Source: Macrostomum lignano | Taxonomy: Eukaryota | NCBI GenBank assembly: GCA_002269645.1 | Contig: NIVC01000347.1 | Location: 186,001 to 250,000, forward strand | Direction of reading: 5' to 3' | Length of the DNA stretch: 64,000 nt | Shown here: positions 1-64,000 of the stretch, piece by piece | Position numbering within the stretch: position 1 is the stretch's first letter | How the letters are laid out: every line of letters starts with the position of its first letter | The notes under the pieces: model-generated | Told to the model about the DNA's origin: nothing | The model's input: only the letters and a program-made list of their open reading frames with translations | The model's database searches: none | Translations under genes and position numbers: made by a program

Positions 1-94
1 GCCGTATTGTTGCTTTTTGTGGGTCGCTGAATATTGGTTGCTTTACTGTAATATTTCAAATTTAATAGAGTTAGGATTAAGACTAAGATACCTC

Positions 95-960
95 TACAGT
101 GGACTCTCGGAATCTCAGAACAGTGGACTCTGAGAATGTTACAATAGTCGACTCTCAGCATCTCAATAGCGGACACTCAGAATCTCAATAGTAGATCATC
201 AGTATCTCAATAGTGGACTCCAGCATCTCAATAATGAACTCTCAGCATCTCAATAGTGGACTCTCAGCATCTGTATAGTAGACTCCCAGTATCTCAATAG
301 TAGACTCCCAGTATCTCAATAGTAGACTCCCAGCATCTCAATAGTAGACTCCCAGTATCTCAATAGTGGACTCTCAGCATCTCAATAGTAGACTCTCAGC
401 ATCTCAATAGTAGCCTCTCTGCATCTCAATAGTAGCCTCTCAGCATCTCAATAGTAGACTCTCAGCATCTCAATAGTAGCCTCTCTGCATCTCAATAGTG
501 AACTCTCAGCATCTCAATAGTGGACTATTAGCATCTCAATAGCGTACACTCAGCATCGCACAATAGTGGACTCTCAGAATCTCGAGAATAGACTCTCAGA
601 ATCTCACAACAGTAGACTATCAGAATCTCAACAGTGGACTCTAAGAATCTCAATACTGGACTCTTAGAATCTCAATAGTAGGTTCTCAGAATCTCAATAG
701 TGGAATCTCAGAATCTCACAAAAGTGGACTCTCAGAATCTCAATAATGGACTCTCAAAATCTCAATAGTGGACTCTTAAAATCTCAATAGTGGACTATTA
801 AAATGTCACAATATTGGACTCTCTAAATCTGACAATAGTGGACTCAGCATCTCAATAGTGGACTAAGAATCTCTCAATGGAGGACTTTCAGACTCACAAT
901 AGTGGACTCTCAGACTCTCAAAGTAATGGTCCCTCAGAATCTTACAAAAGTGAGTAGACT
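95..960 (+). repeat. ~22-bp minisatellite (CTCAGCATCTCAATAGTAGACT), probably intronic
   Basis: Degenerate tandem copies ending shortly before the acceptor at 1012. Confidence 0.9.
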
Positions 961-1012
961 AGGAATCGAACTCAGGACACTATTCGGGCCCCGCTCCCTC
1001 CTCACCGCGCAG

Positions 1013-2495
1013 GAGCACAGCGAAGTTCACCACCCGGACAAGACTGTGGTCATTCAAAAAGTGGAAGAATTATTTCTGAACTGCCGAACAGACAGCGACA
1101 ATGGCGATGATGAAGAGCAGCAACAAAAGCAAGAGGAAGCTGACAATGATGAAGAGGAGGCTGCAACAGGCGCCGATGGCACTGACTACAGCAGAGATGA
1201 GGAATTCTCAACAAAGTGGACAACTAACGCTGGCTCTGTCGGCGGTGGGAAGCGAGCCTGGGCTAGCGAGAAGAACACCAATAACCAGCAGATGAAGCAT
1301 CAGCAGCAGCAGTTCAGTCGCAAACGCCAATTCGGAGCCGCTGGCCAATCGTCAGCAGTCTCGCTGATGCAGCCGGGCTTCAACCGTCGCCCAATTGGTG
1401 GCCCGATGCAGCCGGTGCATTTGATGCAGAAACGATTGCGGCCGAACTGGAGCCAAGGTCAAGGAGTTCGGCAACAGCAGTTTGGCGGCGTGATGCAGCC
1501 GGATCTGGTTGTTCGAGATAAGGGCGATTACGTCATCAGCGTTAGCCGAGGCGGCTTAGAGGCTCGGCTTCGGTTCGATCCGGCATTCTATTCGTCTGAA
1601 GCTGCCAGCCAAACTTTTAATACTCTGGCCACTGAGCTGGCGTGGGAGCAGCTGAAAACTCGGCCCAAGCCAGGTGGCAAAAACGAATCCACTGAGCCAA
1701 GGATGACGTACTGGGTTGGGCCGAAATATTCCTACGGCTCGGTGCACCTGCCCGAGAATTCTAATTGGCATCCAGCGCTGATGCAGATTAAACAGGATGT
1801 TGAACGGGCGCTTGAGGGTAAAGTGACGTTTAACGCCTGCTTGGCAATTCTGTACAGGTGAGTAGGATACTGGATAGCTAACTACATCGTCTCTGAACCA
1901 GCGCTGATAATCCCCTATAAACACCCCCAAAACACGTAAACTCGTTAATCCCTGATAAACCCCCGCAAAACTCGCTTGTCCCAGATAAACACCATAAAAC
2001 TCTCTAATCCGAGGTAAACACCTCCAAAACTCGCTAGTCCCTGATAAACAGCAGAAACTCGCTAATCCCAGATAAACACCCCCAAAATTCGCTAGTCTCT
2101 GATAAACACCCTGATAAACACACCTCAGAGACCACAACGACTCGATGCCGTGGCACTCCGACAACGAACGCGAGATGGGTTCGAATCCGGCCATCGCCAG
2201 CGTCAGTTTCGGCGCCAGTCGACTCTTTGAGTTGCGCCGTTTCGACGTCGCTCAGCAGGGCTTCGGCGGTGGCGGCGGCGGCATCGGCGGAGTGGTCTTC
2301 GGCCAACAGATTCAAGGATTCCGCTCCGTCCACGTGCCCCTGTCTGCCGGCTCTCTGCTGTACACCTGCGGCTCCATCCAGAAGGACTGGCAGCACAGGA
2401 TCGGCCGGCAGTCCGCCAGTTGCGGACCCAGGATTAATCTCACTTTCCGCACCATTGTGACCGGTTCGGGCGGTTCGAAACGGACTGGGAAATGA
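1013..2495 (+). CDS. ALKBH3: AlkB homolog 3-like Fe(II)/2-oxoglutarate dioxygenase, 5'-partial; join(1013..1857,2129..2495)
   Basis: Donor AG|GTGAGT at 1858 and acceptor CTCAG| at 2128 join in frame to LYRDHNDSMPWHSDNE. HxD (WHSD), distal His (WQHRI) and RINLTFR are present. The ALKBH3-type N-terminal segment VVRDKGDYVISVSRGG..LRFDPAF and PRMTYWVG..YSYG are also seen. An in-frame acceptor lies at 1011-1012. Confidence 0.9.
1895..2125 (+). repeat. Degenerate ~30-bp tandem repeat filling the ALKBH3 intron
   Basis: Recurrent AAACTCGCTA.TCCC.GATAAACACC. Confidence 0.75.
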
Positions 2496-2604
2496 ACTGG
2501 CCGATTGTTGTCTGTCTGGGATGCAAAGCGAGAGAACTGGCGCGATGATAGAGTGGGTGGGGGTGTTGCTGACAGGCGTGATTCTATCAAAATGACAGCG
2601 AGCG

Positions 2605-3320
2605 GCTGGGCCAGCCTCCCAAATCCTCAGTTGCTGAGCCAGCCTCCTAAATCATCGCGCAGTTCCTGTGCCAGCCTCCCAGATCCTCAGTTGCTAAGCC
2701 AGCCTCCAAGATCCTCAGTTGCTGCGCCAGCCTCCCAGATCCTCAGTTGCTAAGCCAGCCTCCCAGATCCTCAGTTGCTGCGCCAGCCTCCCAGATCCTC
2801 AGTTGCTAAGCCAGCCTCCCAGATCCTCAGTTGCTGTGCCAGCCTCCCAAATCCTCAGTTGCTGGGCCAGCCTCCCAGATCCTCAGTTGCTAAGTCAGCC
2901 TCCCAGATCCTCAGTTGCTGGGCCAGCCTCCCAGATCCTCAGTTGCTAAGCCAGCCTCCCAAATCCTCAGTTGCTAAGCCAGCCTTCCAGATCCTCAGTT
3001 GCTGTGCCAGCCTCCCAGATCCTCAGTTGCTGGGCCAGCCTCCCAAATCCTCAGTTGCTCGGCCAGCCTCCCAGATCCTCAGTTGCTAAGTCAGCCTCCC
3101 AGATCCTCAGTTGCTGGGCCAGCCTCCCAGAGTGTCAGTTGCTGTGCCAGCCTCCCAGATCCTCAGTTGCTGGGCCAGCCTCCCAAATCCTCAGTTGCTG
3201 GGCCAGCCTCCCAGATCCTCAGTTGCTAAGCCAGCCTCCCAAATCCTCAGTTGCTAAGCCAGCCTTCCAGATCCTCAGTTGCTAAGCCAGCCTCCCAGAT
3301 CCTCAGTTGCTAGGCCGCTG
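2605..3320 (+). repeat. 28-bp minisatellite (GCCAGCCTCCCAGATCCTCAGTTGCTGG), array 1
   Basis: ~25 tandem units starting ~110 nt after the ALKBH3 stop. Confidence 0.95.
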
Positions 3321-4618
3321 CAACCATTGATTTTTTTGTTTTTAAAAAGACACGCATCAGTTTTCCTGCGTTGCTTCATTCGCTCTCTTTATGTCTATGT
3401 GGTTCTACTAAGAGTAGTTTACAGTGTATACTCGTAAAAGAAAATCAACAAAATATTTTTGCTAGTTACCTTTTTGGGTAGGAATGCAAAAGAACGAAAT
3501 GTTTAGTCCTGTAAGTCCGACAAGTGTTCATGCTGATTCAATGTCTTGAAATTGAGCAACACATCCTGAGAAAAGCATTCTATACATGTAGGTTTTCGAT
3601 GTTGTAAAGATCAGAGAAAGAAGGAAATCGCCAGTCGCTCTTAGGCTTGACTTCTGTCCACTGCACGCTTGTTCTCTAAAATAGGACTTTTTCGATTGAC
3701 AACATCTCGTCTTAGTCTTAAAATCCCTTGCAGAAAAATCTTATAAAATTCAATTTCTGCTGCTACAAGTAGTATGATTTGCTTTGTTGTTTAAATTTCT
3801 CTTTCCACGCTTAAATGCGTAGAAAATCCTGTGCTCTCTCGTCTTTAGAAATGCAAAAGTGCTTCAAGTCTTGTCTTGTCGCTTCTGCTGGCCACTCGAA
3901 TTTCTCTGTCTCTGGCAATTTGTCGCAATTTTCTAGTCTAGATTGAAAGACTGGAAAACTGGCTTCAAGGCCGAGCCGATCTGCTTTTTTGGAGAAGATT
4001 GAGAAGAGATTTTTACCAGAGGAAATTTTTTTCCACGGTAATTGCCAGCGCAGCCCAGTCTGTGCGCAAATCCAGGTACTCCCGATAATAATGATGAAGA
4101 AGAAGGAAGGATTCTGCAAGAGTAAAAGTTCCAACAAATTGCCTTCAATTTCCTGAAGCGCACACTCGAGCGCTTCAATTGACTGGGAGGGGGGAATTTC
4201 TTGTTCTAATAATTCTGCCGCATTTGCCTTGTATGTCTTTAAGCACTGTTTAATAAGCATGAGTTTTCTATTGTCATAAAATCAATCACGATATGTAGCA
4301 GTTTTTTTAATACCTGCATATTGTCATAACCTTGTGTGTCATTTTTATTGTAACATTTTACTCTATTATGTTTGTTATGAATCGTAATATTGTCTGCTAC
4401 TCTGTCTCAGTGGACAGTTATGCCTGACTTTGTTCAGCTCGGCCAGCGGGTTTTGTTAGAATAAAAATGCAGGTGTTTTTTGTAAACATGAAATTCTGTA
4501 ATTGATTTTTGTGAAGCTGCCTTTAATCTTCTGGTCTGATTTCTTTTATCTGAGCGATTGTGTGTTCAATAGACTGCAGAATAATTTCCGTAACTCCATC
4601 GGCACTCTGTATACACTC

Positions 4619-5230
4619 CCAGTTGCTGTGCCATCCTCCCAGATCCTCATGCAGTTGCTGGGCCAGCCTCCCAGATCCTCAGTTGCTGGGCCAGCCTCCC
4701 AGATCCTCAGTTGCTGGGCCAGCCTCCCAGATCCTCAGTTGCTGGGCCAGCCTCCCAGATCCTCAGTTGCTGGGCCAGCCTCCCAGATCCTCAGTTGCTG
4801 GGCCAGCCTCCCAGATCCTCAGTTGCTGGTCAGCCGCCTCCCAGATCCTCAGCTGCTGGGTCAGCCTCCCAGATCCTCCTTTGCTGGGCCAGCCTCCCAG
4901 ATCCTCAGTTGCTGGGTCAGCCGCCTCCCAGATCCTCATTTGCTGGGCCAGCCTCCCAGATTCTCAGTTTCTGGGCCAGCCTCCCAGATCCTCAGTTGCT
5001 GCTCCAGCCTACCAGATCCTCAGTTGCTGGGCCAGCCTCCCAGATCCTCAGTTGCTAAGCCAGCCTCCCAGATCCTCAGTTGCTAAGCCAGCCTCCCAGA
5101 TCCTCAGTTGCTGGGCCAGCCTCCCAGATCCTCAGTTGCTAAGCCAGCCTCCCAGATCCTCAGTTGCTGGGCCAGCCTCCCAGATCCTCAGTTGCTGGGC
5201 CAGCCTCCCAGATCCTCAGTTGCTGGGCCA
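4619..5230 (+). repeat. 28-bp minisatellite, array 2
   Basis: Same unit, with diagnostic variants. Confidence 0.95.
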
Positions 5231-5879
5231 ATGCCACCCTACTAGGTCCTCAATCTCATCTTTGACCTTTTCCTCTCTTTGGCATCTCTACTGTCTCACT
5301 CGCACGCATCTATTCTTCATCAATTCTAGCGAGTATTCGGGGTGCAGTCAAGTGCAGTGTGGGTTCCGTATTTGCCGCCATAATAAAAGACTTTCGACTA
5401 TAGAACCGGAAGATTGAATATTGCTAGTTATACGCTCGTAGTTCATATGCTTTATTTTAATTATTATGCAGTGAACTATTTGCCATCATATATTAGTTAA
5501 TACTACCAGGCTTTGATCCCCGATCTTCCTCTGTCTCGGCTTCTCCCCGCGCGATTTCTAGCTCGGCTCATCGGTTCGGTCCCGGGTTTTCCCATCTGGA
5601 TTCTAGTGGAGCGATGGGATATATGCTTCCTAATCCCCCATCAGGGCTGCAATCAGGCGTAGAGCCGTGCCCAGTTGCTTGGGCCAATTGGATTTTCCTC
5701 AGAGATTCCAGTCGCATGGGTTGCTAGTTGAATCGGGTCCTGGGGATGGCTTTTAACCTTTTTTAGAACAATTTCGCCACCTCTTCTGGCTTGAATTTTC
5801 GACGTTATCGCCTCATCATCAGCGTGTGGTACATTGTGTACTTTTATGTTATAAGCACTGCATGGACATCCTAGTTTGT

Positions 5880-6560
5880 CACCATCGGGTCTTTGGCATC
5901 TTACTTTGTCGCCATTGGGTCTTTGGCGCCATTGGATCTTACTGTGTCGCCATTGTGTCTTTGGCGCCATTGGATCTTACTTTGTCGCCATTGGGTCTTT
6001 GGCGCCATTGGATCTTACTTTGTCGCCATTGTGTCTTTGGCGCCATTGGATCTTACTTTGTCGCCATTGTGTCTTTGGCGCCATTGGATCTTACTTTGTC
6101 GCCATTGTGTCTTTGGCGCCATTGGATCTTACTTTGTCGCCATTGTGTCTTTAGCGCCATCGGATCTTACTTTGTCGCCATTGGGTCTTTAGCGCCATTG
6201 GATCTTACTTTGTCGCCATTGTGTCTTTGGCGCCATTGGATCTTACTTTGTCGCCATTGGGTCTTTGGCGCCATTGGATCTTACTTTGTCGCCATTGTGT
6301 CTTTGGCGCCATTGGATCTTACTTTGTCGCCATTGTGTCTTTGGCGCCATTGGATCTTACTTTGTCGCTATTGTGTCTTTAGCGCCATTGGATCTTACTT
6401 TGTCGCCATTGTGTCTTTGGCGCCATTGGATCTTACTTTGTCGCCATTGTGTCTTTGGCGCCACTAGATCTTAATTCGTCTCCATTGTGTCTTTGGCTCA
6501 ATTGGATCTTACTTTGTCGCCTTTGTGTCTTTGGCGCCATTCGATCTCAATATGTCGCCA
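5880..6560 (+). repeat. 38-bp minisatellite (TTGGATCTTACTTTGTCGCCATTGTGTCTTTGGCGCCA)
   Basis: ~17 tandem units. Confidence 0.95.
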
Positions 6561-7349
6561 TCAGGTCTTGTTTTGGCGCCTTGAATATACGTAAATGAAT
6601 ATAGTGTCAAAAGCAGATTCTCGTACAGTGCACAGCTGTATGACTGCAAAGGCTGCACGGAGCGATAAAAATGAAGTTAATTTCTAAGGGTTAGAGTTGG
6701 CGCCATTTTCAGCAGTTCTCAGAATAATGCACGTAAAACAACGATTTAGTCACGATCTGTCTCGATTACTGCGGTGGCCATATAGTGAACCAGTGCATGG
6801 TATTGATGGTGTACTTTTATTTTAGATTTAGTTTTGACAATCTACCGGTCGTTTGCGTCTCTTCGGCTTCTGGAAAAAATAAATTCGACATTTAAAAAGA
6901 AAAGAAAATGTCTCTGCAAGGTCGCGCAGACAGAATGCAGTGCACGCGCAATTCAGAAAACCAAGCTTGCAAGATAAAAAATAATGAATTGAAGCAACTG
7001 TTTGTTAAAAAAGAAGAGGTTCTGAAACAAAAACTAAAAAACATCCAGTCGGTGTTTCCTTGAAAGATCGAGCTAAGCCGGTCGAATTAGCGAAAATGAT
7101 CAGCTGTCTGCCACCGTGGCCTCGCCGCCTTACGTGACAGAAATAGTCGCTAAGATGATTGCAAACGCGCGTTGATGTGACTTGGAGATGAATGCGATGC
7201 AAAGTAGACAGGACAGCAGGGAAACTGCGTGTCTGTCTGCTGCAGCGGTGGCCCCTCAGTTTCCAGCTTACTGCAGCAAGGTCAAATGGGTTCAGTTCGC
7301 TTTTTAATTGGCTGTGGTTATTAGGCCTTGCATGCAGCTTACCTGCATC

Positions 7350-7917
7350 TGGTGGCCCGGCAACTGAGGAGCTGAGGCTGGCCCAGCAACTGAGGATCTG
7401 GTAGGCTGGAGCAGCAACTGAGGATTTGGGAGGCTGGCTCAGCAAATGAGGATCTGGGAGGCGGCTGACCCAGCAACTGAGGATCTGGGAGGCTGGCCCA
7501 GCAAAGGAGGATCTGGGAGGCTGACCCAGCAACTGAGGATCTGGGAGGCTGGCTCAGCAACTGAGGATCTGGGAGGCTGGCCCAGCAACTGAGGATCTGG
7601 GAGGCTGGCTCAGCAACTGAGGATCTGGGAGGCTGGCCCAGCAACTGAGGATCTGGGAGGCTGGCCCAGCAACTGAGGATCTGGGAGGCTGGCGCAGCAA
7701 CTGAGGATCTGGGAGGCTGGCTTAGCAACTGAGGATCTGGGAGGCGGCTGACCAGCAACTGAGGATCTGGGAGGCTGGCCCAGCAACTGAGGATCTGGGA
7801 GGCGGCTGACCAGCAACTGAGGATCTGGGAGGCTGGCCCAGCAACTGAGGATCTGGGAGGCTGGCCCAGCAACTGAGGATCTGGGAGGCTGGCCCAGCAA
7901 CTGAGGATCTGGGAGGC
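7350..7917 (-). repeat. 28-bp minisatellite, array 3 (inverted relative to array 2)
   Basis: Reverse-complement units. 7441-7530 is the exact reverse complement of 4855-4944. Confidence 0.95.
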
Positions 7918-8275
7918 TTGCAGTGGCAGTCATGTCTGACAAAGAAGTGCTTGAGTTTCCAGAGCCACGTTCAGTGCACGCCTAATAATCGGAGAGTATA
8001 AAGGACTCCCAATTTAATATCGGTTAATATCGAATTTTTTAAAAGAAAACATATCTAATATTGAGGCTTTGCACTTGATCGAAATCAGAGACGATATGCG
8101 GTTTGAAGCAAATGAGAACAGATGAACGGCATTCAAAAGTGGAAACGATGCTTGACTTCACTACGATCCCCAGAGATTGGGTCATTTGACGAGATGCCCA
8201 CTAAATGCTCGTATAATCATTAGAATTCTATCTTAGTAAGTGAAACTTATTGTAAAATCGGACTGTGTACAGTAG

Positions 8276-8900
8276 CTGCGCCAGGGTGCGCGTCCTGGCC
8301 CCAGATCCTCTTCCTACTCGACATCAATGACATCAACAACATGAATATAGTAATTGAGACGAGGTTGCCCTCTTGGCACAGCACACGGACAAGGCCAACG
8401 CTGCCCGCAAGCTTCAAAACGCCGTGTCGGCGGTCGCCGACTGGAGAAACTCCCGCAAGATGCTGCTAAAAATCGAAGTGGCTTCTTCTCCATCGCGAGT
8501 CAGGAAGCTGCCTTGCAACCGTCTGTTGTCATAGATAATTGCCGAATGCCCTTCAACGCTAATCTGTCTGGACCGCGTCCTGTCTTTCTCCAGACATGTG
8601 ACGACGGAGGTCACCCGCCGGGTTCTAGGCCGCAATCGCATGCTTCTCCGTGCACGCGGAAGTGGGCTTCTCTACCTATACCGCACCACGAGCAACCGCC
8701 CGATCGTCACCAGCCTCGAGCGCGCGCCCTTCGCCAGCCGGTCATCCACCCGGCGAGTCTGGCCGCCCTAGGAACCACGCCTCATCGCATTGTGCGTTCT
8801 AGCTGGCGTCACTCCGCGTTTACAAGTTTCTGCCGTCGCTCCCGGGAACCCTGGCCCCTCGCTCGCGCACCTTTCAACCGCTTGAACCTGCCCCCCCCCC
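8276..8900 (+). mobile_element. Decayed non-LTR retrotransposon reverse transcriptase fragment (I/ingi-like)
   Basis: Frameshifted RT motifs: RQG-VLAP-ILFLLDINDI, DEVALLAQH..LQNAVSAVADW..KMLL, LDRVLSFSRHV. Clade assignment is tentative. Confidence 0.65.
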
Positions 8901-9409
8901 GTCTGGACATGTCTGGACACCCGGAGATTCTGCACCAGGAGAGCTGGCGGGGGCACAGATCTCTGTGTTTGGGTTTCTGTTCTCCAGAGTCAAAGATCTC
9001 CGGCCCGGAGATCCAACACGGAAAATTACGGGATTTTACGATCGCCTGCACGGATATCAGCAACCACGAAATAAGATAAGGTTAGAGATCGCCGCATCCT
9101 AGACTCTTCGGAGTGTTTTATCTTAGAAGCTTACTTCTAGCGCAGCTTAAAAGCTTATCTATCTAATAGCACATAGTACATTCCCATGCCTTGTATGCTC
9201 ATACAGCCATCAATCAAGTAGGGCTAAATTTAGGGTTGCATGGTCAGACTTGTGCATCATTTTTCGTCTCTCTGTACACAAGTCGAATGATTCGCACGCG
9301 ACAGTCAAGTCAATTTGCGATTTTCTTACTTTGAATTGGAGGGAATCTCCTGTTTTTTATTGGAACTGTATGCGGAATTATGGATTGACAACGGTTCACC
9401 TACCTCGGC

Positions 9410-9680
9410 GGTCTGGTGCCCCGTATGGAGGAGGGCCTCCGGCGTCGCGCAGAGGACTTGACTGGGCGGCCTTCCATTCGATCCGGGCCGTCCTCCAGTC
9501 CGAAGCGCTGCCCCGCCAGAGGGCTCGGCTGTGGCAGGCGGTGGTCGAAACCGTCCTGCTCTACAACGCCGAGACGTGGACGCTGACGGCTGTGCTGGAG
9601 CGGCAGTTGGACTCAGGGTTGCTCCGTGCGGCCTTTCGACCTGACGAGAGCGTCGGGACCGAGGCCCTGTACGATCGAGT
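9410..9680 (+). mobile_element. LINE (RTE-like) fragment, region C-terminal to RT
   Basis: WAAFHSIRAVL...LWQAVVETVLLYNAETWTLTAVLERQLD resembles the LLYGxETWTL post-RT motif. Confidence 0.65.
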
Positions 9681-10439
9681 TATTTTTCCCTGATCTGATG
9701 CATGACGGCCGCGAAATGTACCAGCTACAGTGAAGAACTTTATTTTCTCATGTGGAAAATGTCAATTCAAATGAACAAAGTTATTGACGTTTTTAGCGAT
9801 TTTTACCAACCATTTACATGTATGCTTCAATGAACATTGTTAAATTGTTAGGAGAAGTTAACTATACACAATAAAAAGATAATAATTTTCAACTTAATAA
9901 AACAAAATTAAAACTTGGTTTTTGCACTAGTGACGGAGATCTCCGAGGCGACAACAGATCGGGTTTAGGATCTCGGGATCTCGGAGACCCATAGCCGTTT
10001 GTAGTCTCCGAAAGTGATCTTAAACCCTTTAAAGTCTCCGATCGGCGATCCAAAACTGGCCTGAGCGTCGGAGATTCCATAAACCATAACACCGGTGAGT
10101 TCAGTCAAGGTCACGCCATAAACTCACTTCAACCTGCATTGCAGTATCTACACTATCGTCAATTTAGTCTCTTGGCAGAGCAGCATGAATTTTATACATA
10201 AATACATAAATGTTATTATATCCTTATGCTCACCTGGTTTACTTCCGTGTCGCCGTGGTCGTATAATGAGAGTGCAATCTAGCAGATCAGGGTGCGTAAG
10301 CTTATTAGTTCCCTATCTAAATTAGTCAACCTAATTCGCGCGTTTGATCTTGCCGCCAAATCCAACTGGAAACAGACTGTTAAACATTTACGACATCCCT
10401 GCGAACGAAATTATGTTTATGTATTAGGTTCAATCACAA

Positions 10440-11530
10440 ATTATGCGGAATTTTTGCAGTAAGCAGATTTGCAACCTGATCTATGATTGCAATCTTAGAA
10501 TCAACCGGAAGTAGATTTGAAACCTGATCTATAATTGCAATCTTAGAATCAACCGGAAGCAGATTTGAAACCTGATCTATAATTGCAATCTTAGAATCAA
10601 CCGGAAGCACATTTGCAACCTGATCTATAATTGCAATCTTAGAATCAACCGGAAGTAGATTTGAAACCTGATCTATAATTGCAATCTTAGAATCAACCGG
10701 AAGTAGATTTGAAACCTGATCTATAATTGCAATCTTAGAATCAACCGGAAGTAGATTTGAAACCTGATCTATAATTGCAATCTTAGAATCAACCGGAAGC
10801 ACATTTGCAAACTGATTTATAATTGCAATCTTAGAATCAACCGGAAGCAGATTTGCAACCTGATCTATAATTGTAATCTTAGAATCAACCGGAAGCAGAT
10901 TTGCAACCTGATCTATGATTGCAATCTTAGAATCAACCGGAAGCACATTTGCAACCTGATCTATGATTGCAATCTTAGAATCAACCGGAAGCAGATTTGC
11001 AACCTGATCTATAATTGCAATCTTAGAATCAACCGGAAGCAGATTTGCAACCTGATCTATGATTGCAATCTTAGAATCAACCGGAAGCACATTTGCAACC
11101 TGATCTATAATTGCAATCTTAGAATCAACCGGAAGCAGATTTGCAACCTGATCTATGATTGCAATCTTAGAATCAACCGGAAGCAGATTTGCAACCTGAT
11201 CTATAATTGCAATCTTAGAATCAACCGGAAGCAGATTTGCAACCTGATCTATAATTGCAATCTTAGAATCAACCGGAAACAGATTTGCAACCTGATCTAT
11301 AATTGCAATCTTAGAATCAACCGGAAGCAGATTTGCAACCTGATCTATAACTGCAATCTTAGAATCAACCGGAAGCAGATTTGCAACCTGATCTATAATT
11401 GCAATCTTAGAATCAACCGGAAGCAGATTTGCAACCTGATCTATAATTGCAATCTTAGAATCAACCGGAAGCAGATTTGCAACCTGATCTATACTGCAAT
11501 TTTAGAATCAACCGGAAGCAGATTTGCAAC
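10440..11530 (+). repeat. 48-bp minisatellite (TTGCAACCTGATCTATAATTGCAATCTTAGAATCAACCGGAAGCAGAT)
   Basis: ~22 highly similar units. Confidence 0.95.
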
Positions 11531-12039
11531 CTGGTCTATATTTCTGCACAAGTCAGTGAGTTGATTGTTATTCTGTTCTGCTTGCACATAAATTTCACAG
11601 AGAAAACGTTGCCTTTTGCAAAACAAAACATTTTAGCGCTGTTCTACGGGAACTAAAGGGCCATGCCAGGTGTTTCCACTTGGGAATGGGGTCTACACAC
11701 ACCGCTGCACTCTCTTTCATTCTTCGCGGTCTTTATAACCCTGACTATAGCCTGCCTGTAAGCAAACTCCAATAGTGCTCGGCTTATGCCTGTCAACTTT
11801 GACCGTTTGCGGCAACCACACAGCCCACAGTTATATTGTCGCAATGGGAAGTTCGCTTGTTTCTCAATTCTACTAAAAGAGATTTTTTACAATGGGGTGC
11901 GGGTAGAGGGTGGTTGCAGCTTTTGCGTCATGTATCGCAAGGAGGGTTTCTGCGACACTTCCTGTGACCCTAACCTGCGCATGCTTTGACTTCCAGATCA
12001 ATGAGTCGTCAACATAGTCAAATGTGTTTCACACTCGAA

Positions 12040-12592
12040 TTGCTGTCTACCTCTCTTTCTTACTGTCTACCTCTCTCTCTCTTACTGTCTACCTCTCTCT
12101 CTTACTGTCTACCTCTCTCTCTTACTGTCTACCTCTCTCTCTTACAGTCTACCTCTCTCTCTTACTGTCTACCTCTCTCTCCTATTGTCTACCTCTCTCT
12201 CTTATTGTCTACCTCTCTCTCTTACTATCCACCTCTCTCTCTTACTGTCTACCTCTCTCTCTTACTATCCACCTCTCTCTCTTACTGTCTACCTCTCTCT
12301 CTTACTGTCTACCTCTCTCTCTTACAGTCTACCTCTCTCTCTTACAGTCTACCTCTCTCTCTTACAGTCAACCTCTCTCTCTTACTGTCTACCTCTCTCT
12401 CCTATTGTCTACCTCTCTCTCTTATTGTCTACCTCTCTCTCTTACTGTCTACCTCTCTCTCTTACTGTCTACCTCTCTCTCTTACTGTCTACCTCTCTCT
12501 CTTACAGTCTACCTCTCTCTCTTACAGTCTACCTCTCTCTCTTATTGTCTACCTCTCTCTCTTATTGTCTACCTCTCTCTCTTACTGTCTAC
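12040..12592 (+). repeat. 20-bp minisatellite (TACTGTCTACCTCTCTCTCT)
   Basis: Tandem units. Confidence 0.95.
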
Positions 12593-13128
12593 CTAAACCC
12601 ATTCCTAAACCCAATCTTAAACCCAATCCTAAACCCAATCCTAAACCCAATCTTAAACCCAATTCTAAACCCAATCCTAAACCCAATCTTAAACCCAATC
12701 CTAAACCCAATCTTAAACCCAATCCTAAACCCATTCCTAAACCCAATCTTAAACCCAATCCTAAACACAATCCTAAACCAAATCCTAAACCAAATCCTAA
12801 ACCCAATCGTAAACCCATTCCTAAACCATATCCTTAACCCCATCCTAAACCCAATCCTAAAAGGCTAAAACCAATCCTAAACCCAATCCTAAACCCAATC
12901 CTAAACCCAATCCTAAACCCAATCTTAAACCCAATCCTAAACCCAATCCTAAACCCATTCCTAAATCCAATCCTAAACCCATTCCTAAATCCAATCTTAA
13001 ACCCAATCCTAAACCCAATCCTAAACCCAATCCTAAACCCAATCCTAAACCCAATCCTAAACCCAATCCTAAACCCAATCCTAAACCCAATCCTAAACCC
13101 AATCCTAAACCCAATCCTAAACCCAACT
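12593..13128 (+). repeat. 12-bp repeat (CCTAAACCCAAT)n, telomere-like
   Basis: ~44 units abutting the 20-bp array. Confidence 0.95.
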
Positions 13129-13850
13129 CAAAATAGTTGGCAGTCAATCGCTATGCTCCTCTGATATTCATCACAATTTGACAGCAATTGTTAAGAGTAA
13201 CGCCTGCTCTTTCACCTGTAGATCAAGGCAAGTTGAAGAAGAATCTGACAGAGCATCGGGTTCTATACCACCTCCGCTGCTCTCGCGCTTTTTCGCCTTT
13301 AAGCAATCTTCTTAATGCGGGTGTAGGCTGGGTGGGCGCTACAATTCTTGAGAGCGCATAATCTTCCTACCGGGGGCTGCCCCCGGCTCTTAATCCTGTC
13401 GATTTGTTTACTCATCTATTTTCGACCCCTCCCCCCACCCCCACCTGTATCTCAGCAAAGCTCGCCACTCTTCCCCGAGCCCCCAACTCAGCTACTGCGT
13501 GTCTCCGACTGCTCCGAAATTTCTGCCCCTGGGTAGCAGCGCATACGGGTCGTACGCTTTCCAGATATGCAAAATCCCACGCTGCTTCTGGACTAAAGCT
13601 GAGTCCAGTCGCACGACTGGCAGCTGAATTCTGATTGGTTGAAACCGAACCAACCAGTTAGCGCGGCGCACGCGTAGGATTAGCGGCAGGGGTGTCTAAA
13701 AGTCGCCCAGAAAGTCAGTCGCATTGAACGCTCGACCGAATCACTCCCGGCACCCAAGAGATCGTAAAAGTGGACCCAATTCGCGCTATATATAGATAAA
13801 GAGTTCACGTGCCCAGTAAGCAGTTCTGTGCAGCTCTTTGAACAGCTCTT

Positions 13851-13950
<100 letters not shown>

Positions 13951-14569
13951 GCCGGAAGGGTTACACACATGCTGTGTAACAACTTCAAAGAGGACTCCAG
14001 TTCAATATATTTATGAAAGAAAGTAATTTTCTATAGTTGATAAAGATATCGAATTGCTCGCAAAGGACAGACAATATTACCGGTAAGATTGTGCACTTTG
14101 CTTTGATTATATATGGACATTATTTGCTAGAAAAAATCTTTATTTACGATCAACAAGAGACTGTGGTAGGAAGGGTGAGATCTAGGAGAGATTGTGAGAG
14201 GAAGGGTGAGATTCGCTACTCACTCAAGTTATAAATTGCTGCAACAAGTGCGGGGTGATGTTGGGCTTGAAGTGGTGGCACAGATCGCATTCCTTCACCT
14301 ATACCGCTACCCCAGAGCCCCCATTGCACAATAAATAAATTGCGCCAGGAAGTGGCTGTGTTGCCAAGCAGCTCAGCCTGCCGAAGTGAGTCATACTGCG
14401 CTGCGTCAAACCCGAGTATTATGCTCTGGGCTTGATGTATGGGCTGGGGGCTGGAGCTGCTCCGGGCTTGCTGCGGCTTTGAGAGTGAGGGAGAAGAGAG
14501 AGGGGCTGATCGAGTGGCCACCAAATCTGATTAGCTCGCTGGGATAGCTCTGTGTATGTATGTGTCTAT

Positions 14570-17151
<2,582 letters not shown>

Positions 17152-17879
17152 GCTCAATTTTCAGGCCGAAATCTCACAGACTGAAATTTCGGGTAATTGT
17201 ACTGACGCAGGTGAAAACTGAAGCAATTTTTGGACTGTAGAAAAATAATCGTCTGAAATTTTGCGGCTATCAAACCGAGTTGCATTGTCTGTTGCCCAAG
17301 CAGAATTTCGCAAAGCCTTTATTAAAATCAGATTCAGGCTTTGAAAATTTCATGAAATCAGCGAATATTAATCCCCTGATGAGAAATTGTCGCCTCTAAT
17401 CTGCATAGTCTTTGTCGATAGATTAAACATTCGATTAAAACTGATTTCCGAATTCTAGAAAATCTTTCTTTTCAATTCCCAGCAACACGGAGGCTGGATG
17501 CGTCAGCCAGCACAAGCCCCCTCCCCTCAAAGCTTTAGCTGGATATATATGATGAGGCTGGGAAACTGGGGCAGAAATCGCTGGTAGAGGCTGGGATAAA
17601 GCTGCCCATGCAGCGGATGCAATCTGCAATCCAAGGCCGGCCTCAGAGAGCGAGTGTCTGTCTGCCTGACTTACCCGCCCTCTTCAAGCCGCGGTGTACA
17701 ATCGCGCGCTTTGAAAGCGGCAGGGCAGATGGAGATGCAGGACGCACTGCAGTTGCAGCGGACACCGAAGATAATGTTTCTCGCACTTCAGTCTTTTGTT
17801 TGTTTCAGACACTATGATTCAGGTGTGCTAGTGGAATATTTTGTCCGGGGAAGAAGTGAAAGGGTGAGAAGGAGATAGA

Positions 17880-19100
17880 GAGGATGAGATGATGGAAATA
17901 CAGAGGGTGAGAGTGAGGCAGAGAGGAAGAGAGGGAGATGGGGAGGGTGAGAGGGAGGCAGAGAGGAAGAGAGGGAGATGGGGAGGGTGAGAGGGAGGCA
18001 GAGAGGAAGAGAGGGAGATGGGGAGGGTGAGAGGGAGGCAGAGAGGAAGAGAGGGAGATGGGGAGGGTGAGAGGGAGGCAGAGAGGAAGAGAGGGAGATG
18101 GGGAGGGTGAGAGGGAGGCAGAGAGGAAGAGAGGGAGATGGGGAGGGTGAGAGGGAGGCAGAGAGGAAGAGAGGGAGATGGGGAGGGTGAGAGGGAGGCA
18201 GAGAGGAAGAGAGGGAGATGGGGAGGGTGAGAGGGAGGCAGAGAGGAAGAGAGGGAGATGGGGAGGGTGAGAGGGAGGCAGAGAGGAAGAGAGGGAGATG
18301 GGGAGGGTGAGAGGGAGGCAGAGAGGAAGAGAGGGAGATGGGGAGGGTGAGAGGGAGGCAGAGAGGAAGAGAGGGAGATGGGGAGGGTGAGAGGGAGGCA
18401 GAGAGGAAGAGAGGGAGATGGGGAGGGTGAGAGGGAGGCAGAGAGGAAGAGAGGGAGATGGGAGGGTGAGAGGGAGATAGAGAGGAAGAGAGGGAGATGG
18501 AGAGGGTGAGAGGGAGACAGAGAGGAAGAGAGGGAGATGGAGAGGGTGAGAGGGAGACAGAGAGGAAGAGAGGGAGATGGAGAGGGTGAGAGGGAGATAG
18601 AGAGGAAGAGAGGGAGATGGAGAGGGTGAGAGGGAGATAGAGAGGAAGAGAGGGAGATGGAGAGGGTGAGAGGGAGACAGAGAGGAAGAGAGGGAGATGG
18701 AGAGGGTGAGAGGGAGACAGAGAGGAAGAGAGGGAGATGGAGAGGGTGAGAGGGAGATAGAGAGGAAGAGAGGGAGATGGAGAGGGTGAGAGGGAGATAG
18801 AGAGGAAGAGAGGGAGATGGAGAGGGTGAGAGGGAGATAGAGAGGAAGAGAGGGAGATGGAGAGGGTGAGAGGGAGACAGAGAGGAAGAGAGGGAGATGG
18901 AGAGGGTGAGAGGGAGACAAATATGGTGAGAGGGAGACAGAGAGGAAGAGAGTGAGATGGAGAGGGTGAGAGGGAGACAAATATGGTGAGAGGGAGACAG
19001 AGAGGAAGAGAGGGAGATGGAGAGGGTGATGGGGAAGGCAGAGAGGATGGGGGGAGACAGAGAGGAAAAGAGGGCAATGGAGGGTGAGAGGGAGATGGAC
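17880..19100 (+). repeat. 40-bp purine-rich minisatellite (copy A; copy B at ~24050-25250)
   Basis: GGGAGGGTGAGAGGGAGGCAGAGAGGAAGAGAGGGAGATG units. Confidence 0.95.
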
Positions 19101-19852
19101 CGTGTGAGGGGAGCTTCTAGAAGGAGATGGAAGCGTGAGAAGCAGCCTGGAAAAGTAGAAATTGCGTTTGAAATCAGAACGCCTGATTCCCAGACCGGCT
19201 GCGCAGAGTAAATGACAGAGAAGGTCAAGTGGGATGGAGGGTGTGTCATGGCCAACCCCCCAGCCCCAGTGTAAGCAATTTCTGCTGAAGCAATTTCTGC
19301 AACAGAAAATCTCTGTTGCTGCTTTGGTGTAACTTTTAGTTTTCAGCGCCTTTTAGTTTTCAGTTCGGGACAGGCAGGACATGACTGGGATATGATTCAG
19401 AGGCCAAGAGGGAAATCCTTGAACGAGTTGGATGTTGCCCCCCGGATAGATGAGGTTCCGCGCACAGTCTTTACTGTTTATGTAATAACATCTATTTACT
19501 TGCACTTCTTTTTGAAAAGTTCTCAGTGCTCTGTTTTAATTTAATATTTGTTCTCAATTCTACGGGCGTAAATAACTTATTTGTTGAACTTTTCAAGATG
19601 CTTATTCATACACTTCTACGCTCTAAATCTGTTTTTCTATAGCACCTAACATCTTTAATATTTTTTGTGCAAGGCTTTAAGCTGCCAATCTTTAACCAAT
19701 CAGCGTGCTTCAACTCACGTTTTTAACTAATTATACGTACACATCTTTACTCAACACTGCTCAGTGCACCCCCAAAAGTAGCATATATATATATTGAAAT
19801 TATGTTGCAATAACTTCACTGCCAATATATTTGTTTTTAAACCCGAATAAAT

Positions 19853-19893
19853 AAACCCTGACGAAGGCCCAGTCTGGGCCGAAATATCGGTTT
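19853..19893 (+). ncRNA. Minimal type I hammerhead ribozyme, copy 1 (predicted cleavage after 19888)
   Basis: AAACC-CTGACGA-A-GGCCC(AGTCT)GGGCC-GAAA-TATC^GGTTT: CUGANGA and GAAA cores, 5-bp stem II, stem I AAACC/GGTTT, palindromic ATAT helix III, AUC triplet. Confidence 0.85.
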
Positions 19894-21218
19894 TTTTCGA
19901 ACATTCGACAACTGGTAACCTTCAATATCTTCCGAGTGCGTGGTTTGCAGTTTCAAACTGCCTTATGAATATCTGTACCCAGGACCGGACTATTATTGAG
20001 GCTCGCCATGTTTGTCAACAAAATATCTTCGTATACGAGCTATTCTCCGCCAAAAATCTACTTGGGATAAGCAAGAGTACTATTTCTGCAGCTGAATATT
20101 TAAGACGCACGACACTACTACGACTACGGCTACGACTACGACTGTACTACTACTACTCTACTACCACTACTACTACTACTGCAACTACTAGTGCTACTAC
20201 TACTGAAAATCTAGCTTCAACTGATCCGCAGTGCCCAGTCGCCTGTGACCAGGGGCTGTGCAGGCGGCGATCTGTGACCAGACGCCGCCAACTGCGACTA
20301 GTGGCCTGCCTGGCTACTTCAAATAACTGCTTACCAGTACGTCTCTACTACGACTACGCCTACGACTGCTCTACTACTACTCTACTAATACTTGTACTAC
20401 TACTACTTCCATTACTACTACTACGAGCTACTACTGCAACTACTAGTGCTACTACTACTGATAATCTAGCCTCAACTGATCTGCAGTGCCCAGTCGCCTG
20501 TGACCAGGGGCTGTGCAGGCGGCGATCTGTGACCAGACGCCGCCAACTGCGACTAGTGGCCTGCCTGGCTACTTCAAATAACTGCTTACCAGTACGTCTC
20601 TACTACGACTACGCCTACGACTGCTCTACTACTACTCTACTAATACTTGTACTACTACTACTTCCATTACTACTACTACGAGCTACTACTGCAACTACTA
20701 GTGCTACTACTACTGATAATCTAGCCTCAACTGATCTGCAGTGCCCAGTCGCCTGTGACCAGGGGCTGTGCAGGCGGCGATCTGTGACCAGACGCCGCCA
20801 ACTGCGACTAGTGGCCTGCCTGGCTACTCAATTTATTTACTGTTTATGTAATAACATCTATTTACTTGCACTTCTTTTTGAAAAGTTCTCAGTGCTCTGT
20901 TTTAATTTAATATTTGTTCTCAATTCTACGGGCGTAAATAACTTATTTGTTGAACTTTTCAAGATGCTTATTCATACACTTCTACGCTCTAAATCTGTTT
21001 TTCTATAGCACCTAACATCTTTAATATTTTTTGTGCAAGGCTTTAAGCTGCCAATCTTTAACCAATCAGCGTGCTTCAACTCACGTTTTTAACTAATTAT
21101 ACGTACACATCTTTACTCAACACTGCTCAGTGCACCCCCAAAAGTAGCATATATATATATTGAAATTATGTTACAATAACTTCACTGCCAATATATTTGT
21201 TTTTAAACCCGAATAAAT

Positions 21219-21259
21219 AAACCCTGACGAAGGCCCAGTCTGGGCCGAAATATCGGTTT
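21219..21259 (+). ncRNA. Minimal type I hammerhead ribozyme, copy 2 (predicted cleavage after 21254)
   Basis: Identical to copy 1, 1366 nt downstream. Confidence 0.85.
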
Positions 21260-22328
21260 TTTTCGAACATTCGACAACTGGTAACCTTCAATATCTTCCG
21301 AGTGCGTGGTTTGCAGTTTCAAACTGCCTTATGAATATCTGTACCCAGGACCGGACTATTATTGAGGCTCGCCATGTTTGTCAACAAAATATCTTCGTAT
21401 ACGAGCTATTCTCCGCCAAAAATCTACTTGGGATAAGCAAGAGTACTATTTCTGCAGCTGAATATTTAAGACGCACGACACTACTACGACTACGGCTACG
21501 ACTACGACTGTACTACTACTACTCTACTACCACTACTACTACTACTGCAACTACTAGTGCTACTACTACTGAAAATCTAGCTTCAACTGATCCGCAGTGC
21601 CCAGTCGCCTGTGACCAGGGGCTGTGCAGGCGGCGATCTGTGACCAGACGCCGCCAACTGCGACTAGTGGCCTGCCTGGCTACTTCAAATAACTGCTTAC
21701 CAGTACGTCTCTACTACGACTACGCCTACGACTGCTCTACTACTACTCTACTAATACTTGTACTACTACTACTTCCATTACTACTACTACGAGCTACTAC
21801 TGCAACTACTAGTGCTACTACTACTGATAATCTAGCCTCAACTGATCTGCAGTGCCCAGTCGCCTGTGACCAGGGGCTGTGCAGGCGGCGATCTGTGACC
21901 AGACGCCGCCAACTGCGACTAGTGGCCTGCCTGGCTACTCAATTTATTTACTGTTTATGTAATAACATCTATTTACTTGCACTTCTTTTTGAAAAGTTCT
22001 CAGTGCTCTGTTTTAATTTAATATTTGTTCTCAATTCTACGGGCGTAAATAACTTATTTGTTGAACTTTTCAAGATGCTTATTCATACACTTCTACGCTC
22101 TAAATCTGTTTTTCTATAGCACCTAACATCTTTAATATTTTTTGTGCAAGGCTTTAAGCTGCCAATCTTTAACCAATCAGCGTGCTTCAACTCACGTTTT
22201 TAACTAATTATACGTACACATCTTTACTCAACACTGCTCAGTGCACCCCAAAAGTAGCATATATATATATTGAAATTATGTTACAATAACTTCACTGCCA
22301 ATATATTTGTTTTTAAACCCGAATAAAT

Positions 22329-22369
22329 AAACCCTGACGAAGGCCCAGTCTGGGCCGAAATATCGGTTT
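22329..22369 (+). ncRNA. Minimal type I hammerhead ribozyme, copy 3 (predicted cleavage after 22364)
   Basis: Identical to copy 1, 1110 nt downstream of copy 2. Confidence 0.85.
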
Positions 22370-22445
22370 TTTTCGAACATTCGACAACTGGTAACCTTCA
22401 ATATCTTCCGAGTGCGTGGTTTGCAGTTTCAAACTGCCTTATGAA

Positions 22446-22449
<4 letters not shown>

Positions 22450-22510
<61 letters not shown>

Positions 22511-22627
22511 GTCTATCTATCTATCTATCTGTCTATCTATCTATCTGTCTATCTGTCTATCTATCTATCTATCTATCTGTCTATCTATCTATCTATCTAT
22601 CTGTCTATCTATCTATCTGTCTATCTG

Positions 22628-22698
<71 letters not shown>

Positions 22699-22701
22699 GT
22701 C

Positions 22702-22750
<49 letters not shown>

Positions 22751-22751
22751 C

Positions 22752-22799
<48 letters not shown>

Positions 22800-22852
22800 C
22801 CTATCTATCTATCTATCTATCTATCTATTTATCTATCTATTTATCTATCTAC

Positions 22853-22894
<42 letters not shown>

Positions 22895-22916
22895 GTCTGT
22901 CTATCTATCTATCTAC

Positions 22917-22959
<43 letters not shown>

Positions 22960-22964
22960 CCTAC

Positions 22965-23030
<66 letters not shown>

Positions 23031-23143
23031 GTCTATCTATCTATCTATCTGTCTATCTATCTATCTGTCTATCTGTCTATCTATCTATCTATCTATCTGT
23101 CTATCTATCTATCTATCTGTCTATCTATCTATCTGTCTATCTG

Positions 23144-23218
<75 letters not shown>

Positions 23219-23219
23219 G

Positions 23220-23302
<83 letters not shown>

Positions 23303-25620
23303 GCTCAATTTTCAGGCCGAAATCTCACAGACTGAAATTTCGGGTAATTGTACTGACGCAGGTGAAAACTGAAGCAATTTTTGGACTGTAGAAAAATAAT
23401 CGTCTGAAATTTTGCGGCTATCAAACCGAGTTGCATTGTCTGTTGCCCAAGCAGAATTTCGCAAAGCCTTTATTAAAATCAGATTCAGGCTTTGAAAATT
23501 TCATGAAATCAGCGAATATTAATCCCCTGATGAGAAATTGTCGCCTCTAATCTGCATAGTCTTTGTCGATAGATTAAACATTCGATTAAAACTGATTTCC
23601 GAATTCTAGAAAATCTTTCTTTTCAATTCCCAGCAACACGGAGGCTGGATGCGTCAGCCAGCACAAGCCCCCTCCCCTCAAAGCTTTAGCTGGATATATA
23701 TGATGAGGCTGGGAAACTGGGGCAGAAATCGCTGGTAGAGGCTGGGATAAAGCTGCCCATGCAGCGGATGCAATCTGCAATCCAAGGCCGGCCTCAGAGA
23801 GCGAGTGTCTGTCTGCCTGACTTACCCGCCCTCTTCAAGCCGCGGTGTACAATCGCGCGCTTTGAAAGCGGCAGGGCAGATGGAGATGCAGGACGCACTG
23901 CAGTTGCAGCGGACACCGAAGATAATGTTTCTCGCACTTCAGTCTTTTGTTTGTTTCAGACACTATGATTCAGGTGTGCTAGTGGAATATTTTGTCCGGG
24001 GAAGAAGTGAAAGGGTGAGAAGGAGATAGAGAGGATGAGATGATGGAAATACAGAGGGTGAGAGTGAGGCAGAGAGGAAGAGAGGGAGATGGGGAGGGTG
24101 AGAGGGAGGCAGAGAGGAAGAGAGGGAGATGGGGAGGGTGAGAGGGAGGCAGAGAGGAAGAGAGGGAGATGGGGAGGGTGAGAGGGAGGCAGAGAGGAAG
24201 AGAGGGAGATGGGGAGGGTGAGAGGGAGGCAGAGAGGAAGAGAGGGAGATGGGGAGGGTGAGAGGGAGGCAGAGAGGAAGAGAGGGAGATGGGGAGGGTG
24301 AGAGGGAGGCAGAGAGGAAGAGAGGGAGATGGGGAGGGTGAGAGGGAGGCAGAGAGGAAGAGAGGGAGATGGGGAGGGTGAGAGGGAGGCAGAGAGGAAG
24401 AGAGGGAGATGGGGAGGGTGAGAGGGAGGCAGAGAGGAAGAGAGGGAGATGGGGAGGGTGAGAGGGAGGCAGAGAGGAAGAGAGGGAGATGGGGAGGGTG
24501 AGAGGGAGGCAGAGAGGAAGAGAGGGAGATGGGGAGGGTGAGAGGGAGGCAGAGAGGAAGAGAGGGAGATGGGGAGGGTGAGAGGGAGGCAGAGAGGAAG
24601 AGAGGGAGATGGGGAGGGTGAGAGGGAGATAGAGAGGAAGAGAGGGAGATGGAGAGGGTGAGAGGGAGACAGAGAGGAAGAGAGGGAGATGGAGAGGGTG
24701 AGAGGGAGACAGAGAGGAAGAGAGGGAGATGGAGAGGGTGAGAGGGAGATAGAGAGGAAGAGAGGGAGATGGAGAGGGTGAGAGGGAGATAGAGAGGAAG
24801 AGAGGGAGATGGAGAGGGTGAGAGGGAGACAGAGAGGAAGAGAGGGAGATGGAGAGGGTGAGAGGGAGACAGAGAGGAAGAGAGGGAGATGGAGAGGGTG
24901 AGAGGGAGATAGAGAGGAAGAGAGGGAGATGGAGAGGGTGAGAGGGAGATAGAGAGGAAGAGAGGGAGATGGAGAGGGTGAGAGGGAGATAGAGAGGAAG
25001 AGAGGGAGATGGAGAGGGTGAGAGGGAGACAGAGAGGAAGAGAGGGAGATGGAGAGGGTGAGAGGGAGACAAATATGGTGAGAGGGAGACAGAGAGGAAG
25101 AGAGTGAGATGGAGAGGGTGAGAGGGAGACAAATATGGTGAGAGGGAGACAGAGAGGAAGAGAGGGAGATGGAGAGGGTGATGGGGAAGGCAGAGAGGAT
25201 GGGGGGAGACAGAGAGGAAAAGAGGGCAATGGAGGGTGAGAGGGAGATGGACCGTGTGAGGGGAGCTTCTAGAAGGAGATGGAAGCGTGAGAAGCAGCCT
25301 GGAAAAGTAGAAATTGCGTTTGAAATCAGAACGCCTGATTCCCAGACCGGCTGCGCAGAGTAAATGACAGAGAAGGTCAAGTGGGATGGAGGGTGTGTCA
25401 TGGCCAACCCCCAGCCCCAGTGTAAGCAATTTCTGCTGAAGCAATTTCTGCAACAGAAAATCTCTGTTGCTGCTTTGGTGTAACTTTTAGTTTTCAGCGC
25501 CTTTTAGTTTTCAGTTCGGGACAGGCAGGACATGACTGGGATATGATTCAGAGGCCAAGAGGGAAATCCTTGAACGAGTTGGATGTTGCCCCCCGGATAG
25601 ATGAGGTTCCGCGCACAGTC
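22450..25620 (+). repeat. Copy B of the ~3.15-kb direct segmental duplication
   Basis: Both copies end GTTCCGCGCACAGTC. Copy B continues into unique sequence at 25621. Confidence 0.9.
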
Positions 25621-25829
25621 AGTGCAGCGTAGAAAATCTGGGAAATCATATGCGCGCCTATATCCTACGGTAGGGTTGCGTGTACTTTAATGGGATAATC
25701 CAGTGCGCAAATCGGTCACAGACTGCGCTTGTATATGGATTCTGTGTTAGTGATGAAGCGAAATTACTGGGCTAAGCTTGTGCTGGCCTGTGTATGGTTT
25801 CATTGTGTCTGGATGTGAGATATGCGGTG

Positions 25830-26620
25830 CTCTGTCTCCCTCTCACCCTGTCTGTCTCCCTCTCACCCTGTCTATCTCCCTCTCAACCTGTCTATCTCCC
25901 TCTCACCCTGTCTATCTCCCTCTCACCCTGTCTATCTCCCTCTCACCCTGTCTATCTCCCTCTCACCCTGTCTATCTCCCTCTCACCCTGTCTGTCTCCC
26001 TCTCAACCTGTCTATCTCCCTCTCACCCTGTCTGTCTCCCTCTCAACCTGTCTATCTCCCTCTCACCCTGTCTGTCTCCCTCTCAACCTGTCTATCTCCC
26101 TCTCACCCTGCCTGTCTCCCTCTCAACCTGTCTATCTCCCTCTCACCCTGTCTGTCTCCCTCTCAACCTGTATATCTCCCTCTCACCCTGTCTGTCTCCC
26201 TCTCACCCTGTCTATCTCCCTCTCACCCTGTCTGTCTCCCTCTCACCCTGTCTATCTCCGTCTCACCCTGTCTGTCTCCCTCTCAACCTGTCTGTCTCCC
26301 TCTCACCCTGTCTGTCTCTCTCTCACCCTGTCTGTCTCCCTCTCACCCTGTCTGTCTCCCTCTCAACCTGTCTGTCTCCCCCTCACCCTGTCTGTCTCCC
26401 TCTCACCCTGTCTGTCTCCCTCTCACCCTGTCTATCTCCCTCTCACCCTGTCTGTCTCCCTCTCACCCTGTCTGTCTCCCTCTCACCCTGTCTGTCTCCC
26501 TCTCACCCTCTCTGTCTCCCTCTCACCCTGTCTGTCTCCCTCTCACCCTGTCTGTCTCTCTCTCACCCTCTCTGTCTCCCTCTCACCCTGTCTGTCTCCC
26601 TCTCACCCTCTCTGTCTCCC
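25830..26620 (+). repeat. 20-bp pyrimidine-rich minisatellite (CTGTCTCCCTCTCACCCTGT)
   Basis: Tandem units, near reverse complement of half of the 40-bp purine unit. Confidence 0.95.
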
Positions 26621-26834
26621 TGTCTTCTTTTCGAAAAGAAAGCCTCAACTTACAAGTTGGTACTTATGAAATTTCTCTATTGCAAATTCTGTTACAAAAT
26701 ACATTGTCATGTCGGCATCTCAGTCTCATCTCTTTACTTAGTTGTTTTTTTGTTTAAATATTCCCTATACGGAAGAGGAACTAATCCTTCATCGTTGGAT
26801 TTGAGTTCCAAGCTGCACCTGGAAAGGCGTCACT

Positions 26835-26848
26835 GTTTCCATAGCAAC
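26835..26848. promoter_or_regulatory. RFX X-box-like motif upstream of the TASK channel gene
   Basis: GTTTCCATAGCAAC matches GTHNYYATRRNAAC and ends 143 bp before the ATG. Confidence 0.5.
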
Positions 26849-26952
26849 CAAATCTTCTCGGCCTTTATGTTAATTTTTTTAAATTTCTTATTAATTTTTC
26901 CTATTGCCTTTTTTGCAGGTTGACGTTATGATCGTCGAATTTTAATTTCTAA

Positions 26953-42504
<15,552 letters not shown>

Positions 42505-42636
42505 CAGCTCGATCTCTAATCTGTTTTATGATATGACGTCTTTTTTTATAATTTAAGGAATTTTGTGTGCAATTTTTATAGACAGTTTTTTGACTTCATT
42601 TGAAACATGTGACAGGTGTCTTAATTGAGCTAATCA

Positions 42637-42775
42637 TAGACATTCAAATTGGCGCCACTTTTAAAGACATTCAAATTGGCGCCACTTTTAAAGACCTTCA
42701 AATTGGCGCCACTTTTAAAGACATTCAAATTGGCGCCACTGTTAAAGACATTCAAATTAGCGCAACTTGGACTAT
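42637..42775 (+). repeat. 27-bp tandem repeat (GACATTCAAATTGGCGCCACTTTTAAA) in the probable KCNK 3' UTR
   Basis: ~5 units between the stop (42504) and AATAAA (42874-42879). Confidence 0.9.
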
Positions 42776-43679
42776 AACAGACGTTCAAATTCCGAGCCAA
42801 TTGCACGTATTTAAACACCGAAGACTCAAAATATAAATGTCGTGTATTTAGCTAAACGCTGTGAGACACCATTAATAAAGCTGTCCTGTGTACCAGATGG
42901 AATTGCATTGCATTTAGGCCGTACACATATTGACATTGAATTACCCTTCAATTAAATGCACATTAAGCCATGTATTCCATTCAATTCAAAGTGTCTGCTC
43001 TTCAGCTTCTGCAAATAAAATTTATGAATCGTAAAGTTGCATCATGCTACTGTCAGTAGTAAAAAAGTATTAAGCATTAATCGTAACTTTTGCATAAGCT
43101 ATTCGGTCATTTTGAAACCCAAGTCAAAATTAATTTACGATAGCAGGTAATTTTGCTAAGCATTTATTACAGTTACCATGGAGACGAGAGTTTGGCAGAT
43201 CTGAATTTTCCAGAGCCTAAAATTAACATTAGAACAAATTTAGCAGTCATTGAATATTAAGTATTATTTTAACTTGTTTGTTCTGTAAATTTAATATCAC
43301 ATCAATTCGCATCTGTGAAGGAAACTATAATTGATTAATAATAACTATTATTAACGATTCAAATGTAGCCTGTTTGTATTTGGTCTCTTTCAATCTTGTA
43401 AAATATTATTTTGCTTGTAATTAGATTTTAAACATGAAATCCCAATTGATTAATGAGTTTATTAATCATCAAAGGTATAAACTCCTGCTTTGTCTCCCAA
43501 ACCACCTTGTGACCGGTGTTCTGAAAATCAATAATGTTTCTTTAGGGTGCCAAAAATAGCGCCGACTACAGCAATTCTCAAAATAATGGACATGTAGGAA
43601 CTTAGTCGTGTACATATACATGTTGAATTGTTGGCTTTGTCCACCAATCACAAAATCCATGACGACGCCCCTAAATCTG

Positions 43680-44861
43680 ATCAATTAATCAATCATAACG
43701 TAATCAATCAATTAATCATCAGCTTGAGCAATCAATCAATCAATGACAGCATGATCAATCAATAAATCAATTATCAGTTTGATCAATCAATCAATCAATG
43801 AACAATTTTCTCAATCAATCAACCAACAATTAGCTCAATCAATCAATCAATCAATCAATGACAGCATGATCAATCAATAAATCAATTATCAGTTTGATCA
43901 ATCAATCAATCAATGAACAATTTTCTCAATCAATCAACCAACAATTAGCTCAATCAATCAATCAATCAATCAATGACAGCATGATCAATCAATAAATCAA
44001 TCATCAGTTTGATCAATCAATCAATCAATGAACAATTTTCTCAATCAATCAACCAACAATTAGCTCAATCAATCAATCAATCAATCAATGACAGCATGAT
44101 CAATCAATAAATCAATCATCAGTTTGATCAATCAATCAATCAATGAACAATTTTCTCAATCAATCAACCAACAATTAGCTCAATCAATCAATCAATCAAT
44201 CAATGACAGCATGATCAATCAATAAATCAATTATCAGTTTGATCAATCAATCAATCAATGAACAATTTTCTCAATCAATCAACCAACAATTAGCTCAATC
44301 AATCAATCAATCAATCAATGACAGCATGATCAATCAATAAATCAATCATCAGTTTGATCAATCAATCAATCAATGAACAATTTTCTCAATCAATCAACCA
44401 ACAATTAGCTCAATCAATCAATCAATCAATCAATGACAGCATGATCAATCAATAAATCAATCATCAGTTTGATCAATCAATCAATCAATGAACAATTTTC
44501 TCAATCAATCAACCAACAATTAGCTCAATCAATCAATCAATCAATCAATGACAGCATGATCAATTATCAGTTTGATCAATCAATCAATCAATGAACAATT
44601 TTCTCAATCAATAAACCAACAATTAACTCAATCAATCAATCAATCAATCAATCAATGACAGCATGATCAATCAATCAATCAATCATCAGTTTGATCAATT
44701 AATCAATCAATGAACAATTTTCTCAATCAATCAACCAACAATTTGCTCAATCAATCAATCAATCAATCAATGACAGCATGATCAATCAATCAATCAATCA
44801 TCAGTTTGATCAATCAATCAATCAATGAACAATTTTCTCAATCAATCAACCAACAATTTGC

Positions 44862-44893
<32 letters not shown>

Positions 44894-45020
44894 CCAACAA
44901 TTTGCTCAATCAATCAATCAATCAATCAATGACAGCATGATCAATCAATCAATCAATCATCAGTTTGATCAATCAATCAATCAATGAACAATTTTCTCAA
45001 TCAATCAACCAACAATTTGC

Positions 45021-45060
<40 letters not shown>

Positions 45061-45068
45061 CAATTTGC

Positions 45069-45104
<36 letters not shown>

Positions 45105-45480
45105 CAATTTGCTCAATCAATCAATCAATCAACCAACAATTTGCTTAATCAATCAGTCAGTCAATCAATATCAGTTTGATCAATCAATGACAACGTGATC
45201 AATCAATCAATCAATCATCAGTTTGATCAATCAATCAATATCAGTTTGATCAATCAATGACAACGTGATCAATCAATCAATCAATCATCAGTTTGATCAA
45301 TCAATCAATATCAGTCTGATCAATCAATGACAACGTGATCAATCAATCAATCAATCATCAGTTTGATCAATCAATCAATCATCAGTTTGATAAAAAATCA
45401 ATCAAAGTTTCACCAATCAATTGATCATTTGTTCGATGAATCAATAATTTGCTCAATCAATAAATCAATCAATCAACAAT
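43680..45480 (+). repeat. (TCAA)n-based satellite with a 115-bp higher-order unit
   Basis: ATGACAGCATG marker recurs at 43743, 43858, 43973, 44088 and onward. Confidence 0.93.
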
Positions 45481-46764
45481 CAATGATCAGCAGAAAGAAT
45501 CAACTAGATAATAAATGCACAATTTATAAAAAATGAACTGCAAAATCCAAAAGCGGGTGAGACAAAACTGCAACGATTTGCTGTCAGTAATAAACTTTCT
45601 AAATGTGAAACTTGCTATACACAGAAACAAACTATAAAAAATGGCATAAATTCTTACAAAGTAAGATTATATTTATAAAATAATGTATGAAGCTTGATAT
45701 TTCATATATAATATTAGTGTACGCTTATAATTAAAACCACAATGAAGACACACACTTTACATTACATATTACACATTACACATTACATAAGTTTACATTA
45801 GTAAAAAACACTGCACATGAATAACGATATTGAACTTATGTGAGAGAGTTTGATCCCGAAAATGACACAAGTTTTTTAAATTAAATATTTATAGTAGAAA
45901 CAAATAAATTCTGAATATTTTCAACTTCTAATAATATAATTATTGAAGATAAATGTTACAATATAGACCTCATAAAATTGGCAATAAACTAAATGAGGAT
46001 TTTATATTGATTTTAGGTCTGAAATAAATAATAAATCATGTACTAAAATTATAGAATAATACAAAATTTTATTAGTTCAACCCTGACTGCGTACAGCAAA
46101 AATTTAATAATATTACTTTTAAACACTACTAGTATGAGTAATATGACTAGCGTTTTACTGCAAAATTATATTGTATCATTTAGCAGGGCAGCATTTCAAC
46201 AGGGCAGGATATGACGAAATGAAACAGTTAGCCAATACCCTTACTAAACAGTAGTAGGCACAAATAAAAAAACACATACGAAAGGAAATTAAAAGCAAAG
46301 AAAAACAGTAAAAAACAAACACATACACAAGATGTAGCTGGATTAGCCAGAGGCATATCAATTAAACATGACACAGTTTTAATGACGCAGATATTAACAA
46401 GCAAAATATCACAATAGGCTGCGTTAAGCATAATTTCATCATAGTTTATTACTCATCTCATCTAAGTAGCAACCATTGACAATTAATTAATTGCTAGACT
46501 TTAACAAGCTTCAATTTTAATGCCATCGAAATATGCGATATAACTGTTCCAATAGCATATGAGGTCGCTCTGTGTTACAACTAACTAACTGTGTTTTTAG
46601 GCAAAGATATTTTAAAAGATGGCACAAAACAGCAATAAAACTTTATGGCCAGCATTTCTATACACTTGTAGTAAGCATTTATATCTCAATATAATGGATG
46701 AGAAAAAGCAAATTGAGTAAAATGTCTGCTGCGTGAGTGGCGCCAATTGCATGGCAGGAAACAC

Positions 46765-47785
46765 ACTGAGGATCTGGGAGGCTGGCCCAGCAACTGAGGA
46801 TCTGGGAGGCTGGCCCAGCAACTGAGGATTTGGGAGGCTGGCCCAGCAACTGAGGATCTGGGAGGCTGGCCCAGCAACTGAGGATCTGGGAGGCTGGCTC
46901 AGCAACTGAGGATCTGGGAGGCTGGCTCAGCAACTGAGGATCTGGGAGGCTGGCCCAGCAACTGAAGATCTGGGAGGCTGGCCCAGCAACTGAGAATCTG
47001 GGAGGCTGGCCCAGCAACTGAGGATCTGGGAGGCTGGCTCAGCAACTGAGGATCTGGGAGGCTGGCTCAGCAACTGAGGATCTGGGAGGCTGGCTCAGCA
47101 ACTGAGGATCTGGGAGGCTGGCCCAGCAACTGAGAATCTGGGAGGCTGGCCCAGCAACTGAGAATCTGGGAGGCTGGCCCAGCAACTGAGAATCTGGGAG
47201 GCTGGCCCAGCAACTGAGGATCTGGGAGGCTGGCCCAGCAACTGAGGATCTGGGAGGCTGGCCTAGCAACTGAGGATCTGGGAGGCTGGCCCAGCAACTG
47301 AGGATCTGGGAGGCTGGCCCAGCAACTGAGGATCTGGGAGGCTGGCTCAGCAACTGAGGATCTGGGAGGCTGGCTCAGCAACTGAGGATCTGGGAGGCTG
47401 GCTCAGCAACTGAGGATCTGGGAGGCTGGCCCAGCAACTGAGGATCTGGGAGGCTGGCTCAGCAACTGAGGATTTGGGAGGCTGGCCCAGCAACTGAGGA
47501 TCTGGGAGGCTGGCCCAGCAACTGAGGATCTGGGAGGCTGGCCCAGCAACTGAGGATCTGGGAGGCTGGCTCAGCAACTGAGGATCTGGGAGGCTGGCCC
47601 AGCAACTGAGGATCTGGGAGGCTGGCCCAGCAACTGAGGATCTGGGAGGCTGGCCCAGCAACTGAGGATCTGGGAGGCTGGCCCAGCAACTGAAGATCTG
47701 GGAGGCTGGCCCAGCAACTGAGGATCTGGGAGGCTGGCTCAGCAACTGAGGATCTGGGAGGCTGGCACAGCAATTGAGGATCTGG
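46765..47785 (-). repeat. 28-bp minisatellite, array 4, directly downstream of the ATF2-like stop
   Basis: Same unit as arrays 1-3, ~36 copies. Confidence 0.95.
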
Positions 47786-47830
47786 GGTCGTCCTCCATCA
47801 GTCCCTGCAACAGCCAGCCAGTCCAATAAA

Positions 47831-50800
47831 TCACTCAGACAGGACATCATCATCCTCATCAACTGGGTGTCCGGCGTTGGACAGAACGAAGTGGCCGGCA
47901 ACGTTGGCGGATCCGTGAAACGGTTGGACGTCCATCAGGGAGATGCCGTGGCCGCCGACTCCTCCTGTGTTGAGCACTATGGAGGTTGGCGCGGTTGACA
48001 CGGTAGGCAGCACATTGCTGCCACCAGAAGCGGTGGAGGCTGCTGCAGCGGCCGCTGCTAGCAGGGCCTCCACCCCGGGCTGCTGGCTGCACGATCTGTG
48101 CTGCAGGAGCGCCTGACGGAGTGCCTGCCGGTAGCATGGTTCAGTGATCTGGTAGCTACGGGTTCATGGATCTGGTGGCTAAAGGAATCAAGGATCTGGT
48201 AGCTAAAGGAATCAAGGATCTGGTAGCTAAAGGAATCAAGGATCTGGCAGCTAAAGGAATCAAGGATCTGGTAGCTAAAGGAATCAAGGATCTGGTAGCT
48301 AAAGGAACCAAGGATCTGGCAGCTAAAGGAATCAAGGATCTGGTAGCTAAAGGAATCAAGGATCTGGCAGCTAAAGGAATCAAGGATCTGGCAGCTAAAG
48401 GAATCAAGGATCCGGCAGCTAAAGGAATCAAGGATCTGGTAGCTAAAGGAATCAAGGATCTGGTAGCTAAAGGAATCAAGTATCTGGCAGCTAAAGGAAT
48501 CAAGGATCTGGTAGCTAAAGGAATCAAGGATCTGGTAGATAAAAGAATCAAGGATCTGGCAGCTAAAGGAATCAAGGATCTGGTAGCTAAAGGAATCAAG
48601 GATCTGGCAGCTAAAGGAATCAAGGATCTGGCAGCTAAAGGAACCAAGGATCTGGCAGCTAAAGGAACCAAGGATCTGGCAGCTAAAGGAATCAAGGATC
48701 TGGCAGCTAAAGGAATCAAGGATCTGGTAGCTAAAGGAATCAAGGATCTGGTAGCTAAAGGAATCAAGGATCTGGCAGCTAAAGGAATCAAGGATCTGGT
48801 AGCTAAAGGAACCAAGGATCTGGCAGCTAAAGGAATCAAGGATCTGGTAGCTAAAGGAATCAAGGATCTGGTAGCTAAAGGAACCAAGGATCTGGAAGCT
48901 AAAGGAATCAAGGATCTGGCAGCTAAAGGAATCAAGGATCTGGCAGCTAAAGGAACCAAGGATCTGGCAGCTAAAGGAATCAAGGATCTGGTAGCTAAAG
49001 GAACCAAGGATCTGGCAGCTAAAGGAATCAAGGATCTGGCAGCTAAAGGAATCAAGGATCTGGCAGCTAAAGGAATCAAGGATCTGGTAGCTAAAGGAAC
49101 CAAGGATCTGGCAGCTAAAGGAACCAAGGATCTGGCAGCTAAAGGAATCAAGGATCTGGCAGCTAAAGGAATCAAGGATCTGGTAGCTAAAGGAACCAAG
49201 GATCTGGCAGCTAACTCACCTGGCTCTCATTTCGAACCCGCCTCAGCTCCTCAGCCAGCCGCCGCTTGTCATTCTCCAGCTCCTGGTTGCGAGCCTCCAG
49301 CTCTTCGATGTGCTTCTTTCGCTTCTCCCGGCACCTCGCTGCAGCCGCCCGGTTCCTCTCCAGCAGAAGTTTGCGTCGTTCGTCGTTGGACCCGCTGACT
49401 CCGCCGCCGCCGCCACCAATACTGCTGCCTCCTCCGGTGTCAGACAGAGACGAAGTGGTTGACTCGGCTGGCCGCTTCATGCTGACGTGCCCGACACCGG
49501 AGGCTGGGGCGGCGGCGGCGGTGAGACCGCCACGCATTCGATCGATCTCATCTGCTGGCAAATTGCTCATCACTTTTTTCCGCAGATTCTCCATCACCTC
49601 AGCTTTGCCTGGTTCCTGTTTCACTTGATGCTGCTGCTGCTGCTGAGATGATGTCGAAGCTGACGCAGCAGCGGTAAGAGTGGAACTGGCTGCTAGCTGG
49701 GTCAGCAAGTTGCTGTTTGCCGCTGCAGCAGCTGCTGATGTCACAGACGAAGTAGCAGATGCGGTCGTACTGGTTGAGGATGTTGAGTTGGGTTGTACCA
49801 GGAAGCTCTTGCCGCCGGGAAGGGTGACCAGGAATGACTGCTGAGCCTGGTTGGCCATCTGCTGCACCTGGGTGTTTGGGATACGAGGAGTCTGATATGA
49901 TCTGAGTAGGGTGAGCATCAATCTGAATCAGATCTGAGTAGGGTGAGCATCAATCTGAGTCAGAACTGAATAGGGTGAGCATCAATCAGAGTCAGATCTG
50001 AGTAGGGTGAGCATCAATCAGAGTCAGATCTGAGTAGGGTGAGCATCAATCAGAGTCAGATCTGAGTAGGGTGAGCATCAATCAGAGTCAGAACTGAGTA
50101 GGGTGAGCATCAATCAGAGTCAGATCTGAGTAGGGTGAGCATCAATCAGAGTCAGATCTGAGTAGGGTGAGCATCAATCAGAGTCAGATCTGAGTAGGGT
50201 GAGCATCAATCAGAGTCAGAACTGAGTAGGGTGAGCATCAATCAGAGTCAGATCTGAGTAGGGTGAGCATCAATCAGAGTCAGATCTGAGTAGGGTGAGC
50301 ATCAATCAGAGTCAGAACTGAGTAGGGTGAGCATCAATCAGAGTCAGAACTGAGTAGGGTGAGCATCAATCAGAGTCAGAACTGAGTAGGGTGAGCATCA
50401 ATCAGAGTCAGAACTGAGTAGGGTGAGCATCAATCAGAGTCAGATCTGAGTAGGGTGAGCATCAATCTGAGTCAGATCTGAGTAGGGTGAGCATCAATCA
50501 GAGTCAGAACTGAGTAGGGTGAGCATCAATCAGAGTCAGAACTGAGGTGAACTCACTTGAAGAATCTGCTGCTGCAGTTGGTACTGAAGTGCTTGACTTT
50601 GCAACATCTCGGAGGGACCCGGCTTTTGTTGCTGTTCAATTTGCTGCGGTTGCTGCTGCTGCTGTAGAAGTTGCTGCTCCTGCTGCTGCTGCTGCTGCTG
50701 CAATAGCAATTTCTGCTGAGCAATATAATTAGCTCCAGATTTAATATCTACTAAAGAACCGCGAAGAGCTCTGCTTGAGGCGGCCGGTTGCTGGGTAGCA

Positions 50801-51477
50801 ACAGTCGGTCTGAGCACAGTTGATAAAGATGCAGCCGCAGAAGCTGTGGCGGCGGTGGCTGCAACGGAACTGGAGGTGATGGTGTTGGCCAGCAGCTGCA
50901 GTCCGGGCACCTCGCTAGGACCAGACGAAGCCACGTCCAATCTTGGCATCTTTGTCGGCGACAGATCCAACGGGGTACTTCTACTAGCCGATGACAGGAC
51001 CTCCTTGATCATGGGGGTGCTGATTTTGGCATTGAGGATATCTGGCGTGGGAACAGACTCTATCCAGGAGGCGGAGTTAGCCGCAGCAGACGCTGCTGCC
51101 GCTGATGAAGAGGCTGTCGGCTGCTGGTGCTTCTGCAGGTTAAACTGCTTGAACGAAGCCTCAAACGGGTTGGTGCTGCCCCCGCCGTTGCCTCCGTTCG
51201 ATGGTACGGCAGAAAGATTCAATAAGCCGGTGAGGCCCATGGAACCGGTGTCCAGGGTGACCACAGGTGATAGGGAAATCACCGGCGTGTCCAGAACTTT
51301 ACCCCGAAGCTCCTTCATTGGCGACGGAGTGTCCAGCGACACGGTGGCGGTGGCTTCGGGTTTGGTGTAAAGCGGCAGTGTGGAGTGCACCTTCAATCGG
51401 TGCTGAGTCAACTCCATATTGGAGCTGAAAGATTTGCCGCAGGTTTCACAGGCTAAACCAGCAGATTTGGAAGCCAT
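47831..51477 (-). CDS. ATF2: ATF2/ATF7/CREB5-like transcription factor (N-terminal C2H2 finger, C-terminal bZIP), 628 aa; complement(join(47831..48124,49220..49891,50557..51477))
   Basis: CETCGKSF..HRLKVH finger, DTPSP phospho-motif, NPFEASFK, basic region ERRKLLLERNRAAAARCREKRK. The zipper continues across a phase-0 intron as RNESQ|ALRQALLQHRSC (cf. ATF2 HKDC). Both donors are GTGAGT. Confidence 0.9.
48145..49213 (+). repeat. 24-bp minisatellite (GATCTGGYAGCTAAAGGAAYCAAG) filling ATF2-like intron 2
   Basis: ~44 units covering nearly all of intron 48125-49219. Confidence 0.96.
49901..50545 (+). repeat. 32-bp minisatellite (CTGAGTAGGGTGAGCATCAATCAGAGTCAGAT) filling ATF2-like intron 1
   Basis: 20 units covering nearly all of intron 49892-50556. 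Confidence 0.96.
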
Positions 51478-52012
51478 AAAATATTTGTTTCCCAGTTAAA
51501 TTATTTTATTGAGATTGCACTACTAACAGTAGCTCTGCTGCCTATACAGTGATAAATGGGGTCTAACTCATACCAAATGAACCCATGGCACATTCATTTG
51601 GGGGCTTGCTTGTCTAAAAAATTCACCAATATTTTCTAATGCTTATATATGGAAGCATACCCTCTTCATTAGAAATTTCACAAGTAAATTTATACAAGAA
51701 ATAATATTTGTTTTAGGTTGCAAAAGAATTCAATGTCTATTTTTATTTTAAATACACCTAAAAATTTTAGTACAAATTGTAACTAAATTATAAGAAAAAA
51801 TAATTTGTTTTTTTACATTAAGTTCTTAGAATTGTAAATATTAGGTAATGTCAAGGACTGGATACTATTAGGATACTGCCAGAATAATACTAAGATGCTA
51901 CCATAAATATACTAAGACATTAACTAACAAAATAGAATTTAAACAGCCCAATGACAACCTTGATGGTAATATTAGGATTTTTCAAGAGGAAAGATCAAAC
52001 AGCACTATAATA

Positions 52013-53345
52013 CGAAGGCTGAGCAATAAGTTTCCGGATGTGCCCAGACAGAAATAGTTAGAGAGAAAAAAGCAGTAACAGCTTTTTAAAGTACTCTCCA
52101 GCAGATTTGATGCAAATTTTCATGTGCTCAAACCACTTGCTAAAGCAGCTGGACCAATCTGAAGCAGGCACCTCCTCCACATGCTGGATGAAGGCCTCCA
52201 CTGCAGCTTCTGGTGATCCATAGTGGATTCCTCGCATCCTGCGCTTGATTTGTGGAAACACAAAAAAGTTGCAGGGGGCCCGGTTGGGGCTGTAGGGTGG
52301 ATGACCGAGCTCTTGAATGTGCTCTCCGGCCAGGAACTCCGCCACCTGTCGAGCCTTGTGGACCGGGGCATTGTTGTGATGGAGAAGGATGCCCTAAGCT
52401 TGAGTCCTTGGGCGACGCCTGGAGAGAGCGCTCAGCACTTCTGGCAGGCAAACGTTGGTGTACTAGTCACCAGTGACTGTGCGCTGCTGCACAAGTGGAA
52501 CCGTGGCCAGATGACCGGTTTTTGCCACAAAAATGCCACCATCTGCTTTGCCACACTGTGCTTTCGCTGAAGCTGGGATGGTGGGGTGCCACCAACTGGA
52601 GTCCACTGGGCCGACTGCTGCTTAGTCACCGGGTCGAAACTATAGATCCAGGACTTGTCACTACTGACAATATCCCAGACCAAGTTTGAGCTGTTTCTGT
52701 TGAATCTGTCAAGCATGGTGCGGCACCAGGTCACCCGAGCCTCCTTCTGCTCTGGAGTCAGCTAAGGCACACAGCATGCAGAAATCTTGCTCAGGTTGAA
52801 CTGTGAATGCAGGATCATCCTGATGGATCCTGATGAAATACCCAACTCTGCCTCTATCTAGGCCACAGTCACTCGGGCATACATGCGCAACAGTCGCCAA
52901 GTCAGCCGATCCGGCCTACCGATTTGGCAGCCAACCAAGGAAGTCGCAAAAATGCCCACCCAAAAAATACCCAGGTAGTAGTACTAAGTACATGGTACAT
53001 GGTACTAAGTACAAGAGGCATTTTGACTTAATAAGACAGTCATAGTTACTCCTGCCGTATAACTAAAGTAGTGTTAATTTTGCTTTACACTATTTACACT
53101 AGGTTTTTTTTTACATGTAAGTCGCATTTTTGGCCAAAAACTATGTCACATTTTGTTAAAACTAAGTCGCATGGCTGACTGAATTTTGGAGGTTGCGCAT
53201 GTATGCACTCGGGCATCATCCTCAACCATGGCCCAGATAGTAGCAACATTATTCCTTCATTCCTTGATGAAGTCCTTATCCAAAAAAGGCTTCATCTGGC
53301 AAGCTAGTAGATGGGAGACCTTGTAGCTTGCATAAGTCACCTTGT
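52013..53345 (-). mobile_element. Decayed mariner transposon, interrupted by a MITE
   Basis: TA followed by TIR CGAAGGCTGAGCAATAAGTTTCCGGA at 52011-52038. Motifs EDDARVT..ELGISSGSI, decayed WVPREL (CCVP*L), IVSSDKSW, HHNNAP, HPPYSPNRAPCNF. Contains stops and frameshifts. The second TIR was not found. Confidence 0.9.
52878..53205. mobile_element. hAT-type MITE (328 bp) inserted in the mariner ORF
   Basis: 14-bp TIR CATACATGCGCAAC/GTTGCGCATGTATG. 8-bp TSD CACTCGGG at 52870-52877 and 53206-53213. Confidence 0.88.
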
Positions 53346-53639
53346 TAGCCTTAGTGGTCTGCTTGTGGCATGCCAACATCAATCAATTTGAGGACATTTG
53401 AGCTTTGTGGCTGTGACTTCTATTCATATTATTGTGATTTGGTTTTGATTTCTATATAGTTTGGCATAGTTTTTTATGCAGCCATATTTTTAATTGCATT
53501 TTTCATGCTTTATAGGATTTTGTGTCTGTGAGCTGCAATGCACAAGTTATACCTCAGCAACTAGCTAACAATGTTTAGCAACTAGCAAATGAATATATAG
53601 CAAACTGGTAAGATTGCAATATATATAACCAATGCTAAT

Positions 53640-53935
53640 CATACATGCACAACAGTCGGCCGAGTCGGCCAATCCGGCCGATTGATTTGGCAACCAATCA
53701 AGGAAGTCGCAAAAATGCCCACTCAAAAAACACCCTAGTAGTAGTACTAAGTAGCTGACGAAGCATTTTGGCTTAATAAGAGAGTCATAGTTACTCCTGC
53801 CATTTACCCAAACTTGCGTTAATTTTGCTTTACGGTTTTTTTACATGCAAGTCGCATTTTTGGCCAAAAACTATGTCGCATTTTTTTAAAACTAAGTTGC
53901 ACGGCCAACCGAATTTTGGAGGTTGCGCATGTATG
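53640..53935. mobile_element. Second copy of the same hAT-type MITE (296 bp)
   Basis: Same TIRs (one mismatch) and homologous interior. 8-bp TSD ATGCTAAT at 53632-53639 and 53936-53943. Confidence 0.88.
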
Positions 53936-55678
53936 ATGCTAATGGGCAATGAAATGAGTCATAAAAATAATGTGACAGGCATGCATACTTTAAACTGCAT
54001 TTTTATATTTCATATCTTCCTCTTTGTGTCCGTCAGTGTGAGCAGCATTTTTACCTTCAAATTTTTGCATTGCAATTGTTTGTATACAAAATACAAATAT
54101 AGAAATCCATGTTTATTCATTTTTTTACATAGGAACTCTTTGAGAGCAAGATGTCTAACATTTAGATTGAAAAGAAAAGAAACAAGTTGACGAAATGCCA
54201 GTTGATGAAATATCTGGTCACCATATTGATAGATTGCATATATATAACATAGCTACTACACTAGCAATGTTATGAGTTTTTTTTAATTTTCTAATTGCAA
54301 ATAATCTGTAACAATGAAAAATTTGTTAAAAGCTTCAATCACCAAGACCAAAGTAATATATTTGCAATTTTATGTAGCCAACTTTTTGCTAAATAGATCA
54401 CTTTCTTTTACCAAAATGTTTAACTAAAAGTCACTTTTGCTAAAGCGTCTTGCTAAAAATTCCTTTGCCAAAATGGACTATACCCATATACCATGTACTG
54501 ATGTACATACCTTTATGTCATGTTATATGCCAATTTAAGTGAATGATGGAATTTGGAATTTAGTGAATGATTCTATAGGATAACCAAAAAACATATTGTG
54601 CTTTACTTGCTTGAGTAGGATTTGTATAATTCCATGGCATGTTATATAAATCTTTGTAATAGGCCTACTTTTAATTATAATATTAAAAGGAATTATTTTA
54701 ATATTTAAAATATTTTAATTAGGCCTATATATAGATAACACAAGTAATAGTAGCAATGCCCACCTGGCCCTGCCTGACTTAACTAGGTCTAACTAGTCTT
54801 ACACTTAAATAGGCCGCCTATTGAGATCTTATAAACTTAGGTAATAAACTAATATAAATTAAAAACTTAAAACTACATTTCGCTTTATGCCTTTAATTGC
54901 TTTTTAAACCTACATGTAGTACAACCAAGGCTAAAGGTTAAACCTACATACTTAAGCCAGTTAAAGGACTTTTGTAAAGATAACTAAGTGACTTTTGCTA
55001 TTAAACAGTTTTAAATATATATTGCAATCAAATCAAGCCATAGCCCATAGACTATTACTAACTAACTTAGACCACAACTTCCTTTTAGAAAGTTTTCAAC
55101 GAAACAGGGTACTTAAATATTTATGTGATTAAAACAAATATGCAACTAGTTTAAAAGTTTTATCTGTGTACTTTCAATAAAAGCCAATTAAATAAAAATA
55201 AAACTAACAGTCTACGTGCATACCTAAAAAATTATAATTTTTTAATATAGATATCGATAACGGTTTTTAAAGATACTCTCACTCTTATAATTGTGGTTAA
55301 CGAACTTACAATTGTCGAAAGATGCATGATGCATCATTGCATGTATGTATTAGCCTGTTAGATATTACCACCATAACGTAAGAAAAGAATTGTGTATTTA
55401 AATGATACTTGAAGACTTGCATTTTGATCTGTTTAGACCTAACAATATCTAAGTTTATTGTCTAAACTAAATTTCTCTGTACTGCTACGACACACGTGTC
55501 ACCTATTTATTTGTAATTAAATTAACTAATACTAATAGCAATGCTAGTGGCAATGGTGTTGGCCTATTCTATTCAAATAGCTTTTGGAGGTTATATTGTT
55601 GCAAGACTAAAGTGTCTATATATCATTTTATTTTGGCTTTTTATATACTAGGCCTAACCCCCCTAAAGAATGAATTCT

Positions 55679-56067
55679 GGCAATGTCCTAGGCCTACTTT
55701 CCCGCATTAAATTATTTTGACCCGATTTTCATTATTTTCAGCGTAAATCATAGCTGGACAACCTTGAGCACCTGTAAATATCCTACCTCCTACCAATTTG
55801 CGGCCATTGGTAGACCCTGTGACCTTAAAATCAATCATTGTGATTGAGAATACCATTGAAGCACTTGGGCCCACATGAAGGCAACGTTTTGTAGTCAGCA
55901 TGGCACCAATGACAACCTTTTTGACTCCCACCTTAGCAAGTTTCCCTGGCGCTAACTCTAGGGGCCTACCCAAAAATTTTAAATCTTGAATAAACTTGCT
56001 TTTGTTTGTTTGTTTCACTTATTTTGGGTCAAAAGAATAATTTAACACGGGAAACTGGGACATTGCC
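55679..56067. mobile_element. Non-autonomous DNA transposon (389 bp), Merlin-like
   Basis: Imperfect ~45-bp TIRs starting GGCAATGTCC. 8-bp TSD TGAATTCT at 55671-55678 and 56068-56075. GG termini plus an 8-bp TSD fit Merlin. Confidence 0.7.
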
Positions 56068-56715
56068 TGAATTCTTTATATACTAGGCCTCTGTAAATAT
56101 ATTTTGATAAGAATATCTAATACATCAGTTTGACCTTCCTTGTCATTGACTGCCTCTACTGATATTAACAATAATAAACATAATTAAAATAGCCAAAACC
56201 TTTTCTATATTACCTAATTTAATTTACTTGAAATACTAATAACAAATGAATTCTAATTTAAGTTAGGTCTTTTAATAAGACTTTTTATAACTTTTAATAA
56301 AGTTTTTAGTAAGATTTTGGAAGTTTAAAATTTATTATTTTTGAGATTTGTATCTAATAGATATTAGATAAAGCAGTAGTAAAAAGATAATAACAGGATC
56401 ATAAAAAAGTTTAACTTTTTAATTTTGGTTCATATGGCACTTTATGCCTATGGCACTTTTAAATAGGAAAGTTTATTGCAGAGTGTGACCTTTTATAGAA
56501 AGGTTAAGGATTTTTTTAGTTTATGAAAATAACTTTTTTAGTTATGTTGCAATGGTTTCTCCTTTATATAATCCCAATGATGCCACTAAGTTATGTTGCA
56601 ATGGTTTCTCCTTTATATAATCCCAATGATGCCACTAAGTTGTTACAGGGGTTTTGCTTCTTACTAAAATATCTATTGCTTCAACCAAGTTGTTATAGGC
56701 ATGTTTTTTTATACA

Positions 56716-59595
56716 ATCCACTTCGGTAATAGCCACTTTGGTAACAATAACAAATGATGACCACTTCAGTAACAGCCATTTTGGTAGCAGCCATTTTGGT
56801 AACAAAATGTGACCACTTCGGTAACAAGGGAGAATAACAATATATATTTTAATGTGCTTTAAGAAATGAATTCAAACAAAATTTTGAGACAGAAGTGCAA
56901 TGTATTTGACAACGATTAGCCAACAAGGATTTGGCTATCTAATAATAATAGCCAACAATAATAAAACATTGTTTTATTGTGTGTTCAATCAATTAATTTG
57001 AATTTCCAGGTGCATTTGATACAAGATATATCATAGACAAATTTTTCTAGAAGAAATATATTGTTTCTTATTTTTTTAATATATGCGCACAAAGGTTAAC
57101 ATAATAGTCAATAAGTCAGTCTAGTACATGTGAAGATATACATTTATGTACATATATAAATGTACTATAGTATTATGTATGTAAATCTTACAAGTAAATG
57201 TACAAGTAGTGCAAAATTAACTAAAAATTTAATTAAGCACAAATGCTGAAAATACTGATAAGCACAGAGTAAAGAAAAGAAATTATTATACAGTACATGT
57301 AGAAAATAAAACGAATATATTTGCTTTTAAGAAATGGTAGTGCTATCAACTTACAACAGAAAGCATTAGTAGAGTCAACATTTATATAGAAGTTTTGCAA
57401 CCCCAAGGTCTGTATGTGGCTCCAAATTTCTTGCGAGAAGTGAAAGCTACAGCCATGTCATTCAATATTTGGGAAAACAGACTTTACCACCTTCCACATG
57501 GCTGCTTCAAAGTCTATCACAAGGCTTTGAATTCAAAGTTCTGGGACAAGTTCCTTTAATTTTTGTAAGACAGCATTTTAGTCACAAGTACTCTTGTCAG
57601 ACATGAGTAGAAAAGCTAAAGGAACTTCTTTGACACTGTCACTTTGCTGGATGTACCCATGAATTATGTAGAGCTGCTGAAAAGCTCTTTAACAACAAAA
57701 AAGGTGCCGTCACCATGCCACTTTTTGCAGCATTCTAAAAGACTAAGTTGCCTATAAATGGCAAAAATAAAGTGCCGCTTGCCAGTTTTACATACCAGCA
57801 CATCAGCGCGGAGAAAGTCATCAGGAATTGCATTCTGACGTACTTCGAACTCCAAGTTAGTGGGCTCCTGTGAATGCAGAGCAGTGCGTGCACAATTAGC
57901 TACTCGTGCAAGGAGGTCGGGTCTTGGCACATTAGGAAGCTGCATAATTTGCTCCTCATTCTCGAGTACAACCTGCTCAGCGATTTCAACGGTGGGTGTA
58001 AAAAGATGCTACTTTGCTCGCTCACATGCATCATGAGTAAGCTCTCGTCTTAAAACTGGTTGAGCAACTGGCCTGCAGGTGTGAACATTTTTTCCATTAG
58101 TATATACACTGTTGCATTCAATGATGGAAGCAGCACACTGCATTTGAGCATTACAAATTGTGCAGCGCCAGTATATCCTTTCAGCCCGACTAAATTGGCA
58201 ACTATAGCTGAAGCCATCAGATTGAATGAGCAAATCTTTTTCCTTGCTCGATGATTTTGGCACTAGAGTGAATGTGATTTCTTGAGGTTCTTTAGCTACT
58301 TCTATAGTGCTATCATCATCTAAGGAGCTTTCAAAGTGTCACTAAATCTTTATCAACCTATGTTCTACATTTATAAAATCTACATTTACAAAATTATGCC
58401 TGGGTAAGGGACTTGATTAGGGATTTAAAATCTATAATATAATAATGAAGAAATAACTAAAGATTATATAATATACATGTATATTATGTCACATACTACA
58501 AGTACTAATAAAATTTTTAGATTGTTACAGTTTAAAGTTCTATATAGTTATTTACTTTTGCATCACCCACCAAATATAATATAATTATCACCCAATACAG
58601 TATAATAGGCACATATGTTATATAAAGGGTGCATATTATATAAAGGCGCAGTTATTCAAGGCTTCCTTTTAAAGGCACTTTATTGTTTACAGCTATACCT
58701 AGCTATCTCTATTTGCATACTCTTAACTCACCTGAATTGCATTCTCGGTGTTGCCTTCTTTGACAAGAATCACAAAGAAGTCCCTCCTCAGTTCTTTTCA
58801 CTCGCTATAGGCAGACAACGCACTGTGACATGTTTTTCAAAGAATTAAAAAATTGCAATCTCTTGTCTCAAGCCTTGATTCTCCACTCTATATAAAAATA
58901 AAAATAATAGTTATGCCCCATGCCAGCCACAGAAGTGGCCAAAAGGGGGGAGCATCAAATTGCGCATTTCAGAGCTAGGTCTCTAATGTGCTTCACACCG
59001 GCTGCCTGGCTAGGTGCTCGCGCATCTTCAAAAAGGTAGTCAATGTAGCGGGCTGATTGTCCCTGGCCACGCCTGCGCAGTCCCTGCAATGTCCATAACA
59101 GGATATCCTGCAGCGGCTCTGGGCAGTAAGCTTCAGCCCAGATGACATGTCCGGCAAGCCGCAGGTGCCACTGACTCAGCAGGGCAGAAGGCCGCGTCAG
59201 GCCTGTGCGCTTGTACAGGGATTTGGTTGTCTCGCTACCAGGGCCGCGGCAGGCGCCAAAACTGGCGTGGACTAGGGCCGCATGTGCCGCATCAAGCTGC
59301 GCCTCAAGCGCCCTAGTCACCGTCTAGGTCTCAGCATTATACAGCAGGGACCCTTATTACTCTATATATAACCTATCTATTTGTGTTTATACAAATTATA
59401 TTACATCCTAATCAGAAAACTTAGTGGTACTTAGCAATAAAGTATTCAACAATTTAATGATTAAATTATTATGTACTATAATAAATTAACATAAAGATAT
59501 AGTGCTGAAAGTTGTAAATCTGCATTACCAAAATGGTCAATATTTAATACCAAAGTGGCTGTTACCAAAGTGGCTGTTACCGAAATGGACAGTTA
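56716..59595 (-). mobile_element. Decayed FLYWCH-MULE (Mutator-like) DNA transposon
   Basis: Transposase remnant at ~57380-58263: YWRC..C..HTC, WHGDGTF, QLYIIHG..VPLAFLLM, VIDFEAAMW, GCSFHFSQ, with stops. Inverted subterminal repeats CCACTTTGGTAAC (56716-56830) and GTTACCAAAGTGG (59520-59595). Confidence 0.8.
58930..59352 (-). mobile_element. LINE (RTE-like) 3' fragment nested in the MULE
   Basis: SLLYNAET*TVTRALEAQLDAAH..HLRLAGHV; same family of motif as 9410-9680. Confidence 0.7.
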
Positions 59596-60355
59596 CCATT
59601 TTTATACACTAATAAATCTCACAAACTGCTACCAAAGTTGTACTAAGGACTAATGCTTTTATTCTCTAAATAATAATTTTATTACTGTTGATACCAAAGT
59701 TGTTTCTATAGTTCCTATAATGCTTGTACTTTTATTGATTATATGTATTGTATATGTTATAAGTAGCATTTGTATTTTTATTGGTAATATATACACTTTT
59801 ATTGGTAGCTTATATACTTTTCTACTGGTAGCGCATGTACTTATCTATTGGTCTAAGCAGTCTTAAGGCATTTACAAATTCATTTTTAGATGCAAAATCT
59901 TAGACACATTCTGTTCAATTCACTTTGACAAAAACTTGCATACACATTTCTAAATTGCCAAAAAATCTTTAAACCAGGTAATATTATACTTACTATTTTT
60001 TATAGAATAGATTAACTTATATTTCATGCTACTTAAAAGTAGCAATGCTTTTTTGTAGTGCACTGCCATTATAAGGAAGCAATGGTGTAGTTAAAGGCAA
60101 TACTATGGCTTACTTCTGAATTACCACATTTTTATAATTGTAGCCATAGGATCCATTTTTGCATTCATATATATTTTATTACTAGTGCATAAATTATGTG
60201 TATTCTTTTAATTTATATAGTTAAATTTTTATTATAAAAAGTGAACTAAATCCTTTTTTCATGCAAATTAATTTAGTGTTATTATTTAATTATTAAAAAC
60301 ACAAACAGCATAGCCAGACAATTTCATAATTAACAGTAAAGCTTAATTCCTTGCC

Positions 60356-62191
60356 ATGGAGGAAGAGGCTTCAAAAGCAGTTGGTTCAAGCTCTGCAGGC
60401 ATACCAGCTAGTGCTACAACAGATAATGTACCAGCGGCAATGGAAAGCAGTCAGGATACCCAAGCTGAAGTGACTGTTGCTCCTGCTACTGATGAAAGTA
60501 ATGAAGCTGGTTGTGGTTCTTCCAACTCCTGGTTGAACATGGGCTCTTGGCTGTCCTATGCTAAGGAGCAGTCAGCCACAGTCTACCAGAGCACCAGATC
60601 GCAGAGTGCCCAAGTCTGGGGCTTTGTCAAAAAAGATTTGGGAGAATTCGCATCGACTCTTAAAGCTGATACTAAAGCTGTTTATGAGCAGGTAAGATTA
60701 TTAGCGAAGGGTAATATAATCATTATCTACTGAAATGTCATGTGAGTGAGTAGCAGTGCCTACTAAAGTATCATCTGAGTGAGTAGCAGTACCTATTGAA
60801 GTATATTTGAGAGAATAGCAGTACTTACTGGAATAACATTTAAGTAAGTAGCGGTACCTACTGAAGTATCATCTGAGTGAGTAGCGGTACCTACTGAAGT
60901 ATCATCTGAGTGAGTAGCGATACCTACTGAAGTATCATCTGAGTGAGTAGCGGTACCTACTGAAGTATCATCTGAGTGAGTAGCGGTACCTATTGAAGTA
61001 TATTTGAGAGAATAGCAGTACTTACTGGAATAACATTTAAGTAAGTAGCGGTACCTACTGAAGTATCATCTGAGTGAGTAGCGGTACCTACTGAAGTATC
61101 ATCTGAGTGAGTAGCGGTACCTACTGAAGTATCATCTGAGTGAGTAGCGGTACCTATTGAAGTATATTTGAGAGAATAGCAGTACTTACTGGAATAACAT
61201 TTAAGTAAGTAGCGGTACCTACTGAAGTATCATCTGAGTGAGTAGCGGTACCTACTGAAGTATCATCTGAGTGAGTAGCGGTACCTACTGAAGTATCATC
61301 TGAGTGAGTAGCGGTACCTACTGAAGTATCATCTGAGTGAGTAGCGGTACCTACTGAAGTATCATCTGAGTGAGTAGCGGTACCTACTGAAGTATCATCT
61401 GAGAGAGTAGCGGTACCTACTGAAGTATCATCTGAGTGAGTAGCGGTACCTACTGCAGTAACAGTGAAATGTCATTAACTACTACATAAATTCTTACATT
61501 ATTCAGGTTCGCGCAAGCTCGGGAGTTGAAGGCGAAGATGGTGGCGCTAGCGAAGGCGGCGCTGGTCACCATTCTGACACTACTCAGCGACTTCGAAGCG
61601 GCCTGAGCAGCCTGGTGAGCACGGTGGCTAACGCGATGTACATTCCACCAGACGACAGCGATGAGCAGGCGCTGGTGGTCACCAAAGACGGAGAAGTGTG
61701 CGCTCACGACTGGGAGAAGAGCAGGATTGACGCTCTGAAGGCGGATCCCGCTACGTTTCTCACAGATCCCCAGGTAAATTGACATAACACATTTTTGTCA
61801 ATCTAGAAATCCTCATTTTCCCTAATTCAAAAAGTCCCCATTTTTTTCCTAAACTAGAAAGATCCTTATTTTTCCTCTAGTCAGATCGATCCCCATTCTT
61901 CCCCTAGTCAGAAAGATCCCCATTCTTCCCCTAGTCAGAAAGATCCCCATTCTTCCTCTAGTCAGAAAGATCCCCAATCTTCCCCTATCCGAGATCCCTA
62001 TTCTCCCCCAATAAAATCCCCGAACCCATTCTGCAGGGCCAACCGGAGGCATTCCTGGCCTTCCTAAGCGAATTCAACGCAGACTCTGAGCAGCAGGAAA
62101 TCTCCGAGCTGTTGATGTCATCCTCCGAGCTGCGCTCCCTCTATTCACAGCTGGTGCCCGCTGAGATGCCGCACAAGCACTTCTGGGCCAG
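60356..62191 (+). CDS. BSDC1: BSD domain-containing protein 1-like, 3'-partial; join(60356..60691,61507..61773,62037..62191), continues beyond the window
   Basis: GFVKKDLGEF, SRIDALKADPATFLTDP and BSD core EISELLMSSSELRSLYSQLVPAEMPHKHFWAR. GT-AG junctions are in phase 0, 0, then a phase-2 donor at 62192. Confidence 0.88.
60740..61455 (+). repeat. 33-bp minisatellite in BSDC1 intron 1
   Basis: AGCGGTACCTACTGAAGTATCATCTGAGTGAGT units, with a diverged two-unit block repeated three times. Confidence 0.93.
61850..62000 (+). repeat. ~32-bp tandem repeat in BSDC1 intron 2
   Basis: CTAGTCAGAAAGATCCCCATTCTTCC units. Confidence 0.8.
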
Positions 62192-62284
62192 GTTCGTTCA
62201 ACTGTCACTGACAGGCCCTCAAATTTTCATCCTACGTAATTCTCTTAACTGAAAAAATTCCTAAGAGTATTCAAATCCCTAGCC

Positions 62285-64000
62285 TTCAAAATCCCAAATC
62301 CTCAACTGTAGGATACCAAAAATCCCCAACTGGAGAATTCCCCAAATCCACAACTGGAGAATCCCCCAAATCCTCAACTGAAGAATCCCCCAAATCCCCA
62401 ACTGGAGAATCCACAAAACCCCTAACTGGAGAATCCCCGAAACCTGCAAATGGAGAATCCCCCAAATCCCCAACTGGAGAATCCCCAAAATCCCCAACTG
62501 GAGAATCCCAACTAGAGAATCCCCAACTGGAGAATCCCCAACTGGAGAATCCCCAACTGGAGAATCCACAAAACCCCTAACTGGAGAATCCACAAAACCC
62601 CTAACTGGAGAATCCCCGAAACCTGCAAATGGAGAATCCCCCAAATCCCCAACTGGAGAATCCCCGAAACCTGCAAATGGAGAATCCCCCAAATCCCCAA
62701 CTGGAGAATCCCCAAAATCCCCAACTGGAGAATCCCAACTAGAGAATCCCCAACTGGAGAATCCCCAACTGGAGAATCCTCAAAATCCCCAACTGAAGAA
62801 TCCCCAAAATCCCCAACTGGAGAATCCCCAAAATCCCCAACTGGAGAATCCCCAAAATCCCCAACTGGAGAATCCACAAAATCCCCAACTGGAGAATCCC
62901 CAAAATCCCCAACTGGAGAATTCCCCAAATCCACAACTGGAGAATCCCCTAAATCCTCAACTGAAGAATCCCCCAAATCCCCAACTGGAGAATCCTCAAA
63001 ATCCCCAACTGGAGAATCCCCAAAATCCCCAACTGGAGAATTCCCCAAATCCACAACTGGGGAATCCCCCAAATCCTCAACTGAAGAATCCCCCGAATCC
63101 CCAACTGGAGAATCCACAAAACCCCTAACTGGAGAATCCCCGAAACCTGCAAATGGAGAATCCCCAAAATCCCCAACTGGAGAATCCCAACTAGAGAATC
63201 CCCAACTGGAGAATCCCCAACTGGAGAATCCTCAAAATCCCCAACTGGAGAATCCCCAAAATCCCCAACTGGAGAATCCACAAAACCCCTAACTGGAGAA
63301 TCCCCGAAACCTGCAAATGGAGAATCCCCCAAATCCCCAACTAGAGAATCCCCAAAATCCCCAACTGGAGAATCCCAACTAGAGAATCCCCATTTGGAGA
63401 ATCCTCAAAATCCCCAACTGGAGAATCCCCAAAATCCCCAACTGGAGAATCCTCAAAATCCCCAACTGGAGAATCCCCAAAATCCCCAACTGGAGAATCC
63501 ACAAAACCCCTAACTGGAGAATCCCCGAAACCTGCAAATGGAGAATCCCCCAAATCCCCAACTAGAGAATCCCCAAAATCCCCAACTGGAGAATCCTCAA
63601 AATCCCCAACTGGAGAATCCCCAAAATCCCCAACTGGAGAATCCACAAAACCCCTAACTGGAGAATCCCCGAAACCTGCAAATGGAGAATCCCCCAAATC
63701 CCCAACTAGAGAATCCCCAAAATCCCCAACTGGAAAATCCCAACTAGAGAATCCCCAACTGGAGAATCCTCAAAATCCCCAACTGGAGAATCCCCAAAAT
63801 CCCCAACTGGAGAATCCCCAAAATCCCCAACTGGAGAATCCCCAACTGGAGAATCCTCAAAATCCCTAACTGGAAAATCCCCGAAACCTCCAACTGGAGA
63901 ATCCCCCAAATCCCCAACTGGAGAATCCCCGAAACCTGCAAATGGAGAATCCCCAAAACCTCCAACTGGAGAATCCTCAAAATCCCCAACTGGAGAATCC
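62285..64000 (+). repeat. Compound minisatellite (CCCCAACTGGAGAATCCCCAAAAT-like) in BSDC1 intron 3
   Basis: Runs to the window end. Confidence 0.95.

What the first reader, a model, noticed from the sequence alone, without database searches (positions are those of the whole stretch)
19470..22450. kb-scale retrozyme-like multimer, a candidate circular-RNA retroelement
Seen: ~2.4 head-to-tail, almost identical units (a G/A SNP, a 1-nt indel, a 255-bp internal duplication). The insert begins and ends mid-unit rather than at a cleavage site, and has no recognisable RT or endonuclease. This permuted multimer is what rolling reverse transcription of a circular RNA, or a Penelope-type partial tandem, would leave. 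As I recall, described animal retrozyme monomers are a few hundred nt, so 1.1-1.4 kb would be large. Inference: a young non-autonomous family mobilised by a Penelope-like RT in trans.
Basis: partly seen in the sequence, partly recalled or inferred. Interest (0 to 1): 0.75.

Follow-up and report, generated by a model that had tools for sequence, protein, structure and literature searches.

The report
Ribozyme-bearing mobile repeat in flatworm microsatellite
The 3-kb tandem repeat is a real, very young, non-coding mobile element of the flatworm Macrostomum lignano that carries a Penelope-type minimal hammerhead ribozyme, always lands in (TATC)n microsatellites, and at two of four loci is flanked by a duplicated 1-3 kb piece of its target, which is unusual.

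Summary
Window 19470-22450 is a 505-nt 5'-truncated unit followed by full units of 1366 and 1110 nt. The units are almost identical and contain no RT or endonuclease.

Each unit carries a minimal type I hammerhead with every hallmark of Penelope-like-element (PLE) min-HHRs. The same descriptor found nothing in 400 shuffles of the window. Rfam finds nothing, as expected for a motif without helix III.

The host is Macrostomum lignano or a close relative. Three more loci in its GenBank assembly carry the family: 19 units in all, at least 99.5% identical.

- All six array ends stop at the same base, joined to (TATC)n.
- The four 5' truncation points all differ.
- L003 has the same architecture, with a 1.2-kb duplication.

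Best reading (0.55): a non-autonomous PLE-type retroelement, copied by target-primed reverse transcription started in (TATC)n, leaving partial tandems and kb-long target-site duplications.

Main rival (0.25): DNA-only template switching through microsatellite homology.

A PLE partner, self-cleavage and circular RNA are all untested. Rolling-circle copying of a circle is neither needed nor favoured. I rate it a new variant of a known kind, of moderate interest.

The parts
14565..17151 (+). (TCTA)n microsatellite T1, the pre-existing target array. Its last ~852 bp (16300-17151) belong to duplication copy 1.
   Evidence: TRF. The pattern of variant units in its last ~850 bp matches T2 unit for unit.
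16300..19469 (+). Target duplication, copy 1: 852 bp of (TCTA)n, 709 bp unique, a 1205-bp 40-mer minisatellite and 404 bp unique.
   Evidence: 16299-19469 aligns with 22446-25620 at 99.75% over 3176 columns. Outside the microsatellite there are only two homopolymer indels, at 18459/24611 and 19256/25407.
19470..19974 (+). 5'-truncated first unit of M (the 3' terminal 505 nt). The left junction with the flank is blunt.
19975..21340 (+). Full M unit, 1366 nt, with 2.7 copies of the 255-bp subrepeat at 20143-20828.
21341..22450 (+). Full M unit, 1110 nt, with 1.7 copies of the subrepeat. It ends at the family's invariant 3' end ...ccttatgaatatc, which shares the 5 nt 'tatct' with the microsatellite.
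19853..19893 (+). Minimal type I hammerhead motif AAACC-CUGACGA-A-GGCCCAGUCUGGGCC-GAAA-UA-UC|GGUUU. Predicted cleavage is after C19888.
   Evidence: Descriptor scan and shuffles. The MFE fold shows helices I and II around the two core strands. Features match PMC4209133.
21219..21259 (+). Second copy of the hammerhead motif. Predicted cleavage is after 21254.
22329..22369 (+). Third copy of the hammerhead motif. Predicted cleavage is after 22364, 86 nt before the array's 3' end.
22424..22438 (+). Inverted repeat GCAGTTT-C-AAACTGC, 12 nt before the 3' end. It is also present at 19948-19962 and 21314-21328. It may be a 3' recognition hairpin; this is inference only.
   Evidence: Read from the sequence. 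It is not the predicted MFE structure of the last 70 nt.
22451..25620 (+). Target duplication, copy 2: (TATC)n T2 at 22451-23302, then the same 709 + 1205 + 404 bp. It continues into unique sequence at 25621, which shows the uninterrupted target.
19965..21008 (+). Low-complexity ORF of 347 aa (a 262-aa version lies at 21331-22119) that crosses unit boundaries. Probably not coding.
   Evidence: No Pfam family. The only relatives are three M. lignano 'hypothetical proteins' that lie on other M copies.

Best explanation
M is a young, non-autonomous retroelement family of Macrostomum lignano. Its units are 1.1-1.9 kb, the length set by 2 to 5 copies of a 255-bp subrepeat. It is of the Penelope-like / retrozyme kind.

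Proposed mechanism:
1. Sense transcripts carry a minimal type I hammerhead 86 nt from the 3' end.
2. A reverse transcriptase supplied in trans, most likely from a PLE, starts cDNA synthesis on a nicked (GATA)n bottom strand of a (TATC)n microsatellite. The RNA is held there by its terminal UAUCU, or by a read-through (UAUC)n tail.
3. Copying runs over more than one unit and stops early, giving a 5'-truncated unit followed by full units.
4. The other DNA strand is broken far downstream: 0.4 kb beyond the microsatellite at L003 and 2.3 kb beyond it in the window. Fill-in then duplicates 1.2-3.2 kb of target on both sides of the insert.

Shown: dispersal to at least four loci, one invariant 3' end, four different 5' ends, the (TATC)n target, target-derived flanking duplications, the hammerhead motif, and the absence of an RT within the element.

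Inferred: an RNA intermediate, a PLE partner, ribozyme activity, and the order of the nicks.
For: Hammerhead motif:
- It has both catalytic boxes, helix I of 5 bp and helix II of 6 bp.
- It also has the four features that PMC4209133 lists as emerging beyond its search descriptor or as typical of flatworm PLE motifs: an unpaired base between positions 9 and 10.1, a G10.1-C11.1 pair, palindromic 15.2-16.2 (AUAU), and a long helix II with a short helix I.
- My descriptor hits only the three M copies in the window and gave 0 hits in 400 dinucleotide shuffles.

Family:
- The organism is identified.
- Loci L001-L003 come from GCA_002269645.1.
- None of them shares the window's flanks.
- The 19 units are almost identical.

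Retroposition signature:
- Six of six array ends are at the same base next to (TATC)n, although the unit holds eight other 5-nt matches to the microsatellite.
- The four 5' junctions all differ, with 0-3 nt of microhomology or a 7-nt filler.

Target duplication:
- Window: 3170 bp, with the same pattern of microsatellite variant units in both copies.
- L003: 825 + 373 bp, 100% identical.
- T2 is therefore target DNA, not a tail brought in by the element.

Literature:
- PLEs show frequent 5' truncation, partial tandems, hammerheads in the terminal repeat and a bias towards microsatellite targets (PMC8557442).
- An autonomous and non-autonomous PLE pair has been seen inserting de novo into (C)n. 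A LINE has been seen making flanking duplications of about 0.9 kb (median) (PMC9977147).
- Animal retrozymes are related to PLE terminal repeats (preprint).

Transcription (indirect): GenBank gene models lie in sense over M at three loci, and that annotation is transcriptome-based (PMC5730564).
Against: - No PLE or other RT was found in the roughly 130 kb examined. Whether M. lignano has a PLE that shares M's 3' end could not be tested.
- All copies are nearly identical, so there is no covariation or other sign of selection on the ribozyme. Rfam models do not match.
- PLE min-HHRs cleave poorly in vitro (PMC4209133).
- kb-scale target duplications are not described for PLEs.
- A DNA-only route gives the same geometry.
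- Local copies with identical left junctions (L001, L002) show that DNA-level unequal exchange also amplifies M.
- Only four loci were seen, and all rest on long-read assemblies with residual homopolymer errors.
Confidence: 0.55

Rival explanations
1. DNA-only spread. A break or stalled fork inside a (TATC)n array invades the (TATC)n next to an M array at another locus. It copies leftwards into M, then switches back without homology to the sister chromatid downstream of the break (break-induced replication or FoSTeS/MMBIR). The outcome is a tandem duplication with a templated insertion. On this reading M need not be a retroelement.
For: - The geometry is exactly a tandem duplication with an insert at the junction.
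- The invariant M|(TATC)n junction would simply be copied from the donor.
- Left junctions are blunt, have 1-3 nt of microhomology, or carry a 7-nt filler that resembles M.
- DNA-level unequal exchange clearly acts on these arrays, as the T-M-T-M-T layouts with identical junctions in L001 and L002 show.
- The window's second breakpoint lies in the spacer of an ~800-nt imperfect palindrome, a likely fragile site.
- Units within an array differ in length, as they would if a heterogeneous donor array were copied.
Against: - It does not explain why the passenger is a hammerhead-bearing unit with the full PLE signature.
- None of the four loci carries any donor flank beyond M.
- No other (TCTA)n array in the window has such a duplication.
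- L003's second breakpoint has no palindrome.
Confidence: 0.25
2. One reading: unit-length RNA is cut out by the hammerhead, ligated into a 1.1-1.6 kb circle, and copied by rolling reverse transcription. The multimer is then a permuted read-out of one circle.
For: - The hammerhead is present in every unit.
- Head-to-tail junctions are seamless at 13 of 13 internal joins.
- L003 has five of its six full units at about 1621 nt, as one repeatedly copied template would give.
- The idea was proposed for PLEs in PMC4209133.
Against: - All six array ends start at one position, although the unit has eight other 5-nt matches to the target repeat. A circle has no 3' end to explain that.
- Units within the window's array differ by 255 bp (1366 and 1110), and L001 and L002 arrays are also mixed.
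- A circle would carry only 5 nt of homology to (TATC)n, which is weak for strict targeting.
- min-HHRs are poor cleavers.
- No RNA data are available.
Confidence: 0.12
3. Assembly artefact: the flanking duplication, or the multimer itself, was created by mis-joining haplotypes or repeats in a noisy long-read assembly.
For: - The two 3.17-kb copies differ only by homopolymer indels typical of consensus errors.
- The M. lignano genome is highly repetitive and its DV1 assembly is redundant (PMC5730564).
Against: - The same architecture (microsatellite plus unique flank duplicated on both sides of an M array) recurs at an unrelated locus on another contig.
- There is no sequence similarity at 19469|19470 that could mislead an assembler.
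- There are no N gaps.
Confidence: 0.05
4. M is an ordinary tandemly duplicated host gene for a Thr/Cys-rich protein, or a plain satellite, and the hammerhead-like motif has no function.
For: - An ORF of 262-561 aa runs through the units and is annotated as a hypothetical protein at three loci.
- The 255-bp subrepeat is a multiple of three.
Against: - There is no Pfam family and no homologue outside M copies among 5.8 billion proteins.
- The ORF is low-complexity and starts across a unit junction.
- Dispersal to four unrelated loci with 5' truncation and target duplications is not how genes or satellites behave.
- The motif is far beyond chance.
Confidence: 0.03

Closest known systems
Penelope-like elements (PLEs), in particular the hammerhead-bearing pseudo-LTRs of flatworm PLEs (Cercyon/Perere of Schistosoma; PMC4209133) and non-autonomous PLE partners such as Chlamys-N4_cRei (PMC9977147)
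   Same: - Minimal type I hammerhead with an extra base before helix II, a long helix II, a short helix I and a palindromic 15.2-16.2.
- A 5'-truncated upstream copy followed by full copies (partial tandem).
- A fixed 3' end with variable 5' truncation.
- Insertion into a microsatellite.
   Different: - No RT or GIY-YIG ORF.
- The unit is only 1.1-1.9 kb.
- Arrays reach seven full units.
- The target is (TATC)n rather than (TA)n, (CA)n or (C)n.
- Flanking target duplications are 1.2 and 3.2 kb, against the short variable duplications and 30-40 bp 'tails' reported for PLEs.
- No autonomous partner has been identified.
Animal non-LTR retrozymes (Cervera and de la Pena 2020, PMC7229834; Li et al. 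2026 preprint)
   Same: - Non-coding head-to-tail repeats, each with a type I hammerhead.
- AT-rich backbone.
- Proposed dependence on PLE machinery.
   Different: - Retrozymes carry canonical hammerheads with loop-loop contacts. M has the minimal PLE variant.
- Described monomers are about 170-400 bp, with consensus lengths of 51-972 bp. M is 1111-1876 bp.
- Circular RNA has been demonstrated for retrozymes and is untested here.
- A microsatellite target and kb-scale target duplications are not described for retrozymes.
Dualen-4b_cRei LINE insertions with ~0.9-kb flanking duplications in Chlamydomonas mutation-accumulation lines (PMC9977147)
   Same: [quoted passage not shown]
   Different: It is an autonomous LINE with two endonucleases, in a green alga, with no hammerhead and no microsatellite start point. 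The duplications here are as long or longer (1.2 and 3.2 kb).
Microsatellite-specific non-LTR retrotransposons (Waldo, Mino, Kibi, Koshi; from memory, Kojima and Fujiwara) and telomere-repeat-primed Athena/Coprina PLEs (PMC8557442)
   Same: Integration is directed to a simple repeat, plausibly through pairing between the RNA's 3' end and the nicked repeat strand.
   Different: Those elements are autonomous. The pairing here is inferred from a 5-nt overlap, or from a hypothetical read-through tail.

Membership tests
Hammerhead ribozyme, minimal type I variant of PLEs (min-HHR, PMC4209133) | Catalytic boxes CUGANGA and GAAA in type I order, with a cleavable H17 | tested here: met
   CUGACGA ... 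GAAA ... U16.1 C17 in all three units.
Hammerhead ribozyme, minimal type I variant of PLEs (min-HHR, PMC4209133) | Helix I and helix II flank the core, and the G10.1-C11.1 pair closes helix II | tested here: met
   Helix I is AAACC/GGUUU (5 bp). Helix II is GGCCCA/UGGGCC (6 bp) and opens with G-C. The MFE fold reproduces both helices.
Hammerhead ribozyme, minimal type I variant of PLEs (min-HHR, PMC4209133) | Unpaired nucleotide between A9 and 10.1, and palindromic 15.2-16.2 with no real helix III (dimer design) | tested here: met
   There is an extra A after CUGACGA, and A15.1-U-A-U16.1 reads AUAU. The criteria were read.
Hammerhead ribozyme, minimal type I variant of PLEs (min-HHR, PMC4209133) | More than chance, and supported by covariation within a family | tested here: inconclusive
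   Chance is excluded: 0 hits in 400 shuffles. All 19 copies are near-identical, so no covariation is available.
Hammerhead ribozyme, minimal type I variant of PLEs (min-HHR, PMC4209133) | Self-cleavage | not testable with these tools
   This needs in vitro transcription of dimeric constructs, or mapping of RNA ends.
Rfam hammerhead families (Hammerhead_1, _3, _II, HH9, HH10) | Score at or near the covariance-model threshold | tested here: not met
   No hit at gathering score on the window and none at E<=10 on 19000-22600. Minimal motifs lack the helix III that canonical hammerheads have (PMC4209133).
Animal non-LTR retrozymes | Head-to-tail non-coding repeats, each with a type I hammerhead | tested here: met
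Animal non-LTR retrozymes | Canonical type I hammerhead with helix I/II loop-loop tertiary contacts | tested here: not met
   Helix I is open, with no loop 1, and helix III is absent. This is the minimal PLE form that PMC7229834 sets apart from retrozyme motifs.
Animal non-LTR retrozymes | Monomer of a few hundred bp (about 170-400; consensus 51-972) | tested here: not met
   Units are 1110-1876 nt. The literature ranges were read.
Animal non-LTR retrozymes | Expressed as unit-length linear and circular RNA | not testable with these tools
   The only evidence is indirect: sense gene models over M in a transcriptome-based annotation.
Penelope-like elements, autonomous | ORF with a PLE reverse transcriptase and a GIY-YIG endonuclease | tested here: not met
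   The motif scan and tblastn with four flatworm PLE proteins were negative in the window and in L001-L003.
Penelope-like elements, structural signature (autonomous or not) | Frequent 5' truncation, partial tandems forming pseudo-LTRs, a hammerhead in the terminal repeat, and a bias towards microsatellite targets | tested here: met
   There are four different 5' ends and one 3' end. Each array is a truncated unit plus full units. The hammerhead lies 86 nt from the 3' end. All four loci are in (TATC)n. The criteria come from PMC8557442.
Non-autonomous derivative of a resident PLE | Shares its terminal (pLTR) sequence with an RT-encoding PLE of the same genome | not testable with these tools
   No DNA search of eukaryotic genomes is available. 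The GenBank annotation excluded repeat-derived transcripts. PLE proteins from UniRef carry no contigs.

The most novel reading that the evidence does not exclude
A hammerhead-bearing, PLE-type non-autonomous element integrates by a route that often duplicates 1-3 kb of target DNA, always starting inside a (TATC)n microsatellite. That would mean the second DNA strand is opened kilobases from the priming nick, or that integration is coupled to a replication fork stalled in the repeat. The resulting target-site duplications would be longer than the ~0.9-kb median of the longest found in the literature searched here. The element would also extend animal 'retrozymes' to 1.1-1.9 kb units, in a laboratory flatworm with transgenesis.
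Probability: 0.3. Interest if true: 0.7.

Novelty: new variant of a known kind. Interest (0 to 1): 0.55.

Why it matters
How Penelope-like elements integrate is still an open question. It is not known why they form partial tandems, why they favour microsatellites, or what their hammerheads do (PMC8557442 says so explicitly).

This family offers a clean natural data set:
- It has few, near-identical, recent copies.
- Every junction can be read to the base.
- It has one fixed 3' end in one microsatellite motif.
- At two of four loci the duplicated target records where both DNA strands were opened.

It sits in Macrostomum lignano, a flatworm with established transgenesis and RNAi. RNA-mediated and DNA-mediated spread, ribozyme activity and circle formation could therefore be tested directly.

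If the kb-long duplications do come from integration, such elements are also a source of segmental duplication next to genes. This one lies 4.5 kb upstream of a K2P channel gene.

Tried and rejected
- **Rfam.** A search at gathering threshold on the whole window and at E<=10 on the region found no hammerhead. I treat this as uninformative, because minimal motifs lack the helix III of canonical hammerheads.
- **Exact look-ups of the window's own M ORFs** (262 and 347 aa) found nothing on record. I could not tell whether the window belongs to the GenBank assembly.
- **Reaching the same locus in another assembly through the neighbouring K2P gene.** Its best M. lignano relatives are UniRef-only entries, and P0002 has no contig on record. 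No independent copy or empty site of this locus was obtained.
- **Looking for a PLE in M. lignano.**
  - The literature searches named none.
  - Supplements of PMC8557442 are not held.
  - I ran no further search on a Schistosoma PLE query. Trematode copies would probably fill the 120 rows shown, and the M. lignano repeat-derived proteins seen carried no contigs.
- **'(TATC)n is a tail brought in by the element'** is rejected. T2 reproduces the variant-unit pattern of the target array T1, and L003's downstream array matches the end of its upstream array at 824 of 825 bases.
- **'The duplication predates the insertion'** is rejected as unparsimonious. M would have had to land exactly on a duplication breakpoint at two unrelated loci.
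- **'A tandem duplication that included M, followed by loss of the upstream M'** is possible but needs two events at each of two loci.
- **RNAcofold of two motif copies** paired the helix II strands between molecules rather than forming a hammerhead dimer, so it is not informative.
- **The weak mir-34 matches** inside M (E = 4.6) are chance.
Full report
**1. The observation**

The repeat is real. The repeat finder places three in-register copies at 19470, 20836 and 21947, with spacings of 1366 and 1111 and 100% identity over the reference pieces. BLAST gives 99.6-99.8% over 505-1108 nt. TRF finds the 255-bp internal repeat, with 2.7 copies at 20143-20828.

A base-by-base comparison shows only three differences between units:
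- G19807 against A21173 and A22283;
- a C5 versus C4 run;
- one extra 255-bp block in the first full unit.

Read from its conserved ends, the array is a 505-nt 5'-truncated unit (19470-19974), a 1366-nt unit (19975-21340) and a 1110-nt unit (21341-22450).

No RT or endonuclease is present. A six-frame motif scan and tblastn with four Schistosoma PLE RT-EN proteins taken from the supplement of PMC6515669 give nothing better than E = 0.84. The one long ORF (347 or 262 aa) is low-complexity and has no Pfam family.

**2. The ribozyme**

Rfam finds no hammerhead. Even so, each unit contains AAACC-CUGACGA-A-GGCCCAGUCUGGGCC-GAAA-UA-UC|GGUUU (19853-19893, 21219-21259, 22329-22369).

The MFE fold of the 77-nt context gives exactly helix I and helix II around two internal-loop strands, which are the catalytic boxes.

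Cervera and de la Pena (PMC4209133) define the minimal hammerheads of PLE terminal repeats. For flatworm (Schistosoma) PLEs they describe a long helix II, a helix I of 4-5 bp, and an unpaired base at the 5' side of helix II. They also list, as features that emerged beyond their search descriptor:
- the base between positions 9 and 10.1;
- the G10.1-C11.1 pair;
- palindromic 15.2-16.2.

All of these are met here.

A descriptor I wrote for this architecture hits only the three M copies in the 64-kb window. It gave no hit in 400 dinucleotide-preserving shuffles.

Predicted cleavage is after C19888, C21254 and C22364. Activity is untested. The 19 copies seen are near-identical, so there is no covariation to draw on.

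**3. Organism and further copies**

The M ORF has one relative among 5.8 billion proteins, a Macrostomum lignano hypothetical protein. Its 90% cluster holds three GenBank proteins.

Their loci were fetched from assembly GCA_002269645.1: L001, L002 and L003, on three contigs. None contains the window's flanking sequences, so these are different loci.

| Locus | Layout |
|---|---|
| L001 | (TCTA)n, 1063-nt fragment, (TCTA)n, the same fragment plus three full units (one interrupted by a hAT-like MITE), (TATC)n |
| L002 | (ATCT)n, 251-nt fragment plus one unit, (TATC)n, the same again, (TATC)n |
| L003 | (TATC)n, 373 bp unique, 7-nt filler, truncated unit plus six full units (about 1621 nt, one of 1876), (TATC)n, the same 373 bp |

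**4. What the four loci share**

- All six array ends stop at the same nucleotide...ccttatgaatatc, followed by (tatc)n in the same phase. The unit has eight other 5-nt matches to the microsatellite, including one 6-nt match.
- All 13 internal joins are the same seamless ...gaatatc|tgtaccc.
- The four left ends are all different, with 0-3 nt of microhomology or a short filler.

One fixed 3' end, variable 5' truncation, a truncated copy ahead of full copies, a hammerhead in the terminal region and a microsatellite target together form the structural signature of PLEs, as summarised in PMC8557442.

**5. The flanking duplication**

The repeated segment is the last 852 bp of the (TCTA)n array, 709 bp of unique sequence, a 1205-bp minisatellite and 404 bp of unique sequence.

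Outside the microsatellite the copies differ by two homopolymer indels. Inside it, the pattern of variant units is the same along the whole of T2. After the second copy the sequence runs on into unrelated DNA, which shows what the uninterrupted target looks like.

L003 has the same architecture. Its downstream 825-bp microsatellite is identical to the end of the upstream one (824 of 825 bases), and the next 373 bp are duplicated at 100%.

The microsatellite to the right of M is therefore target DNA, not a tail brought in by the element. At two of four independent loci the insertion came with a 1.2-kb or 3.2-kb target duplication that begins in the microsatellite. At L001 and L002 both flanks are microsatellite, so any duplication is invisible.

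No other (TCTA)n array in the window has such a duplication.

**6. Mechanism**

The geometry fits target-primed reverse transcription:
1. A nick in the (GATA)n bottom strand gives the 3'-OH that is extended on M RNA from its 3' end. The overlap is the 5 nt 'tatct', or longer if transcripts read through into the (UAUC)n that follows every genomic copy.
2. Copying stops early, which gives the 5' truncation.
3. The top strand is opened 0.4-2.3 kb beyond the end of the microsatellite, and fill-in duplicates everything between the two openings.

kb-scale duplications of this kind have a direct precedent. De novo Dualen LINE insertions in Chlamydomonas mutation-accumulation lines carry flanking duplications of about 0.9 kb (median). 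The same study saw an autonomous and non-autonomous PLE pair inserting into (C)n (PMC9977147).

In the window, the second opening lies in the spacer of an ~800-nt imperfect palindrome made of two inverted minisatellites. This may have helped, but L003 has no such structure.

The RNA step, the PLE partner and the role of the hammerhead are inferences. The indirect support for transcription is that GenBank's transcriptome-based annotation (PMC5730564) places sense-strand gene models on M at three loci.

**7. Rivals**

*DNA-only route.* A break in (TATC)n invades the (TATC)n next to M elsewhere, copies into M, and switches back without homology downstream of the break. This gives the same picture and explains the constant right junction as simple copying.
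- In its favour, unequal exchange clearly acts on these arrays: L001 and L002 have T-M-T-M-T layouts with identical left junctions.
- Against it, the passenger has the complete PLE signature, and no locus carries donor flank beyond M.
- I give it 0.25.

- The uniform ~1621-nt units of L003 would fit it.
- The invariant start point and the mixed unit lengths in the window, L001 and L002 do not favour it.

*Assembly artefact.* This is unlikely, because the architecture recurs on another contig and nothing at 19469|19470 could mislead an assembler.

*Host gene or plain satellite.* This does not fit the dispersal pattern.

**8. Comparison with what is known, and novelty**

The element works like a non-autonomous PLE. 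It is not an autonomous PLE, because it has no ORF.

It fails two defining features of described animal retrozymes. Those carry a canonical hammerhead with loop-loop contacts and have monomers of a few hundred bp (about 300 bp typical in PMC7229834; consensus 51-972 bp in the 2026 preprint).

Both the link between retrozymes and PLE terminal repeats and the idea of more-than-unit copying are already in the literature.

What is new here:
- the family itself;
- its size;
- its strict (TATC)n target;
- the recurrent kb-long target duplication.

Hence my rating of 'new variant of a known kind', with moderate interest.

**9. Limits**

- No eukaryotic genome DNA search was available, so copy number, the autonomous partner and an empty allele of this locus could not be examined.
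- Only four loci were seen.
- All conclusions on RNA rest on sequence anatomy and on the literature.

Noticed in passing
window 24012-25217 and 25831-26621: A GA-rich 40-bp minisatellite and its reverse complement (present as a 20-bp minisatellite) form an imperfect palindrome with ~800-nt arms, 82% complementary, and a ~640-bp spacer. The second breakpoint of the 3.17-kb duplication (25620|25621) lies in that spacer.
   Followed up: partly
L001 7513-8744: A 1.2-kb hAT-like MITE is inserted in an M unit. Its terminal inverted repeats begin CAGTGTTGGGCAAGTTAC, and it has an 8-bp target duplication CTTACCAG. At least one M copy therefore predates a DNA-transposon insertion.
   Followed up: partly
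window 26990-42504 (+): A TASK/sup-9-like two-pore potassium channel gene. Its exons lie at about 26990-27114, 29579-29800, 36936-37030, 40190-40410 and 41725-42504, and its introns are packed with micro- and minisatellites. The M array lies about 4.5 kb upstream of its start codon.
   Followed up: partly
window 839-2492 (+); 49211-51477 (-); 9250-9693 (+): Three other coding remnants: ALKBH-like 2OG-Fe(II) oxygenase exons, an ATF2-like gene with a C2H2 finger and a bZIP domain, and a LINE reverse-transcriptase C-terminal remnant (...LLYNAETWTLT...).
   Followed up: no
window 14565-17151: The (TCTA)n array has a higher-order structure. The same pattern of GTCT variant units recurs about every 52 units (~208 bp), as if the array grew by unequal exchange of ~200-bp blocks.
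   Followed up: no
window 2605-3311, 4620-5230, 7353-7918, 46765-47786: One 28-bp minisatellite family occurs four times, in both orientations, at 89-95% identity. Overall, TRF reports 50 tandem-repeat rows with score at least 200 (some overlapping) in the 64 kb.
   Followed up: no
L002 10001-13567: GenBank gene model BOX15_Mlig001316g2 (561 aa) spans two M copies and the (TATC)n array between them, and its locus DNA does not translate directly to the product. This suggests read-through, spliced transcripts of M arrays.
   Followed up: no
window 21154-21197 and 22264-22307 (-): Weak mir-34-like hairpin matches inside M (16.8 bits, E = 4.6, far below the gathering score). I judge them to be chance.
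   Followed up: yes

What the first reader, a model, noticed from the sequence alone, without database searches (positions are those of the whole stretch)
19853..22369. Three tandem minimal type I hammerhead ribozymes with a palindromic helix III
Seen: three identical motifs (19853, 21219, 22329) AAACC CTGACGA A GGCCC-AGTCT-GGGCC GAAA TATC^GGTTT. They contain the full catalytic core, stem II, stem I and an AUC site, while helix III is only the loopless palindrome ATAT. Established: Penelope-like elements and metazoan retrozymes carry such minimal type I hammerheads, which cleave as dimers through the palindrome. Inference: neighbouring copies in one transcript could pair in cis and release monomers of 1366 and 1110 nt.
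Basis: partly seen in the sequence, partly recalled or inferred. Interest (0 to 1): 0.85.

Follow-up and report, generated by a model that had tools for sequence, protein, structure and literature searches.

The report
Tandem minimal hammerhead ribozymes, Penelope-type repeat
A 3-kb tandem repeat in an animal genome carries three identical copies of the stripped-down hammerhead ribozyme typical of Penelope-like retroelements and animal retrozymes; the motif is real, but it is an ordinary member of a very common, already described class, and nothing here shows that it cleaves.

Summary
Three identical 41-nt motifs start at 19853, 21219 and 22329 (+). Each has the complete hammerhead core, a 5-bp helix I, a 5-6-bp helix II, an AUC cleavage site, and only AUAU in place of helix III.

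The motif also shows the hallmarks published for the minimal hammerheads of Penelope-like elements (PLEs): an unpaired base between A9 and G10.1, a G10.1-C11.1 pair and a palindromic 15.2-16.2.

The motifs sit in a 2.5-unit head-to-tail array (19470-22450). It has no reverse transcriptase or endonuclease reading frame. It ends 86 nt past the last cleavage site, against a (TATC)n microsatellite, and lies about 4.5 kb upstream of a K2P potassium-channel gene.

My best reading is a non-coding, PLE-derived retrozyme-like element.

The limits:
- The units are almost identical, so there is only one independent occurrence and no covariation.
- Rfam hammerhead models do not score the motif.
- Nearest-neighbour energies do not favour a 4-bp all-A/U dimer helix.
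- No related copies could be retrieved, and cleavage is untested.

The units (1110 and 1366 nt) are longer than reported animal retrozymes. I rate it a new member of a known kind, of modest interest.

The parts
19470..22450 (+). The whole head-to-tail array. Counted from cleavage sites it is a 419-nt 3' part of a unit, a 1366-nt unit, a 1110-nt unit and an 86-nt start of a further unit. Counted from the array's 3' end it is a 505-nt 5'-truncated copy plus two full copies.
   Evidence: Self-BLAST, unit alignment and the left junction read.
19853..19893 (+). Minimal type-I hammerhead copy 1. C17 is at 19888, so the predicted 5'-OH end is at 19889.
21219..21259 (+). Minimal type-I hammerhead copy 2. 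C17 is at 21254, so the predicted 5'-OH end is at 21255.
22329..22369 (+). Minimal type-I hammerhead copy 3. C17 is at 22364, so the predicted 5'-OH end is at 22365.
19889..21254 (+). Cleavage-to-cleavage unit 1 (1366 nt). It carries 2.7 copies of the internal 255-nt repeat.
21255..22364 (+). Cleavage-to-cleavage unit 2 (1110 nt). It carries one internal 255-nt repeat fewer than unit 1.
20143..20828 (+). Internal 255-nt tandem repeat made of (ACT)n-like triplets plus a GC-rich hairpin-forming segment. It accounts for the size difference between the units and for the long spurious reading frame.
   Evidence: Tandem Repeats Finder. The reading frame 19965-21008 has no Pfam match.
22322..22331 (+). 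AATAAATAAA, two overlapping poly(A)-signal hexamers that form the 5' strand of the extended helix I. A run of seven T follows the cleavage site at 22367-22373. The same sequences occur in the other two copies.
   Evidence: Read from the sequence. The extended helix I is seen in the fold.
22162..22270 (+). Two CCAAT motifs (22162-22166 and 22173-22177) and a (TA)n TATA-like stretch (22260-22270), 60-170 nt upstream of the hammerhead. They could be an internal promoter; this rests on motifs only.
   Evidence: Read from the sequence. Not tested.
22446..23302 (+). (TATC)n microsatellite abutting the 3' end of the array. The junction shares a TATCT microhomology with the unit.

Best explanation
The array is a non-coding, tandemly arranged retroelement derivative of the Penelope-like element / non-LTR retrozyme kind. 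Each unit carries one PLE-type minimal type-I hammerhead.

Proposed mechanism (inferred):
- RNA polymerase II reads through at least two units, possibly from the CCAAT/TATA-like stretch just upstream of a hammerhead.
- A single motif cannot close helix III, because A15.1 and U16.1 would enclose only two nucleotides.
- Two motifs in the same transcript, or in two transcripts, therefore swap strands. The 5' helix I strand and core of one motif pair with the AUAU and the 3' helix I strand of the other. This builds a 4-bp helix III and two active sites.
- Cleavage after C17 (19888, 21254, 22364) releases 1366-nt and 1110-nt RNAs with 5'-OH and 2',3'-cyclic phosphate ends.
- A tRNA ligase could circularise these RNAs, and a PLE reverse transcriptase supplied in trans could copy them back into DNA.

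Shown here: the motif anatomy, the tandem architecture, the absence of coding capacity and the intergenic position. Inferred: transcription, dimer formation, cleavage, circularisation and mobility.
For: Motif anatomy:
- All conserved core positions are present (C3 U4 G5 A6 N7 G8 A9, G12 A13 A14, A15.1/U16.1, C17), with helix I open and helix II closed.
- The unpaired A between A9 and G10.1, the G10.1-C11.1 pair, the palindromic 15.2-16.2, the 5-bp helix I and the 5-6-bp helix II match the published hallmarks of PLE minimal hammerheads (PMC4209133).
- An extra nucleotide at that same position also occurs in clear phage hammerheads retrieved with the same helix II pattern.

Chance:
- About 0.002 strict descriptor hits are expected per window, and none of 1.5 million trials was as good as this motif.

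Architecture:
- The array is a 5'-truncated copy followed by full copies that share one 3' end about 86 nt past the hammerhead, next to a microsatellite.
- This fits published PLE features: partial tandems, 5' truncation, hammerheads near the 3' end and a microsatellite insertion bias (PMC8557442; PMC8969392).
- It meets the operational definition of an active non-LTR retrozyme in Li et al. [quoted passage not shown] The value here is -14.4.

Other:
- There is no RT or EN reading frame. The only long frame runs through triplet repeats and has no Pfam hit.
- The array is intergenic, about 4.5 kb upstream of K2P exon 1. This matches the reported intergenic enrichment of retrozymes.
- The circular 1110-nt RNA folds better than shuffles (z = -3.15).
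Against: - No Rfam hammerhead model scores the motif, even in a 71-nt slice at E<=10. The same gathering-threshold search also missed clear phage hammerheads, so this is weak evidence.
- The three copies are effectively one observation. The units differ by one substitution and two indels, so there is no covariation and no sign of selection.
- No other copy, intact or degenerate, is in the window.
- No related copy could be retrieved. The metagenome hits share the core but lack the UC right after AUAU. Prokaryotic genomes gave nothing.
- In the nearest-neighbour model, the AUAU/AUAU helix makes the double hammerhead 3.6 kcal/mol less stable than the same fold without it (-24.4 versus -28.0). 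In the 1453-nt cis transcript, the double-hammerhead fold costs 18.5 kcal/mol over the minimum-energy fold.
- Published PLE minimal hammerheads cleave poorly in vitro.
- No PLE reading frame was found in the reading frames sampled from the window.
- The units are longer than any reported animal retrozyme, and only 48% of the circular RNA is paired, unlike the highly self-paired small retrozyme circles.
Confidence: 0.72

Rival explanations
1. The array is a dead relic. The hammerhead is a genuine PLE-derived motif, but the array arose and persists only through DNA-level tandem duplication (unequal exchange or replication slippage) in a satellite-rich region. It is neither transcribed nor cleaved, so it is a fossil with no present function.
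For: The units are almost identical and differ by a 255-nt repeat-number change, which is typical of slippage. The array sits at the junction of a 6151-bp local duplication in a window packed with mini- and microsatellites. There is no autonomous partner in the window. The energetics of the dimer are unfavourable, and this class has low reported in-vitro activity.
Against: All 41 positions of the motif are intact in all three copies, but so is nearly everything else, so this is uninformative. The 5'-truncated-plus-full-copies layout, with a common 3' end at a microsatellite, looks like a PLE-type insertion rather than a random duplication.
Confidence: 0.2
2. The match is a chance hammerhead look-alike. 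The AATAAATAAA ... TTTTTTT context is simply an A/T-rich poly(A)-signal or terminator region of a repeat, and the core match is a coincidence multiplied by duplication.
For: There is only one independent occurrence. Two AATAAA hexamers lie 10-40 nt upstream of a U-rich run, which is the layout of an animal poly(A) site. Rfam models give no hit. The loosest form of the descriptor would be expected to hit some tens of times by chance in a gigabase genome (extrapolated).
Against: A motif this good (Watson-Crick pairs only, a GC-rich 5-6-bp helix II and a palindromic centre) was never produced in 1.5 million trials or 300 shuffles. It also carries features not required by the descriptor (the extra base at 9/10.1 and the G10.1-C11.1 pair) that mark real PLE hammerheads. 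It also sits once per unit of a tandem repeat, which is the expected context.
Confidence: 0.05
3. The array is the pseudo-LTR remnant of an autonomous PLE whose RT-EN reading frame was deleted locally. It would then be a decayed PLE insertion rather than a distinct non-autonomous (retrozyme) family.
For: The motif is the PLE-type minimal hammerhead, and the partial-tandem architecture is the same.
Against: Two complete units of 1.1-1.4 kb repeat head to tail with no trace of coding sequence between hammerheads. PLE hammerheads are typically about 3 kb apart, flanking the reading frame. A local deletion would have had to precede the duplication of the unit.
Confidence: 0.15

Closest known systems
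Minimal hammerheads (min-HHRs) in the pseudo-LTRs of metazoan Penelope-like elements (Cervera & de la Pena 2014, PMC4209133; Lunse, Weinberg & Breaker 2017, cited in PMC6765202)
   Same: Type-I topology and a full catalytic core. There is no real helix III, only the four palindromic positions 15.1-16.1. An unpaired nucleotide sits between A9 and G10.1, G10.1 pairs with C11.1, helix I is short and helix II is long and GC-rich. The motifs occur in direct tandem copies, so two can form a dimeric ribozyme.
   Different: There is no RT/GIY-YIG reading frame between the copies. The spacing is 1.1-1.4 kb rather than about 3 kb. The dimer helix III would be four A-U pairs only. Association with a PLE in this genome could not be tested.
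Animal non-LTR retrozymes (Cervera & de la Pena 2020, PMC7229834; Li, Clavereau & Pollet 2026, bioRxiv 10.64898/2026.07.22.740005)
   Same: Non-coding head-to-tail repeats with one type-I hammerhead per unit, GC below 50%, an intergenic position, a proposed origin from PLE pseudo-LTRs, and dimer-dependent cleavage in the amphibian families.
   Different: Reported units are 170-400 nt, with consensus lengths of 51-972 bp in the 2026 survey. That survey used a tandem-repeat finder capped at a period of 1000. Here the units are 1110 and 1366 nt. Most invertebrate retrozymes have canonical hammerheads with loop-loop contacts, whereas this one is the minimal type. The predicted circular RNA is only 48% paired.
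Hammerhead-bearing satellite DNAs (newt satellite 2, Schistosoma Sm-alpha)
   Same: Tandem genomic repeats that encode type-I hammerheads with a weak helix III. These were later reinterpreted as retrozymes.
   Different: Those have 1-2-bp helix III stems with tetraloops, conserved loop 1-loop 2 contacts, units of about 330 bp and very high copy number. Here only 2.5 units are seen.

Membership tests
Hammerhead ribozyme (any type) | Conserved core: C3 U4 G5 A6 N7 G8 A9, G12 A13 A14, A15.1 / U16.1, and H17 (not G) at the cleavage site | tested here: met
   CUGACGA ... GAA A..U C read directly in all three copies. One extra A lies between A9 and G10.1, a variation known in natural hammerheads and seen in the phage examples.
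Hammerhead ribozyme (any type) | Three helices around the core | tested here: inconclusive
   Helix I (5 bp, extendable) and helix II (5-6 bp) form in the minimum-energy fold. Helix III cannot form in a monomer, because the loop would be only 2 nt. It exists only as a 4-bp intermolecular AUAU duplex, which the nearest-neighbour model does not favour.
Hammerhead ribozyme (any type) | Match to the curated Rfam covariance models (Hammerhead_1, Hammerhead_3, HH9, HH10, Hammerhead_II) | tested here: not met
   No hammerhead hit at the gathering score, at E<=10 over 3 kb or at E<=10 over a 71-nt slice. The gathering search also missed clear phage hammerheads, so the test has low sensitivity for short variants.
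Hammerhead ribozyme (any type) | Site-specific self-cleavage | not testable with these tools
   Needs in-vitro transcription or RNA end mapping.
PLE-type minimal hammerhead (Cervera & de la Pena 2014) | [quoted passage not shown] | tested here: met
   A at 9/10.1, G-C at the base of helix II, AUAU, 5-bp helix I and 5-6-bp helix II, compared with the published list. Helix II is at the low end of the reported 6-8 bp.
PLE-type minimal hammerhead (Cervera & de la Pena 2014) | Location in the pseudo-LTR of an element encoding RT and a GIY-YIG endonuclease | tested here: not met
   There is no such reading frame in the array. None was found among the 20 window reading frames (at least 114 aa) that were scanned with Pfam. 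The rest of the genome could not be examined.
PLE-type minimal hammerhead (Cervera & de la Pena 2014) | Genome-wide consensus families with compensatory changes in the helices | not testable with these tools
   Only this window is available. No further copy was found in it, and no true relatives were found in the searchable collections.
Animal non-LTR retrozyme | Head-to-tail non-coding repeats with at least two consecutive units, each carrying a complete type-I hammerhead (motif folding energy below -5 kcal/mol) | tested here: met
   Three motifs in consecutive units. Motif folding energy is -14.4 kcal/mol.
Animal non-LTR retrozyme | Unit size 170-400 nt (up to 972 bp in the 2026 survey) | tested here: not met
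   The units are 1110 and 1366 nt. The survey's upper bound is partly technical, because it capped the tandem-repeat period at 1000.
Animal non-LTR retrozyme | Expression as abundant, highly self-paired linear and circular RNAs | tested here: inconclusive
   Circular fold of -247.3 kcal/mol, z = -3.15 against 40 shuffles, but only 48% of bases paired. Expression cannot be tested here.
PLE-type insertion architecture | A 5'-truncated copy in tandem with full copies sharing one 3' terminus, often at a microsatellite | tested here: inconclusive
   The layout fits. However, the left edge of the array coincides with the junction of a 6151-bp local duplication, so the truncation may not date from insertion.

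The most novel reading that the evidence does not exclude
This would be a new size class of animal retrozyme: an ORF-less, PLE-derived element of more than 1 kb. Its minimal hammerheads, with a helix III of only four A-U pairs, would release and circularise 1.1-1.4-kb RNAs. These are several times larger than any animal retrozyme circle described, and they are invisible to current pipelines that cap the repeat period at 1 kb. In addition, the 5' strand of helix I doubles as two AAUAAA poly(A) signals followed by a U-run. Ribozyme cleavage and polyadenylation would then compete for the same 50 nt and decide between circular and linear fates.
Probability: 0.1. Interest if true: 0.5.

Novelty: new member of a known kind. 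Interest (0 to 1): 0.3.

Why it matters
If active, the element would extend the size range of hammerhead-processed circular RNAs in animals beyond 1 kb. It would also be a further case linking ORF-less tandem repeats to Penelope-like elements. In addition, it shows that surveys relying on Rfam models or on tandem-repeat finders capped at a 1-kb period miss such loci. Otherwise it is one more instance of a motif class already known to occur in thousands of copies in many animal genomes.

Tried and rejected
- Rfam searches gave no hammerhead hit: gathering score over the whole window, E<=10 over 3 kb and E<=10 over 71 nt. The only hits were noise (mir-34 and bacterial sRNAs).
- A scan of IMG/VR with the core and helix II pattern returned six phage contigs with good hammerheads of a different topology. 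They are not relatives.
- The metagenome scan returned 14 low-GC, eukaryote-like contigs with CUGANGA-U-GGCCC-N5-GGGCC-GAAAUAUG. They lack the UC directly after AUAU. Their helix I pairing is not consistent in either a type-I or a type-III reading, and they carry no RT reading frame. I did not use them as homologues.
- The scan of prokaryotic genomes gave 0 hits.
- My own covariance model of the motif found no diverged copy in the window.
- Attempts to identify the organism failed. A protein search with the bZIP exon gave nothing. Exact-protein look-ups of the unit's reading frame and of a host exon gave nothing.
- Lunse et al. 2017 could not be read.
- The 262/347-aa reading frame in the unit was rejected as coding. 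It runs through ACT/CTA/TAC triplet repeats, which contain no stop in any plus-strand frame, and it has no Pfam match.
- A viroid-like or HDV-like replicon was considered and rejected. No ribozyme was found on the minus strand and there is no coding capacity.
Full report
**Observation**

The pattern CTGACGANGGCCCNNNNNGGGCCGAAA occurs three times in the window, at 19858, 21224 and 22334 on the + strand, with no mismatches and none expected in shuffles. The sequence gives the full 41-nt motif AAACC-CUGACGA-A-GGCCC-AGUCU-GGGCC-GAA-AUAU-C^GGUUU at 19853, 21219 and 22329.

In standard hammerhead numbering:
- 2.5-2.1 = AAACC.
- C3 U4 G5 A6 C7 G8 A9, followed by one extra A.
- Helix II is GGCCC/GGGCC, or 6 bp if the A-U pair is included, closed by a 3-5-nt loop.
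- G12 A13 A14, then A15.1 U15.2 A16.2 U16.1, then C17.
- 1.1-1.5 = GGUUU.

The ends lie in helix I, so the topology is type I. The cleavage triplet is AUC. The predicted 5' ends are at 19889, 21255 and 22365, and the spacings are 1366 and 1110 nt.

**More than chance?**

A descriptor written for this purpose required:
- helix I of at least 5 bp;
- CUGANGA, then 0-1 extra nucleotide;
- helix II of at least 4 bp with a 3-8-nt loop;
- GAAA, then 0-6 nt, then U and H.

It finds only these three sites on either strand. In 300 dinucleotide shuffles of the window it found no strict hits and two relaxed hits.

A first-order Markov simulation conditioned on the 129 CUGANGA cores in the window gives about 0.002 strict chance hits per window. 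Many of those cores come from a 28-mer minisatellite. None of 1.5 million trials produced a motif as good as this one, meaning Watson-Crick pairs only, helix II of at least 5 bp and a palindromic centre.

The three copies are one event, however. The units differ by one substitution (19807 G versus A), one 1-nt indel and one 255-nt internal repeat. The triple occurrence adds no statistical weight and there is no covariation.

**What the motif is**

Cervera & de la Pena 2014 (PMC4209133) defined the minimal hammerhead of metazoan Penelope-like elements (PLEs). They listed features that emerged without being part of their search descriptor:
- a conserved G10.1-C11.1 pair;
- palindromic 15.2-16.2.

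They also describe these motifs as having a short helix I (4-5 bp) and a long helix II.

All are present here. An extra nucleotide at that same position also occurs in the clear phage hammerheads that my helix II pattern retrieved from IMG/VR.

Rfam's hammerhead models do not score the motif at the gathering threshold, at E<=10 over 3 kb or in a 71-nt slice. The same gathering-threshold search also missed those phage hammerheads. I therefore read this as low sensitivity for short variants, not as evidence against the motif.

**The element**

Self-comparison shows a head-to-tail array at 19470-22450:
- a 419-nt 3' part of a unit;
- a 1366-nt unit;
- a 1110-nt unit;
- 86 nt of a further unit.

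The size difference between the units comes from one more copy of an internal 255-nt repeat, made of ACT-like triplets plus a GC-rich hairpin segment.

Counted from the array's 3' end, the layout is one 5'-truncated copy (505 nt) followed by two full copies that share the same 3' end. The hammerhead lies 86-122 nt from that end. The end joins a (TATC)n microsatellite through a TATCT microhomology.

This matches what is described for PLE insertions: 5' truncation, partial tandems that form pseudo-LTRs, hammerheads near the 3' end and a bias for microsatellites (PMC8557442; PMC8969392).

There is no RT or endonuclease reading frame. The only long frame (262 or 347 aa) runs through triplet repeats that lack stop codons in all plus-strand frames, and it has no Pfam match. 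The other reading frames I scanned from the window gave only host-gene domains. A covariance model built from the motif found no diverged copy elsewhere in the window.

**Genomic context**

The window is animal DNA, extremely rich in micro- and minisatellites. It contains:
- an ALKBH-like exon at 902-1861;
- a two-pore potassium channel (K2P) gene, with exon 1 near 26990-27120, the P1 exon at 29579-29983, and further exons at 40270 and 41731-42504;
- a bZIP/zinc-finger gene on the minus strand at 49211-51477.

The array is therefore intergenic, about 4.5 kb upstream of the channel gene and on the same strand.

The organism could not be identified.

**How it most likely works**

A monomer cannot form helix III, because A15.1-U16.1 would enclose only two nucleotides. 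The published model for such motifs is a strand-swapped double hammerhead. The core and 5' helix I strand of one copy combine with the 16.x strand, C17 and 3' helix I strand of the other. In this way AUAU pairs with AUAU.

In a read-through transcript, the two sites 1.1-1.4 kb apart would release unit-length RNAs. By analogy with retrozymes, a tRNA ligase could then circularise them.

Every step of this mechanism is inference. The energetics are not encouraging:
- The double hammerhead scores -24.4 kcal/mol, against -28.0 for the same fold without the four A-U pairs.
- Forcing the double hammerhead in the 1453-nt cis transcript costs 18.5 kcal/mol over the minimum-energy fold.
- Published PLE minimal hammerheads cleave poorly in vitro, even as dimers.

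The circular 1110-nt RNA is more stable than shuffles (z = -3.15) but only 48% paired.

Two further sequence features are worth recording:
- The 5' strand of the extended helix I is AAUAAAUAAA, which holds two poly(A) hexamers, and the 3' strand runs into a run of seven U.
- Two CCAAT motifs and a (TA)n stretch lie 60-170 nt upstream of each hammerhead.

These could be a poly(A) site and an internal promoter. Neither was tested.

**Comparison with known systems**

The motif is a member of the PLE-type minimal hammerheads by every sequence criterion I could test. The defining genomic association, a pseudo-LTR of an element with an RT-EN reading frame, is not met in this window.

The array meets the operational definition of an active non-LTR retrozyme used by Li et al. 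2026. It falls outside the reported size range: 170-400 nt in PMC7229834 and 51-972 bp in the 2026 preprint. That preprint's pipeline capped the repeat period at 1000. The motif is also of the minimal type, whereas most invertebrate retrozymes have canonical hammerheads.

The 2026 preprint argues that animal retrozymes are non-autonomous PLE derivatives. This locus fits that picture.

**Verdict**

Catalysis and mobility are unproven.

The finding is a new member of a known and very abundant kind. Two mild peculiarities stand out: units longer than 1 kb, and a dimer helix III made only of A-U pairs. Interest is modest (0.3).

Noticed in passing
window 17100-19469 and 23251-25620: A 2.37-kb segment is repeated at 99.9% identity with a period of 6151 bp. 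It comprises the end of a (TATC)n array, a 709-bp unique stretch, a 40-mer minisatellite and a 404-bp unique stretch. The hammerhead array fills the space between the copies, and its left edge (19469/19470) is exactly the duplication junction. The layout therefore reads S-[array]-S-Z. This could be a very long target duplication, integration of a circular DNA, or an assembly artefact.
   Followed up: partly
window 1-64000 (e.g. 2605-3311, 4620-5230, 7353-7918, 46765-47786): The window is unusually dense in micro- and minisatellites (Tandem Repeats Finder lists 50 rows). The same 28-mer array (ACTGAGGATCTGGGAGGCTGGCCCAGCA) recurs at four places in both orientations, which suggests a dispersed element with an internal minisatellite. 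Several other arrays share a GGCGCCA motif (5893-6561, 39470-40105, 42638-42768).
   Followed up: no
window 26990-27120, 29579-29983, 40270-40420, 41731-42504 (+): These are exons of a two-pore-domain potassium channel gene, with Ion_trans_2 matches and the M1 motif GAVIFDMIE. Its introns are filled with satellites. The hammerhead array lies about 4.5 kb upstream on the same strand.
   Followed up: partly
window 49211-51477 (-) and 902-1861 (+): A bZIP transcription factor gene with an N-terminal C2H2 zinc finger (ATF2-like layout) and an exon of a 2OG-Fe(II) oxygenase (AlkB-like). A protein search with the bZIP exon and an exact look-up of the zinc-finger exon's product returned nothing, so the organism stays unidentified.
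   Followed up: partly
L001-L006 (e.g. L003 6180-6250, L005 7539-7565 and 8943-8969): IMG/VR phage contigs carry good hammerheads with an extra U between A9 and G10.1 and the same GGCCC/GGGCC helix II, placed just upstream of ATG start codons. L005 has two copies 1.4 kb apart. Rfam's gathering-threshold search finds none of them.
   Followed up: partly
L007-L020 (JGI metagenome contigs): Fourteen low-GC (0.33-0.41), ORF-poor, eukaryote-like contigs share CUGANGA-U-GGCCC-N5-GGGCC-GAAAUAUG. One contig holds a leucine-rich-repeat-like reading frame. Helix I pairing is inconsistent in both a type-I and a type-III reading, so it is unclear whether they are ribozymes. From memory, the sample ids look like insect-gut metagenomes (not verified).
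   Followed up: partly
window 9250-9693 (+): A reading frame with a C-terminal stretch (…VLLYNAETWTL…) that, from memory, resembles the tail of LINE reverse transcriptases. It has no Pfam match, so this is unverified.
   Followed up: partly
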